In this document: positions 1 through 64,000 of the stretch, in pieces
Numbering within the stretch: the stretch's first letter is position 1
Layout: each line of letters opens with the position of its first letter
DNA from: Cyanidioschyzon merolae
Taxonomy: Eukaryota
Direction: 5' to 3' (one strand)
Length of the DNA: 64,000 nucleotides
Assembly (NCBI GenBank): GCA_000091205.1
Contig: AP006501.2
Made by a program: the position numbers and the translations under genes
Notes under the pieces: generated by a model
What the model saw: the letters and a program-made list of their open reading frames with translations, nothing else
Database searches by the model: none
What the model was told of the DNA's origin: nothing

Positions 1-1962
1 CGTGATTGCTGCACGTACCTGCGCTAGATTCGAATTCAGCTGGATGCACTGGGACGTTCACCTCAGGGTTTCAATGCGGGAGTCGGAACCCTTTCCGTCT
101 AGGGATGCATCTACCTATGTGTTCAGAGCCCGCCTGGATCCAAGGAGTCGTCCACTGTACGCCATAGGATTGGCGATAGTGAGGTAGGCTCTAGTACGGG
201 CTATGTGTTCTTCGTCATCGACAACAGAGTTCCGGTGCTTGTGCATCGTATTGTAATGCAAAGTTGACGAGCGCGCAGGTTCACTTGCGCGTTGTCCAAA
301 CCAAGCCTCGTGATTATGGTGCCATTTCACATGAAATGTCTCGTTGGGTCGAAGAAACGCACATTTTCCAACAGAGATGGCATTCTGCGAATCAGTTTCT
401 GATGTACATAAAAGTCACGTTACCCTGCTGTTACGAATACGCTCACTTTTCCCGATAGAAACGACAGGATGCGAATCAGTGTCCGATGCATAAAGCAGGC
501 GTCACACTGCAATCCCCCGAGTTGTTGTCGTTATGCCTAGTGTGGTGAATGCCGGAACATCTGTACCAGTACGCCACTTTTATTCTTGTTGTTCGTTTTT
601 CTCGCAGGTATCCAGCAAATGGATTGCATTCCATAGACTGCAGAAAGGCCCTCGACAGGCTCTACGCTTACACTGGTAGCTTGCGAAATGCAGCTTACCT
701 GTCCACTTCAGTTATCCTACCTTGAGTAGGCAGATAAACCAGCCTTTTCCTAGGCCCTGTTCCTGAGGCCGTGCACCTGAGACAGAGACAATCAGACGCT
801 GCCAAGACGACAGTCGCCTTGTCAATACTCTGTACGCCGTAGGTTCTGTAAACAATACTACTGAACAAGCCACAGGATGTCAGGTTTTCATATCTTTGAT
901 ACGAACGGTGATATAGAGACACCGATGGGCAAAGAAAAAAGCTTGCATCTATGCGAGACCTTCGTGCGATGAATAACGCACTACTGATTTCCTAATGAAA
1001 TGCGAATGCCTCTTCATGGAGTAACGGGCGTTCGTCTCAATCGATGAGGATTCATTCCCGAGAAAACTGGCAGACCTGTATGTCGATACTCGAAATAGGG
1101 CGTACCGCTGTTCGTGAAGAAGAATCAAGCGAGCATTTCAACAACCTCAACCCGAGCGGTGATTCGACGGTATGGTAACGTACGCATTGCCAAATGTACA
1201 GACTCATTCACCACATCATCCTTCGTGGAAGCGCCCTTTGCACCTTCTCCTTCTGACATTCTTCTGTTCTGCTTGTAGACAACGGCATTTTCCATCACTT
1301 AAAAGCGTTCAAGGAGGAACCAGCTGCGTCTGGGGCTGAAGTGCGCTTCACGCGCGGCCATTTTCCATCGTTCAGTCCAGTCCAAGGCGTCTTCTCTGAT
1401 GTCAAAGACCATGCGTATACGCATGAACCAATGGACAAGCCTTTGGTATTTGTGACAGCGTCCGTCGATATGTCGTCCACTGGTACCCCGCACACCAGCT
1501 CCGAACGATTTTGTTGCTCCTCTTGTCGTGCGTAAGTGGGAGCGAAGGGGTTCTTTTCAGTTCACTGGCATGCTCGCGACCGAAAAGTTGACGAGAAGCT
1601 ACCTGAAGAACAGCAGATACATGTATAGAACAGACGAGTTTCGGATGCACCGTTCACCCCCAGCGTCTAGGTCCCGCGGAAAAACACACGGATGTAGAGC
1701 GCAGCGGCTATACCCATGCAATCCTGCCGCGTAAGGGAGTAACGGGAAAAACCACCAGACGAAGGAGTGGGGCGCCCTTCGGAACAGAGCACCAGGAAAA
1801 TAAGGAAGGGGAAACTGTCCAAGCGGAAAACAGCAGCATAGAATCGTTATCAAGACTTCGCTTGCAAACAAATCGACAGTGAGACTGTGCCCAAACGTGA
1901 GACGCAGGCCACCAAAATGAGTCCCGTGGCTTCTTAGACGAGGGCGGCTCGCCTGGTTTCCC

Positions 1963-2160
1963 TCGAGTTGACACACCTCGTTAACAGGCCGCTCACAGGA
2001 GTTCCAGATGCAGTGCTGCCATCAATCCACAGTACTCTGTCATTTTTCACGATCAATCCTTTTCGAGTTGACACACCTCGTTAACAGGCCGCTCACAGGA
2101 GTTCCAGATGCGGTGCTGCCATCAATCCACAGTACTCTGTCCTTTTTCACGATCAATCCT
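1963..2160. repeat. Tandem duplication, ~92 bp x2
   Basis: 'ctcgagttgacacacctcgttaacaggccgctcacaggagttccagatgc.gtgctgccatcaatccacagtactctgtc.tttttcacgatcaatcctttt' occurs twice. Confidence 0.85.
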
Positions 2161-3359
2161 TTGCACAGCATCGAATGCTCGGCACGGAGGATGCCACACA
2201 ACCTGCTTTCTCCAGAGATCGGTATAATCGATATTCGGGCGTAACAGACACCCGGAGGCATGCCAACAAATGGTGCAAGGGTGTCAGGTCCCATGTCGAC
2301 GCCCTGAGCAGCGTACCGAGTAAAGAAGGGTATTTCGTGCGCTCCATTCGCAGAGTTCAAGAGCGTCCGAATTGCATGCGATGATGACCCTTGACACGAG
2401 TTCACGAGGCGCCGCCGAGGCTGCCAACGAGAACGCTTCTCGTACGACGAAGAGAAGCGTTCATTCGCAGATATGTTCTATGCGCTGGGATAAGAAATGA
2501 CCGACAACTCGCGTCGGATGGTGCTAGCCTGTGGTGACCAAGGACCTGGTGTCGCGCGCCGTGACTTCACTCCTGCTCTCTCGACGAGAGCGCAAAACGA
2601 ATGCAGGCATCCATTGTTTTCGATGCCCATCGACGCGTCCAGGACGGCAAAAACACATAACGAGCACGAATGTGCGCCGAATCACTTGCAAAATAAGTCG
2701 ATGAAACAAAGATGGATACACGGGATTGTGTTTGGTGCCCAGAGCAAATGCCAGATGGCGAGGAATTCGAACACGAGCGGCTTGCTATCGAGTGATTCTA
2801 TTCGAAATCATGCGTACAAGCACGGTTTGCATCGAGATCTGGACGCATCGATCAACATCTGGAAATGTCGCGTGCTTCGGGAACGTCCATCGGCTTCGTG
2901 TCTAGCGGACTTGCCTTTGGAATCAATCAGTACCCAGACTGGGCGTTGTGCTCAAGCGCTGTGGTCTCATGATGAGAAGCAAAACATTGATCAGGAGAGA
3001 AGTGAGTAGTTTTTTCTGAGTCCAAAGCACTGGTATGGTACTATTTTAGCTCTCCAGCAAGGCCACCGTGGTGTTTGTAAGCGCGGAAACCAATTTCCTT
3101 GGTAATCGGTGAAAGATAATGGTGATCCACTCTTCGATCTTCCTGAATCCAAATCGTCTAACACCAGTGAAACGGCTACTGATTTCGCTGAGCACCAGCG
3201 GACTGCGTCCAAGCGCAGACCCTGCACCTGGCTCGTCCGAGTCTCCAGTTCGAATACCATAGCGATTGCCCATAGCACCTCTGTCATCAGTGCTTGGCAG
3301 TTCACGAGTCCCGATACGACTCGCCAGACAGGGACGCGGTCCTCAAAGCTGCGACCTAC

Positions 3360-4640
3360 TCATTTCTCTGGGTGTTCAGCAGCATCCAGACGTGCATCAC
3401 ACACGATGCACGCAGCCTGGGGCGTGCTGTATACACTTAGACATCGCGAGCAGACGTACCCCATGTGAACGAGTTTCCCACTTTGAAAACAGGTTGCTCG
3501 CAAATCCACGGACTCGACAACACCACAACGCTCCGTTCCGGACGCATAGGACCCCAACTCAGGAATGCGGCGCGTGAGGTAACGCCGCTCCAGCCTATTC
3601 GGTACAATGTATGTTGCCAGATGCGTGAACAGCTTCGCACAAGCGCAACGACACTCGAGATAGATGCCTTGGGTAGCGTAAGCAAGTTGCTGGAGAGCAG
3701 CACGTGCCTGAGGCTTCGTGCCTGGTTCAGAGGTGGCTTCGATGCGTACGACGTCGACCAGCAGCTGGTGCTGCTGTGCGCAAAATGCTGCGTTCCACAG
3801 CGGGACAGACTCCGCAACATCAAAGGGACCCGGAGCCGAGATCACCACCAGTCGGGCCCGAGGTGACAACTGCTCGGGATCCTGACTCGATTCGGAGCGT
3901 AATGGATCTCCAACTGCGTATCCGAAGGAAGGTTTTCGTTCCGGAAACCAGCCTCTAGCATGAAGGCTGCAAATTGTCTCCAGCAGCGCAACGGAAACAT
4001 TGGATGGATAGACGAGAACGTCAGCGGAGCTAGCAGCCACCTGTTGGCTGTCTAGCTGATCCGCCTCTACAGCGACAACTTGCGCTGGTTGTTCCGTGTT
4101 TGCGGCAGACGACTGCTTCGTCTGCAGCAGCGGTTCACCGGGAGCAGCGTCCTCCGCAGCTGCGCCTTCCACCGAAACTGCTTCGCTCAGCTTCATGCAT
4201 GCAAACTCGCGCAAGGCTTTACCCAACTGCGGGAGCGCATACAAACCCTGTAGACTCGTCTCTTCATCCGTAACCTCTTGCAGGCTGTGGAGGTATGCAA
4301 AGTCGTCCGTGGCCAGCGGTTGCACGGGCTTCAGCCAACGCGTGTGGGCTCGTTCGCGGAAGCCCAGCCAAGCAACCTGAAGCAGAGGTCGCGCCACCGC
4401 GAGAAGACGCACCAGCGCAAAACACGCCTTCACTGCACCAGGGAAGGCAGCGGACCCGGCGCGCGCCCAGGCAGCCAAGTTACAGTCGAGGAGCACCACC
4501 AAGAGCTCAGGTTCGCCTGCTGCGTCTAGGAAAACGTCGTCTCCCGTGCGCTGCGTCATAGGTGCAGGCCTTGGGCACGGGTATAGCGCAGTGAACAGCG
4601 TAAATACCTGTCTTGCCTTGGTGCCTCTGATTGCCGTCAC
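3360..4640 (-). CDS. General transcription factor TFIIH subunit p34/Tfb4 (GTF2H3-like); true start probably internal ATG (MTQRTGDD...)
   Basis: N-terminal 'ELLVVLLDCNLAAWA' matches the Tfb4 vWA-like start (LLVIVLDTNPxxW). C-terminal 'GYVCSRCLSVYSTPQAACIVCDARL' matches the Tfb4 C4 zinc-finger (GFVCSVCLSIFC). Length ~400 aa. Confidence 0.7.
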   Translation of the reverse strand: MTAIRGTKARQVFTLFTALYPCPRPAPMTQRTGDDVFLDAAGEPELLVVLLDCNLAAWARAGSAAFPGAVKACFALVRLLAVARPLLQVAWLGFRERAHTRWLKPVQPLATDDFAYLHSLQEVTDEETSLQGLYALPQLGKALREFACMKLSEAVSVEGAAAEDAAPGEPLLQTKQSSAANTEQPAQVVAVEADQLDSQQVAASSADVLVYPSNVSVALLETICSLHARGWFPERKPSFGYAVGDPLRSESSQDPEQLSPRARLVVISAPGPFDVAESVPLWNAAFCAQQHQLLVDVVRIEATSEPGTKPQARAALQQLAYATQGIYLECRCACAKLFTHLATYIVPNRLERRYLTRRIPELGSYASGTERCGVVESVDLRATCFQSGKLVHMGYVCSRCLSVYSTPQAACIVCDARLDAAEHPEK

Positions 4641-5082
4641 ACTTCGACGTGTTGTTCACTGCTTGGCACTAGAGCCGAGAGTCGCAAGTGACAGCGGGCT
4701 GGCGCTGCTGTCTACAGCGGGGAAACGTTTGATCGAACCAGAACCCTCTCTACTGCGAACGTACGGTTCGCGGGCAGGCGCCAAGTGACCGTTCCACTCC
4801 AAATCAGTCAACTTTAGACAACTCGTCGACCAAACCTCCACTTGGGACAGGGCTTCGATCCATTCAGTGACCCTTGTGGTACGAGGATGAAGTCCAGTAC
4901 CGAGTTCCTGGTACCAGTTTCTCCGCAGCGTTCTACGACGCTGCGCTTCAAGCCGATGCGCTGCTGCGATGCGTCGTGCGGCACTGAACGCATCCGCAGG
5001 CTCATGTTGTTTTGATACTGGGCTTTGTTGTGGAACTTGCTAGGGAAGCATCTAGGTCAGCGCTGAACCAAGGCCAGAACGG

Positions 5083-6396
5083 ATGGGGCCACTCACTCGA
5101 ACGCCTCTTCTTCCAACTTTGAGGCGGCCGGAACACTGCGAAACAACTGCACGCAGTTACCCGTGCCGTACTCGAATGAAGCTGTATTCCGAACGAGGCC
5201 GGAATCCTGACTCCACTTTTGGATTCACGTCTGATCGGTGCTCATTCAGGAAAATCATGGCGCGTACATCCGAGTATGATGATTTTATGAACGAGGATGA
5301 CGTCATAGCAGTTTGCGCGGCCTTGATAACCGCGACATCTCCAGGTACCGGGGGCGTGTACCACGGAGCGCCCGAAGCGAAACTCTCCGGACTCGTGGCG
5401 TTCGAGCGACTCGGCTCAACGCTATGGACGAATCGCGTTTCCCTGGCAGCATCGGCGGTGGCACGAGCTGCGTCCACAGTAGTCATGTTCCCGCTGGATA
5501 CGCTTAAAACACGTCTGCAGAGTGCAGACACTGCAGCGCTGGGTCCGCGCGAGGCCCTGCGCAAGGTCCTGACCCAGGGCCACTTCTATCGGGGACTAGG
5601 TTCAACACTGTTCGGTCAGGTGCCGTATGGTGCTCTGACGTTTGGTACATACGAGTGCTATAAGCAGGCACTCGAGGAATGGGGTCTAGCGTCTCGGCGG
5701 CTTCGGTGGATGCTTGCTGCGGTGCTCGGTGACCTCACCGGCTCGCTGTGGCTGACCCCCAGCGAGCTCATTAAGCAGCAGCTACAAAATATGCATAACA
5801 CTGGGACCAGGGCGGCACAAGCGGCTACCGTTTGGCAGGTCATTGGCCAGAACTGGCGACAATATGGTATCGCTGGTTTTTATCGAGGCTACAGTGGTCA
5901 GGTCGCTCGCGATGTTCCGTTTCGGGCGATTCAGCTGCTTCTTTTCGAGGACGCACGAGAGCGCCTCGAACGCTATCGACGGCGAGCACTGACACCTTTG
6001 GAGAATCTTGCAGTTGGAGCGTATGCAGGCTGTTTAACTGCAGCGGTAACGACTCCACTAGATGTGATTAAAACACGCTTGATGACGGATCGAACGTATC
6101 GTCACGCTGGAGACGCGCTCTGGCAGCTGTTGCGAACGCAACCGCGGGCTCTTTTCCGGGGAATCGTTCCACGCGTGCTCTATATTGCTCCCTCAAGTGC
6201 GATTTTCTTCATCGTTTACACTTTTCTACAGAGACGCTGGGATGCCAAAGCAGCAGCTTGGGAGAAACGGGGACGGGATGCTTCGTGTACGCCAACAAAG
6301 CGAAACCGGGGTGGCTCGCGCTTTTGTGCGATCGATTCGAAGTTTTCGGGGAGAAAACCCTTCTCGCTCGCTCGGTCAATGGGTTTGTGCGCATAG
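5083..6396 (+). CDS. Mitochondrial carrier family protein, S-adenosylmethionine-carrier-like (likely start at ATG 5248)
   Basis: Three MCF signature repeats: 'PLDTLKTRLQ', 'PSELIKQQLQ', 'PLDVIKTRLM'. Six predicted helices. The PxD[TV][IL]KTRLQ pattern resembles SAMC/Pet8. Confidence 0.75.
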   Translation: MGPLTRTPLLPTLRRPEHCETTARSYPCRTRMKLYSERGRNPDSTFGFTSDRCSFRKIMARTSEYDDFMNEDDVIAVCAALITATSPGTGGVYHGAPEAKLSGLVAFERLGSTLWTNRVSLAASAVARAASTVVMFPLDTLKTRLQSADTAALGPREALRKVLTQGHFYRGLGSTLFGQVPYGALTFGTYECYKQALEEWGLASRRLRWMLAAVLGDLTGSLWLTPSELIKQQLQNMHNTGTRAAQAATVWQVIGQNWRQYGIAGFYRGYSGQVARDVPFRAIQLLLFEDARERLERYRRRALTPLENLAVGAYAGCLTAAVTTPLDVIKTRLMTDRTYRHAGDALWQLLRTQPRALFRGIVPRVLYIAPSSAIFFIVYTFLQRRWDAKAAAWEKRGRDASCTPTKRNRGGSRFCAIDSKFSGRKPFSLARSMGLCA

Positions 6397-7396
6397 CCCC
6401 TGCAGAGTTCATGCAGCGAGCTCGTGCATGGAAGGTCTCCTGTTCTGAATGTCGCGTTGGAACGCTCGAGGTCGTTACCTGGGATTCGCTCCACGCTCAA
6501 TGCGCACCAAATGCGATGTGGCATTCTCAGCGGCATCATTCCATTAACATTTGAGACTGGTTATCGCGCATTTTCGCATCCGGTCAAACTGTTTTCGTGG
6601 TAATGCGCGACATGCCCTGAAGACTGCGAAACATGCCGCTGGACGTTCCTTGGACGGCTGCATTCGCAATGCCGATGGTGCGGTCGTTCTTGATAATGAA
6701 GACATCGGACATATTGTGCCAAACTTTGTGATTCCGCTGGTCGCGTGCCCGCTACCCCAGAATATCCAAATAACGAGCTGTGGACGCGCCCCAGCGAGTG
6801 ACGCTGGACACAAGACGACGCTGTTTCTGCCACGAACGATTGACTCGGTTATCCATGATGTATTTCATTGCGGTGACTTGTAGTTGTTCTCGTTGCATTT
6901 GATGCTCGAGCTGGAGCGCTCCCCCACCGTTGACTGCAGATGAAATGGAGACGACATCCGATGCTGTTTTCGTCGAAGCATTTACTCATTTGGATCATAG
7001 GACGAGAGAGCACGCCAGGCTGTGTGCGAATTTCTCGGATGCCGGAATGATGCGGAAGGCCGCATCACTGACTGAATCGTTTTTCGCGTCAGCACATGGC
7101 GATGCCCACGGGAGAAATCGTTGCTTGCCTAACTGAATGCTTGCAGTGACAGGCTGCAAGTGCATTTACGGCAACATGTTCTAGCATTATCAATGAAATA
7201 AATGCACCCTAAACGTTTGCCCAGCTCGTGCCAGAAACCCGAAATACCGATGCAAGAGCGGAATCCTGCAGAGAGACAGCTTCCGCCAAAGCCACCCGAA
7301 CAGCGCCTAGCGTTAGCAACGTCAGTCGACCTGGGCGCAAGACGCCCGGTTGCATGGTATTCGCTGCCTTTTTCGTCGCATCTATATGCTTGGTGT

Positions 7397-8266
7397 TCAC
7401 GAGGGTAGCTGTAGCGCCACGAACAGTGATGAATCCTCGTCAGCATAGAATGGAATAGGTCTTCTCATGTGACATGGGCATACATGCGAAAGTTTGGGGC
7501 TCTCCCCATCGTTAGAAGCACCAGCTTTTGCGGGATTTTTCTTCAACTGCTTCCTTTTTCTTTGGCATATCGCTGGCTTTCCATAGGTTGGTCTCTCCCT
7601 TCTCTCCATAACGATTGTCAGCAGCCGATGGATGTTGCTGGCAGCGTTCAGGTACCGATTTCGCTGCCCCGGGTCGCTTTCGATGCATGATATGTACCGA
7701 CGATAGTTGCGGTCTGCGCTTCGCTTGCCAGTTGCATCTTCTTCGTATACGGCCGCGGTGTACTCGTCGCTGCGATGAAACTTGGCTCTGATTAGGTGTT
7801 TCCACACGTATCGATCGCGCGTCCTCTTCCCAGCGTCGTCCTGTCGTACGTGATCTCTTGCCTCATCGCTCGGTAGATGCCCTTGACGTGTACAGAGGGT
7901 TCCGCACGATGCACTCGTCTGTTTCCGCACCCGGTGAGGTACACAACGATCCCGGACTTGTTCTGGACGGATCCATCGGCGAGCGTGCTGCCCGCTCCAC
8001 ATGCACAAGTGCGTGCTGCTCCATTCGATAGAGGATATGCGGTACAAGATGTTGTCCGCGATGAAACAAGTACCAGAGGAAAGCTCCAGGCTCGAGAAAA
8101 AGTCGAGCCATTTCGATCTGTCTACGTGCCTTTTGTACAACGCTATGACGCTAGCTCCGTTGGAAGCGATCACCGCGACATCCAAAAACAGAAGCGAACT
8201 ATGTATGAGCAACGAAATACCAATTGCTTTCTCTCCACGGCAGACGTCGAAACGTTGAACAGCCAT
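7397..8266 (-). CDS. Hypothetical ORF, 289 aa, no recognisable domain
   Basis: Long ORF only; overlapping plus-strand ORFs of similar size (7877..8377); no motif recognised. Confidence 0.2.
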   Translation of the reverse strand: MAVQRFDVCRGEKAIGISLLIHSSLLFLDVAVIASNGASVIALYKRHVDRSKWLDFFSSLELSSGTCFIADNILYRISSIEWSSTHLCMWSGQHARRWIRPEQVRDRCVPHRVRKQTSASCGTLCTRQGHLPSDEARDHVRQDDAGKRTRDRYVWKHLIRAKFHRSDEYTAAVYEEDATGKRSADRNYRRYISCIESDPGQRNRYLNAASNIHRLLTIVMERRERPTYGKPAICQRKRKQLKKNPAKAGASNDGESPKLSHVCPCHMRRPIPFYADEDSSLFVALQLPS

Positions 8267-8685
8267 CAGTATTCTCGAAAGTTTGCCTTTTCATTAGGAA
8301 GGTCCCGTGACCCACACGAGTCTACGAAGCCCGTGCTTCATGATCTCGCCAGTGCCGAGTGCTATGGCGCGATCTGAGCAACTCTTACGGAACGCAGTTT
8401 GTTCTGGGACTAGGGGCGGGGCGGCTGCATCAAGATATGTCCCTGGTCGCAATGGTCTCCCAGCATATCGCTTCGTGCTATCACAGGCCGTTGGTCTGTC
8501 TGCACAGCCTGCAGGCTCCCAGAATAATGAAGGATCCCGATTCTGTGACCAGTGAAGCACGCCTGGAGCCGAATACCTTAATGGTATCGCATAGCCGTTC
8601 TGTCTCCGTACTGCATATGCACCAGCGGTGTAAGCGCACCTTCAGGTGCATCACAAAAGGTTAGGTGCACGACAGAGCATACGAC

Positions 8686-8832
8686 ATAACCAGTACATCC
8701 GAGAGAAGGTCTGAAAAATGGAACTTCAAGCTAGGGTGTACTATCATGGACGCTTTCCCAAAAGCCAATATCCATCTCACAATCTAGCACCCATGGTCCA
8801 TGGAAACGGCCTGTCAAACGAAAAAAGGTCCA
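8686..8832 (+). repeat. Dispersed ~150-nt element X, copy A (non-coding; A-rich 3' end)
   Basis: Aligns with 52025-52170 and 61740-61890: shared '...atgaaa.aaccagta.atc..gag.gaag...gtaat.gaacttggagg.agggt...atggacgcTTTcccgAAAgcc.ctatcc...ggtc.atggaaac' plus a 'gaaaaaa' tail. Confidence 0.6.
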
Positions 8833-8849
8833 GCGATCTCCGCGATGTA

Positions 8850-9470
8850 TATGAGCGCGCGCTCACAGAAACGCATCGCCGCCTATGCGATCATCAGAAG
8901 AACAGATTTTTTTACTAGGGAAAGCCTGGAAAAGCGCGAGCGCGCGCTCACAGAAAAGCATCGCCGCCTATGCGATCATCAGAAGAACAGATTTTTTTAC
9001 TGGAAAGAGCCTGGAAAGGCGCGAGCGCGCGCTCACAGAAACGCATCGCCGCCTATGCGATCATCAGAAGAACAGATTTTTTTTACTAGGGAGATCCTGG
9101 AAAGGCGCGAGCGCGCACTCACACAAACGCATCGCCGCATATGCGATCATCAGAAGAACAGATTTTTTTACTAGGGAGAGCCTGGAAAGGCGCGAGCGCG
9201 CGCTCACAGAAACGCATCGCCGCATATGCGATCATCAGAAGAACAGATTTTTTTTTACTAGGGAGAGCCTGGAAAGGCGCGAGCGCGCGCTCACAGAAAC
9301 GCATCGCCGCATATGCGATCATCAGAAGAACAGATTTTTTACTAGGGAGAGCCTGGAAAGGCGCGAGCGCGCGCTCACAGAAACGCATCGCCGCATATGC
9401 GATCATCAGAAGAACAGATTTTTTACTAGAGCCTGGAAAGGCGCGAGCGCGCGCGCTCCCCAGGCGGCCG
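8850..9470. repeat. Tandem array, ~85-bp unit x ~7
   Basis: Unit 'ctagggagagcctggaaaggcgcGAGCGCGCGCTCacagaaacgcATCGCcgcatatGCGATcatcagaagaacagaTTTTTTTTa' begins every 84-86 bp at ~8853, 8937, 9022, 9108, 9192, 9277, 9363. Each unit has a perfect 12-nt palindrome, a 5-bp-stem hairpin and a T7-9 run. Confidence 0.9.
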
Positions 9471-9709
9471 GAAACGCCGCCGTCGCGTCGTCGACCTCGA
9501 TCGCCGGCGCTCGCAGCGTTCGGAACAGGCCAACGGCCGGGAGGCGTTTCCCTGTTTGTTCCTTCGCTCGCTTGAGCGCTTGAGCGCCAGCTCGTGTTCA
9601 AGCAAGTGTACGAGCTCTGGTTTGCGTAAGTTTTCAGCATCTTCAGATCAGTATCGTGTATCGTTAGGATCGTTGAACAGCTCGATCTTGCGACCTGGAG
9701 AACTGCGTT

Positions 9710-10798
9710 GTGCGCATCACGAAACAAACAGACGCAAGACGAATTGTGTGTGTGCGTGCGTGCGGATCGGTGCGCGACCTCCGTCTTGTGTTTGTTTTCT
9801 CGCTTATGCAGACACCTTGTCGCTCCACAGAGCTGTTGAGTATGAGTGGTGTGAGTGCTGTCGGATCGCTTCGGTCAGCGTCGAGAACTTCGTCAGCTGC
9901 GTCGTTAGCGGCAACGAGGCGTTCGCGCTCGCCTTCGCCGATCAGCCAGTACGGCCTGCGGCAGAGCGCGCCACCAGCGGTGCGCTCGGTAACACCTGGA
10001 GTGGTTCCCTCGCCGACTAATAATGCCCCGTGTTTTGGGGGCGCTTCGGCGAGTGCTATATCGTCACCAGCGGGCCCCGAGTTGCAGTGTCCGAGACCGC
10101 GGTGGCCTGTGGCGTTTTCCGCAGCCGCATGGTGCAACAGCGGTTCATGGCAGACGTCAAGCACTGGCGGTAACGCGTTCGGCGTGAGCGGACTTTATAT
10201 CAACGGGGTTGAGGAGGCAAACGCTTTGGAAAGCGAAGCAGTGACGGCTCAGGCTGCTGTGCGACCTGGGGGTCGCTGGAGTGCCGGCGTCACGCGGGGG
10301 TCGGTCGTATCCGGGCGACCGAGCGGTTTTGGTGGTGGTAGTGGTGGTGGTGGCGGCGGCAGCAGCAGCAGCTCCAGTGCAGCGTTGATTCTGCAACGCT
10401 CGTCCTCATCACAGTCAGTGCATTCACTGACACCGCCGCCGCCACCCTTGGGCTCGACGTGCTCGTCGCCGCTCTCTTCATCGCCGACCATTGGAGCCGG
10501 CATGCAAACCGAGTGGCGGGCATGGCATCCTACGTTTCGTATCGATGAGACAGTAGAATGTGCAGCGGAGCCACTTTGCGTGCGTCCTGTTGCTATCAGG
10601 CGCGCAAACTCGTATACTGCTCCGTCGCCGGGTCATCACGGGGTCGCGATTCCATCACCGCTCGCTGGAGCACATGGCATGGCACCCTTTTTAAGCAGTG
10701 GCTATGCGACCCCAAACAAGGTTGGTGAGTGTGGCGTTTCGCCGCCTGTGCGTGCAACGAATCCGCAGTGTCGTGATGCGCGCTTCTGTGTTCCCTGA
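9710..10798 (+). CDS. Hypothetical Ser/Gly/Pro-rich low-complexity protein
   Basis: 362-aa ORF with poly-G/poly-S ((GGT)n at ~10320-10370) and a PPPPP tract; no domain recognised. Confidence 0.25.
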   Translation: MRITKQTDARRIVCVRACGSVRDLRLVFVFSLMQTPCRSTELLSMSGVSAVGSLRSASRTSSAASLAATRRSRSPSPISQYGLRQSAPPAVRSVTPGVVPSPTNNAPCFGGASASAISSPAGPELQCPRPRWPVAFSAAAWCNSGSWQTSSTGGNAFGVSGLYINGVEEANALESEAVTAQAAVRPGGRWSAGVTRGSVVSGRPSGFGGGSGGGGGGSSSSSSAALILQRSSSSQSVHSLTPPPPPLGSTCSSPLSSSPTIGAGMQTEWRAWHPTFRIDETVECAAEPLCVRPVAIRRANSYTAPSPGHHGVAIPSPLAGAHGMAPFLSSGYATPNKVGECGVSPPVRATNPQCRDARFCVP

Positions 10799-12623
10799 CG
10801 GGCATGTACGCATGGAGAAACAGTGTGATTCGCTTTCCGCGCGTTTTTGCTCAAGTAGTGCCTTGACTTGTTAGGCCTTGGATACACTGCTCGTTGCAGA
10901 ATACACATACTGTACTAGTCTGGACTTGTCTGACTCGGCTAATAACGGATGTCTGACTTTCAAGTGCGGTCTCGAGAGGCAAGTTGCCGGCGACTCTATT
11001 TGGCACTATCGTTGCAGACTCTGAAGCACCGGTAACGACCTTCTCGTGTACATTTTATCCGCTTTTTTTTTGGCAAAGCCCGCGCTTCACATACCGCCCA
11101 GACCACTGAAAGCTTCGGCCGCTGAACGCTTGTTCAATGCCGTACAGCTGTTCACGGATATCGTGGAAAAGGACACACCGCATCGTCGTCGGATGGACGC
11201 CATGGTAAATTGGTGGTGGTGGTGGCGTGTACATTACCCAGTATCTCGTGCTTTATGATGGCGATGGTGATGGTGATGATGGAAGCTACACTGATCCTTT
11301 TTACATATTGGAGCAAATAACATTTGAGTCTATTTCAGGGGGAAACGTATATTTACGAAAAAGAAGCGGTTTGTCATGCGACGACACTCGCAATAAATGT
11401 CGGTTGTCGCCAGTACAGCGCCTCGAGCCTGGTTCCCGTAAACCATCTGCACTGTAAATCGTATCTGAGACCTGTGTGCATCTTGTCTCATGTGGAGATG
11501 CAAGCGAGTGCCTTGGCGTGTGGAGTGCTAACGCACGAGCCCCAACTGACTCCGCGTGGCACGGTATCCTCTGACGCTACAACCGACGCGGATACATCAT
11601 ACACATCGGATCAATGCAGAGGGCGCATGTGCGATGCCCTTTCGCACTGCACCATCCGGGATGATCCTGCTGCATTCGACTTGTGATGCACGTTGCGCTT
11701 GATCGTAGTGCGACCAATGCAGAATTACCCGCGTCGCATGCGTATATGGTGCGAGAATGCAGGGCGTCATAGGTGCTTCTCGAGGCGCACGCTTTCACTA
11801 GACGATGTGTCATGCAGGGCGACGGGGAATCACACCGCTCTGGAAGAGCGGCTGGATATCCCCCAGCGCTATTTATTGTATCCATTTAAGCGTAGAATAG
11901 TATGGGGTCGTTTCTCGAACACGAACCCAGTAGATGAAGTCTGGGTCTGTTTGAGGTTTGATCAACACCCGCCTTTGTGGACTTTTTATGCGACTGCTTC
12001 CTTTTCCTCTCCCTGACATCCTAACTTGAGTAAACCGGTCACTCCTTTTGCCTCCAGCTCCTTTATCAGCACTCTAAGGATGCTGATGATGGCGTTGATG
12101 TGCCGATTGCGCTGCTTCCGGCAGGTGCCGACTTATTTCATGTATCGGCAGACGTTACGATCTACGCTTGACTTTTCAGTTGCATCTTCGTGGGACAACT
12201 CCTCGGTGTAGCCGTCACTGCGGTGAAATTGCGCTATGGTGAGGTGTTTCCGTCTATCGACAACTAATTCTCCATTTTAGCGCGCACGATGGTGCGTCAA
12301 GACTTTTTCATAGCGCGGCACATGACCTTGATGGGAACAGAGGGCTCCGCTTGATACCCGATTCCTTTTTCGCGCTAGGTGCTATGCCCTACAATCACGG
12401 ACTTTATCGAGGTGATACACACGACAAGTGCTCTGTCCGCTGAACGTGCAGGCGATTCCATGGTATAGAGGATCTGCAGAATGCGATACTGTCCATGTTG
12501 AAGCAGACACCGGACGGAAGGCAGATGCAGGATGGAGAACAAGTTCAGAAACCTTGCATCTGTCTTCGCTTCATATGCGCAAAGCGATCATGCATGCTCC
12601 AACGAGAGCGGTCGCTGTACTGA

Positions 12624-13031
12624 TTAGAGTCCAATTCCAGGATCCGTTTCCACATAGGCGGGAGAGCATGGCGCTGGAAGACCCAAAAAGGAACTACACC
12701 AGCTCCAACGACAAGATCGTACAAGGAGTGTGCACGGCGTTTTGTTACGATACCGATAGATGAGTTTCGAACGTCCTGTACACACCATGAACTGGGGTGC
12801 AAACTTCAGAAAGTCGAGGTGGAAAAGTGCCAGCGGAGCCCTGAGGATATAAAAAAGTATGGACCGCTGATGGAAGAGCAAATGGAAAGGAGAGCGAAAG
12901 TGCGAGGATTGCTTGCGTCATTAAGTACAACCAGTGATGGCAAGAAACGTATGGAGTTTTTGAACCGAGACCTGAACGCCGCTACCAGTATACGGAGATG
13001 TGCGGTGCTGGAGAACAGACCTCCAGAGTAG
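12624..13031 (+). pseudogene. Family-B coding unit, solo copy (no ATG: AAG where the other copy has ATG; premature TAG relative to the other copy)
   Basis: ~80% nt identity to revcomp 49075-49535. In frame 0 most substitutions are synonymous third-position changes (tac/tat, aag/aaa, gag/gaa, tgt/tgc, ttt/ttc, gtt/gtc, acg/aca...). Protein 'TQKGTTPAPTTRSYKECARRFVTIPIDEFRTSCTHHELGC...EFLNRDLNAATSIRRCAVLENRPPE*'. Confidence 0.55.
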
Positions 13032-13236
13032 ACAAGAGAGAACTTTATTGGACAACCTCTCAAAGTCGAACTATATGAGAAAAAGTTGGAAGCAGTAGTA
13101 GGTGGCCGGTCCAAAAAGACAGAGGCGTCTGCACGTTAGTTGGAGATGTTTTGTCTAGCGCGGGTTTCTCGCCACTACTGTACCACTGGCAGCAACGTTT
13201 TTCTTTTGAAAGACGTTTGTTTCCAGGGGCCTCTCT

Positions 13237-13917
13237 ATGGCATCAGCACCGAAGAGGCTGCGGGGCCGTCAGGGGCCGCTGCCAGCGCGCTCACCACAAG
13301 CACTCGACGATCACGCCCGCAAACTGCTGGTCAGCAAGTTAAAAGAGGTTATTCGGACGGATGACTCGGAGCATGCGGTTGCGAGTCCTTCTCCGCGACC
13401 GCCAGCACATGCCGCGAAGGACGCGCTCTCCCTAGACGCACAGACGGAGGCGCTCCAGGCGCGTTGGAAACGGACTCGAAGGCTCGCACGACAGCAGCTT
13501 GGGTACCGCCGCTTGCCTGATCCATCAGAGGACGTTGAGCTGGAACTGAGTTTACTGCGCACTGCTACTCGAGGCACTGTCCAGCTTTTTAACCTGATAC
13601 AAGAGCGAAGAGCCGCTCAGGCCAAAGCATCGGATGTTCGAGCACGCGCAGAACGCTCTCGTCTCCTCGAGGCCCGGTCACGCAGCTTCCAGGCTTCACT
13701 GAGCATCCCGTCGTTGTCGTTGTCGTCGTCGTCGAACCTTGGTCAACCTGATACTTCATACGGCTGGCAGGCCTTCTCCGAGCACTTTTTACTGCCTGAG
13801 ACGACCGACGATAGACGAGACAGCGAAGCGAGTTCTCTTTCGACAACTGCGGCAGCGCAAGAGACGCCTTTTGATGCAGCTTCCGCCTCGGAGGGAGATA
13901 TGTCGGCTTCCGAATGA
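13237..13917 (+). CDS. RRP15-like pre-rRNA processing protein
   Basis: 'TATRGTVQLFNLIQERRAAQ' matches the RRP15 family core (ATRGVVKLFNAV). C-terminal 'SYGWQAFSEHFLLPETTDD' resembles RRP15 'GWAALRDDYLL...'. Charged and coiled in character. Confidence 0.45.
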   Translation: MASAPKRLRGRQGPLPARSPQALDDHARKLLVSKLKEVIRTDDSEHAVASPSPRPPAHAAKDALSLDAQTEALQARWKRTRRLARQQLGYRRLPDPSEDVELELSLLRTATRGTVQLFNLIQERRAAQAKASDVRARAERSRLLEARSRSFQASLSIPSLSLSSSSNLGQPDTSYGWQAFSEHFLLPETTDDRRDSEASSLSTTAAAQETPFDAASASEGDMSASE

Positions 13918-16903
13918 GGTTCGGGTAGCGACCAGAGTCTTTGCAAGGCCTCGGATGCGAGATAGGATTCTGGGACGCACCGCATACCATCGAAAGCTGC
14001 TCTTTGCTCAGAGCGAGGTTTGGAGGCATGTTGCGGCCTCGTGTCTTGTATGTTAGTAGGCGTGTGGGCTTGCATGTGTTTGTATGGGCACATCCGCATG
14101 TACATGTGTGGATGTGCAATGAACACGTACTTTCATGCTCGGACCGTGGACGAGAGCCACAGTAGCAAACGCTTTCACCGAGACGCGCTAAATGGTCCAT
14201 TGATCGCGAGGGTTCTCTATGACCCAAGCAGGCGACTGCGCTAAGGATCACTGGAGGCCACATCTCGGAACATTGCCAAGGTTCGGATTCTTGATGGGAG
14301 CCCGTCGTGGCGTAGCGCCAGAGATCCCCGTGTGCATACATGGAAAGCGATGTTCACCAAACAGCAAACATTCGCTCCTGTGCAGACGTTTCGGCATTCC
14401 CCCGGTTCCGGTTTCGTCAATCGGATGGGACTAGAAACTCGAGCTAGTGAGCAGAACCGCGGACGCCGAGCTCATTGCGGGTTTCGTCCGGGGATCGAAT
14501 GACGTTTCTTTCGCTGGTTAAGCGTCGAATCTAGGGATCGTGGTATCGTCTGCGGGACGATGCAGCTCAGGTTGCACAAACGATGATGCGTTTCAGAGAG
14601 CATAAACGAAAGGACCCGAAGATCAGGGAATGCTTCCGCCCTGTCGTCCGTGGTGCTGCTGGCGCTGCCACTATTCGCGCCGCACTCGGGACAACACGTG
14701 CCGAACACCAGCGATATCATTTCTCTGAACGAGCTTGCTGTGCAGAAGAAACTGCCTCCAGGCCATTTACACCATCGTCTCGTGCTAAATGCCCGTGCTA
14801 GGGCGTTCCTGCAACACCGGATAGCGAAATACCTTTTCGACTCCGGAACAAGCGGCATGCATGACGTTGTCGTGGAGCCTAGCTATTGAACTTTTGACCC
14901 TTTCTGGCATCAGATATGACTTTAGCATGCGCGAGACGTACGGTTACGACGACGGTTCCTCGCTTTGCATGGCGTGGTGATTCTCAAGAGTGCACCTGCA
15001 CAGTCTGGAAGGCCGCGGTTTCCACCAGCGCATGAGAACACCATCCATACGGGGTTGCAGAGGACGCAGCGCAGCACTGGACTGCAACTCTCAAGTCATT
15101 GATCTGGGCAGCTGACGCCACGCTTTGCCTCACGAATATGCTTGTCAATGAAGGCAGGGGCGCACCTGATTTCTAGGTTGAAAGCATCCGCTTCATAGAT
15201 GAAGGATCGTCGATGCTAGTGTGAGGCGCGTGCGCAAACCTCCCGCACCAGCTGCGAGAAGTTCATTACCATCATTATTAGCAACGAATGGAGCGCGAGA
15301 CTTGCGCTCACGAAAGCACCACGACCGCGAAACCTATTGTCAGACGGGTACCTCGCCGGGCCCTAACGCCAACGATGGACAAGAGCGGGCCGTATCGTCA
15401 AGATAGGACCAACCACAAAAATATCAGATTGAAATGGAGGCCTGAACTGATCGCTCTGTTCCTGCCTTGAGATTGTTCGGAAATTGGTTTCAGATGTACA
15501 GCTTCTCTATTGGAGCTGCAGCAGTCAATGCTTTTGGATTCATAGATCGTTTGAGGCGTCAAGGTCGTGTTTTCCTACCGGCTGCATCCCTTGTCTGCCG
15601 CTGGAATTCGTGCCATCGCCAGATTCGAAATATGTGTCACACCCTATATCAAAATTTCGAATAGTAACTGATACAAAGATCTCATTCATTCGTAAAAGCT
15701 TCCACGCTGTAACTTTTTCTCTGCGTGGCATGCTCGAATCACGCGCGCTTCATACTGTCGACATTTCTGTTTCAGCGGAAGTTGTAGACACAGTCATTCG
15801 CGCTGCTGAAATGACGAGGATGCGGGTAACTTGATGACGTCCATTGACGACCTGTTCACTTGCTCATACGGAAAGTTCACTGAACTTGTCACATGAAATC
15901 ATCGATTCCGTTCAAAACACAAATCCATCACGCTTCGTGGTCATCGACGAAACGACACTGGACTCCCAGAGGGTACCTGTCAGGGCATGTGCTCGCAGGG
16001 GCTCCTGTCTCTTGGAGTCGCACGGAAAGAGGTCTTGGAGTCGGAGTTTGGTTATCAAGGTGATTGCCTCCTGTGGAGATGGCATCGCCGTTTTGGATGA
16101 AGAACGCGTAGGATGACTGAACGTTCTCAACGCGATCTCCAGTCTGGATCCTCGTTCCGGTATGTGTTCGATCATGGACAACATCACATTCCACAAATTC
16201 TGCTATTGATCCGATACCTGCAGCGAACAAATCAGGCGTCATCAGATGCACTTTATCTCATACCGCATGGTAGAACCCCACCTACAACGTCATCAGGACC
16301 GTGTGAGGTGAAGCACACTGCGGGCTACCCAGTGGACGAGCGTGCGCTCACGCCTGCAACAGAACTTGTACGCTCCGAGGCTCTCGCCCAGAGGAAGCCA
16401 GCGATCATAGGATACAGCATGCGGAGCGTTTAACGGAACTAGAAATCGACGAGAGCCAGCGATACCCGTCCCTGGCAGCTAACGAGCGATGAAGCAAATG
16501 TGCAAGCGCAAGACCAAGGCGCGCAGAGGAACCGGTACGGTAGACGAACGAGAATACCTGACCATAGCCATGTGTCACCGCTGGCGGAGACGTCCCGAGC
16601 CTCAACACAATCAGTAGGGAACTGACGAGCAACGCACTACATCGCGACGACCCCCCTGTGCATAAAATGCGTAGAAAAGAGCTGGAAGCGTCTATATCAG
16701 CACCTCAGCGCTGCCATCAACATCCATCAACTGCTGAGTACGGCACCAGAGGTAAATGAGAGACCAGCGTATTCAAACCCGGAGATAGGAGAGACGAAAA
16801 ACAAAGCAGTCGCAGAAAAAGCCAACATATGTTGGTGTTGGTAACAGAAAAGACAGACCGAACCGTATCAAGTCTACATCCGAGTCAGAAGACCCGTTCC
16901 ACT

Positions 16904-17287
16904 TTATGCGGAAAGAGGTGCGGCGTCATCCAGAAGTGTGCGCGGAGCTTTCAGCTTCCGTAAAGGCACGTCAGCAAACTCGACAGTTGCATACCAGCGG
17001 CGATAACCGAACCACAGAATGCAAAACATACCCAAGACGACCAGAGCAAGGAGAAACAAACGCTCTTTTGTCGCACAAACTCTCGAGTTTAACCGAACCC
17101 GCGTTCGCTCTGGAGCAGTCGGAAGCCCCGTGGTGTTCAGTCTAGTGCGCCCAGCGGAGCGGAGGCGGCTCCCTACAGACCACCGGTGCGACCGCATCGA
17201 CCAGGGTCGCCAGCGACGCTCCAAAACTGACCACGAGTCGCCTAACACGGGCCCGCGCTGAACCGACGAGGGTACCATACCAGACAC
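16904..17287 (-). CDS. Hypothetical small tail-anchored membrane protein (or 3' extension of the 1510-aa gene)
   Basis: 127-aa ORF with a single hydrophobic helix 'LFLLALVVLGMFCILWFGY' near the C-terminus. Overlaps the 3' end of 17242..21774 in another frame. Confidence 0.2.
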   Translation of the reverse strand: MSGMVPSSVQRGPVLGDSWSVLERRWRPWSMRSHRWSVGSRLRSAGRTRLNTTGLPTAPERTRVRLNSRVCATKERLFLLALVVLGMFCILWFGYRRWYATVEFADVPLRKLKAPRTLLDDAAPLSA

Positions 17288-20200
17288 GCACCGTCCGAAA
17301 ACGTTGCCCAGTGGGATTCAGCACCAGAAAAGACCAGGTGGCCGTTTGGGTAGCGAGAGAGCACCACACCAGCAGTCAACACTTGTGGCTGATAGAAACA
17401 GGGTACGTATCCCTGCGGCCACGGATAGCAGCAGCTGCAGCTGCAGCAAGAGGTGCAGGAGCAGTTGCTGCTGTCCCGAGCGTCAGCACCAGTGCTGAAA
17501 CGAGCTGGAATAGCGGCTTGAGGCGAACGAGCACCGCCTTCGACCTGCTCCCTTGGCGCCGGAGACGTGGTTCGGTGGTCCACCGTCACGAGACCCGAGG
17601 CACCGAAATAGACTCGCACCCGGGAACAACAACCTATCAACTGAACATGGTTGGAAGCGTTCGGTCGCCACAGTTCCACATGTTGACCCGGACGAAACGG
17701 GATCGACATCGGGGTATCCGGATACATACCCGAAAGCAGGAGTGTTCCATCGCCAGCGATCTCCGTTAACACCAGTGGACGGCTCCAGGGATCCAGACGA
17801 AACGTATCAACGCCGGAGAGTGTGCATTGTGCAACGCGTTCGGGTCGCCATTCACTCGCCCAAGTGCTGGACGCATCCCTGCGACTTGTCCATGCCTCCA
17901 GCACAAAGCTGCGCGGACGTTCGATCACGAGCAGCACCGTCCCCGGTACCAGGGAAGTGCCGAGGCGCAGACGCTGCCCAACACGGGGAAGCCGCCCGAT
18001 CGATGAAGTGGTATCCCCGCCGACCGTTTCAAGCGGATAGGCCTGTAGCCACACGTCACCCGCTTCCAAACGTGCCGTCGCGAGATAGACGCTTTCATTC
18101 GTATCCTGCAGCGCAATGAGACGGTCGCCTAAAGCGCGTAGCACCTCGCCGCGCACAGACGCCGGGAACGCCTCAGACGGTGTCACTGGAGGGATACAGA
18201 GGTCCACGAAGGCGTTCGATAGCACTCCTCGCGCGTCGTGAATAACGCGGGGTCTCAGTGAATCGGGTACCAAGGCCACAGGTCGTCCATCCAAAAGCGT
18301 CCATATGGAGTCTGTACATGCATCGTACTCGAGTGCGGTGATGGGTCGCTCCCCCGCCTTGCAGTGCGTTCGTAAACCGTTCAGTGCACACTCGACGAGA
18401 CCCCAGTGCACGATGCCGTCGGTGTCGAGCCACAACAACGACAAGCGCGCGAGATGACGCCCGCTTTGCAGGAGTGCGCTGCTGGTTGCTTCATTACCCT
18501 CTTGATGCTGCCTGCTTCCAGATGAGCCGACATCTGGGGCAGTGCTGCAAGCGCACTCGCTCCAGTGCACGTGATGATGCTCGCTGTTGCTTTCGTAATC
18601 CAGATCGTCGATGCGGTCATCCTGGGTATGCGTACAGAAACGCCAAGCGCACTCGCCTCGTTGCTCAGTGCCATCATCTGTGCTGATTCTGATGTCTATG
18701 TCGTTTCTCCGAATGCAGTCGCAGCACCTGATGCCCGTCGGGGTACGCATCACAGCCTGGCAGTCTACGAGCCGAACTGGGTGCGAATTCGGAAACAGCA
18801 CCGGCCACAGGGTCAGTGCAGATGCCTGGCCACCCAGACTACAGTGTTCGCTCGTGACGCCCAGCCAGAGCTGACCATCTACCAGCAGAAGCAAGAGCGG
18901 CGTCATCGCCTCATTTGGAGGTTCCACTGACCTGGGATCCACCATCGATATCGTTGGTGATACGGAGGCGTCGCCGTCTCCGCCAGGGGTAGTGCAAGCT
19001 GCCGTCGCGGGTGTCGCTGGGCACGGACGCAACTGGATTTCCGTGAACCCAAAAGGAAAACAGCACTCACCGTTCACTACCAACGCACCGTTTCCCAGGC
19101 CAAGCAGTTCAAGTGATAAAGTCGGGTTCAGTGTGCGTCGCAGAGCGCTTCGCACTGGCGCCGCACGGAGCAGAGCTTCGCCGGCGCCCGCTTCCTGACT
19201 CGATGCTTGGCCAGAGAACAAGTCTGCGGTAACTGGCGGTGCGACGGAGAGTTCCGAGAACCCAGCCCATTTGAGCGCAAACACCAACCATCCGTCGTGT
19301 AACCAACGGGAGACTTTCAAAAAACGAAAATCCAAGGTAATTGTCGCCACTGGTGCATCGAGCTCGACACTCAGGTAGGGATACCAGAGGGGAGCGCAGG
19401 ATCCACTGCGCATCCACAGGCAGAGTCGATGTCCCTGACCCAAAACAAAGAGACGTGCATCGTCGGTTGCGAAGGCGTCGTTCGTCAAGTCGCTCTGGTG
19501 GATGCACAGACGCGTCCATCGATTCTTCTGCCACTGCAAGAGCACAAACTGCTTGGTGCACACCTGGATTGCCTCTCCCCAGGAAAGCCACTGATGAAGC
19601 GCCACGGTGCTATCCGTGCTGCAGAAGGCAGCACTCCAGTCTGGCTCGCTACCGGACGAGCCAGCTTCCCATCGGTGATGCAGCACCAGCACGCGGGTCC
19701 ACCGATTTGGCCATTCGCTCGACAAGAGCGCAACCAGTAGCGCTTCGTTTTCGAGGGCAAAGAGGCGCGTTGGTCGCCCTTGTTGCTCCAGCGCTTCGGT
19801 TGAGAGCGCGTGATGCATTACAAACCCGTATTGGAGACGTTCTAGAAAAGCGCCACGCTCAACAGACCAGCGCGCTCGGACGTATGCTGCCGATGCCGCA
19901 GTCAGCGGACTCGGACTCGACGCTGGGTGACGTTCAGCAGCGACGCTTGTAACCACTGCTGCCGTAATCGTTTCGGATGCTTCATCCCATTGCGTCTCTG
20001 CGGCCACAACCGCTGGGTCGTGTGTTAGGGGGTACGTCCGCGGTGTCAGAGCCGACACGCGCCCGTCGGACTCTGTTGCGGCCCGCAGAAGCCGTCCGAA
20101 AGTTGTCCACACGAGTTGCTCATTGATGAATCCGAGCGGCTCCTCCAGCGGACGGAGCTGTTTCAGCCAGCTGGTCGCCAGCAGGTACCAGGAGGCTTCG

Positions 20201-21774
20201 GTCGACGTCGCCGCTGGGAATGAAGCCCATGAAGCGGGATGACCGTCCGATTGAGCGGCTAGTCGCAGCAATCGACCATCCGCATACAGTACGCAAAGTC
20301 GCGTGTTCTCTTGTTGTTGTTTTTGCTGTGGATCTCGATAACGGAGGGAATCCACGCAACCATCGAGCGGCACCAGCGAAAGCTCTTGAGGTGCACCAGC
20401 TTTGCGCTGAAACCAACGGAGCGTCACCAGCGCACTGCTTTCAGCGTCGTTTTCAAGGCGAGTTGGCATCTCGAGTCGACAGTCGCCGAGACTCCAGTAC
20501 AAGCGCCCCGCACAATGCAACACATCGTCCATGGAGAGGTCTGGGCAGTGCCCCTGGTACGGTCGACGCTCGTAGCGAGAGAGCACCAACCAGGGGAGGT
20601 CCTCGGGTAGCCTCAGATCCGCGAAAGTCGACTGCAGCGCTACCCATGTGGGTAACGACCGAAGAAACTGCACCCGCACGTCCAGTGCTCTGCGCAAGTC
20701 GCTCGCTGCTCCTGCTGCAGCTTCTGGTTTCCGCAGCCGCCAACAGAGTATGCCGACAACGCGATCGTAGATCACTAGTCCCGTCTTTAGGCGGCACGAC
20801 TTGCGCTCCTCATGTCGACATCCGGAACAGGGGCATTGCAACACCAGACAAGCACGAGGCAAGGGCCAGTTTAGTTGACTGGCCCACGGCCAAGCCTGGA
20901 CCAATTCCTCATTCTGCTCTAGCGTAGCATCTTCGAAAGCAAAGGGCGCCGATGCGGCTCTACTGCGGAGCGACAGCACTGCAGGCGGCTGTCCAGACAC
21001 TGCGACGAGCACCTGATGAACGTAGACAACACCGCAAGGACCTGGGCGTGGGTCCGCCGCGCGATTGCAGTCGCTCAATTCTGGGCGCGTGGTCGTCGTA
21101 TCCGAATAGGTCACCGTAGACACCACGCTCTCGTCTGAAAGCAGAGGCATGAAAGCCGCCCCAAGTTGCTTGCTCAAGTCAACGGGATTGTGGTCGGCAC
21201 TGCCAGTCTCAGTTGATGTGAGCGTCAGCGTGCGAGCGTGGAGCGTCAGTGGACTGGTCGGTGCGGTCTGCGTCCAGTAGAGTTCCACAGCTTTGAGCGC
21301 ATGTGCTGCGCAAGGTCCGTGATCACCGGCGCACACCAGCACCAGGGCATCATGAGTGCGGCCACGAGCACGAAACGCCCCGCGAATGCACTCGCAACGC
21401 TCAAATCCAAGCGCTTTCTTCACATGAAGCCGCTGCAAAAGTTCCCCATCAGCGACGCGGAACACTGCGAGCTCTCTCGCTCGGTACGCAATCGCAACGG
21501 GTACGCTCGTACTGGACGCCGCAGCTTCCGCTAAACCGGGTTCAGCGGCAATGTTTGAAACGCGAACCAGGTTACCCCGGACAACGCCAAGCCAGCGCTT
21601 TGAGCGTTCCGTCCAGTGCCAGCCGAGCGTATCAGGTGGCATCCTCGACACGCACCTGCAGCATCCGCGGGTGCGCTGCAGGAGGCGCTGTCCACGCACC
21701 TGGGCAGCAGGCTCCCGTGAATGCGCCGGCCGCAGCGACACGAAAATGAACGTTGCGAGGACAAGGCTCCACAC
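17242..21774 (-). CDS. Large orphan protein, 1510 aa
   Basis: Uninterrupted 4.5-kb ORF, many W/L-rich segments, Cys-rich C-terminus 'NCSCTSCCSCSCCYPWPQGYVPCFYQ'. No family recognised by eye. Confidence 0.6.
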   Translation of the reverse strand: MWSLVLATFIFVSLRPAHSREPAAQVRGQRLLQRTRGCCRCVSRMPPDTLGWHWTERSKRWLGVVRGNLVRVSNIAAEPGLAEAAASSTSVPVAIAYRARELAVFRVADGELLQRLHVKKALGFERCECIRGAFRARGRTHDALVLVCAGDHGPCAAHALKAVELYWTQTAPTSPLTLHARTLTLTSTETGSADHNPVDLSKQLGAAFMPLLSDESVVSTVTYSDTTTTRPELSDCNRAADPRPGPCGVVYVHQVLVAVSGQPPAVLSLRSRAASAPFAFEDATLEQNEELVQAWPWASQLNWPLPRACLVLQCPCSGCRHEERKSCRLKTGLVIYDRVVGILCWRLRKPEAAAGAASDLRRALDVRVQFLRSLPTWVALQSTFADLRLPEDLPWLVLSRYERRPYQGHCPDLSMDDVLHCAGRLYWSLGDCRLEMPTRLENDAESSALVTLRWFQRKAGAPQELSLVPLDGCVDSLRYRDPQQKQQQENTRLCVLYADGRLLRLAAQSDGHPASWASFPAATSTEASWYLLATSWLKQLRPLEEPLGFINEQLVWTTFGRLLRAATESDGRVSALTPRTYPLTHDPAVVAAETQWDEASETITAAVVTSVAAERHPASSPSPLTAASAAYVRARWSVERGAFLERLQYGFVMHHALSTEALEQQGRPTRLFALENEALLVALLSSEWPNRWTRVLVLHHRWEAGSSGSEPDWSAAFCSTDSTVALHQWLSWGEAIQVCTKQFVLLQWQKNRWTRLCIHQSDLTNDAFATDDARLFVLGQGHRLCLWMRSGSCAPLWYPYLSVELDAPVATITLDFRFLKVSRWLHDGWLVFALKWAGFSELSVAPPVTADLFSGQASSQEAGAGEALLRAAPVRSALRRTLNPTLSLELLGLGNGALVVNGECCFPFGFTEIQLRPCPATPATAACTTPGGDGDASVSPTISMVDPRSVEPPNEAMTPLLLLLVDGQLWLGVTSEHCSLGGQASALTLWPVLFPNSHPVRLVDCQAVMRTPTGIRCCDCIRRNDIDIRISTDDGTEQRGECAWRFCTHTQDDRIDDLDYESNSEHHHVHWSECACSTAPDVGSSGSRQHQEGNEATSSALLQSGRHLARLSLLWLDTDGIVHWGLVECALNGLRTHCKAGERPITALEYDACTDSIWTLLDGRPVALVPDSLRPRVIHDARGVLSNAFVDLCIPPVTPSEAFPASVRGEVLRALGDRLIALQDTNESVYLATARLEAGDVWLQAYPLETVGGDTTSSIGRLPRVGQRLRLGTSLVPGTVLLVIERPRSFVLEAWTSRRDASSTWASEWRPERVAQCTLSGVDTFRLDPWSRPLVLTEIAGDGTLLLSGMYPDTPMSIPFRPGQHVELWRPNASNHVQLIGCCSRVRVYFGASGLVTVDHRTTSPAPREQVEGGARSPQAAIPARFSTGADARDSSNCSCTSCCSCSCCYPWPQGYVPCFYQPQVLTAGVVLSRYPNGHLVFSGAESHWATFSDGACLVWYPRRFSAGPC

Positions 21775-22133
21775 ACACGCTACAGTGCTACCGCGAATGC
21801 ACTCGGTACTTCGCGCGAAATAGCGGCTTTGGCGTGTGTCGTACCTGCGAGGCAGGTTTCCGCTCTCTGGAAAGCGTCAGGAAGCGCAGGATACCGGGCA
21901 TCGATCTGCCGAGGAAAGCGTGCCAAGCCGTGGCAACTGTGATGTTCATATATAGCTCACGATGTCAATTTTCGTTCCTAAATGGGTTCCTGTCATCGAG
22001 CACTGCTCAATGGCACGACTGGGCTGTCGGCAGCCGCGCTTCCTGCGCGATCAGGTCGAGTCGTGTGAGGCATTATGATCTTGTACAAGTTGTACAGGGA
22101 ACCGTTACATGTGTCTCTATAGTCGGCCCGCTA

Positions 22134-22346
22134 GTCTGCCTGAACTGGTAAACGAGTATCATACCAGTGCACTGCTCCAACCCGGATATTTCTTTTCATC
22201 CAAAGTCTGCCTGAACTGGTAAACTAGTATCATACCAGTGCACTGCTCCAACCCGGATATTTCTTTTCATCCAAAGTCTGCCTGAACTGGTAAACGAGTA
22301 TCATACCAGTGCACTGCTCCAACCCGTATATTTCTTTTCATCCAAA
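22134..22346. repeat. Tandem repeat, 71 bp x3
   Basis: 'gtctgcctgaactggtaaacgagtatcataccagtgcactgctccaacccggatatttcttttcatccaaa' starts at 22134, 22205, 22276. Confidence 0.9.
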
Positions 22347-24950
22347 GTCTGCCGCCATCCATGAAAATACCCACACTGCGCACGAAATGATTCTCAGGAA
22401 ACTTTGCTAGGCATACAACCGATAGGCGGTTCGGGAGCACAAAAGATTTCGGGATATTAATCGAGGTGTTCACGTCTTGGTGCAGAGCGTGCTTGCACGA
22501 CTGATTGCTGGTGGATCCATGCCAGAAGACGCCGCACACACATTCCATTGCCTCGCCATCTGACGCTCGATCAGCGTGCCGTCTACAACGTCCAGCGACG
22601 GGCTCTGTTTTCCGCTCTTCTTCTCTGTCTGTTTCATCGTGCATTCGCGCTTGTGATGCGTTTATGTCGTCCTGAGCGCTTCGGTGGGAATCGATCAGTA
22701 CGGATCCCTGCATTTGTTGTGTGCTCTCGTCGAAGGAGTAGAAGTGCAGCCTTTGCACGCGCGATCGCAATTCCAGTGCCATAGACTGACATGAAACGAC
22801 GCGACCTGTAGGTCGTTTAAGTCTACAACGCATTGAATGAAGTGGCGAATGCAGGCGTCCTGCCTGGGTACAGCCGAATGAGTGTATGAGTAGAGCGCGC
22901 GCGCTCGTACGTCTGCCAACGACCGAATCGCATGAATCCGATAGATGTTCATATACGCTCTATATGAAGTGTCAAATAGCATCCACTTCTCTGCACTATG
23001 GCGCTCAGCGTTTCGGCGTAGGTCCCGCTGCCGTCATGCCACTCCATCGTATACCTCTGGACGCGTATCATGCCCGACTTGTGGCGTAGCGAGCACTGGG
23101 GAAATTCAGAAGCTTCATCTGCTTCCCATTCAGGTCCTTGCTTCAGAACACTTCAATTATCGGTGCGTAGACGAGCACGATATCCTTGGATATAGGGTAC
23201 ACGTGCGCCATCAATATTCGCTCTTCATCTACCTAGAGTGGTTGGTAGCGACTCTCGTTGCTGGGGTCGGGGTGAGGTTTCACGAGCTTCACGAAGTGCG
23301 TCCATAATGATATTCTGTCGTTCTTCACTGTCTTGGTCGTTTTCATTCCATTTCGTATCGGTAAACGAGAAGCCTTTGACAAGCTCCATCAGTTCTGCTC
23401 GCAAAGTTGCTCGAATGCCTCATAATTCCTCGTAGAGACATGCCGTAGCGCACTTTGCAAACTATTCACAACTCAAGCATCCACCGTGAAAGCATGCACC
23501 ATGATATAATACACGGAGAGCAACTCGAGCGGAAGTTTCTGGAAACCAGGGCGCCTGGATTCAGGGAGCGTGTCTTCTCTGCTCTTGACGCTTCAGTTCA
23601 GGAACATGTCACAGCGCAAAAATTCATGCGAGGCAGTTATCACGCTTCAACTGTGCTTTGAACAAGTCCTCCGCCTGGCCGCGGTCGTCGAGAGCAGAAA
23701 CATGACCTTGGACGAGGTCTAGCGACACTCGCTCTGTTTGCAATACTTCGTGCGAGCTCGGTTTCGCCTCGAGCACTGCCGCCACCAGTTCGTGATCCAC
23801 CTCCAATGACATGCCGAAAAACCGCTTTATGGATGTGAACGAGTCGTCTATTGGTTCGTGCTCGTAAACATAGGTCTCAAAGCAGAGAAGACTCCATGGA
23901 CAGGATAGAACCAGGGAGACTACGCTGGCACGAAGCACAGCTCATCGCTAGTCTGTGCTGTGCAGTCTGTGACCGCTTTTGCGTGATTGAAAGCAACGTC
24001 GTCTAAAAGCAGAACAGACTAGTTTGCAAAGACGCAGTTAAGAAGGGAGCCTCGACCAAGATTGAGGTCATGCATTATCATGCCCGCTTCACAATTGTTC
24101 ACTGATCATATCATGGCATTGCGTCTTGGGCCATTGTTGTCTTTATATGCTCCTGTCTCTTCTTTACGAACAGCGCTTTGCCCTTGGTTGTTGCGTGCCT
24201 AGTTACAGGTCTTCGCTTTATCCGGAATATACTCTCAATGAGCGAGACGAGCACCCGTCCCTCCTCTCAAACGTGTTCCGGCTTCCGTAAAACTGCGATG
24301 AAGGACTGTCCTACGAACGGCGATTTCCCATCGAGGCGCCCGTCTTCTGTCCCCATGTGTATCCCTTCAATACCAATCGTGTGAACTGTGCGGAAGCTGT
24401 ATACCGTGCGGTATCTCTTATGGTTTTTCTTAGAAAAAAAAGCGATGGACTAGAACAGATTGATCAGATAATTGTCATGTGGATCCTCTTTGACACATCC
24501 GGTTTTAGATACGCAACGTACAGGATAAGGACTAGAAGCCGAATGCTTCACCCGCCTGCTGACCATGGAATAATTTACTTGCAGAAGCAAGGCCCTTTCT
24601 CGCAAGGTAGCAGTCAGATTATCAAGTCATTCCTTGACCTTTCTCCAACTTACCGGATACGTTCCTTTTTGTTGAATACCCGTGAGAAAAACGAAGAAAA
24701 GCAAAAAACTGGCTGTCGCAGATTCTCTATGAATCACCGCTCTGAGGATAACGTTTCGGGATCGATGTGTCGAGCGAGGCATCCACCAGACGCGCGGAGC
24801 CCGGGACCCCGCAGTCGGAGGAGCGGCAACAATTCTGACCCGGGATCGTTAGATACAACGCACCGCATATCATACCTGACTTTAGGAGAATGCTCCATTC
24901 GAGAGATCTTCGGGGTGCTGAACCTGCCCCAGAAACTAGCCATAGTGCCG

Positions 24951-25080
24951 CAAGCTCCCCATTGGGCGCTTTATGGAGACAGAGTGTCATTGCCCTGGTC
25001 ATGGAGGTCACGACGCAAGCTCCCCATTGGGCGCTGTATGTAGACAGAGTGTCATTGCCCTGGTCATGGAGGTCACGACA
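24951..25080. repeat. Tandem duplication, ~65 bp x2
   Basis: 'caagctccccattgggcgct.tatg.agacagagtgtcattgccctggtcatggaggtcacgac' occurs twice. Confidence 0.85.
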
Positions 25081-26047
25081 CGAGACACGTTGACGCTCTG
25101 AACGCCATGCATTGACGCGAATTCGGCGCTGAACGAATTAGATGGTATCCCAATCGAGCAGTAGGCAGCTTGTCTGCATAATGTCAGTACTATAGAGAAT
25201 GAGTATCTCGGAAATGAATTCCGGAGTATTTTGACGAATACAAATACGCTGGTCGAAGAGGAGTCTCCATTGCGCGTAGCATTTCTTTTCGGAAGCTGCA
25301 CCCTTGTCGGCTACTGATAGAACGATGGACGACGTACAATATTCCTGAGATTCACATGATATCTGAACTTTATGTAGGTGACGAACCTCGACATTCGACG
25401 TGTAGCAGTAAGGGCCTTGGGAGTTATTCTTCGTTTTCGGCCTCTCGATAGTTTTGTTTTTCAGAGGGGCTCTTTCGACATTGTACCGCTGGGGTTCTTC
25501 GTGCGATTGTCTTCAAAATGATTCGTGACGTCCCTGAACAAGCGTTCATACAATTACCCATTGCATTGACCATTGCGTGCCCGCGGGCCCGCACTTGGAT
25601 CCGTTCCTCACAAGTCATCTGCTCAATTCACGCTGTTTTTTTGCGCTTCATTGTTTCAGCTTTTAGGCAACTAGTGGACACAGCGATTCACGCCGCTGGA
25701 TTCATGACGAACAGAGAAATCTCCGTCGTGCCTTGGCAACATCGTCACAAGTTTATGCGGAAAGTTCGACGAACTCTTCAAGTCATGGATAAAATCTGAA
25801 AGACAAATCCACGTGTCTTTGTACTCGTCACCGGTACGGCATACGACATAGGCATGATACCTCTCAGGAGGTATACCCACGAAAGGCTTTTTCTCCTCTG
25901 GGTACTTAAAAAAGGATGTTGGTCACGGACTTTCGTCATCGCAGAGATCCGTACCAGTAGAGATTTCGTCTCCGTTTTGCACGAAGGAAGCATCCATAGA
26001 TCGACATCCCTCGACTTGTGCTCCGGTCCGGATTCTGCTTCCTGTAC

Positions 26048-26639
26048 TCATTTCATCATATATAGCATTTCGTTCACCAGACCCTCTATCGAATGGAACA
26101 GCTTGCGCCTGCCTATGTAGCGCACAGCATATTCACCAGGCGCGTCGCATAGAAGATGCTCTTGGTCGTAGTGCACGATATCGGGTGTGGAAACTGACGA
26201 TTTGTGCATCGGCGGGAGCATGCTGGACATGTCAAGTGCATGTACCGAGCGTTGAAGCAACCATTGACGCACCGCAGGGCAGCGCTCTAGTGATGAGGAT
26301 GTTCGATGGACACTTGGAAACACCTGACCACAGCTACGTGCCAACGCTATGAATAGCGCACCAAAATTGCATAAGAAGATGATGCTGAAAATTGCAGGAG
26401 ATGCGTAGATCCCAACCTCCTGTTGAACACGAAATGCATGGACAACAGCCAGCAACTGCGAAATCGAGCCTTGAATGCTGCCATGCACACCGTTCACAGC
26501 TTGTGAACGGTGCTGGATCGACATTAGCGCCAAGCGTCTTAAAGGCCGCGAGTAAGTGTGAGGAATAGGAAGCAGTTCCAAAAAAAGCATGCTCGCGAAC
26601 GCTGGCGTTCATGACTCGGGTCGAAAGAGACCCGAACAT
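26048..26639 (-). CDS. Hypothetical membrane protein, possibly frameshifted (two overlapping ORFs, 26334..26639 and 26048..26590)
   Basis: Two same-strand ORFs in different frames; the second has a TM-like 'FSIIFLCNFGALFIALA'. No homology recognised. Confidence 0.2.
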
Positions 26640-26835
26640 TAGCGCATATGCACGTGTTCATAGCTTCGTTCCACGCTATGCTGATATGGGTCTGAAAAGA
26701 CCCGAACTTTAGCGTACATGCCCGTGTTCATAGCTTCGTTCCACTCTGTGCTGGTATGGGTCTGAAAAGACCCGAACTTTAGCGTACATGCCCGTGTTCA
26801 TAGCTTCGTTCCACGCTATGCTGATACGGATCTAG
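26576..26835. repeat. Tandem repeat, ~70 bp x ~3.5, each unit with an inverted-repeat hairpin
   Basis: Unit 'GGGTCTgaaaAGACCCgaactttagcgtacatgcccgtgttcatagcttcgttccac.ct.tgctg.tat'; stem gggtct/agaccc. Confidence 0.85.
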
Positions 26836-27423
26836 AGAGTTTCCCAAGACGAGCCGATGTGCATACCCGTAGCACATGTGGCATTCCGCACCCTCGATAG
26901 AATCATGTTCGATTCATCGATCCAAAAGTCAAAAAAGTTGCTGGTTAACCTGTATCCCGCATCTTTTGAGAGCAGCGCTCTAGATTCACAGGTCTACCTC
27001 ATAATAACCCGTACTCTTGATGCATTTGCGGATGCTATCCAAAAAAGACCTATCCATTGCGCTAGTTCATGGCTTGGATCACGTTCCACGCTACATAGCG
27101 ATGATTCGCGAATATCCACAGCTCTTGAAGCAGGCTCTCTCACGTGGTATCACGCAACCCTGCAAATAATCTTGACCACGAGAAAGCAAGTGTTCTTAAA
27201 CTGATCTGCTGCGGTTGTTGTGCGTTGCTGCGCGGTACAGAACCAAGTTCGGTGCACGTTACCCCGGTGGTGTTCTCGAAAGAGCGTCGCGTTTGGCGGT
27301 TCCAGTTGCAAAGGCCCAAGTCGTGCGTTTGCGGAAAGACAGGTAGCACTACAACACTTTGGCCTGGCTTCATTGCTCTCCATGATCCACTTGCTCGTTC
27401 CCTGATCAAACTAGTAGAGGCAC

Positions 27424-29796
27424 GTGAGGCGGGACTCGTCAAGCGCCATGGTCGTTCGTAGCCGAACGGAACAACTTCGTCGGATGGCGGCTGCACAATG
27501 GGAGGCTTCCTGGGGCGCAGCGGCTTCCCTGCAAGACCATCGTACAGAGGGCCTGGTCGAGTATCTTGAGAGCACCCGCAACGCAGGCACAGGAAAGACA
27601 CCTCCGCGGAGCGGCGCAAGTGCTGCGCCAGACGCACCCCAGTTTGCGAGCAACGAGAAGCGAGCGCCTCAGCAAGAGCCCCTACGACCATTGAACGAGG
27701 CGCTGGTGCGTTTAACGCCTACGACAGACTTTTTTGAGAACGTGCAAAGTACGGGCGTGGTGTCGGTTTCGACAGCTCTGGAAAGTGGCGGCGACAGGTG
27801 GACAACAGGTCAACGTTTAGCTCCGAAAACGTTCGCGTCGGGAAGCGCTCCAGGTTCTGCAGACCAAGCAGCAAAGCCAGAAATCGTACTCATTCAGGCT
27901 CAACAAAAGAGCTTGACACCTTCGATATCGAAAAGGACGAGAGAGAATGGCTCAGGGCGATCCAGAGTACATGCGAAGCCAGTACCCGAGTCCTCGTTTG
28001 GCGATGTTGAGGCACGAACCTGTGCGTTTATAGAGCAATGGCTCTGGGTGGCACTTACTGCTAACAAGACCAGCATTGGAACGTCCCAGAGTCAGGTAGA
28101 TGGCCTCATCATGGACGGGTGGTGGAGGTGGAACACGCCCAGCAACGCATGCCCATGGACAAAGGAGTGCGTCTCACTTGCCCGCGTTCTCGAGAAACTC
28201 GAATGTGAGCGACTTGCTGCATCGGAGCAAGCCCTGGATCGTCTCCAACAGCGACTATGTGAAGTGCGGGCCGTTTCAACCACAGCAGGAGCAGCAGCGG
28301 CAGCAGCTACTTTAGGTTCCGCGGGACATGTCACAAAGTCGCCCTCTGGAGTGCGAGGCGCCTCTGTACCAGGGGAAACCTTTCCCTCGCTGGATGCAAT
28401 ACATTCTCCATGTGGCGATCCGCAAGCACCAGCAATAACAAAAACAACAACAGCAACAACGATGAAACTTACTGGGAGCGCTAGCGCACATTCTGGTGCC
28501 ACTGAAAGCGCCTCATCTAGGTATGCACAAGGCGCAAAACTTCCATCTTCTCTCCCGGTAAGTGGTAGCGTTTCGAGTCCGGATGCGTCAGCCTTGACAC
28601 TCGAACGGGAGCCGCACACCAATGCCCACACCCGGGCATACTCCAAACCGGAAACGAAACCGATTCAGACTAGTCGAGCTGGAGTCACGTCGAAGGACGC
28701 GTCACCGTCACCGTCACCGTCACCAAGACCACATACATCGCTGCTGACACCGACTCCTGCAAGCACACTCGCACCAGACACGAGAAGAGATGCATCCGTG
28801 GACGCTTCAACCCGTGCAACATCGGCTATCGACGGCACTGCAGCGAGCGACGCGCCGACGACGCAGGTATCCCGTGCCTCTCCGGAAACAGCGCTTCCCG
28901 CAGATGTGCAACAGGTGTTGGATCACTATACGCAAATCTGCAACCTGGCGGACAAGTTCCAGCAAGATCCAGCGTCACAGTCTCTGCGTTTCCAGTTGCG
29001 AAAACGCATTAACTTGGCAGTCAACCAGATTGGGCTATCGTTACCCTCGGTCCTGCACAAGTCCAGTGTCCTCGCGGCGCTGCTGCACGAGTCACTCACG
29101 ACTGAGACTGCGGTCGAGTCATCAGAATCCGTCTCCTTGCTGGACGCTTGGTTACAGTTGCAGGTTGTTCGACGAATCGTTCGTGAAGGCGCGGAGCAGG
29201 TGGTTGTCTCCCTGCCGTCCAGTTTTGCCCTGGGTGCGGTGCTCGTGCTCTTGACCCAGCAACATCCACGTCTGAAACCAGTGGTGCTGGGCACCTTTTA
29301 TCAATTGTGTCCGTACACGATCCCGCACTGGTATCGACGTCGACCTGGAGAGTCGCTGGAAGCGTACCTGGTTCGGCTGGGCTACAGCAAACCTAACGAG
29401 TCCTTCGAGAGCTACTACGAGCGCATGGGCGGATACCTCTCGCTCTTTGCAGCTATGCTACAGACCGCTTTACCGAATATGCACCCGAACCCGTACGGCA
29501 CTGGCATGCTTTGGACTTGGAGCGCCCGCGTTGTGAACGCTAAACCGCGGCGCATGACATGCCTGCTTCTAGGCAACGTGTTCGAAGTCGCTGGATATGC
29601 GCTGAGCCAACAGTACGGCAACCAGTTCCGGAAACTGCTACGTCTTGTGGAGGCAGAAGTGCTCCCACGACTGCCCAAAGACGCACCACCGGGTCCGACA
29701 GCTCGCCTGAAACACTGGATAGAGGAGGCGCTGCGCAGTGGACCGCAGCCATGTCCAGGGCATATCCTGCCTATGCGGGACTCGCAAAACACCTAA
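27424..29796 (+). CDS. GLE1: GLE1-like nucleoporin / mRNA export factor (true start probably downstream of 27424)
   Basis: C-terminal ~300 aa align with the GLE1 domain: 'FQLRKRINLAVNQIG' vs FKLRKAVNLPVSQI, 'CPYTIPHWY' vs CPYSVPFYP, 'RLGYS' vs MLGYQ, 'RMGGYLSLFAAMLQ' vs RMSGMIRLYAAIIQ, 'LLGNVFEVAGYALSQQYGNQFRKLLRLVEAEVLPRL' vs [36 protein letters not shown]. Low-complexity S/T/P-rich N-terminal half. Confidence 0.8.
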   Translation: MRRDSSSAMVVRSRTEQLRRMAAAQWEASWGAAASLQDHRTEGLVEYLESTRNAGTGKTPPRSGASAAPDAPQFASNEKRAPQQEPLRPLNEALVRLTPTTDFFENVQSTGVVSVSTALESGGDRWTTGQRLAPKTFASGSAPGSADQAAKPEIVLIQAQQKSLTPSISKRTRENGSGRSRVHAKPVPESSFGDVEARTCAFIEQWLWVALTANKTSIGTSQSQVDGLIMDGWWRWNTPSNACPWTKECVSLARVLEKLECERLAASEQALDRLQQRLCEVRAVSTTAGAAAAAATLGSAGHVTKSPSGVRGASVPGETFPSLDAIHSPCGDPQAPAITKTTTATTMKLTGSASAHSGATESASSRYAQGAKLPSSLPVSGSVSSPDASALTLEREPHTNAHTRAYSKPETKPIQTSRAGVTSKDASPSPSPSPRPHTSLLTPTPASTLAPDTRRDASVDASTRATSAIDGTAASDAPTTQVSRASPETALPADVQQVLDHYTQICNLADKFQQDPASQSLRFQLRKRINLAVNQIGLSLPSVLHKSSVLAALLHESLTTETAVESSESVSLLDAWLQLQVVRRIVREGAEQVVVSLPSSFALGAVLVLLTQQHPRLKPVVLGTFYQLCPYTIPHWYRRRPGESLEAYLVRLGYSKPNESFESYYERMGGYLSLFAAMLQTALPNMHPNPYGTGMLWTWSARVVNAKPRRMTCLLLGNVFEVAGYALSQQYGNQFRKLLRLVEAEVLPRLPKDAPPGPTARLKHWIEEALRSGPQPCPGHILPMRDSQNT

Positions 29797-29998
29797 GTAA
29801 CCGGTTTAGGTATTGTGTGGTCGGACAGGCAGCCGATGTAGTGTATTATCGGGTAAGTCTTTAGTGAACGAGGAGTACACCGTTTTCCGACCGCTGTCTT
29901 CAGGTGCGGTTGCGCAGTGCTGGCGGTGGCGGCAGGTGTTACCGAACCGGACACCCCTTGACGGTGTCGGGTTACTAGTTTTTGCTTGAACAGGATCC

Positions 29999-31267
29999 AT
30001 GACTGCCCTCGTACGCCGTTACTTGACCTCAGTCGTCCGCTTTCGCAGATTGTTGCAGAACCCTCGAGCACCCAGTGGCCTCTTGGTGCTGTTCTTCGCG
30101 CTTGTGCTTCTCTGGTGGCTATGGTGGTGGTACAGCGGTGGACCGCACACCCCAGTCCGGTCACCGGCTTTCTTCCAGCTGCACCCGCTGAGGTTGCAGC
30201 CAGTCGGTGCCAATCGTTCGGTCTCTTTTGGACGTCTGTTAGGTGATCGCGAAACCCTTCTAGTCGGTGGTGTTGTCCCAATAGCAGCACCACGAGTGCC
30301 GCCGCCTGCCTGTCGCCTTCGAGTCGTGATACCACGAAGTGCCTCTGCTGCCTACGCGTGTCGCTTCGTCCACGAAACCTGGGAGTCAGACCATCACGAC
30401 AAGCCACTGACGAGTTTTGTCTGGTTCTTTTCGGCAAGTTCGCGAGTGCCCGCACACGCTCGTGAAGTCTGGTTAGAGCTGGCGGAGACCGAGGCGGTGG
30501 CGGTGGCGGTAGCTTTACCAGCACCGCCGCCTCCGCAGCACTTTCTCAGCGCCTGTGTGCCCGTACTTCAGAACAACGCTGACCCCGCACGGGTCCTCGA
30601 GTGGTTGCAACGGATGCGACGCAGACATGGGGTGAGCTTTGTGCGGATGTACTTGCCTGCTCGATGGCGTCCGACTCTTCTGGCGGCACTAGTCGAGGGT
30701 TATCGTGCTCATCGTCGCTCGCTGCCGCAGCTGGAGCTGCTGGAGTTACCGGACCCTCTCCCCATGCACTACTTTGGACAGTACCTGACTGTATACGATT
30801 GTTGGCTGCGCGAGGCGACGGTTGCCACTTGGACGCTATTTCTGGATCTCGACGAGGAGATTCACATCGAGTCCGAGACTAGTGTTGCTTTAACCGATTG
30901 GCTTCGTGAACAGCAACCACAACTGCTGGCAACGGCCACAGCAGGATTCACCCTGGGCTCCTGGCTCTATCACAAGGCCGGCATTGGACATGAGCCACGC
31001 AAGGCGCAACCGAGGCCTGTCTGCTTGCCACCGAAGCACGGTTGGCATCCCTGGTCCCAGGAAGACGCTGGTGGCACCCGCGTTCATCGACCGCCTCCCG
31101 AACGCTGTCTTGGCCCGCCGGGTCGTCGAAAATTGCTGCTTCAACCGGACAAGATGCGTCAGGTTCAGATTCATAAGGCTTACGCTCTGAGCGGTTATCG
31201 GATCGTGGATCTGAATACCTCGGTGATGCATATTGTGCACTATCGAGGATACGTGCGGGGCGCCTGA
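29999..31267 (+). CDS. Type II membrane glycosyltransferase, GT92 (DUF23)-like
   Basis: N-terminal signal anchor 'LLVLFFALVLLWWLWWW'. 'YLTVYDCWLREATVATWTLFLDLDEEIHI' fits the GT92 pattern (nDC...r...w..f.D.DEF.). C-terminal 'HIVHYRGY'. Confidence 0.45.
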   Translation: MTALVRRYLTSVVRFRRLLQNPRAPSGLLVLFFALVLLWWLWWWYSGGPHTPVRSPAFFQLHPLRLQPVGANRSVSFGRLLGDRETLLVGGVVPIAAPRVPPPACRLRVVIPRSASAAYACRFVHETWESDHHDKPLTSFVWFFSASSRVPAHAREVWLELAETEAVAVAVALPAPPPPQHFLSACVPVLQNNADPARVLEWLQRMRRRHGVSFVRMYLPARWRPTLLAALVEGYRAHRRSLPQLELLELPDPLPMHYFGQYLTVYDCWLREATVATWTLFLDLDEEIHIESETSVALTDWLREQQPQLLATATAGFTLGSWLYHKAGIGHEPRKAQPRPVCLPPKHGWHPWSQEDAGGTRVHRPPPERCLGPPGRRKLLLQPDKMRQVQIHKAYALSGYRIVDLNTSVMHIVHYRGYVRGA

Positions 31268-31526
31268 GTGCTCGCCTCGGTATCGCCGCGGCTCGGTGGC
31301 AGTTCAGGGACGGATGGCAACGGATACATAGGTGGCATTCTGTGCCAGCATCGTTGGGAAGCGCTTGCGAGGCAGCATAGTACGCGCCGCCTTGTCCGTT
31401 GGCTTGCTGGTGATACCGGTGATGCCGGCGATGCTACGACGTATAACGATGCGTCCAGGAGAGGCAATCGCAGCAGGCGCTGTTCAGGAATTTGCTGGTG
31501 CGTTCTTCTGCTGCGCTCGGAATGCT

Positions 31527-33431
31527 TTATGGTGTGCTGTCGTTTCGGTCTAGAGCGAGCCAGAGGATATCCGCTTTGCTCTGGTGGTTCGCAAGTGCCA
31601 GAGCGACACCGGTTGTCTGGTCACCAGTTGGCAGCTTTTCCGTCAGCGCGGCTAGATCCCCCAAGATGATCAGCACCTCCTGCACGAGCTCCGCAGCGTC
31701 TGCGCTCTTCACTTGATATTCGCGCTCCTCACTGATGCCCTGCTCCGTAGCGATGCCTTTGATTGCAGACGGCTCACAGCATACAGCCTCGTAGAATGTG
31801 GCACTGGTCGTATCGCGCTCATTCATGAGCAGCGGTATGCGCTTTCCGGTGGTCGTCGGGGCACAGTCACGGCAACCGAGCGTCCACAAACGTCCCTTAT
31901 CGGTGACAAGGCCCAGCGCACAACGCTGCAAATCCCGTCCGGTTTCGCTTCGGACCAGGTACCGAACGCGCAGAGGCATCGACAGCGCTACACACAGAAA
32001 GCGAAGCACGACCAGTGCTTCGAGTCGCCCCGGACCGAGCACCCCTGGAAACTCGACTCGAAACCAACCGCAATCGCTGTCGGTAGCGGACTCCATCCAG
32101 TAGAGGAGGACGCGCTCAGCATCACACGGACGAGTACAGGACGCTATCCACTCGCGCAGGAAACTTGGTTGTAGTTGCGCCCGACGCAGGTCGAACGACC
32201 CGTGTCGACGACTCCATCCAGGCCAGAAACTGGTCTCGACAGCCAAGGACGCGTCGGTGACAAGCACTCGCGGCGGACACAGGTGCTGGAAACGCTTCCA
32301 TGCCCAGATCGCTGCATTCCAGTGCGTCCATTGCTGGTCCAGGTGGCGTTGGTAGAGCCAGAACAACTGCGCACTGCGTTCATCACGAGTCTCTGGATGA
32401 TAGAGTCGCGGGGCGGCCACCTGCATCGTCCACGCCGGTGCAAACAGCGCTACGCTCGCTCCGGTCGACCAGGCTACGTCGAACGCTTCAAAGGTGCGGA
32501 ATCCACCGCCACCGGGCATCTTTCCCCGCCCGTACACATCAATGCCTACATAAATATCCTTCGCTGGTCGATTCAGCTGCGAGGCTCGCGCTACCGACTC
32601 GAGCAGCCTTTGACCTGTTTCCCAGCGGTAATCCAGGTACATGGCGGAGGCGACCTGGAAAAATGCCTCGTTTCTCGCATTCAGCCTGGACTGATGGGCG
32701 AGTTCACCATCCACCGTCAGGGCATCATACCAGATGACCGCTGCATGAGTACCCACTCGTTTCTGCAACTGCTCACGCAGCGTCGAGACAAAGATCAACA
32801 CGCGCTGTATTGCAGGCGACAGAGGAGTGCTCTGGTTGCGCGAGCTTGGCGAAACCTTGGCATCGTCGCGAATTTCCACTTCAAAGTTCACCAACCAGCC
32901 GTCAAAGCTAAATAGTTCAGCTAGACGAGCCAATCGATACGCGAGGAAGAAGATCGTGCGCAGATGGAGTAGCTGCTCCAGCAGGGCACCCCCGGCAGCG
33001 TGTTCGAGGACGCAGCTCCCAAAGCAGCGCACATGGTGCCGATGAGCGGCCTCGACCCAAGCCGGAGGCGGCATCGACACTCCATGGTGCGTGAAGTAGA
33101 CGAAATCGTCGATGAAAGACCACTCTCGAAAGTGGTACGCGAGCTCCGCCTCGGTTCGTGACCTCGTGCCATAGCACTCTGCGACGCTGTACGGTTGCGG
33201 AGCGTCGTGGCAGAGCAGTACGCGTTGGTGGCGCGTTGTCGACGGCTCTTGGAACGGAACTCGACTTTTTTGATCTAAATGTAAAGCACTAGATGATTCA
33301 TCCCAGTGTAAGAGCTCTTTAAGCGAGGAAAAGTACCATGAACCCGCTCCAGAGGTGGTTGAGGGCGTCTCCCCCATCCCATGAGCGCCAATATCGGCTG
33401 TGTACGATGCGAACGCGGAGCACCACAACAC
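31527..33431 (-). CDS. Cytosolic endo-beta-N-acetylglucosaminidase (ENGase, GH85); true start probably internal ATG ~33377 (MGETP...)
   Basis: 'FIDDFVYFTHHGVSMPPPAWVEAAHRHHVRCFGSCVLEH...LARLAELFSFDGWLVNFEVE' aligns with the GH85 core 'WDTFVYFSHH...IPPPGW.NTAHRHGVKVLGTFITE...LAELATALGFDGWLINIEN'. Confidence 0.85.
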   Translation of the reverse strand: MLWCSAFASYTADIGAHGMGETPSTTSGAGSWYFSSLKELLHWDESSSALHLDQKSRVPFQEPSTTRHQRVLLCHDAPQPYSVAECYGTRSRTEAELAYHFREWSFIDDFVYFTHHGVSMPPPAWVEAAHRHHVRCFGSCVLEHAAGGALLEQLLHLRTIFFLAYRLARLAELFSFDGWLVNFEVEIRDDAKVSPSSRNQSTPLSPAIQRVLIFVSTLREQLQKRVGTHAAVIWYDALTVDGELAHQSRLNARNEAFFQVASAMYLDYRWETGQRLLESVARASQLNRPAKDIYVGIDVYGRGKMPGGGGFRTFEAFDVAWSTGASVALFAPAWTMQVAAPRLYHPETRDERSAQLFWLYQRHLDQQWTHWNAAIWAWKRFQHLCPPRVLVTDASLAVETSFWPGWSRRHGSFDLRRAQLQPSFLREWIASCTRPCDAERVLLYWMESATDSDCGWFRVEFPGVLGPGRLEALVVLRFLCVALSMPLRVRYLVRSETGRDLQRCALGLVTDKGRLWTLGCRDCAPTTTGKRIPLLMNERDTTSATFYEAVCCEPSAIKGIATEQGISEEREYQVKSADAAELVQEVLIILGDLAALTEKLPTGDQTTGVALALANHQSKADILWLALDRNDSTP

Positions 33432-34500
33432 TGTACAGGATCATGAGCTGTACAGTGTAGGTAGGATTCCAAAGTGGTATGAGATATTCTTACTTGTCGT
33501 TAGACGTTGGATCATGAGCTGTACAGTGTAGGTAGGATTCCAAAGTGCTATGAGATATTCTTATTTGTCGTTCGACGTTGGATCATGGGCTGTACAGTGT
33601 AGGTCGGATTCCAAAGTGCAATGAGATATTCGTACTTGTCGTTCGACGTTGGATCATGAGCTGTACAGTGTAGGTCGGATTCCAAAGTGCAATGAGATAT
33701 TCTTACTTGTCGTTCGACGTTGGATCATGAGCTGTACAGTGTAGGTCGGATTCCAAAGTGCAATGAGATATTGTCACTTGTCGTTAGACGTTGGATCATG
33801 AGCTGTACAGTGTAGGTAGGATTCCAAAGTGCTATGAGATATTCTTACTTGTCGTTCGACGTTGGATCATGGGCTGTACAGTGTAGGTCGGATTCCAAAG
33901 TGCTATGAGATATTCTTACTTGTCGTTCGACGTTGGATCATGAGCTGTACAGTGTAGGTCGGATTCCAAAGTGCTATGAGATATTCTTACTTGTCGTTCG
34001 ACGTTGGATCATGAGCTGTACAGTGTAGGTCGGATTCCAAAGTGCAATGAGATATTGTCACTTGTCGTTAGACGTTGGATCATGAGCTGTACAGTGTAGG
34101 TAGGATTCCAAAGTGCTATGAGATATTCTTACTTGTCGTTCGACGTTGGATCATGAGCTGTACAGTGTAGGTCGGATTCCAAAGTGCTATGAGATATTCT
34201 TACTTGTCGTTCGACGTTGGATCATGAGCTGTACAGTGTAGGTCGGATTCCAAAGTGCTATGAGATATTCTTACTTGTCGTTCGACGTTGGATCATGAGC
34301 TGTACAGTGTAGGTCGGATTCCAAAGTGCTATGAGATATTCGTACTTGTCGTTCGACGTTGGATCATGAGCTGTACAGTGTAGGTCGGATTCCAAAGTGC
34401 AATGAGATATTCTTACTTGCCGTTCGACGTTGGATCATGAGCTGTACAGTGTAGGTCGGATTCCAAAGTGCTATGAGATATTCTTACTTGTCGTTAGGCT
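33432..34500. repeat. Minisatellite, 71-bp unit x ~15
   Basis: Unit 'tggatcatgagctgtacagtgtaggtcggattccaaagtgctatgagatattcttacttgtcgttcgacgt' with minor variants (gtaggtAgg, aagtgCaat, attGtcac). Begins immediately 5' of the ENGase start. Confidence 0.95.
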
Positions 34501-35303
34501 TCTTGCTTGCTTTCAATAGTCCTTGCGCGCTGCCAGGGTACGCTGGACTTTGGAACGAGATTCGACTTGGTTGCTGAGGCAGCTATGAGTAGCTCGAAAT
34601 GCAGCATAGCACAAGTTCCGTAGCTCATGGTAGCTTCTCTTTACACTGGCGACAGGGAGCCGGGTACGCGAGCTGAGCCAACATAGAATTAAAATCTTTA
34701 GTCGAGTTGTCGGCAGGAGACTTCCCGTTCTAGTAAGCAACTCGCAAGCTTGACGGAGACCCGTCGTTGCACGCTGTAGCTCAGCAGTTGTGCTCCCCTG
34801 CGTCAAGCGTGACGTCTGCAGCATGTGCCCTGGGTGCCCCTCGTACCCTTTCCTGGAATCGCTGCCACACAGCTGTTGTTCTCCCAGCGCCCGACTGCAA
34901 GCGTCTTTGCTCACGGCAAGTAGAGCCTGCAAGAAGCTTGAGGTCTCGGAAATGGGTCACAATTCCAAGTGCTACGCACTAGAGGCCGTGTTTATTCGCA
35001 CCTGAATATAGACAGCATCATAACGCGTTTGCTACTTGCATATACCAAGCCCGCACCAGAACCAAGCAGATACCTCGACCAAGGGCTTCGCTCGGCTACG
35101 TGTCGTGCTCAAGAACTCGCCAGTGAACTGCAACCGGTGCGTAGCGGCTCCATGCATCACCACTCTCGACTGGGCAGAGGGAAAAGAGGAAACGAGTTGC
35201 ATCGGGTTCAAGCGCTCGTCATTCTGCGAGCCCGGCCTCGAGAGGGCCCCCTGGATACCACTTTCGTTCGGGGTCAGCGTCGACACGTTGTCACCGATTG
35301 GCA

Positions 35304-36911
35304 CTACACAGCCATATCCATTCGGAGCGTTTGATGCGGATAGTAGCCAATCAATTCGATGTCATCAGTGCAAAAGTCGTCTATATCTCGAACTGGCCGG
35401 CGGAAACGGATATGTGGAAATGGTCTTGGTTGCCGACCTAGCTGCACCTTGAGCGCATCAACATGGTTAAGGTAGACGTGTACGTCGCCCATGGTATGCA
35501 CCAACTCACCGGGGCGCAAATCAGTGACATGTGCAAGCATCATAGTCAGTAGCGAATAACTTGCAATGTTAAACGGGACGCCCAGGCCGAGGTCACAAGA
35601 GCGTTGATATAGTAAACAAGAGAGTTCCCCATTTGCAACGTAGAACTGAGCGAGCACGTGGCACGGCGGTAAAGCCATCTCGGGGAGTGCGAGAGGATTC
35701 CACGCACACAAGAGCATGCGGCGGTCGTCTGGGTTTGTCTTCAGCGTCTCCACGATCTGGCGAATCTGGTCAACGCCCTGATTACGATAGTCCGTCTTGC
35801 AGTCCACGTACTTCGCCCCGAAATGGCGCCATTGGAAGCCGTATACGGGACCAAGATCGCCCTCTGCACGGTGCGAGAGCCCTCGAGCGTCCAAGAACGC
35901 TCGGGAAGCGTTCCCGTCCCAAATGTGGACTCCTCTAGCCGATAATTCCGTAGCATCGGTGCTGCCGCGGAGAAACCACAGCAACTCCTCGACAACACCT
36001 CTCCAAAAAACCCGCTTGGTTGTCAACAAGGGTATGCACTGATTTCGCAAAGAGAATCGCATCATGGCTCCGAAAAGCGAGAGCGTACCAACGCCGGTGC
36101 GATCTGCCTTGCGATACCCGTGTCCGATGACTGAGCGAACCAGGTCGAGGTACTGCTGCTCTTCGTGGTTACACTCAAGCACTGGCCGTTCGATAGTTTT
36201 TGTATTCGATGACGGTTTCGCATCCGATGCGACCCGCTCACGTTCAGGGCTGTGCGACATGGGTATCCGCTCCTGTCTTCGATAGACCAAAAACTCCACT
36301 TCAAGTTGTTCAGCGCGTTCATCAACACATACCGACACGCAGTGCTTATTACTAGGCCCATCTTCTACGTACTCATCTGAAGGTATGGCTGGCATGAAGA
36401 CGTCACAGGGATAGGGCGCACGCTGCGGATCCAGTCGTCGAATGCGCGTCAAGTAGATGCGATCACAGGCCGGGTGCGCGAGGGTCTCTCGAAAGACACT
36501 AGCCCCGCCGATGACATACGCGACCCGCGCACCATGCAGTGCTGCCAAGCTGCACGCCTCGTTCAGACTGTTGGCTAGGTAGGCGCCCGCGAAAGCGTCG
36601 CTCGCCTCGTTGACGATCGGTTTCTGTCGGGTAAGCACAATGTTCAAGCGACCGGACAGCGGTCGACGCTCTGGTGGTATCGACAGCCAGGTGTGACGCC
36701 CCATGATGACCGCTGGTTTGCCACCGACGACAGCGGATTCGTCTTCACTGCTGCGACAGTTTCTCGTGGTAACGCGCTTGAAGTGGGCGAGGTCTTCTGC
36801 AATGTGCGGCCAAGGCAGCTGACCGTTGTATCCTATACCCCAATCAGCAGCTTGTACAGCAACTACGATACGTAGTGGCAACTGAACGTTAGGAATCTCG
36901 TCGGACACCAT
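35304..36911 (-). CDS. DHFR-TS: Bifunctional dihydrofolate reductase-thymidylate synthase (DHFR-TS)
   Basis: N-terminal DHFR ('[22 protein letters not shown]...'). C-terminal TS with canonical motifs '[29 protein letters not shown]', '[29 protein letters not shown]', 'GDVHVYLNH'. Confidence 0.95.
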
Positions 36912-38339
36912 ATATTCAGCTGCTTTGACACAAAATAGAGCTGCTTTGGTGCAGAGATAATCCTCATGCGTAGAAGTGTAGCGCAGCCGTTTCCCGCGCT
37001 TGCGATCGCCAGCGGCCGCGGCATGCGTTCGCCTGGTGGAATGCCTCCAGCGGCAACATCAGGAACGCAACGCTGAACTGAGTGACCAGCTCCTGTCTAG
37101 AGATTTTACCGAACTTTTAGAGTCTTGGCGCTAAAATTGCGGGAAACAGGGTGAACCATTTGATTCGTCGTGTGATGATATGGTGTTGGGGGTTTCAAGC
37201 GGCGCATTCCGCGCTGTTCATCTGGAATTCATGATGTCATCGTGATCGGGATGCTTGTCGATGCACTAGAACAAGCGTTCGTAAATGAACCGATATTATG
37301 ATCCGAAACAGAGGTGCGGAACGTTGTTTTTCTGCATCCGTACAGCATGTTCATAGTATACGTTCTCAAAATTTTTGATCGATACGTTTCAAAGTAACTC
37401 GAATGCGCAGTTATTCGCGTCCCTGGATTGACCGAGGGACACACTGCCGTCCAGTATTGACGGAATATGCACAAGATCATGCCGGAGGTTGACTGAATAT
37501 CTTAGGTCAACTAATAGATGCCGTTTGAAAGAGATACCCTTCATTTTTTGCGGTTATCAATGCAACGGCATTCGACAGCAGTCTTATACCGCTCAGGGAG
37601 TATTTGTCAGCAGGGCGCCGTCTCTCTGGGATGGATGGAGAGGCGTCTTGGACTCGGACTCGAGTCATTGTCGTGATCGATTCGAGTGTGGAGGGCGTCA
37701 ACGCCGTACACGATAGGAACTTTAAGGAGTAGTCATTTATTCACAAGTTCTCCATCCTAGAGTTTCCTTACTTTTGTGTTTTATCGTGGACAACTTTGTA
37801 TTCTACAAATCCTTGATCGATTCGGAGAGCGACCGCTTACTTCAGCCGCGGCCAGTATACTCATAAATGGGATCGTCCGGAAAAAATCCGCGTCCATATC
37901 GTACAGCAGTGGGCGCGGAATCAGTGGAGATCACCCAGTCGAGCCCTGAGTGCCTAACACGGGCCTTTGCTGAGCTATAACGCAAGCGTTCATGTACCAC
38001 AGGGCGGCTTTCGAAGAATGAAATGTGGTGGACATCAGCGAACGCCCTTCCGCTGTCAAGCGTCATTGCTATGAAAGGTACACCGAGGCTATTTCTTAAA
38101 ACAAGATGAAAGAAGCATGCAAAGCGTAGATCACAACTGTCGACTGTGCGTGAAATACTTTGATACCAGCTGAAAACTCCAGCTTCGAGACGAGAACGCT
38201 GCTACTACCACGATCGTTTGAACGCTGATAACAGCACTACAGGGAAACAAGTGTCCAGCGTCTTGAATGCCAAAGATACCGTTGCGAAAGAGCAAGCAGT
38301 TGCAGAAAAAGCCCCTGACGCTAATCCTCATACAAGTCA

Positions 38340-38870
38340 GAAGTCAACCCTAACTTGAATATACCAGTCCGTGCCAACAAACTGCATACCTTTCATACTC
38401 CGCTGATACGAACAGATGACAGCATTGCCTCTAGCACGCGCACCAACTCTAATACATACATACATACCAGACCGTGCCAACAAACTGCATACCTTCCATA
38501 CTCCGCTGATACGAACAGATGACAGCATTGCCACTAGCACGCGCACCGACTCTCATACATACATACCAGACCGTGCCAACAAACTGCATACCTTCCATAC
38601 TCCGCTGATACGAACAGATGACAGCATTGCCACTAGCACGCGCACCAACTCTAATACATACATACATACATACCAGTCCGTGCCAACAAACTGCATACCT
38701 TCCATACTCCGCTGATACGAACAGATGACAGCATTGCCTCTAGCACGCGCACCAACTCTCATACATACATACATACCAGTCCGTGCCAACAAACTGCATA
38801 CCTTCCATACTCCGCTGATACGAACAGATGACAGCACTGCCACTAGCACGCGCACCGCCAGAGCGCCATG
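38340..38870. repeat. Tandem repeat, ~104-bp unit x ~5, with embedded (acat)n
   Basis: 'ccgtgccaacaaactgcataccttccatactccgctgatacgaacagatgacagcattgccactagcacgcgcaccaactctcatacatacatac' recurs at ~38372, 38476, 38578, 38684, 38786. Confidence 0.9.
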
Positions 38871-38926
38871 ACATGCAACGTGGTTAGGGCAAGACGGCAG
38901 GCGTTGCGTTTGCGTCCTCCCGGCAG

Positions 38927-40165
38927 GTGCCCGCAGTCTCTACGCTCGATTCGGCAGGTGTTTCCCTCTGGAAAATAACACAGGCCCCTGCATTTATGGC
39001 GTTCGCCTCGACAAGCTGGGGTACGAGCTGGTGCCCCGGATGGCGGATCAGACGGGTATCAGCAGTGGTGCCGCAGCCGCTGCGAGACCTGAGGCTCCTG
39101 CAACGCGACTACTCGCTGGTTCCGCCGCCCCGCTATAAGGTCTCACCGTTGGACTTTGTGATCGATCGAACGCGAGTACTCGGATCTGGTTCGTTCGGGA
39201 CTGTCTATGAGGCAAAGAAAGTCGTCGCCCCAGAGGAGGGACTTGAAGTCGCAGCCAAAACCGTGGCCAAAGAGCGTCTCCAAGGTGTACAACTGGACGA
39301 TGCGCTCTACTACACAGCAATCGAACGGTACGCAAATGACCAAGTTCGAGCTACCATCGAATCCAATACAGACGCAGCACTCGCCGATCACGTCGCCCGC
39401 TACCTCGGATTCGGTGAGCACGCTGGCACCGAATGGTTATTCTTTGAACGCATTCCCGGTTCGACACTGGAAACCTATTTCAACAGCGAGACGGATGACA
39501 TCGCATTTGCGCTGGCACTCTCGCAAGCGCTCAACATCAATGCCACAGATAGCTCCGAAGATGGCGTCCATATCTTGCGACATCTGGTGCTGCGAGTTGC
39601 TTCAGAGGTCCTCGAAACGCTCGTATCATTCACCCGACTTGGTATGGTTCATCGAGATATGAAACCCCTCAACTGGATGATCGATGAACAGCGCCGTTGT
39701 CTTCGCGTCCTAGACCTGGGCTCGGCAGCGTTCATCAGTACGCCACGGTACGGTGCGGCAATCGGGTACAATGCACGCTGGGGACCCGCAGACCCGGACT
39801 TTGTTCCCCCGGAGCGCTTTCTTGATCCGCGTTTCCCTTACCAATTCGATGTGTACTCGTGTGCATTGAGCCTCTTGCGTATTGCTGTTCCAGGTCTGCG
39901 CAAAATCGCTTCTTTCCGAGCGTTTGTGGAGGAATTCCGAATCAGACACCAATCGGACTTGGCACTGTATGCGTCTCGAGTTTTCAACGGTACCGCTTCC
40001 TTCATACCGGACAAGTTTGTGACTGGATTGGTTGTACTGAAAGCAGATGATGGACGTTTATTCGAATTCGTTCGCCAGATGCTGCGGGAATCGCCATCGG
40101 ATCGTTTGTCGCCTGAGGCAGCGCTGGTGACGCTGGCGAAGATCCACGGTGCGATCACTGCCTAG
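38927..40165 (+). CDS. Protein kinase (Ser/Thr-like, DLG variant of DFG)
   Basis: Gly-loop 'GSGSFGTVYEAKKV', 'VAAKTVAKE' (VAIK Lys), catalytic loop 'HRDMKPLNWMID', 'VLDLGSAAF', 'PPERF'. Confidence 0.7.
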   Translation: MPAVSTLDSAGVSLWKITQAPAFMAFASTSWGTSWCPGWRIRRVSAVVPQPLRDLRLLQRDYSLVPPPRYKVSPLDFVIDRTRVLGSGSFGTVYEAKKVVAPEEGLEVAAKTVAKERLQGVQLDDALYYTAIERYANDQVRATIESNTDAALADHVARYLGFGEHAGTEWLFFERIPGSTLETYFNSETDDIAFALALSQALNINATDSSEDGVHILRHLVLRVASEVLETLVSFTRLGMVHRDMKPLNWMIDEQRRCLRVLDLGSAAFISTPRYGAAIGYNARWGPADPDFVPPERFLDPRFPYQFDVYSCALSLLRIAVPGLRKIASFRAFVEEFRIRHQSDLALYASRVFNGTASFIPDKFVTGLVVLKADDGRLFEFVRQMLRESPSDRLSPEAALVTLAKIHGAITA

Positions 40166-41800
40166 CGTCATTGGCGGGTCACTGCCAATGCGCCTGCAAA
40201 GTCGGGGCATCAACCCAGAATACCGAACATGAACCCGATACACGTTCTAGGTATCTTTGTGCGTGTATCGCGCTGGCACAGACGCAGCGAGCGGCATGAG
40301 GCAGCGTGTCGGTATTCATGTGGGGCGGTTCGGATGCAGTGCAGTGTGTCCGTCGTCGTCAGGATGTAGCACGGCAATGAGCGCTGCAGAACACATCACC
40401 AAAAAAACGTTGTATCGTGTGGGTGTCGCTTGTTCGCTCATAATAATGAATACACAGCTGGATCCGGCGATGGATCTATGTCAGCCGGAATTCGCCTCGC
40501 ATGTTCTCTGTCTGGGCATGCGTCTTTTGCGAGAAGTTGTGAAGCGTGAACAGGCGCGGGCGCAGGCCACAGGTAGAGGACTGCTGACCATTGACGACAA
40601 CAGAAACAACAACAACAGCAACGCTGCACGTGAAGATTGTCTATCTGTAGGTCACGCGTTCACAAGCAGGTACCGACGAGGGCCTCGCCGGCGTGCCCTA
40701 TACCAGCGCATCCAAAAACGAATCCATCGCGGAATTCAACAAAAGCGCCGCTGCACACACCGACGCGTCTGAACTCGCTCTGGCCCAGCTTCATGCAGCT
40801 TCGTCACCGAATCGGACCGGAATGCGTTCGCGACGAACCTGGAACAAGTCCGGGCCCGACGTGGAACAGTCCGGGTGTTTGGATTCGTAACGACACCTCC
40901 GCAGGTCATCAGTGTGGGATCGCTTCGATCCTGGGAGCCAGCTGCTAGTTTCCAGCAGCAAATAACACTTTGACCGCCTTCGCGTTGCCCGATACCTTCG
41001 AACACCTCCGTATCGCTGCCGATGGGTACGTGTTTTCCGTGGATATACCCAATGCACATGACATCATTCGAGACGTTCCGCGAGAAGCAAGCATCGCGCT
41101 GGTCGCTAATACGGGCGTGCATGTAGCTGCGGCACACCGGTTCATTCGCCCCCGAGTACGGCATGACACTGCATCCATTGTCGTCGTGAATCAGGTACGC
41201 AACCAAAGGGCGAGCAAATCCTCTTTCGCACGTGAAGCGTAGGCTGCATTTCTCAGAGTTGCCAAGCGCATCGCCCGGTAGCGTTCGATGGGTGTCTACT
41301 CCAGAAGGCATGCTTCCACGCGGGTTATCCTCGAGTCCATGGGCCACTCCAGGTGCACTGAGGGAGCCGCTTGTGCTGCGGAAGCGCTCTGGTGCTCCGC
41401 TGCCTGCTCGACGATTTTATTCTAGGTCCAATCGACACGTACATAGATAGATAGCAACATAGATCCGTAGACAGGGGTGCAGGGATATAAAGGGTGAACC
41501 AAGTACTAACGATCCGTAGAGGTTGCGGTATTCGAGGACAACTTGCCCAGCCCAGCACAGCACAGCACAGCACTGAGCGAGAACAGCGGTAACCTCGGGG
41601 CACTCGAACCTGCCAAGTACCGCAGCGCGCGCTCCCGCCTTGTCTGCCTGTTTCTGTGTCGCTCTGGATTCCGTGCGAAAGCCGGTTTTCCACAACCGAT
41701 TTTATCGCATACATTCGCTTCCTCGATACCGCAGGAACTCGTTCAAGGTACCTCGGTCAGGGTGCAGCTCATTAAAAAAGCAGCGATCGTCATCAGGCGC

Positions 41801-44800
41801 TCAGCGCTTGGAATCGTGCTCCATCTGTACCAGCGCCGAGCCTTCTTGATCGCTCGTGAGAAGCTCCTGCACAAAGGCACGTGCCCGTTGGAACTCCTCT
41901 CCGTACGCCTCGGCGGCCGCTTGTTCGGGTATGCGTGCGAGCATCCGCCAAGCGCCTGTGCTGCGACCTCCAGCTTCTCCATGAGCGTCTTTTCCGGGCG
42001 CACGTCGACGAGCTGACCCAGTTTCCGCGGACGGCAGCGGTATCTCGGCCTTGGCATCGAGAGCCCCAGCGGTACCTGTCGCCGCCACCGGTCGAAACAA
42101 TTCCAGAATCTGCTCGGTGTTCATGAGACGCAGCGAAGCGTTCTCCTGGTTCACCACGCTGGTGGCGAGATGCATCTTAAAGCGCTGAATGCTCATGATC
42201 TTCTCCTCGATGGTACCGCGGGTAATCAGACGATGCACTGTCACCACGCGCGTCTGACCGATCCGGTGCGCTCGATCCATTGCCTGCAAGTCTACCGTGG
42301 GGTTGTAGTCACATTCCACGAAAATGACCGTATCGGCACCGGTGAGGTTCAGCCCGAGACCCCCGACGTGTGTGGTCAGCAAAAGGCAGTCAATCGTCGG
42401 GTCACGGTTAAAGCGATGGACGAGATCCTGGCGAATACGCGGATCGACAATGCTCCCGTCCAGTCGAAGGTAACTCACCTGGGGATACCAACGTTGCAAG
42501 ACGTCTGTCTCGATGATGTCCAGCGTCTCTTTCAGTTGTGCGAATATGAGCGCACGATGCTTCTTTTCTGCGCGCTGAGACGTTGTGTCCCACGTCTGCA
42601 CGGTAGCGTCGATGATACTGGCGCCAGCACTGCTGGTGTCGTCGCTGGCGATACCGCACTCGTAGAGAAGCTCCCCGAGTGCAAGCATTTTGGGAGCGAT
42701 GTCGAGGCTGTTCCAGTCTAGTTGGGCTCGATTCAGCTGCTCCTCTACCTGGCGTCGCAGCTCGGGCGCGAGTTCAGATAGGATCAATCGCGGATGCGTA
42801 CATAGGCGTCGTAGGAACATCAATGCATAAAAAACATGACTCGAACCGGAGAGTCGTTTCGGCGTCAGCGCTGGGACCTGTCCAGCATCCTCGTCGGTGT
42901 CGCGGGGCGCTGCTTCCACTTCCGCTGCCGTCGCTGCCAGTGTTGGTGCACGAGTCTCCGCGAGCCACTCCAGCGGAGCAGTCTGCACAAACGAGTCGTA
43001 GATGAAGCGCTGTATATCGCTGAGGGCACAGATTCGATCCTGGATGACTTTGGGCGGCAGTTCCTTCATGACGTTTTCCTTCATTCGTCGAAGGATAAAC
43101 GGGAGAACCTGGCGGTGGAGCGCAGCCAGGGCCCGCTCACCGGCCTCTCGTGCTGCGTCGCTGCACTTGGGATGACGTGCCGCCTGGATAGGCTTGGCAT
43201 ACTGGGCAACAAACGACTGCTCTGTGCCCAGATAGCCGGGCATCAAAAAGTCAAACAAGGCCCACAGTTCCGTTACATTGTTCTGAATCGGTGTTCCCGT
43301 CAGAATCAGACGGTGACGGGCGTGCAATCGTCGCACGGCTTGCGACAGTTTCGAGCGAGCGTTCTTGATCATGTGGCCTTCGTCGAGCACCACATAGGCG
43401 TAGCGCAGGCTAGCTAGCTTCTCCAGGTCGCTTCGAACGACTTCATAGCTGGTAATCACGAGCGGTGGTCGTTCAGCACCGCGAAGCTGTTGTGCGAGCT
43501 CCTGCCGCTGACCGGGCGCGCCAGCGTACACAAGCACCGGCGTCAGGTGCCTTGGGAAGAAACGCAGCACCTCATCATGCCAGTGGTGCATCACACTGGC
43601 TGGACAAACGACCAGACTCGGGAGCGGAGTCGTGCCAGCGCTCGCCTCGAGAGCGACCTGCCCATCGTTTTGTGCAGGAGCATCGACACCATCACGATGA
43701 CCACTCGTGCTACTTCGACTGGAGAGTCGGGCACCAGCTGGGCCGCCCACTAGTCCGCATCGATCAGCAGCCAAGATGCAGAGCGTCATTAGCGTCTTAC
43801 CGAGACCCATGTCGTCGCAGAGTGCTCCGTGCAGTCCGTAGCGATGGAGAAACGCCAACCAGTTGAGACCCTCTTGCTGATATGTGCGCAATTGAACGTT
43901 GTCGCCAATGGGAATGCTCAACCGGAACACTTCGAGAGGCTTTTGCCCGAGAAGCTGGGCGATAAAGTCGCGGGCACTGCTTAGCTGCTGCTGGAGCGCT
44001 GGCGACAGCAACTCGTCTGCCGGCAAGGCGCCTTCCAATGGCAACAGACGGACAAGTTCCCCAAAGACCATCGCGGCGAGACTGCGTACACGTTCATCTT
44101 GATCTACGAGACGTCCGAGCAGGGGTACCACCAGAAAAGCCGCATAAGGAATGATGCGCTCTCCCAGACTGTGCACGATTTCCGCTAAGAGCGCTATTGC
44201 CTGAAAGCGTGCTTCGTAGGTATCGCAGGTCGTGTTTGCGTGCCGGTTCACGGGCACGGCAGGAAGTGGTGCCTCTTCGCCCGGCTCCAGGAGCGGCAGC
44301 AGGTGCTGAATGACAGCTTCCATGGCCGGACGCGTGAAGCGACAACATAGAGGTACCAGTGCTCGCGCTCGACGACGAATGAGCGCTGGGAACAGCATCA
44401 ACAAGCGCGACACCAAGGTGGAGTCCAGGTCATCGGCTACCGCACAGAGCACCAGGTCACATCGTTGGTGTTGCTCGGCTTTGGTCTCGTCGGTATCTGC
44501 GCTCGCGGGTGCATTCGGAAGCACAGACTCGACTGATCCGAAAACCTCCTGTTCCATTTGAGGTAGCTCCGTAAACAGGCCTGGTCCGTAGACTCGCGCC
44601 AGTGCTGCCAACGCTCGCGAGCACCTCGCTGTGATGAGGTTCTTCACGACCTGATCTCGCGCTTTGCTACCTCTCTTCATGCGTTGCGTCAAGCGAGCGA
44701 GATCCATAGCTGCGACCTCCTGAGCGCACTCGACCAGAGAGCATGCGTCATGCGCGTCGAAAAGCGGAACGCCGAAGCCATCGGGCAGCTGTTCCAGCAG

Positions 44801-47455
44801 GACGCCAAGGAGGATACGGATCCATGGGGTTACACGGCTCGGTAGCTCGGGGAGGTGGCGCACGAGGGCCCCCACAGCTGCCGCTGCAACCAACAGGCGA
44901 CCGGTATTCTCTGTTTTGCAGCAACGAAGGATCGCGGATCGGACATTCAGACGCATGGCTGTGAGCCGCGCTGCCGCTTCTGGGTCCGTAACCTGCTCCC
45001 AAAGATCATCCCTAGTGCATGCCCCGAAAAGCGCTCCAAGATCTGCTGTTCGCGGTGTCTGTTCCGGAGCTAGCGCTGGTACCTGCGCCGGCTGCACCTG
45101 TCGCAGAGAACGAATTGTCTGCCAGAAGAGTGGATCCAGTTCAGCGTGCGCTTCCTCGTGCAGCGTATCCGTTGAGCGCTCCAAGAGTGCGAGCTGCGCC
45201 TCCACGGCAGTCAACAACCACGCCGGACATGTTTCCAGTGCGCGTCCAGTCAAGGCGAGGAAACGGCGCTGCGTCAATGAGGACGCTGCGGCGAGCGTTG
45301 CTAGCCAGCTTGCCAAGCCATGCCGCTCGCCTTCGAGACAGTGCGGGTGCATCCGGATGTAGCACGCGAGCGCTTCTGCGCTTTGAAGCTGCATTTCATA
45401 GCCAGCATCGTGACCAGAGGATACGGGTGCCACAGCTGTGCCCGGTAATGACCAATGCATTCGCTGGAAGAGTCGCTCGAGCAGCTTCTGCGCTTCGACC
45501 GGGGATCGAGCTTCTGCTGCTGCGCGCAGCAGGAGCACTTCAAGCGGGTGCCGGGAGCAGCCCAGCAATGCTTCTACCGGCTTTGTGCCGTCGACATTGT
45601 CAAGAAGAGACTTCTGGGGTACAGCTGCAGGTGTACCCGGCGCTGGCTGGATAATCACACCGGCATGCTGCGAAGCATCTGGGACTTGCTCCTGTGGAGT
45701 TTCCCGGTCATTCTCCACAAATGTGCACCGGGTATCGCAGAGCAGATACCAAAATTCGCGCAGCTTTCCACCGATCCCCGCATCAGTACCCGTTTCGAGC
45801 AGCCACGCTGCCCATATCGCTGAATAGAGTCCAGCCTCGTCGAGAGTGCGGCGAACTGGCGAAGCCTCGGGCAAGGCGCGCAAACCCTGCATCAGACAAC
45901 TGAGAGCAGCGCGACGTGTTTCTCCGTTGCGATGACGCAGGAGACGAAACACCCGAGCTGGACCCTCGCCCAGGATCGAGCAAGACGAAGGTCTGGCCCG
46001 CAGGAGCGCTTCGATGCAACGAACTAGAGCAGTCACACATGCACTGAGCTCATCAAAGGATCCGAGATTGTCCCAGCAAGCGCCCAAAATCTCTGTAAGA
46101 TGATTCGTGCTGCGCTCGATATCCAGTCGATGGATCTCTTCGGCAATCAATATGATAACCTCACATGCTGCTGCTATCACGTCATCGTCATCGGATTTCA
46201 GCACATCGAGGAGCACCGGCAACGTCTCTGGCAGCCGTTTCGCTCGCAGATCCGCCCGCACTGCAAGTAGATAGCGCATGCCGAGCAAACCGCCGTGCCG
46301 TGCCTGCCACTCCTCCTTATATCGGATCAATTCGAGCAAATGAGACTCTAACTGGGCAGCGGTTTCAGCGTCGAGGCCGACAGCCACCGAGCCGAGCGCC
46401 ATGGAGACAGTTTCTGGCACCGGTGCTACCACTTGATCGGAAGCGTAGTCGCGGAAGCGATCCATAGCCAGGAGCACGTACATGCGAGAAGCAATGTCCT
46501 CACGTTCTTCCATCGGTAGCCATTCACGAAAAGCTCTTACCGAGAGCATGTCTCGGGTTGCGACAGCTGCCCCGTGGCGCGTCTCCCAGTCGGGCGAGAG
46601 TAGCGAATCCGCCAGGATGCATACCAGTCGGTGAAGCGCTGCATCCAGCGTTACAGTGCCGAGGTCGTTTTCCGTTTCGAGCTCAATAGAACCCGCTTGG
46701 ACTGAAGTCTTTCTCGATGGGCGGTCAACGTCCTTGTCGCCGTTGTCGTCATCGCCGTCGTTCATATGTTCATGCGAGTCGGTGTGGACGGAGTCCAGAA
46801 CGTCCGCTTTGAGCGACGTTGGAGCTCGTGGTCGCTTGCATACGTTCGACTGCAGAGGTGCCGTCTTCCGCCGCTGAGGCACCCTCAATGCGTTTTTCGG
46901 AGTCGCTTGCTCTGTATTCTGCTTCCGTTCCGCAATATCTGCGAGACTGACGCCAATGTCCAGATCGATTGCGGTGGCAGCCACGCCCCCGAGGAGCTCT
47001 CGACGCAGCTCTACCCACTGCTCACGAACGTCGCCTGCCGCGACCATGTACTCGACTCCGCTTGATGAGGAAAACACTGAGCCCGTATCCATGAGGAATT
47101 TCGGGTCGAGTTGCCGCAGTGTGAGCAAGTTGTTTAACGCTTCGTCGTTGTCGAGGTTTGCCGGCGCCTGCAAACAGGTCTGCAGCCGTTGGACGACGAG
47201 TTTCAACGCCGATCCAGCACATATTCGAGCATCCCATACTTTCGAGTGCAAAACAACCCGCAACAGCTGGTTCAGAACGTGTACGGAGCCAGGATCTATG
47301 ATGAAAGCTGCATCCGAGGGTTGAGCGTCAACGAGTTCGGCGAGTTGCTGGGCCGCCAGTCGTCGGACGCTCGTACTGGTATCCTTTGCCTCCAGCAGAG
47401 CCAGTAGTCCATCAAGCCGACTCTGTTGTTTCTGGAGAAGCATCACACGGAACAA
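41801..47455 (-). CDS. MOT1: Mot1/BTAF1 TBP-associated SNF2-family ATPase
   Basis: 1884 aa. HEAT-like N-terminal ~1200 aa. SNF2_N '[36 protein letters not shown]', DEGH '[11 protein letters not shown]'. Helicase-C '[63 protein letters not shown]'. Confidence 0.9.
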   Translation of the reverse strand: [1884 protein letters not shown]

Positions 47456-48890
47456 GCCTCAGGCTTGGCTTGCGGCAGTGTTCGGTAGCTTGGAATACGC
47501 GTCGTATCCGGTGGTACTGCGTCTCGCACACCGGCGCGCAGGTGTAACGTGCAGTAAACAGGAGTTGTACTGTGCGTCGACTGGTGCGGAGGCTGGGGGC
47601 GTCTCTCGGGGAAACCTGCTGAGGCCAGCAAAACTCTGCAGACGTACCCACGCCTGAATAGAATGGAAAGCCTTCTCTGACACTGGAGTACTCGTTATGG
47701 TATTGGTCTCTTCGCACTATCATCGACAAAAGGCTTTGCTAGCTTTCCGTGCGACGGCTTACTTTCCTTTTGTCTTACACGGGGCTTTCACGACGTCAGT
47801 CTCTTCTGTACCTCAGGATCCGTTCTCAATAGTCGAAGGATGCTAGCGGTAGGACTCACGTCCCGATGTCTCTGCTTGCGGCTGTTGTCGACGCATTTCC
47901 TGCCAGGGCCGATGTTGCGACCTACGCTCTGTTATCTATTTTTAGCTTCGCTGCAGAAAGACTCGATGCGCCCCTGGCGGCGTTTACACTTCGCTGCGGG
48001 AACATGTACCCGAGTTGTCCAAGCGTGCGCGCCTCATCCCGCTCTGAGCAGCACGCTTCGGCCCATGAAGGCTTGCTCCATCGCACGGTACGGTATGCTC
48101 CAGACGCGTACAAAGAATCCGTACCTCAGTTCACCCACCTGTTTCCGCGCCCAGTGCCGTCACGGTCGATCGTTGACTTCGTCTAGGCGAACGCCTCGGC
48201 GAGTACCCTGTCCGCTGTACTCGCAAGTGCATGCTGTCGCATTCGATAAAGGATTTGACGAGCGCTGTGTTGTCCATGATGAAACAGGAACCGGAAGCAG
48301 AATCCATGCTGGAGTAGAGATCCAGTGCGTACGATCCGTCCACGCTCCATTTGTGCTGATCGGTGGCATACGCTCTATATGAAGCGATGGCTGCAATGGC
48401 CAAAGTCCAAATCCATGAAGTTTTTCCATGGAAACAGAAGAGGCGGGAGTCTCAGGGAGCATGCTCCCCGCGTGAAACACACCATGCTGCTGTCGAATCA
48501 GGATTCATCGATGGCCTCAAGTAGAGAATCATTGATCTTTCGAAGGCAATCGCTCATTTGAAATGACAAGTTCAGGACACATTCGACAAGAGCTCGTGAC
48601 CCTCGCATCGTGATTTCATCGAAGCGCTTTGCCCTGAAAAGAGAAGATCGAAGATTTGAAACATACATGATTTGTACAGCCTACTCGTCAGGAACGTGGA
48701 AGCGTCCAGGCCTCTACGTATGACTCGGATCACGGGGTCGGTTGCCTACGAGAGCGTGTCCGAAGGCGTCGCGAATTGTCTTGATTCCGTTGACGTAACG
48801 AATTCCATCTGCAAAACGTCCAAGAAGGCACCCTTAAAAAATAAAGACTAGCAGCTGTCATGCGACCTATGCATCCGACAGCGCTCATAG

Positions 48891-49535
48891 CTATGCTTTG
48901 AATATCGCTGTTCTGAATATAAAAAACATGACATAAGATCGCAAGGTCCGAGCGACGCACGCAATTCTGTGCGTTAAGTTTATCTTGTAACAGGTGTTTT
49001 CGCGAGTCTGACCCCTCAATATCCATCGACGCGTTTGAGTGCACGACGACGACAGCGTGGATGTGTATACACCGACGTATAGACGCTTCTCAGTCTTTCT
49101 CGACTGGCCACCTACTACTGGGTTCAAGTTCTCCTTGTGCAATTTAGCCCTGTGAGGCTGCTTCTTAAAGTTGGTTCGCGTCAACCCCGGAGACCTGCTC
49201 TCCAGCATCGCACATCTCCTGATATCAAGAGCGGCGTTAAAGTCACGATACAAGAACTCTATGCGATTCTTGCCTCTGATGGAACGCACCAGTGCAGGTA
49301 GGCCTCGAACTCGTGCCCCGTTCATTGCCATTTGCTCTTGCGTCAGCGCTCCGTACTTTTCTGTATCCCCAGGGCTCCGCTGACACGTTTTCGTCTCGAC
49401 CCTCTGAAGTGTGCACCTCTGCTCATGGTGTCTATAGGACATTCGGAACTCATCTGTCGGTATTGTGACGAAACGCTTTGCGCATTCTTTATACGTTCTC
49501 GATGTTGGAGCGGGTGTACACCCGTTTTGGGTCAT
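48891..49535 (-). CDS. Family-B protein (214 aa), intact copy with ATG; function unknown
   Basis: Homolog of 12624..13031 under apparent purifying selection. 'MTQNGCTPAPTSRTYKECAKRFVTIPTDEFRMSYRHHEQRCTLQRVETKTCQRSPGDTEKYG...IEFLYRDFNAALDIRRCAMLES...'. Lies immediately downstream of the degenerate family-A copy on the same strand. Confidence 0.5.
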   Translation of the reverse strand: MTQNGCTPAPTSRTYKECAKRFVTIPTDEFRMSYRHHEQRCTLQRVETKTCQRSPGDTEKYGALTQEQMAMNGARVRGLPALVRSIRGKNRIEFLYRDFNAALDIRRCAMLESRSPGLTRTNFKKQPHRAKLHKENLNPVVGGQSRKTEKRLYVGVYTSTLSSSCTQTRRWILRGQTRENTCYKINLTHRIACVARTLRSYVMFFIFRTAIFKA

Positions 49536-49539
49536 CTAG

Positions 49540-51333
49540 CGCCCTGCTCCGAATGCGACTGCGGACCTTTAACTCCTGTCCTCCTTCAAGGCGCTCAACG
49601 CATTGAAAAAGTCGGCAAATGCTCGCTGCTTCCCGCAGTGTGGATTCGTACGCGGACGAGCCCACCGGAGCTTGGTATACTCTCTTCACAGCGCCTCCCA
49701 ATGCGCTACGCGAACTTTCGTGAATTCCCGAAAACCTCGACTGTTCGCTCCGCGGCTCGTCGCCTCGCTCATAGCTACCAGGTGCTCTTTCATATCTGCA
49801 TTCCACGAATCGATTTGCTTCCTTGCATTCATGATTCCCCGATTCTCGATAGTATCTTGCTCTCGAGAACCTCTAAAAGTCGCATGTCTTTCTGACCTTA
49901 GTTACCGTCAGTACCATCTGCCGCACGCCTGGGTACTCCGATGGTTACGATATTCGTGTTGCCGGGGTCCGCGCCAACACCCATGTCGTTCTGCGTCGCA
50001 GGACCCGCCTCATTCTGTTCTTTATGTGCATTGCCGAGAGCGATATCGAGGACTGACCAGGACGATCCGCCTCCTTGAAGCGCCTAGAGTGTACATTTAT
50101 TGTTACCCCATCGGTTTCGATCATCCCCATGAATACAGTTTTCTTGCTCTTTTTGAGACGTTTGAAATCGAAGATGCTCTTCCAGTACGTCTCCCGGTTC
50201 TCGCCGTTGAACGCCTCCCTGCTTACATCGAGCTCCGGACTGATCTCCTTCATGATGCCGTGAAGGACTCTGGAGTTGATTGAGACAATGCGCGACTTGA
50301 TCTCGCATATCGGAACGAAGTTGAAGCGCTTCTCCAGAATCGCAGCCTGCCGTCTCTCGGACTCTTGAATTCTTCGCCTATCCAGCTCTTTTTCGGCCTT
50401 GCGCTCGATCTCTCGATTCAGAAACACAAGCTATCACAGGACTAGGGTAGTACATCTTTTACCATCTGTTTTCCATATCTGATACCGTTTCTGGTGGAAT
50501 CGCCAGCCCTAGAACCGCATGCTGCGTTTGAACAGCTCCACGGATCACGGAAGATTCATTCTCTCTCCTGCGTAATTTCTACTTGTCTACAAATTCGATC
50601 TCCTGCTCAAGCTGACTATCGTTCGTGATGCCATTGATGAAGTTCCATATCCCTTTGCGAGACAGGCACGAGTAAAGTGCAAAGATGGAGCGTATCGTGA
50701 AATGTTCGGGGATCATGATCACGTGGTTCCTCAGGTTCATTAGGTACTTCAACGCTTCGTAGGTGTAAACATTCGAGTTCCGCCCCCCAGATCGAGTGCC
50801 TTCGAAGCGGTACTTGGGGCATTTTTCGTGGAGGGCATCCACCAGCTCATTTCTCCTCGACGCTTGCCCTGTCCCAAGCATCACGTACCTTATAAAGGTC
50901 TTTTCAAAAAATTCTTCCGGAACCTCGACTGTTCTGATGTCTGCGACATCGCGATACATCTCCCGCACCATACGCATCAGTCCTAAAGAAGGCTTCCAAA
51001 TACTCATCCAGTAAGACGCGACACGGTTTCTGATGGATTTTCGCAACTTTTGCCTATAAGGATGCTGGGTACGGCGTAGGAGAAAGGCTATCATTACCAT
51101 CTCGTCGAACTGTCGTCTTTCGAGCAGCTTCTGACGTTGGGCCTCCCCCTTTTGCTTCTTCGTCTTTTCCCGTTGCTATGGTGTCGGAAATGTTTTTCGT
51201 TTCTTGCTCTGGCAGCCGGCGACACCGGCCATCCGGGGTCCTTCGGCTCCGTTGCCGTTAATTTCCTTTTTCTATTCTTGAAAGCGATCCCATTTCGACT
51301 GCGTCGGCTAAAATCGCGAAAAATCACTTGCAC
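49540..51333 (-). pseudogene. Family-A ORF, degenerate copy (several frameshifts and stops)
   Basis: Fragments 51333..51094, 51100..50579 and 50427..49945 are ~55% aa identical to the plus-strand ORF 62154->64000: 'HPYRQKLRKSIRNRVASYW...EMYRDVADIRTVEVPEEFFEKTFIRYVMLGTG' vs '[19 protein letters not shown]...[32 protein letters not shown]'; '[67 protein letters not shown]' vs '...[19 protein letters not shown]'. Homology continues to ~49700, matching 63901-64000. Confidence 0.7.
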
Positions 51334-52024
51334 AAACTCGCTTGAGGGTTGAAATACGATTCAGCCGAAAGACTATACTTTGCTGGGGGCTCAACGCAAA
51401 TACATGTTGTACGTTAGAGCAACCCGCTCAGATGAAGCATCGCGTTTCCCATCAACGGCGTGATACGCGTCGTCTCTCACGCATGCAAGATAGGGAAAAG
51501 CGCGTATTGAGCGTGCTGTCTAGAACAAGGAACAGAAACGAACCACCAACTAGCAACGATGTACAAATTTCTTTCCCTCTTTACGATAAACGATAAAAGG
51601 GGGAAAGGTTTCCGCATTTTCGAAAGTTTCCTCTCTCGACGGAAGGTCCCGCGAGCCGAACGAGTCTGTCGAGCTTGCGCTCTGTGGGCACCCACCGTTG
51701 TCAGGTGCTGGGGCGAGACACGACCGCCTCCTCTGCCATAGAGTTCATTCTGGGAACAGCGGCGGTCATGCTGCAACTGGGCATCGCCCTGGTCGCAGTG
51801 GTCGCCTAGAATGTCGCTTCGCGCTGCCGCAGGCAGTAGGTCTATCAGCACAGTTTGCAGGCTCTCAGAACGATTATGAATACCGACTCCGTATCAGGTG
51901 CACCGTACATCGGTCCGATGCCCTATGCGATATAGCAGAGCTGTTCTCTATACCGTGCTGCATCGGATTCAGCGGTTTAGGCGCTACTGCGGGCGCTCAG
52001 GGCAGGCACTTGGTGCACGATAGA

Positions 52025-52170
52025 TCCTATGAAATAACCAGTATATCCCAGAGGAAGAACAAGTAATGGAACTTGGAGGTAGGGTACAGTTTAATGGACG
52101 CGTTCCCGAACCCCATTATCCATCCCCACACTCTGGTACCCAGGTTCAATGGAAACATGGGGTCATCGGA
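52025..52170 (+). repeat. Dispersed element X, copy B
   Basis: See copy A. Carries a 1-nt indel relative to A and C and a compensatory t-a->g-c pair in the hairpin; 3' tail degenerate. Confidence 0.6.
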
Positions 52171-52401
52171 AAGACCAGATCGTATGGAGTCCATCGGTGC
52201 AGGGTGGTGGTGGCGACGCTGCTGCCGCTGCCGTTCTTTGTGCGATCTGTGGATAGCATGCAACGAAAAACGCCGCCGCCCTCAGGCAGCACGGCATCTG
52301 AAAGCAGCACCAGGAACGGTTCAAAGCCTATAGTCTTATTGTTCACGTGGAAGGCGTAATCTTGAACTGTAACGCTGTTGCCAAACTGAAACACAGAGAC
52401 A

Positions 52402-54453
52402 ATGAACAGTTCACACGGAGACGCTATCGTTGACGAGGAAGCAGGCATGACTGCCGAGCACCTCAGTGAACACGTGAACGGGGACACGTACGTACCCTTT
52501 GACCCGCTCAAGTCCCATGTAGACGATGAGTTCTCCGAGTTTAGCATGGATGCAGGGCACGGCTCTTTCTTTGAAGGCCAACCATCCGAATCTAAAACCG
52601 CGGAGGACTCGCTTGTTCAGCAGCAAACCGTGTCCATGAACTGGCACGACTTGTGCTTGTCGGTCCGACTCAAAACAGGTGGCCCATTTAAACGCTCGAA
52701 GGAAACCGTGGTGAAGCCCATTCTCAAAGGCATAACTGGTTACGTGCGACCGGGTCAAATGCTCGCCATTATGGGGGGCAGTGGTGCGGGTAAGTCCACG
52801 CTTTTAGCCATGCTCGGGGGTCGTGTTCCTGTGGGTGAGTACGAAATCAGCGGTGAGCTACGTGTCAACGGGCACGAACGCGACGTCAACATGTTTCGCC
52901 GCTACACAGGATTTGTCGAGCAGGACGACCGCATGTTTGCTGACCTCACCGTACGTGAACAGATCGAGTTTAGTGCGCAGTGTCGTTTGCCAGCCTCGAT
53001 GCCCACCGAGAAGAAGATGCGGCGCGTGGAGCAGGTGATCACTGAGCTGGGCCTTGCCAAGGCCGCCGACACCCCCATCGGGAACGCTGTACAGCGAGGT
53101 GTCAGTGGCGGTGAACGCAAGCGCGTGAACATCGGTATAGAATTGGTGACGAACCCGCCACTACTGCTGCTGGATGAGCCGACCACCGGCCTGGACTCGT
53201 TCCAGGCACAGGCGGTGATGCTCACGATGTTGCGGCTAGCGAAACGCGGGCGTACGATCATTGCAACCATTCATCAACCACGTTCGCAGATCTTCCAGAT
53301 GTTTGATTACCTGTTGCTGCTAAGCGAGGGTCATCAAATCTACTTTGGTCCGGCGAAAGATATGGTGCCGTATTTCGCGGCGCTCAAGTATCCATGTCCG
53401 GCCTACTTTAACCCAGCGGACTTTGCACTGGATTTGATCTCTCTGAATGCGCGCTCCAAGACACTGGAGAAGCAGACACGGGCACGAATCAGTTACCTAG
53501 CCAATCGCTTCCTCGAACACAAGTCGGAGGCCTCGCTGCCGTTGGATGATCCGTTGGGCGCCACCGGTGACCTGCATACCAAAGTAACGCGTAAGGGCGT
53601 GTCGCTCTTCTCGTCCGAAGGCGAACCGAACTACGCTGAACCGTGGCCGGTACAGTTTGGGCTCCTGGTGAAGCGCTCCTTCAAACTCATGGTGCGCGAA
53701 AAGGGCACGAACTTTGCGCGCTTCTTTCAGACGATCATCTTTTCAGTCGTTTTGGGTTTGATCTGGTTGAACACTGGACGCAATTCCTCTGACTTTAACG
53801 CTGTACCCGGTGTTCTTTTCTTCCTGCTTATCAATCAATCTTTCGGGGCGTCGTTCGGCGTTGTTTTCTTGTTCCCGCTTGAGCGGGGTATTGTCTTGCG
53901 AGAGCGCACATCGCGTTTCTATCGCGTAAGTGCTTACTTCCTCGCCAAGAGCGTCGCCGAGCTTCCCCGATTGGTGGTGCTCGCTGTTCTTTTCTCTTGC
54001 ATCACGTACTGGATGGTAGGCTTGCAACCGCACCCGTCCTCTTTCTTCATCTTCGTTGCACTTGTGCTGTTGACGACCCACACCGCGGAATCACTGACCC
54101 TTATGGCTAGCGCCTCAGCGAGTAGCCCGCAAACAGCAGCGGCAATCGCTCCGGTACTGATCGTGCTGTCGCTGCTTTTCGGCGGCTTCTTTATCGGCCC
54201 TAACGTGATTCCCGTGTGGTTGCGATGGCTTCGTTTTGTGTCGTTTATCTACTATGGATTCGCGGCTGTCATGGACAATGAATTCGGGTACATTCCGCGT
54301 TCGAATACCAATAATCCACTGGTCACGTACAACATCAATTCATTTGGTATCGGCGGAAACATCGGTTTTCTAATCATGCTTGATGTAGCGTATCGCGCAA
54401 TCGCCTTTGTGTTCCTGCTCTATAACAAGCCGCGATTCCAGAAAAGCATCTGA
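52402..54453 (+). CDS. ABC transporter, ABCG (white/brown-type) half-transporter: NBD followed by TMD
   Basis: Walker A 'GGSGAGKSTLL', signature 'VSGGERKRV', Walker B 'LLLLDEPTTGLDS'. ~6 C-terminal hydrophobic helices. 683 aa. Confidence 0.9.
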   Translation: MNSSHGDAIVDEEAGMTAEHLSEHVNGDTYVPFDPLKSHVDDEFSEFSMDAGHGSFFEGQPSESKTAEDSLVQQQTVSMNWHDLCLSVRLKTGGPFKRSKETVVKPILKGITGYVRPGQMLAIMGGSGAGKSTLLAMLGGRVPVGEYEISGELRVNGHERDVNMFRRYTGFVEQDDRMFADLTVREQIEFSAQCRLPASMPTEKKMRRVEQVITELGLAKAADTPIGNAVQRGVSGGERKRVNIGIELVTNPPLLLLDEPTTGLDSFQAQAVMLTMLRLAKRGRTIIATIHQPRSQIFQMFDYLLLLSEGHQIYFGPAKDMVPYFAALKYPCPAYFNPADFALDLISLNARSKTLEKQTRARISYLANRFLEHKSEASLPLDDPLGATGDLHTKVTRKGVSLFSSEGEPNYAEPWPVQFGLLVKRSFKLMVREKGTNFARFFQTIIFSVVLGLIWLNTGRNSSDFNAVPGVLFFLLINQSFGASFGVVFLFPLERGIVLRERTSRFYRVSAYFLAKSVAELPRLVVLAVLFSCITYWMVGLQPHPSSFFIFVALVLLTTHTAESLTLMASASASSPQTAAAIAPVLIVLSLLFGGFFIGPNVIPVWLRWLRFVSFIYYGFAAVMDNEFGYIPRSNTNNPLVTYNINSFGIGGNIGFLIMLDVAYRAIAFVFLLYNKPRFQKSI

Positions 54454-55414
54454 ACGGAGGCGTTGCAGAAGTGCGACTGAGTCGATGCTCCGAACGGCAA
54501 TCAGTGCCAGGCGACATCATTTCTGGGCTCGGGGAGCTAGCGCCTATGGAATCAATGGCTTCGGTATAGTCTGGTGTGCATAGAATGGTATCGCGACACC
54601 AGTGATGCAAGCTGCTCGCATAGACTCGAACGCTGCGTTTCTAGCTTGCGTCGTTCCCCGGAATGCATTCGTCGTCTGGCATTGCCAACGACGAACGCGT
54701 TTTATCGAGTCCTCTCTTGAATCCGAATCCGTGGCATGCACGCGGGTCTAGACCTAGTGTTCGGGGTCAGGCATACGAACGGCGGTATCAAGGCTTCAAG
54801 AAGCTGATGCGGGCTGGATTCACACCTGCACGCGTCGCTTCCGCGGGGGCATCATCAGGGCTGTGAAGAAACAAACAGCCTCTCGGAATGCATCAATTGT
54901 ACGCTGCCTCGAGCTGCTGCTTCGTCCTGTCTCTGTCGAGACTAGTGCGGGATCCGCATCGAGCAGCCGATACTTGTATACGTCATAGCTTGTACGGACC
55001 GTTTTGCAGCTCATCGTCAGGGGAATCGAGCCCGTATGGATTGTTGTTTGTGGTATTAGTGTGCTGGACTGCCTCCACGCAGCTGGGTACCGAGCGGGCA
55101 TCAGTTGATGCGCTCCGAGGCGAGCGATATATACGGTGCAGGCCGGGCACGGTGGAGAAGCGTTATCGATGCGGCGTTTCCCTTGAGCCCTGTTTCCATG
55201 TGTGTGTGAGTGATTTTGGACGTGTATGTTTTCTAAAAGCAAGTCTCATCAATCGCGCACTGTCGTGCGCATCTCCGTAAGCACATTCTGTTTCTCGCAC
55301 GACGTTGTTCGCGTCGGTTACCACCAAGGCATGAACGACACTTCAAAACGAGCATCTCTAACGCGACACTTCTAAATCACACAAACGAAATTCAAAGCGC
55401 GAGCAGTACAACTC

Positions 55415-56237
55415 ATGCAACAGTGCCCTTCACACATGGCAACTGGGCGTGACGGTGGTGCGGAGCAGACGTCACCGGCTTCATCACCGCCTTGTACCGC
55501 TCTGCGTCGTCGTCGCTTTCAATGTCTACGCTCCGAACATCAGAGCACGAACGAAAGCGTTCTGCGCACGCTGCTCCCACTGCAGTCGCTTGGGGAACTT
55601 GAGGCGTCCGTGCCGCAACCCGCGGACTATGTGGTTTACAAGGGATTCCGGTACGCCCGGCCCTACGTTCACGCCTATCAAGCGTACTGTAAAGCGCGTT
55701 GGATCGGGCTTCGACCCTGCGACGCGCTCGCGGCCGAGTTCCCGTACCTACCCGCGTCATACTGGCGGGAAGCGCAACGCACCGGTCGACTGCTCCTTAA
55801 CGATCGTCCGGTTCCAACTGACTGTGTCCTAAGCGGACACGGTGTTGAGCGTCTTACCCATATCGTGCACCGACACGAGTTGCCCGTCGTGTACACCGAG
55901 CGGATTCCGGTGCTGTACGAGGACGCGCATCTGCTAGTCGTCGATAAACCTGCATCCATTCCGGTCCATCCGGGCGGTCACTACCACCGTAACGCACTAC
56001 AGCAGTTGTTGCGCATGCAACGGCATCTCGAGCGCTTCGCTTCGCCAGCGCTACCATGCGAGACTGCAGAATGCACGACATTCGCATCGACCGCACCGGG
56101 CGACTTGTCTGCAGCATTGGGTGCGGCCGGAGCGTGCTCCCCGGTGGCAATGTCAACGACCGTGTATGACGCGTCGACAGCGGCAATAGAGACACCAAGC
56201 GCGAATGCATTGCAGCATGCACCAACAACAACAACAA

Positions 56238-56279
<42 letters not shown>

Positions 56280-58270
56280 AGCGAACAACACAACCGCTGT
56301 GGATACTCAATGCCGAGGAACATAGAAAGCACGAGCCGCAAGTCGTATCGCCGGATACCTCGAAACCGGAGACGCTGCATGTGATCCATCGCCTCGACAA
56401 GGAGACATCCGGCGTCGTTCTGTTCGCCAAAAACAAAGATACTGCTCGAAGGTTTTCCATCGAATTACAAAAGCAGAGTACAGATGTCGGTGTCGGGAAG
56501 AGTGAAAGCAGCGCCCCGTTGAACCTGCGCAAGCTTTATCTTGCTCAAGTAGAAGGTATCTGGAGCAGCTCGGACGTGATCGAAGAAGCGCCAGTACCGG
56601 AAGTTACATCCAAGGCAGCGACTCTGTCTATGACAGACACGAAACACCTCGTCCAAGCCCTATTCCACTCATTCGAGGAGCAACGCAGAACGAGGGAACA
56701 AGCCGATCAGGTGCAAGGCGCGCCCCGACCGTACCACACCAGTGCACGTCTCGTACCAGACGCGGATAGTGATTTGATATCTGCACCGAACGCATTGACT
56801 CCACTGAAACCGGCGACAACTGGTGACCAGACGCGTACACGAGCGCACAGCGAGGCTGCGCCTTTGGATATCCTAGGCGTATCGAGAAAGCGGGCCCGAA
56901 ACAGTGACGAGGTCCAGGCCTTGGTCCAGGCAGCTGTTCGCAGTCCAGACGCGTGGCGGTGTCTCGAAGCTGTCGCCGAGACGCGCGGCGTTCACGTCAT
57001 CCGCAACGACAAGGACAATGCATCTGATCTCGTGCATCGCGCAACAAGAGTGCCAGCGACGACGACGACGACGACGACGATACCCCCCGATGCCAATGCA
57101 CCGAACGCCGAATCCGGTGCAGTGACGTGCCCGGCGCTGCGCACTTTGTTTCGAGTACGCCCTGGTCCAGTTGCCTGCGACATCGATGGCGAAGCGCATG
57201 CGGTGCAGGAAACGAGCGCGCTTGACGTGGCAGCTAGCGATACCCCCATCGCCGCTGGAGGAGAAGCGGGCGCAACGCCGCCGTTGCAGTACAGCGCGAA
57301 GCGTGACATCAGTGCTGGGTCCATGGAGATGGTCGCCAGCCTCCAGCAGCGCATCATCCCCTTGAAATATCCGTGGATAGTGTGCCGTCAACGACTGCTC
57401 TACGACCGCCGTGCAAATTGCACCAAGGTTGATGCCGACCGCGGCAAACACGCTGAAACCTGGTTCCGACCGCTCGCCTACGACGCAGAGCAGCGTCGCA
57501 CGCTCGTGGCCTGCATTCCCGTCACCGGACGGACGCATCAGATACGAGTCCATTTGGAGTCCATGGGTTATCCGATTTGCGGCGACGGCCTCTATGGCGG
57601 CGCATGGAGTAGCTCGCCACTACCTTTCGCTTCTGCCCATGAACCAGCGATACCCGAGAATGATCCTCGAACAATGCTAGACGCGCTGCCGTTCCAGATA
57701 CACGGTGCTGCATCGAATCCTGCTGTCGATACCGCCCAGAGTCTGGCTCGAGTCGAGTCAGAGTTCTCGTTGCGCGACGATGCCCAGGGAGCAGCGAACG
57801 GGAACACGGAAGCGCTCGATTTTGAATCGACACCTGTCGATGCCGATATCGCTGGCCTAGCGCCCAAGGCTCCCGCACCGTCCCTCGTTGCGCGCTGTCG
57901 CGAAGCGTCTTGCACGGCTGTCACGGGAACGTCAACCCGCGCTTGCATGCGGCAACCGTCATCGGAGACGCACCACTCGACAGCATCCTGTCGCGTTTTC
58001 CGCATTGGATCGCTAGCGGCAGAGCAGAGCCCTCGCTGCGCTCCCGAAGACGATGCGGCAAGCATGGGTTGCGTAATCTGTCCTGCACTGGCGGCGATTC
58101 CAAATGCCCTTCCAGAGTGCATTCATCTGCATGCGTTTTGCTACGGAACGTTCATAGCGCCGTTGCCGCAGTGGGCCATGGTGTACGGACCAGCATTGCG
58201 CCGGCACCAAGATGGAGAAGGCACATCCGAACTCGCCGGGTCTAGTGCACTGAGCGACGCATCCCCATGA
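55415..58270 (+). CDS. RluA-family RNA pseudouridine synthase with long low-complexity insertions
   Basis: 'LLVVDKPASIPVHPGGHYHRNALQQLL' and catalytic 'HRLDKETSGVVLFAK'; 'THQIRVHLESMGYPICGDGLYGG'. Poly-T/poly-A tracts encoded by the (ACA)n (~56224-56242) and (GCA)n (~56243-56275) tracts, plus a (GAC)n tract at ~57058. Confidence 0.8.
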
Positions 58271-58662
58271 CATGTGACCCCAATGGGCTCCGCTACGAGC
58301 ACAAGGCATGCACCAAGCCCCGGTTTCATGGATACCGTGCAGCATTCGTTCTAGAGCGCGCAATCAAACGCCGTCATGATGCCGTTCGACGTGCGGACCA
58401 ATGGACGACGTTTTGCGCGCTGAGCGCCTTGCGATTCGCCAGTCGCAAACAACCTCGTCACCCGTGCATCGTCTGACGGAACGCGTGCGCGCACCGCAAA
58501 AAGTCCTCGTCGGAAGCCGCCTCGCGACTCGACATCGACCTATGCACGCGAGCGATTTCGAAGCCGCCGTTGCATCATCGCGTGTGCACTACCGAACTCG
58601 GTTCGATAAACGCCGGCGCGAGACGGTGCTAACGCAACGCGCCTGCACCATCCCGATACCGC

Positions 58663-61266
58663 TCAGACTTGCGGCGTACGATCGGTACTCGTGCTGGTGC
58701 TCAGCCAACGCGATGGATAGCGAGGATCTTCGTTCTCCATTTTGTTCAACCATTCCACAATTTGCTGGAACGAGGGCCTCTCGCTGTAGTGCTCTTTCCA
58801 GCACTGCTCCATCAGCTGCGCCCATTGGCTCGGGATTCTCCAGGCGCTCTTCGAGTCTGGTCCCGAGCGCAGCGGCGGTCGGGCACCCTTGTCGGCCACT
58901 GCAAAGGCCGCCTGGATAGGTGTCATCGTCGCATACGGAATTTCGGCTGTGAAAAACTCCCAAATCGTGATACCGAAACTATACACATCCACTTTCTCGG
59001 TGTAGCGCTCGTGGCGAATCATCTCCGGGGCCATCCAACGATAGGTGCCGGTCTCCGCGGTCATCACGCCCGCCGCCGACGACGACGTGGATGCACTGGA
59101 TTCGGAGGCCGCAGTTGCCAACGACCTCGCCAGACCAAAGTCGGCAACTTTCACCGTTGGACGACCTAGACTCAGTGGTTTGTCCAACAGAAGGTTCTGC
59201 GATTTCAGATCGCGGTGAATGAGGCCACACGCGTGCAAGTACGCCATGCCGCGGGCTGTATCACGAGCCAGCGCCACCAGATCCGCGTGCTGCAGACGCC
59301 GCCACGCAGGCAACCGAATCGCCTGGTAAACGCTGCCACCAAAGCAGAACTCTGTGATGATCGCGAGACGCGGAATCCGTGGAACCGCACCCAGAAAAAG
59401 CAGGATGTTGCTGTGCCGAAGCTTGCTCATCACATTGACCTCTTCACAAAAGCTCTGAATCACGGACTCTGCACCCTTCTCGACGGATATCACTTTTGCC
59501 GCCACGATGCTGGCTCGCCATTCTGCTTTGTATAGCTCGCTGAACGCGCCCGATCCGATTTTCTCCTGCAGCTTAATCTCAGCAAAATCAATCTCCCAAG
59601 TCTTTTGGGTATCGCGAAGTTTTGTTTTGAGAACTTTGATGCGATCCTTGGACACCTCAAGTTCGTTGCGCAATCGGCGTACGAGTTCCGCGAGTTCCGT
59701 TACCGATGCATTCGGACCTGCGTCTCGCTCGGAGAGCATAGGATTTGACTCGGTTACCGGACCAATGGTTCGTGCCTGCGTCGCCACCTGAAGCGTTACC
59801 TGGGTGTCGGGTGCAGGGCCCGCCCCAGCGGCACCCCGAACGCTGCCATCCGCAGTCGCCAGTGGCCGCTGCGGCGCAAAAACTAGGCCGGACTCGACGC
59901 TGTTTTCTTCGGCGCGCAGACGCAGGCCATGGCAACGTAAGTTGCGCAGCAGGAAAGCTCGTCTTGTCATGTTGTGCTCATGAGCGATCCAACGAATTTT
60001 CATGCGCGCTCGATTGACAAGCACAGCATGACGAGTCAGACGATCAGCGGGTCGGATCCGCTCACAGAGGTTCTGCAGGCCAAAAATCCAGGCCATGAGT
60101 TCATCTTCGGTGATTGCGGCCATATCGACAGTGCGCTCGTTCAGGACCAAACTGAAACAAAGCCAGTCAGGGTCGGGAATGCGATCAGGGCCCAGTGTAG
60201 CAAAGACTGTGCTTTGCGGCCCGTGTAAGATCCGTTCGCACGTGTCCAAGCTCACGGAATGAATGCGAATGGGCTTTTCGGGGCGATTCATAGCGGATTC
60301 TTGGGCTTCTGTGCGGAACTGCGTGTCGCCAGCGCTTGAGTGCCCCGCAATGGTGCTCGACCATCGCAGTTCGCGGCTCTCGATATCCACATACACGTGT
60401 TCCCGGCGTCGTTTCCCCGATGAGAACGAGTATCGGTAGAGGACGCTGCCGTGGCGGAGAAATTCCCGATCGGCATCGCGGCGTGCTTCGAGGTAGCGTC
60501 GATCGGCAACCTCCCGCGCACGCTGCTCAAGATCCGACAGCGCGATATTCGAGAGCGATCGCTCGACACCCGAGGCGGCGGCGAGTCGCCCTTCGGCATT
60601 TGCAATCGCAGCGGCGGCGGCCATGCGTGCTGGCGGTGCCTTTGGAATATCCTCGTTGCCAGCAGGCGCAGTGCTGGACAATGCTGGTGGCACTGGTACC
60701 GTTTCGCGGCTGCTGCCTCGAGGCGCTGCGCCTCGCGCGCTCGACACAGGCTCTGCTGCCCGTGACTCACCAGTCAGGACACGCATGAGTTCATCGTAAA
60801 GCTGCGAGGCTCGTGCATCATCCTCTAGCACTCCGTCAGCATCATCGAGCCGAAAGATGTCCATAATAGAGTCAGACGGTAGCGAGAAAAGCTTCGCCGC
60901 TACAATGTTAAACCCATAGTCTCTGAGTTTATCCGAGAGCTCTGCGAGGAGGCCTTTCCGCTCACGACCCACAACTGTAAGTTCAACGGTTTTCATGCCA
61001 CCTTTCTGCTCCACGGCAAACTCAACGAACGGTTTTTTCGATAAGATAAACTGGCGCCATAGTTGGTAATGGCGCAGCGTCACCTCGGCCGGCAGCGACA
61101 TGACATACTCTCCAGGCCGGGCGCTTCGAACGTGGCCGCTCGCGCGTTCTACATGGTATGCGCTGCGGCTGTCGGGCGGCGGCGAAGGCACGGGCGGGTC
61201 CCCTTGGCCGCTCCCCCGCTCGGTACCCGCACCCGACCGTTGCACATCTGGCATCCTCTCGAACAA
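58663..61266 (-). CDS. TKL-group protein kinase with N-terminal ACT-like and PH-like domains
   Basis: Kinase 'IGSGAFSELYKAEW...VAAKVI', 'HRDLKSQNLLLD', 'VADFGLAR', 'YRWMAPEMIRHERYTEKVDVYSFGITIWE'. ACT-like 'TVELTVVGRERKGLLAELSDKLRDYGFNIVAAKLF'. PH-like segment ending 'EDELMAWIFGLQNLCE'. Confidence 0.85.
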   Translation of the reverse strand: MFERMPDVQRSGAGTERGSGQGDPPVPSPPPDSRSAYHVERASGHVRSARPGEYVMSLPAEVTLRHYQLWRQFILSKKPFVEFAVEQKGGMKTVELTVVGRERKGLLAELSDKLRDYGFNIVAAKLFSLPSDSIMDIFRLDDADGVLEDDARASQLYDELMRVLTGESRAAEPVSSARGAAPRGSSRETVPVPPALSSTAPAGNEDIPKAPPARMAAAAAIANAEGRLAAASGVERSLSNIALSDLEQRAREVADRRYLEARRDADREFLRHGSVLYRYSFSSGKRRREHVYVDIESRELRWSSTIAGHSSAGDTQFRTEAQESAMNRPEKPIRIHSVSLDTCERILHGPQSTVFATLGPDRIPDPDWLCFSLVLNERTVDMAAITEDELMAWIFGLQNLCERIRPADRLTRHAVLVNRARMKIRWIAHEHNMTRRAFLLRNLRCHGLRLRAEENSVESGLVFAPQRPLATADGSVRGAAGAGPAPDTQVTLQVATQARTIGPVTESNPMLSERDAGPNASVTELAELVRRLRNELEVSKDRIKVLKTKLRDTQKTWEIDFAEIKLQEKIGSGAFSELYKAEWRASIVAAKVISVEKGAESVIQSFCEEVNVMSKLRHSNILLFLGAVPRIPRLAIITEFCFGGSVYQAIRLPAWRRLQHADLVALARDTARGMAYLHACGLIHRDLKSQNLLLDKPLSLGRPTVKVADFGLARSLATAASESSASTSSSAAGVMTAETGTYRWMAPEMIRHERYTEKVDVYSFGITIWEFFTAEIPYATMTPIQAAFAVADKGARPPLRSGPDSKSAWRIPSQWAQLMEQCWKEHYSERPSFQQIVEWLNKMENEDPRYPSRWLSTSTSTDRTPQV

Positions 61267-61739
61267 ACTCGTACGCTAGTCAATATTTTTGTTCAAGTAT
61301 ATCTCGCGCTTATTTCGTGCCACTTCAGCGTTCCACGTCGTCTCTAGTGCACGCTCCCTTTCGTGCTTCACTTCGTTCCGGAAACAGGTACCAGGGCACG
61401 CGCACTCGGAGGGTGCCGTTCGCTGGGCCGCCAACCTCGCCACCGTGTGTCTCCACCCCAAAATTTCGACGATGCAATGCCCGTTTTCGAAAAAGTACCT
61501 GCCTAAGGTTCCACCTTCGAAGCGTCACCGTCTCGAAAACGCAAAAGCGCACGCTTCCGCAGTGCGCATTCTAGCGCGCGGCAAAGTGCGAAAGCAACAC
61601 GCATCCGGCGGCGGCGTGTCTACACGCATCCGGCGCTGGGATGGCGGGATCGCTGCGAGCACGCATGCTGCAAGCGTAGCGGCGCTATAGGCGCCGCTGC
61701 TGTCGCTATCGGCAAGCACTAGGCACACGCAATAGCACG

Positions 61740-61890
61740 TATGAAACGACCAGAATATCTGAGAAGAAGTACAGGTAATCTAACTTGGAGGAAGGTGCTT
61801 CATCATGGACGCTTTCCCGAAAGCCACTATCCTTTCCGAATTCTGGAATCCATGGTCAATGGAAACGTCTTGTTAATGAAAAAAACGAAT
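61740..61890 (+). repeat. Dispersed element X, copy C (~265 bp upstream of the family-A ATG)
   Basis: See copy A. Shares the A-rich 3' end 'atgaaaaaaacg' with copy A. Confidence 0.6.
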
Positions 61891-62153
61891 CGCGCTCGGT
61901 GGGCGCACCTGGGAGATCAGGCAGTCAACTGACGCGATGCGCGTGCCGTTGTTGAAGGGAAACTCATTTGGGATCACGAGCGTGTTGTTCAGCTGTAAAA
62001 TGTTGGATTTCCGTTCAGGTCGTAGCCAAGTAAAGTTTTTCAGTTTATTTTTGTTTCAAACTTCAAACACGTTTAGTCAAGTGTTTTTTCGCAGTATATA
62101 ACAGCAGGGCTCAAAGAGCGTTCTTTTTCAAAGAAACTAATAAAAGGAAAGTT

Positions 62154-64000
62154 ATGAAAAACCAAGTCCACGATCCTGGAGCCCCAGTGTCGCCGGCTGC
62201 CAGAAAAAAAACAAAAAACAGTGCCGAGTCCAGAAGAAAAGGAAGAGAAGAAGGACCGAAAGGGGGAGGCCCTACGTCGAAGGCGGCACGAGAGACGACT
62301 GTACGACGAGGTGGTGGTGAAAACCTTTCTTCTTAAACTTATCCAGGATCCCTATAGGAAAAAGTTGCGAGGCGCTATCGAAAAACGTGTCGACACGTAC
62401 TCCAAGAATATTGTCAAGGCGTCGTCGGGACTGATGCATTTAGCGAGGGAGATGTACGAAGACGTCGCGCACATGGAAACAGTCGAGATTCCAGACGAGT
62501 TCTTCGACAAGACCTTTATTCAACACCTGATGCTTGGTACAGGGGAAACGCGGAGGGAAAATGAGCGGGTGCACGCCCTCCACGAAAACTTCGCGGGATT
62601 CCGCTTCGAGGGTAATCGATACAAGGGTGACTCGAATATGTACGGCTATGGGGCGATGAAGTACCTCACGAACCTGAAGAACCATTCGATAGTGAACCTC
62701 GAACGTTACATGATACGCGCCTTGTTTGCACTCTACCCGGGCATCTGTCCGAAAGGAATATCAGCGATTATCAATGGCATCACGCACGATCGCAAGCGTG
62801 AAGATGACATCGAATTTGTCGACAAGAAGGCATCAAAAGTGAGCACGAATGAAGCTTCTGTAATCCGTGCGGTTATACAAGAGCACCGTGCGGTACTGGG
62901 GCTGGTGAGTCCAACAGACAAGATATCAGAGTCGAAAAAGGATAAGGAAAGATACTATCGCCTCATCCTGTGCTATTTCGTGTTTCTGGACCGAGAGCTC
63001 GAACGCAAGTCGGAGATGAACCTGAGTGAAGAGACAAATGAAGAGTACGAGAGACGGAAGGCTGTCCTAATGGGGAAGCGCTTCAACGTGGTTCCAATGT
63101 CCAATATCAAGTCACATTATGTGACTACCGACTCCAGAGTCCTTTACGGCATCATGAGGGAGATCAGTCCCGAATTCAATGTTAGTGTGGAGGGCTTCAC
63201 CGGCGAAAACCGGGAGACGCACTGGAAGAATATCTTCGATTTCAAACGTCTCAAAACGAGCAAACAAAATGTATTCACCGGGATGATCGAAGCCGATGGA
63301 GTAGCCTTGTGTGTACACAATCGGCGATTGAAGAAAGTTCGTCCAACTCCGCCTTCGGCTGCGCCCGTCATGAAGGATGAAGAAAACAAAGAGGAGGATC
63401 CTGTGACGCAGGAGGAGCAGGATGACGACCTTGTCGTTGGCGTGACGAAGGATGAAGAAAACAAAGAGGAGGATCCTGTGACACAGGAGGAGCAGGATGA
63501 CGACCTTGTCGTTGGCGTGACGAAGGATGAAGAAAACAAAGAGGAGGATCCTGTGACACAGGACATGCATGATAACGATTTTGTCGTTGGCGTGACGAAG
63601 GATGAAGATGAGAAGGAGGCGAGTCCTGCGACGCAGGAGGTGGAGAATAACGACTTTATGGTTGACGCGACGAAGCATGAAGAAAAGAAGGAGGCGGATC
63701 CTGCGACCCACAAAGTGCAGGATAACGACTTTGTCGTTGGCGCGGACCCTGGGAATACGAATATCATAACCATCGCTGCTCCCAAGCGTGCGGAAGATGG
63801 TACTGATGGTAACTTACGTCAGAAAGACATGCGTCTGTTGAGGTTCTCGAGAGCGAGATACTATCGAGAATCGGGAATCATAAATGCAAGGAAGAAAATC
63901 GAGACTTGGAATTCAGGAATGAAAGAGCACCTGGAAGCTTCGAGCGAGGTGACGAGCCGAGGAGCGGACTTTGAAGCTTTTCGGAAATTCACGGAAGTTC
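62154..64000 (+). CDS. Family-A ORF, apparently intact, running off the window. Short 5' ORF (frame 0, 62154..62336) followed by the main ORF in the +1 frame from ~62311. Putative transposase-like or unknown multi-copy protein.
   Basis: Main frame open from 62158 to the window end (>600 codons) with no ATG before 62436. Strong synonymous-biased divergence versus the 50-51 kb copy. Contains an internal 75-bp (25-aa) acidic tandem repeat x5. Confidence 0.6.
63373..63750 (+). repeat. In-frame coding tandem repeat, 75 bp (25 aa) x5
   Basis: '[25 protein letters not shown]' repeated inside the family-A ORF; absent from the 50-51 kb copy. Confidence 0.85.

Follow-up and report, generated by a model that had tools for sequence, protein, structure and literature searches.

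What Fanzor proteins do biochemically was worked out in 2023-2024. A C4 zinc ribbon is typical of both TnpB and Fanzor, and many Fanzor1 genes sit beside a transposase ORF such as that of Tc1/mariner. Other Fanzor features include Gly or Pro at the canonical RuvC-II position with an alternative Glu approximately 45 aa away, an NLS at the N terminus, and a structured noncoding RNA at the 3' end (PMC10530073). A Fanzor1 element of Cyanidioschyzon merolae, CMe-1A (CMe-1), which encodes a 734-aa protein, has been described (Bao & Jurka 2013, Mobile DNA 4:12, PMC3627910). According to that description, CMe-1A is approximately 3 kb long and is present in approximately 150 copies that are about 80% identical to the consensus, with some ORFs intact; no TIRs were reported, TSDs were undetermined, and the family was left unclassified. 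The 5' 635 bp of CMe-1A are 95% identical to the element TE-N2_CMe (PMC3627910). The family has thus been in print since 2013 together with its consensus, copy number, and peculiarities (absence of TIRs, a shared 5' module, and old but partly intact ORFs), and a search of the literature on Fanzor in red algae and on DUF8286 returned nothing useful apart from that paper.

The DNA analyzed here (the window) is a single stretch of 64,000 nucleotides. A sequence-only reading had proposed that positions 48891 to 51333 hold an uncharacterised two-gene element, with a long ORF (A) and a short ORF (B), each also found elsewhere in the window. The 3169-bp, Repbase-type CMe-1A consensus (supplement 2 of PMC3627910) was compared with the window by blastn. 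Consensus positions 13-3092 matched window positions 52156-49071 (minus strand) with 80.05% identity over 3118 bp, so that CMe-1A spans 3086 bp of the window at the degenerate copy. Further matches were found between consensus positions 648-2451 and window positions 61891-64000 (plus strand; 84-91.5%), between 2614-3166 and 12664-13212 (plus strand; 89.5%), and between 12-611 and 8808-8208 (minus strand; 75.7% over 606 bp), the last being a separate, TE-N2_CMe-like 5' module. Because the published description fits in copy age, size, lack of TIRs, the TE-N2_CMe-like 5' part, and direct alignment, the window repeats belong, with very little room for doubt, to CMe-1A, a family of old DNA transposable elements of approximately 3.2 kb that lack TIRs, from the thermoacidophilic red alga C. 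merolae or a very close relative. Judged by these alignments, at 80-91%, the element was already known and is not uncharacterised. The family has 2562 representatives at an E value of <= 1e-3, and a family profile was built on 39 diverse members. The copies and parts identified in the window are as follows.

2193..2898, plus strand: old Fanzor1 relic, C-terminal third, visible at the protein level only (family HMM E = 1e-16; tblastn with P0001, 33-40% identity)
8208..8808, minus strand: solo 5' module, TE-N2_CMe-like, without a recognisable Fanzor ORF (consensus 12-611)
12664..13212, plus strand: 5'-truncated CMe-1A copy, comprising the last ~165 codons and the complete 3' tail (89.5% to consensus; the earlier solo B)
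22420..23628, minus strand: old Fanzor1 relic, HMM positions 241-597 (family HMM domains, E = 4e-5 to 3e-3)
49071..52156, minus strand: near full-length CMe-1A copy, pseudogene (blastn to consensus; the earlier degenerate A plus B)
51534..52156, minus strand: 5' noncoding module of the 49071..52156 copy, inner edge approximate (equivalent to the first 635 bp of CMe-1A, also the separate element TE-N2_CMe)
49152..51175, minus strand: remains of the Fanzor1 coding region in the degenerate copy (family HMM domains, E = 2e-35, 5e-30, and 3e-56)
61711..61873, minus strand: inverted 5'-module fragment adjoining the 5' side of the second copy (consensus 6-166, 84%)
61891..64000, plus strand: second CMe-1A copy, ended by the window edge (consensus alignment; family HMM E = 7e-111; the earlier A copy at 62154)
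63366..63744, plus strand: five tandem 75-bp units (25-aa acidic repeat) just before RuvC-I of the second copy (self-blastn, 80-86% between units)

The window copies resemble the published CMe-1A in architecture, lack of TIRs, age, the 5' module shared with TE-N2_CMe, and the 3' end (...GAAAGGCG). They differ from it in three respects. The copy at 61891-64000 has five tandem acidic units where the consensus has a single one (consensus unit 2117-2193 matches five times by blastn), and unit number also differs among other copies of the element. One copy is joined to the inverted 5'-module fragment, an arrangement also present in metagenome loci L023 and L026. The two older relics have no DNA-level alignment to the consensus, and are themselves related (2568-2672 and 22746-22642 are 77% identical by self-blastn). 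Downstream of the solo 5' module, there was only a marginal family HMM match (7577-7660, E = 0.078).

As sequenced, no copy in the window encodes the full protein: the near full-length copy is a frameshifted pseudogene, the solo B copy a 3' fragment, and the third has a 614-codon frame that is off its ATG and runs past the window end. In the pseudogene, tblastn finds the ORF in five pieces that lie in different frames, ACG stands in place of the ATG start codon, and the final 77 bp of the element, terminal hairpin included, are missing, with tail homology ending at 49071. The extent first given to this copy (51333-48891) therefore needed correction to 52156-49071, as the last 180 nt of ORF B (49071 to 48891) lie outside the repeat. 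Similarly, the start assigned to the second A copy, at 62154, is an ATG that does not share the frame of the long ORF, owing to one extra A in an A-run relative to the consensus; the frame is open from 62158 to 64000. The solo B copy is real, but its bounds are 12664-13212 rather than 12624-13135, with sharp homology edges on both sides, and it carries an in-frame stop. The solo 5' module, the inverted fragment, and both relics were missing from the original list of copies.

Self-blastn showed that the repeats reported from the sequence alone are real and far beyond chance. Positions 50104-51228 and 63303-62184 share 74.5% identity over 1137 nt (E = 1e-131), 49712-49990 and 64000-63724 share 84.6%, and 12664-13033 and 49549-49180 share 75.1% over 374 nt (E = 5e-42). 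The amino acid identity of approximately 55% claimed for the A copies agrees with the 52-64% measured per HSP, while the B copies are similar as claimed but at 75% rather than approximately 80% nucleotide identity. A and B do not represent two genes but the N-terminal and C-terminal portions of a single 734-aa Fanzor1 ORF, and they are contiguous in the published consensus as well as in the degenerate copy and every related copy.

The complete element consists of approximately 900 bp of noncoding 5' sequence, the single intron-less ORF, and a noncoding 3' tail of approximately 60 nt; the first ~635 bp of the 5' part also circulate as the short element TE-N2_CMe. The proposed bias toward synonymous change was borne out, with a median pairwise dN/dS of 0.43 (range, 0.26 to 0.81) across copies with long ORFs, and the description as a multicopy, transposon-borne protein-coding unit holds, with purifying selection placed in the past. 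Old copies (about 80% to the consensus), some of them with long ORFs, and a dN/dS of <1 could also be expected of a lineage-specific host gene family of domesticated Fanzor-derived genes, the other option left by the sequence-only reading. However, an ORF of >= 650 aa was found in just one of 43 full-length copies, the other 42 being broken, and many copies are 5' truncated, internally deleted, or arranged as head-to-head fragments. The copies also have sharp edges in common and unrelated flanks, the 5' module stands alone elsewhere, and no synteny was found between the window flanks and the 71 related loci identified in hot-spring metagenomes. A host gene family is thus very improbable, and of the two options it is the mobile element that stands. 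For annotation, this means at least five copies or relics in 64 kb, none of them a host gene.

The ORF formed by A and B encodes a Fanzor1, the eukaryotic homologue of the bacterial TnpB/OMEGA nuclease. Both the profile searches and the structure prediction that had been suggested as checks were run. A Pfam scan of the window's own A and B translations and a single-sequence phmmer search of PDB sequences gave no match. With the family profile, by contrast, PDB sequences returned only Fanzor1 chains (PpFz, 1.7e-23; SpuFz, 2.9e-14; GtFz, 6e-11). Pfam Cas12f1-like_TNB was matched by 21 of the 39 family members (best E = 9.6e-11), although P0001 itself scored only E = 0.23. An AF2 model of P0001 (pLDDT, 79.9; pTM, 0.77) was disordered at residues 381-470, the acidic-repeat region (pLDDT < 50). 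When this model was searched against the PDB with Foldseek, the top seven matches were all Fanzor1 (E = 2e-17 to 2e-13; target TM up to 0.74), and at E <= 1e-3 only Fanzor1 was found, with Cas12 and TnpB weakly behind. In the protein, a basic segment at the N terminus, visible in the consensus and in the window, and helical REC/WED parts are combined with a RuvC nuclease that is split.

The RuvC-I GADPG and RuvC-III RDFNAA motifs are present. Columns invariant across the 39 diverse members include D484 (RuvC-I), G623, E656, and R724/D725/N727/A729/N731 (RuvC-III). G623, in AYGAG or AFGAGR, lies at the canonical RuvC-II position and is followed by two conserved Glu residues, namely, the invariant E656 of KEC (+33) and the Glu of VDEF (about +50), which aligns with the DEY/DEF of SpuFz/PpFz. 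In the window, the motifs were located as follows.

12759-12776, plus strand: DEFRTS, 12664..13212 copy
12966-12992, plus strand: RDLNAATSI (RuvC-III), 12664..13212 copy
about 13156, plus strand: ORF stop codon TAG, 12664..13212 copy
49952-49975, minus strand: GADPGNTN (RuvC-I), degenerate copy
49539-49556, minus strand: AFGAGR, degenerate copy, with Gly at the canonical RuvC-II position
49479-49493, minus strand: YKECA, degenerate copy
49437-49454, minus strand: DEFRMS, degenerate copy
49413-49430, minus strand: HHE..C, degenerate copy
49221-49247, minus strand: RDFNAALDI (RuvC-III), degenerate copy
63739-63762, plus strand: GADPGNTN (RuvC-I), second copy

The solved Fanzor1 structures (SpuFz1 of Spizellomyces punctatus, 8GKH and 9CEU-9CEZ; PpFz1 of Parasitella parasitica, 9CF0-3; GtFz1 of Guillardia theta, 9CER-T) share their fold with CMe-1 (Foldseek E = 2e-17; target TM, 0.72 to 0.74), as well as the RuvC-I DPG, RuvC-III RD..A..N, DE(F/Y)xTS, and TDG motifs, yet sequence identity is only 12-15%. 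CMe-1 also differs in its long disordered acidic insert before RuvC-I and in its zinc ribbon. The CxxC...CxxC pattern between RuvC-II and RuvC-III is absent in the CMe-1 lineage, the first CxxC being replaced by HH-x3-C-x10-C. Because both homology and fold place the protein in Fanzor1, the absent C4 ribbon points to a TNB domain that has diverged and does not count against membership. Given the HH-x3-C-x10-C site and the weak TNB score of P0001, activity in this clade is not assured. A C-x-HH-x3-C motif had been read from B (SCTHHELGC), but the consensus has SYTHHELGC and the first Cys is not conserved.

The segment FTGMIE(A/T)DGV of A had been likened to the first catalytic-Asp strand of a DDE transposase of the PIF/Harbinger type. 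It is indeed a conserved segment, but it aligns with the TDG of the SpuFz, PpFz, and GtFz Fanzor1 proteins; the RuvC-I catalytic Asp lies downstream, in GADPGNTN (~50 aa further in the degenerate copy). A pairing of a DDE transposase (A) with an accessory zinc-finger protein (B) has nothing beyond the loose by-eye likeness of ETDGV to commend it and has scarcely any probability left, since A and B are one ORF, Pfam scans of the window pieces and of the 39 family members revealed no DDE family, and the profile and fold searches identified a TnpB-like RuvC nuclease, giving only Fanzor1 at E <= 1e-3. The CMe-1A alignment, the Fanzor1 profile, and the Fanzor1 fold thus refute the two-protein reading. 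The more general idea of an RNase-H-like nuclease was right, because RuvC is an RNase-H-like fold.

Consistent with the failure to find TIRs, LTRs, or TSDs by eye, none were found here, and in 32 copies a comparison of the 5' end with the 3' end revealed no inverted matches; the original describers likewise found no TIRs. The 5' regions comprise several subfamily modules, while the 3' edge is sharp, with a subterminal hairpin and only a weak G/T-rich bias in the 3' flanks. Copies truncated at the 5' end but intact at the 3' end are in strong excess. The lack of TIRs, this truncation pattern, and a conserved subterminal hairpin followed by a few G/T-rich bases would all fit a nonautonomous Helitron2-like rolling-circle element carrying a captured Fanzor1, in which the hairpin would be a RepHel transposition signal and not a guide RNA. 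CRe-1, 2, and 3 of Chlamydomonas reinhardtii, which are Helitron2 borne, likewise combine a Fanzor1 cargo with no TIRs, a 3' hairpin, and frequent 5' truncation with intact 3' ends (Bao & Jurka 2013, PMC3627910). In contrast to CRe-1, 2, and 3, neither Helitron termini nor a link to RepHel could be shown for CMe-1A: none of about 70 copies has an adjoining ORF for RepHel or another transposase, the 5'-T(C) and CTRR-3' ends are lacking, the 5'/3' comparison gave no asymmetric terminal inverted repeat, and the original authors assigned the family to no class (PMC3627910). Rolling-circle mobility is therefore unlikely; it concerns only the mode of movement and is compatible with the identification as CMe-1A and Fanzor1. 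While no associated transposase was found for CMe-1, the distant family member P0028 lies just downstream of a Tc1/mariner transposase ORF.

Like CMe-1, TnpB/OMEGA of IS200/IS605 (e.g., ISDra2 TnpB, 8H1J) has a RuvC core, no TIRs, and subterminal hairpins, and by analogy a guide RNA would be expected at the 3' end. The structural match to ISDra2 TnpB is weak (Foldseek E = 0.04), and CMe-1 is unlike TnpB in its much longer N-terminal half, its Gly in place of the canonical RuvC-II Glu, the lack of a TnpA partner, and its eukaryotic nuclear host. The complete right end in the window was folded as a candidate guide RNA.

13088..13217, plus strand: candidate omega-RNA (fRNA) scaffold and right-end region (RNA fold)

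This region folds at -48 kcal/mol (z = -3.5; none of 200 shuffles folds as well) into a structure that is closed by a helix (13093-13102 with 13172-13180), contains internal hairpins, and has a terminal hairpin (13194-13217). In seven of the eight copies folded, the 130-nt tail gave z = -3 to -5, with one shared architecture. Most copies keep the terminal hairpin despite stem sequences that differ between subfamilies, although on its own its mean z relative to shuffled sequences was just -1.7. Covariation in the hand-drawn 3' structure was not significant (52 of 500 shuffles reached the observed pairing), RNAalifold on a 379-column 3' alignment returned an essentially flat consensus (-1.25 kcal/mol), and a brute-force scan for covarying stacks returned only G-U-rich noise. 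Conservation of the 3' tail (0.84) was not above that of other noncoding parts of the element (0.78-0.83), third codon positions near the 3' end of the ORF showed no extra constraint, and no Rfam family reached its gathering score anywhere in the window. By analogy and folding stability, the 130-nt tail would suit a guide (omega) RNA.

From studied Fanzor1 and TnpB systems, we infer by analogy an omega RNA, RNA-guided cleavage, and a mode of mobility for CMe-1. A transcript spanning the 3' part of the ORF plus the tail would fold as the scaffold (omega RNA or fRNA), and its 3' extension into flanking DNA would act as the guide. The ribonucleoprotein may then cut matching DNA beside a short target-adjacent motif, which would aid persistence or spread of the element, whereas transposition itself would presumably need another enzyme in trans. 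It is conceivable, if a long shot, that the CMe-1 lineage holds an active Fanzor1 in a thermoacidophilic eukaryote, with the unusual HH-x3-C-x10-C in place of the C4 ribbon and a compact scaffold in which the final ~70 nt of the ORF join the ~60-nt tail. The same speculation holds that the excess of 3'-anchored, 5'-truncated copies could reflect nuclease-triggered, copy-from-right-end repair (homing by incomplete strand synthesis) and not a classical transposase. If true, nuclease-triggered copying would be the mobility mechanism of a family that has stood unclassified since 2013. The window offers a lead, namely, a Fanzor1 lineage from an acidic hot-spring alga whose guide RNA, target motif, and mobility were not found worked out in the literature searched.

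An exact-protein look-up of the ABCG gene in the window found nothing on record. A trypanosomatid host was considered and rejected, because gene strands alternate in the window. The window also contains a DHFR-TS gene that points to the Cyanidiophyceae, where its best named relatives lie, at only 68-71% identity.

Self-comparison of the window bore out the repeats proposed in the sequence-only reading, with corrected boundaries and gene model. Positions 50104-51228 matched 63303-62184 at 74.5% identity over 1137 nt, 49712-49990 matched 64000-63724 at 84.6%, and 12664-13033 matched 49549-49180 at 75.1%. The long-ORF repeat (A) and the short-ORF repeat (B) had been taken for two genes. In a three-frame translation of the degenerate copy, A runs directly into B, frameshifts and stops aside, and 62158-64000 is open for 614 codons, up to the window end; A and B thus belong to a single coding unit. 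P0001, a relative of 752 aa, covers both. The two copies of A share 52-64% protein identity, segment by segment.

One Fanzor1 family, CMe-1A, is listed for Cyanidioschyzon merolae (Bao and Jurka 2013, PMC3627910), with about 150 copies at about 80% identity each to a ~3-kb consensus (3169 bp, encoding a 734-aa protein; PMC3627910 supplement). CMe-1A has no TIRs, its TSDs were not determinable, its classification is given as unknown, and some copies carry an intact Fanzor1; its 5' 635 bp match a distinct element, TE-N2_CMe (~70 copies), at 95% identity (PMC3627910). The consensus aligned to the following segments of the window:

52156-49071, minus strand: near full-length (degenerate) copy, consensus 13-3092, 80.05% over 3118 bp
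61891-64000, plus strand: "intact" copy, consensus 648-2451, 84-91.5%, with the 75-bp unit 2117-2193 five times
61873-61711, inverted: 5' fragment, consensus 6-166, 84%
12664-13212, plus strand: 5'-truncated (solo) copy, consensus 2614-3166, 89.5%
8808-8208, minus strand: TE-N2_CMe-like solo, consensus 12-611, 75.7%

By these alignments the repeats are assigned to the already known CMe-1A family, and their divergence from the consensus is at the level published for C. merolae copies, which makes the host C. merolae or a very close relative of it. Of the earlier description, a two-gene element proposed as an uncharacterised mobile element or lineage-specific gene family, the mobile-element family stands; the two genes and the lack of characterization do not.

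The window's own translations gave no matches in Pfam or in PDB sequences. Using a word-indexed search, 27 close relatives were identified (51-81% identical, all from JGI metagenomes, many tagged PF26935/DUF8286), together with one distant, full-length relative, P0028 (613 aa, 28% identity). An exhaustive HMMER search from a small alignment returned 2562 cluster representatives (E <= 1e-3), with a typical length of about 600 aa, from which 39 diverse members were picked and aligned as a family profile. Against all PDB sequences this profile matched three proteins only, the Fanzor1 proteins of Parasitella parasitica (E = 1.7e-23), Spizellomyces punctatus (E = 2.9e-14), and Guillardia theta (E = 6.1e-11), in alignments spanning the 'TDG' strand, 'DPG' (RuvC-I), 'DE(F/Y)xTS', and 'RD..A..N' (RuvC-III). 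In Pfam, 21 of the 39 members matched Cas12f1-like_TNB (best E = 9.6e-11). An AlphaFold2 model of P0001 on the 39-member alignment (mean pLDDT 79.9, pTM 0.77) was compared with the PDB using Foldseek; the best seven matches were all Fanzor1 structures (E = 2e-17 to 2e-13, target-normalised TM up to 0.74), with Cas12 and TnpB ranking below them at E around 1e-2. By profile and fold the protein is not a DDE transposase, of which a segment of A had been reminiscent.

Columns invariant across the 39 members include D484 (GADPG), G623 ('AYGAG'), E656 ('KEC'), and R724-D725-x-N727-x-A729-x-N731. In Fanzors the canonical RuvC-II position is occupied by Gly or Pro, with an alternative Glu some 45 residues further downstream; an NLS lies at the N-terminus and, at the 3' end of the element, there is a structured non-coding RNA (PMC10530073). 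In the present family Gly occupies that position, and E656 and the 'VDEF' Glu are both candidates for the catalytic residue. The canonical C4 zinc ribbon is absent from the CMe-1 lineage, where HH-x3-C-x10-C replaces it. The 'SCTHHELGC' (C-x-HH-x3-C) noted earlier in B corresponds to this site in the solo copy, and its first Cys is Tyr in the consensus.

None of the window copies is without defect or truncation. The degenerate copy has ACG for its ATG start codon and lacks the final 77 bp, including the terminal hairpin. The "intact" copy has an additional A in the A-run after codon 16, a homopolymer error or else a true frameshift, and its ATG (62154) and the long ORF are consequently in different frames; the C-terminal third lies beyond the window end. 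The solo copy is a fragment with a stop in frame. At 63366-63744 (plus strand) the 75-bp unit (25 aa, acidic), single in the consensus, occurs five times. The repeated segment is the strand that leads into RuvC-I; disorder is predicted for it, and the number of units varies among copies from 1 to at least 6. The family HMM, run on a six-frame translation, located further remnants:

2193-2898, plus strand: older Fanzor1 relic
22420-23628, minus strand: older Fanzor1 relic
7577-7660, minus strand: marginal Fanzor1 relic, E = 0.078

The first two have no DNA-level alignment to the CMe-1A consensus and are visible only by the family HMM; they are 77% identical to each other (2568-2672 versus 22746-22642), which suggests a second, older subfamily. 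In a 289-aa ORF at 7397-8266 (minus strand), downstream of the solo 5' module at 8808-8208, the stretch NRYLNAASNIHRLL resembles a degenerated RuvC-III motif; the family HMM scores this ORF at E = 0.078 only.

Relatives were identified at 71 loci, several per sample, when metagenome contigs were scanned; the flanks of none were syntenic with the window. The copies have about 2.7 kb of core sequence in common, and its 3' edge is very sharp (one reference locus covered by all others). In aligned 3' ends the ORF stop is TAG, followed by a ~60-nt non-coding tail ending '...GAAAGGCG(TT)', beyond which flanks are unrelated among copies. In about 30 independent copies '...GGCGTT' is followed by ~7 nt rich in G/T and poor in A (GATGGTG, TGGTGTG, TGTTGTC, TGTTTCC; in the window, 13218-13224), reflecting either an element a few bases longer than the published consensus or a weak target preference. 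On the 5' side, the sequence shared by all copies begins about 330 nt ahead of the first P0001 residue in the alignment, and further upstream copies fall into classes reaching about -900 to -960. One such 5' module (window 51787-52156) recurs elsewhere in the window and the loci, sometimes inverted and sometimes alone. In agreement with the failure to find TIRs by eye, no inverted repeat was found between the two ends of 32 full-length copies. Only one of 43 full-length copies has an ORF of at least 650 aa, and the longer ORFs gave a median pairwise dN/dS of 0.43 (range, 0.26 to 0.81). Such values mark a transposon family in which selection acted on the active lineage and inserted copies decay.

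Many copies have an intact 3' end and a truncated 5' end, and some are internal-deletion derivatives or head-to-head fragments. Of the ORF, L025 (4764-6163) and L026 (8694-10093) keep only the final third (starting near residue 499), directly preceded by the 5' module and leader and followed by the 3' tail, an arrangement resembling a non-autonomous short form with both ends kept. Paired partial copies (~residues 433-752), head to head and overlapping by about 45 bp, recur across several metagenomes (L047, L048, L060, L062, and L064; e.g., L047 2-630, minus, and 585-1544, plus). In L002, a short contig of the highly fragmented NCBI assembly GCA_013573125.1, a Tc1/mariner-type DDE_3 transposase ORF (95-985) precedes P0028 (1029-2870) by 44 nt.

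Folding was assessed on 130 nt comprising the last ~70 nt of the ORF and the tail (13088-13217 in the solo copy). This region was more stable than dinucleotide shuffles in seven of eight copies (z = -3.0 to -5.0), and the stable folds have one architecture: a closing helix CAGUAGUGG/CCACUACUG, internal hairpins, a short linker, and a 10-bp terminal hairpin. The latter is retained across subfamilies with differing stems (e.g., CGUCGUUCGA/UCGAACGGCG versus AACGUUUUUC/GAAAGGCGUU) and is replaced by quite different ones in L032 (an unrelated perfect hairpin) and L005 (another one). Against an omega-RNA role, covariation across the whole proposed structure was not above shuffles, RNAalifold gave no consensus structure, the tail was no more conserved than other non-coding parts of the element, and conservation at third codon positions was no higher close to the 3' end than elsewhere in the ORF. 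From homologous systems and folding stability, we infer that this 130-nt region is a candidate omega (guide) RNA. Instead or additionally, the terminal hairpin could be the signal of a Helitron-like or IS200/IS605-like mechanism that moves CMe-1A. The 3'-anchored truncation resembles that of the Helitron2-borne Fanzor1 elements of Chlamydomonas (PMC3627910); however, no Helitron-like transposase or termini were found. The origin of so many 3'-anchored copies in a family without TIRs or transposase is of mild interest, as are a possible activity of the lineage, its putative guide and target motif, and the zinc-ribbon replacement.

Elsewhere the window (about 55% G+C) has eukaryotic housekeeping genes that lack introns and alternate in strand, including Tfb4, a mitochondrial carrier, GLE1, GH85, a bifunctional DHFR-TS, a Mot1-like SNF2 ATPase, an ABCG transporter, and kinases. 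A protein 100% identical to the DHFR-TS was found in metagenomes only, and its best named relatives are from Cyanidiococcus yangmingshanensis (71%) and then Galdieria partita (50%), placing the host in Cyanidiophyceae. An 85-bp tandem array (8853-9454, plus strand; about 7 units, 93-95% identical) makes a repetitive ORF (8885-9583) adjoining the TE-N2_CMe-like solo, and between the GH85 and DHFR-TS genes there is a large tandem array of a 71-bp unit (33438-34497; about 15 copies with about 96% identity). Smaller arrays occur at 38361-38857, 22133-22353, 26618-26833, 1963-2162, and 24949-25079. Short repeats that are 73-76% identical (7706-7803 versus 12154-12251, and 48136-48304 versus L004 1475-1644) lie near element copies, outside the CMe-1A consensus.

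Follow-up and report, generated by a model that had tools for sequence, protein, structure and literature searches.

Introduction

In LINE/SINE pairs with 'stringent' recognition, known from the work of Okada and Kajikawa, the two partners share a 3′ tail, as do UnaL2 and UnaSINE1 of the eel. Dependent elements of another kind occur in the trypanosomatids, where RIME/ingi, NARTc/L1Tc and SIDER represent non-autonomous elements derived from LINEs; these are short and non-coding, have no pol III head and rely on the machinery of the parent element, and deletion derivatives among them keep their ends.

The genome of Cyanidioschyzon merolae is among the smallest and most repeat-poor of free-living eukaryotes. 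Twenty-six non-LTR elements have been reported for it (PMC1955436), and Nozaki et al. 2007 described a 253-copy '3.2-kb interspersed element' with a WSV486-like ORF, which is evidently the same as CMe-1A, the ~3.2-kb Fanzor1 element that Bao & Jurka (2013, Mobile DNA 4:12; PMC3627910) catalogued at ~150 copies in C. merolae. These authors found the 5′ 635 bp of CMe-1A to be 95% identical to a separate repeat of ~70 copies, TE-N2_CMe; both repeats were entered in the class 'unknown', being without terminal inverted repeats (TIRs) and with no detectable target-site duplications (TSDs), and genomic copies were ~80% identical to the consensus (PMC3627910).

The subject of this study is a stretch of 64,000 nt of nuclear DNA from C. 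merolae contig AP006501.2 (GCA_000091205.1), referred to throughout as the window, which has 54.8% G+C and long intron-free ORFs on both strands. The original prediction for this DNA had singled out a dispersed unit of ~150 nt, here called X, in three copies (A, B and C), and offered three explanations for it: a SINE-like retroposon, a small structured RNA gene, or a cis-regulatory or 5′-UTR module shared by the genes downstream. We show that X is the conserved 3′ end of the catalogued ~640-bp repeat TE-N2_CMe, an ordinary mobile-element tail, and we weigh what kind of mobile element that tail belongs to.

Results

Three homologous copies of X were present in the window at the predicted places, all on the plus strand, as judged by comparing the window with itself (BLAST E=3e-45 for A-B, E=1.6e-23 for B-C and E=1e-12 for A-C). 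A model prepared from 17 tails (sequence only) gave exactly three matches in the window, at 8662-8825, 52009-52172 and 61726-61884. The idea of a stand-alone unit of ~150 nt did not hold, as X proved to be only the 3′ third of a longer repeat, i.e., approximately its last 165-190 nt. The homology between A and B extended over ~630 bp (8187-8807 against 51531-52156, 67% identity), and copy C shared just the last ~220 nt with A and B and is a 5′-truncated copy. The predicted lack of coding was seen again, with 1-nt indels breaking the frames in the alignment of the copies; every frame is broken in copies A and B, and the indels between copies leave them without a coding capacity of their own. 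The A-rich ends were also found as described (GAAAAAA in copy A and GAAAAAAA in copy C), the end of copy B being the degenerate GGAAAGA.

Copy A (8182..8826, plus strand, ~645 nt, X at 8662-8826) is a full-length solo retroposon of the TE-N2_CMe type that ends in GAAAAAA, and was delimited from the match of CMe-1A consensus positions 4-611 to window positions 8816-8208 (75.6%) together with the A-B alignment from 8187 to 8807 and the model match at 8662-8825. It lies between an upstream target-site duplication, AGCGATCACCGCGA (8165..8178), and a downstream one, AGCGATCTCCGCGA (8832..8845, beginning 5 nt past the A-run), neither assigned to a strand; the two agree at 13 of 14 nt, a score reached by only 2 of 2000 shuffles. 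Copy B (51522..52172, plus strand, X at 52009-52172, tail GGAAAGA) is a full-length element of the TE-N2 type whose 5′ start, AGAACAAGGAACAG, is common to at least 8 loci. It stands head-to-head with an inverted Fanzor1 unit (49071..51513, minus strand), the coding region of which is degenerate, with frameshifts, and is not part of X; the pair makes up one CMe-1A copy (consensus 1-3092 against 52168-49071, 79.6%). Copy C (61666..61886, plus strand, ~220 nt, X at 61726-61884) ends in the tail given above, with the 5′ terminus of another Fanzor1 unit directly after it; its homology to other copies ends at -83 from the core, and consensus positions 6-189 match 61873-61688 at 81%.

The published CMe-1A consensus (supplement to PMC3627910) starts with the reverse complement of X. 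TE-N2_CMe is the first 641 nt of CMe-1A, and by BLAST the window copies were 75.6-81% identical to it, in reverse orientation to the consensus (1-641 against copy B, 79.8%; 31-638 against copy A, 75.6%; 453-636 against copy C, 81%). X is in this way contained in a longer TE that was already known, TE-N2_CMe, which forms the left end of CMe-1A, an outcome that the original prediction had listed as speaking against it.

The window holds several other repeats. An 85-bp tandem array (8853-9454, 7.1 copies, 94% matches) begins 8 nt past the downstream duplication of copy A and yields spurious ORFs on both strands (8885-9583, plus; 9119-9727, minus). Other intergenic minisatellites, with periods of 70-103 bp, lie at 33438-34495, 38361-38856, 22133-22353, 26618-26833 and 1963-2162, and in the largest of them a 71-bp unit occurs 14.9 times (96% identity). 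Another dispersed repeat, 'R1' (~0.6-1 kb; copies 65-70% identical), occurs at 7511-8136, 11966-12251, 16696-16845 (minus), 25998-26416 (minus) and 47811-48807; it adjoins copy A on the upstream side and, at B, lies beyond the CMe-1A copy, past its 3′ end. It was present in ~20-26 of the loci fetched and had no match in a Pfam search.

The wider family was assessed by scanning a metagenome collection with the pattern ACCAGNAYATCNNAGAN{15,19}AACTTNNAG, which occurred in at least 120 stretches. Stretches identical at 97% or more were merged to 55 groups, and removal of 8 chance or unalignable groups left ~47 distinct X loci among the matches listed; 20 core positions are fixed by the scan pattern, and conservation there is therefore unusable as evidence. 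Among the loci (numbered with the prefix L), some are the sites of the window itself as they occur in near-identical strains: L024 and L072 correspond to copy A, and L080, L098, L099 and L101 to copy B. Among the matches listed, the ~47 loci have a common 3′ terminus, ...AAACGTTTTGTCA(A/T)(T/C)GAAAAAA, i.e., GTCA(A/T)(T/C)GAAAAAA, after which unrelated DNA begins, and the flanks were different in all of them. Right ends fell at +140 or at +155-170 from the core and left ends anywhere from -16 to beyond -4100, again among the matches listed, with random truncation points at -25, -45, -69, -83, -114, -408, -931 and -1111. Two lengths recurred, each with differing flanks and duplications: a class of ~645 nt, starting with GAAAGAACAGAA at -505 in no fewer than 8 loci, window copies A and B among them, and a class of ~300 nt, starting with CCTCGAGCC at -130 in ~9 loci among the matches listed. 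The tails themselves are of two types, sf1, which is that of the window (...CATGGACGCTTTCCCGAAAGCC...GGGATCCATGG...), and sf2, in which the hairpin region considered below is replaced and an A-rich stretch inserted. Two core matches 105 nt apart were seen in L123/L062, representing a local tandem duplication of the X core.

Target-site duplications, proposed earlier as a check on additional copies, were indeed present: they abut the element ends and are 8-22 bp long, a score of 9 or more being obtained for 9 of 35 copies compared with 0.9% of mismatched flank pairs. Examples are ATCACGAGCTGCG at L015 (13/13), a 22-mer at L097 (21/22), CGAACACCTCGA at L069, ATCGCGCCCTCG at L107, and a case matching at 12/12. 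Many copies have no clear duplication, which may reflect their age or imprecise boundary calls. Across the full-length TE-N2 copies, X was modestly better kept than the rest, with pairwise identities per 50-column block of 0.71-0.78 against 0.53-0.80.

Some of the longer loci encode protein remnants. In L083, L081, L032 and L048, ORF fragments on the strand of X, 1.5-2.3 kb upstream of it, carry the motifs F.DF.KAFD.V.H, SP.LF and FADD; the fragments match Pfam RVT_1 (E=6.2e-14, 52.6 bits against a cut-off of 29.6; second half, E=6.7e-5). This reverse transcriptase (RT) shares 80-81% identity with the C. merolae 10D proteins named 'retroelement, alive' and is remotely like RTs of the jockey/Tx1/LINE-1 type, and the 'retroelement' match fits the 26 non-LTR elements mentioned above. 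A CCHC-like motif in L003 had been taken up as a lead toward a LINE; Pfam gave no confirmation of it, and the RT fragments in the longer copies settled the question. The ORF of the long sf2-type copies L003 and L081 stops ~280 nt before the X core, and X is therefore 3′ UTR. The last 280 nt of TE-N2 and the tail of the RT-bearing L032 agree at 80.6%, and the ~645-nt TE-N2 is collinear with the last ~540 nt of the LINE at 61-67%. L077 (3876-4637) is a derivative of the LINE with an internal deletion, so placed that the N-terminal region runs directly into X at -63; beyond X there is a 3′ piece of a Fanzor unit. The degenerate LINE copies gave no match to an endonuclease domain. For the first ~107 nt of TE-N2, no similarity to the LINE or to any Rfam family was found, and the suggestion that TE-N2 arose from the LINE by deletion, keeping its 5′ and 3′ ends, was rejected, as these nucleotides differ from the 5′ end of the LINE. 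Within the window, tblastn with pieces of the LINE protein found no RT remnant, and Pfam gave no match for the ORFs around copies A and B.

The search for a 5′ head with A/B boxes, which had been put forward along with the search for duplications, was negative: no tRNA was found in the X element (ARAGORN), and there was no tRNA, 5S or 7SL head. Rfam gave nothing at the gathering threshold; when all of copy B was searched at E<=5, the sole matches were to two miRNAs and are put down to chance. Since there is no pol III head, the element is SINE-like and not a SINE in the strict sense.

The gene next to copy C belongs to what the original prediction called family A, which is the Fanzor1 element CMe-1A of C. 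merolae, encoding a TnpB-like RNA-guided nuclease. A profile of the family matched Fanzor1 proteins in PDB (9cf0 of Parasitella, E=4e-23; 8gkh of Spizellomyces, 1e-17; 9cer of Guillardia, 7e-10), and the Pfam domain Cas12f1-like_TNB was detected in 6 of 34 relatives; structure prediction for the Fanzor protein reached a pLDDT of 41.5, and the profile search of PDB sequences was used instead. Besides the inverted unit at copy B, the window contains, at 61889..64000 (plus strand), a Fanzor1 unit that runs off the end of the window (consensus 648-2451 against 61891-64000, 84-91%) and whose ORF, starting with the ATG at 62154, is frameshifted near 62336, and also a 556-bp 3′ fragment at 12664-13215 (plus strand; consensus 2614-3169, 89% to the consensus). 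The ORF of the former includes an in-frame 75-bp tandem repeat (63372-63742, 4.9 copies) just before the GADPG RuvC motif, and the repeat number differs from those in the consensus and in L003. Divergent Fanzor-like remnants were noted at 2208-2964 (plus) and 22539-23080 (minus), with tblastn matches to the C-terminal half of CMe-1 at 24-40% amino acid identity (E=8e-24 and 1.6e-14). A weak inverted repeat in the DNA, 2565-2672 against 22749-22642, falls at the same two places.

The Fanzor units make base-precise contact with the retroposon ends. At ~9-10 of the 47 loci among the matches listed, LINE or TE-N2 ends directly adjoin the exact Fanzor 5′ terminus (CGAATCGCGCTCGGTGGGCGCACC...), in both orientations, the partner being an A-tail or a 5′ end (full-length or truncated); this recurs far too often for chance. 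The window junctions are 51513/51522 and 61886/61889. Tail-to-head junctions were seen in window copy C, L017, L020/L044, L032 and L077 (here onto a truncated Fanzor unit), and head-to-head junctions with full-length TE-N2 (window copy B, L102 and L019), with a LINE truncated at -1111 (L003 and L054) and with a near full-length LINE (L083); in L032 the LINE has Fanzor 5′ ends on both sides. Canonical CMe-1A, read on its antisense strand, ends in TE-N2 with the X tail and A-run. Fanzor1 fragments retaining only the 3′ portion share the same 3′ end and have different internal starts (window 12664-13215, L077 4631-5547 and L117 2956-3178), a pattern of 5′ truncation with no A-tail at the 3′ end. 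No convincing TSDs were found around whole CMe-1A composites, the boundaries of which are uncertain. Transduction of the Fanzor unit by the LINE at its 3′ side was rejected, as the Fanzor 3′ end is without an A-tail, and L045 compared with L020/L044 was discarded as an empty/filled Fanzor site, as the flanks past the breakpoint do not match.

These junctions bear on the reading of X as the left terminal sequence of a DNA transposon, namely the Fanzor1 element CMe-1A, with TE-N2 as its non-autonomous derivative, and we judge this reading to be improbable. It would explain why the CMe-1A consensus opens with the reverse complement of X and has its first 635 bp in common with TE-N2_CMe at 95%; window copy B is such a composite, and Fanzor1 proteins are usually carried on DNA transposons (PMC3627910). 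TE-N2, however, keeps one CMe-1A end only and has no TIRs (PMC3627910), and the TSDs in the present data vary in length, where a MITE or DNA-transposon end would have TIRs and a TSD of fixed length. The solo copies have duplications ranging from 8 to 22 bp and finish in an A-run, the same tail ends an RT-encoding LINE, and there are Fanzor units that lack TE-N2 or adjoin LINE pieces of different lengths and in the other orientation. Nor does X occupy the position of a Fanzor/TnpB guide RNA (omega-RNA) scaffold, since the side of the Fanzor unit where it lies, in both orientations, is the 5′ one and not the 3′ end; ~35 of the 47 loci among the matches listed have no Fanzor unit beside X.

The position of X relative to genes was the basis for the proposed cis-regulatory role. 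The predicted distance of 230-330 bp to a downstream ORF start was confirmed for copy B (232 bp) and copy C (268 bp) and failed for copy A, which is 884 bp from ORF 9710; this ORF has a GTG start and no Pfam match, and the tandem array lies between it and the copy. For copy C, this distance of 268 bp corresponds to the leader that belongs to the Fanzor unit itself (consensus 648-906). Likewise, the orientation shared with the downstream gene applies to the three window copies, all on the plus strand, and does not extend to the family: among the loci listed, the nearest downstream ORF shared the strand of the element in 20 and lay on the other strand in 15, and for the nearest upstream ORF the corresponding numbers were 8 and 25. 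Gene starts flank the element 45 times and gene ends 23 times, a modest excess from crude ORF calls that include the Fanzor ORFs; such an excess is expected in a compact genome where divergent, promoter-containing intergenic regions are longer, if insertions are best kept there.

The gene downstream of copy B encodes an ABCG protein (52402-54453) 86% identical to that of Cyanidiococcus yangmingshanensis and 93% identical to a protein from a hot-spring metagenome, and L002, a Cyanidiococcus contig, shows synteny with the window in its gene order SNF2 / ABCG / pseudouridine synthase / kinase. The spacer between SNF2 and ABCG is 1.6 kb in Cyanidiococcus and 4.9 kb in the window, i.e., 3.3 kb longer (47456-52401 compared with L002 8395-10001), the extra DNA being R1 plus the CMe-1A copy; the spacer downstream of the kinase has likewise gained copy C and its Fanzor unit. 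The sequence model found no X at the syntenic Cyanidiococcus locus, the region upstream of ABCG included, which is why copies B and C are regarded as lineage-specific insertions. In L001, the 93%-identical relative, there was no X directly upstream of ABCG; the one match, weak and on the reverse strand, lay ~1.3 kb away (E=3.8e-4). That X is a shared cis-regulatory or 5′-UTR module, possibly an exapted TE, which tunes downstream plus-strand genes is accordingly very improbable. The two short distances to ATGs and the surplus of starts over ends speak for such a module; set against them are the mixed orientation, the absence of X from the Cyanidiococcus orthologue and from the place directly upstream in L001, the derivation of the copy C distance from the Fanzor leader, and flanks that differ at all of the ~47 loci listed. 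Moreover, of the three 'genes' downstream, one encodes an ABCG transporter, one is a Fanzor1 repeat, and the third is an ORF of doubtful status with a tandem array before it.

The hairpin described earlier, GCTTT/AAAGC, exists, and the change of T-A to G-C in copy B is real; the neighbouring pair becomes C.C in the same copy. Over 17 independent sf1 tails, 83.5% of the cells pair, and 3 of the 5 pairs show a double change. The covariation score of 0.164 (shuffles, 0.103+-0.017) was above all but 2 of 500 column shuffles, with the caveat that related sequences can score in this way without structure and that the helix was read off the same sequences. RNAalifold returned -1.65 kcal/mol with a covariation term of -0.18, MFE z-scores for five tails were -0.7, +0.5, -1.25, +0.06 and -2.7 with folds that differed between copies, and sf2 tails have no hairpin, the region being replaced by the A-rich insert. 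The helix may be a small local one in a single subfamily and does not define the element. That X might be a dispersed gene for a small structured non-coding RNA has the pairing of this 5-bp hairpin and its few double changes in its favour and is extremely improbable, given that the searches for Rfam families, tRNAs and a stable conserved fold were all negative, RNAalifold detected next to nothing, the z-scores scatter around zero, and the copies, 67-80% identical with indels, look like decaying repeats.

Discussion

Taken together, X is very probably the 3′ untranslated tail common to the LINE-type non-LTR retroelements of Cyanidioschyzon-type red algae and to their non-autonomous derivatives. 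Of the explanations first offered for X, the SINE-like retroposon was essentially right, in agreement with the fixed A-tailed 3′ end, the target-site duplications, the 5′ truncation, and the occurrence of X as the tail of an RT-encoding LINE. The autonomous member of the family would be a LINE of ~4.3 kb with an RT ORF, corresponding to the C. merolae annotation 'retroelement'; the ~645-nt element (TE-N2_CMe), the ~300-nt element, and the internally deleted and 5′-truncated copies would be non-coding derivatives with the same tail, copies A and B representing full-length TE-N2 and copy C a truncated one.

The anatomy of the copies suggests how they could have been mobilized. The element would be transcribed; the LINE protein would then recognize the tail of the RNA, that is, X and the short A-run, and after nicking of the target would prime reverse transcription on this tail (target-primed reverse transcription). 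Such a series of events would leave a fixed 3′ end, a variable 5′ end and a duplication of 8-22 bp, and X would have been kept across the classes as the part that every mobilizable RNA needs. This role in tail recognition, which is suggested by the anatomy together with the known LINE/SINE pairs, is the most likely one for X. The distance of 230-270 bp before two ATGs would result from insertion into short intergenic regions and, for copy C, from a fixed Fanzor1 leader of 258 bp.

The family resembles the UnaL2/UnaSINE1 pairs in that the similarity between the autonomous RT element and the short non-coding ones is confined to the 3′ end, with a fixed 3′ terminus, 5′ truncation and target-site duplications; it differs in having no head derived from tRNA, 5S or 7SL, and a plain short A-run where those pairs have a short tandem repeat. 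Like the trypanosomatid elements, these are short non-coding LINE derivatives that lack a pol III head and would rely on the parent machinery, and a deletion derivative that keeps the ends is represented here by L077. Unlike them, TE-N2 begins with ~107 nt that are not the 5′ end of the LINE, the lineage is unrelated, and no regulatory role in UTRs was seen. With the Repbase entry TE-N2_CMe our elements agree in sequence family, in the length of ~640 nt and in the association with the Fanzor1 unit; they depart from the published description in their opposite orientation, and in being an A-tailed retroposon with duplications and a tail shared with a LINE. If TE-N2 is a LINE-dependent retroposon joined to the Fanzor1 unit, this also accounts for the presence of a separate repeat in the first 635 bp of the Fanzor1 consensus.

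The precise junctions raise the further thought that the Fanzor1 element is mechanistically coupled to LINE-type retroposition in these red algae, which we regard as unlikely. The LINE machinery may move the Fanzor unit or the composite through the X tail; the Fanzor boundary may be a preferred integration site for LINE and TE-N2 copies, e.g., at breaks made there; and it is possible that the Fanzor unit targets LINE/TE-N2 ends. This base-precise contact between LINE/TE-N2 and Fanzor1 is the only part of the results possibly of interest to specialists in RNA-guided nucleases.

The element itself is not new, and what is added is a class for a repeat listed as 'unknown', i.e., a LINE together with its non-autonomous derivatives. 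For the annotation of Cyanidiophyceae genomes, the ~640-nt and ~300-nt elements and the tails found near gene starts should be masked as retroposons, and such tails should not be taken for promoters or RNA genes.
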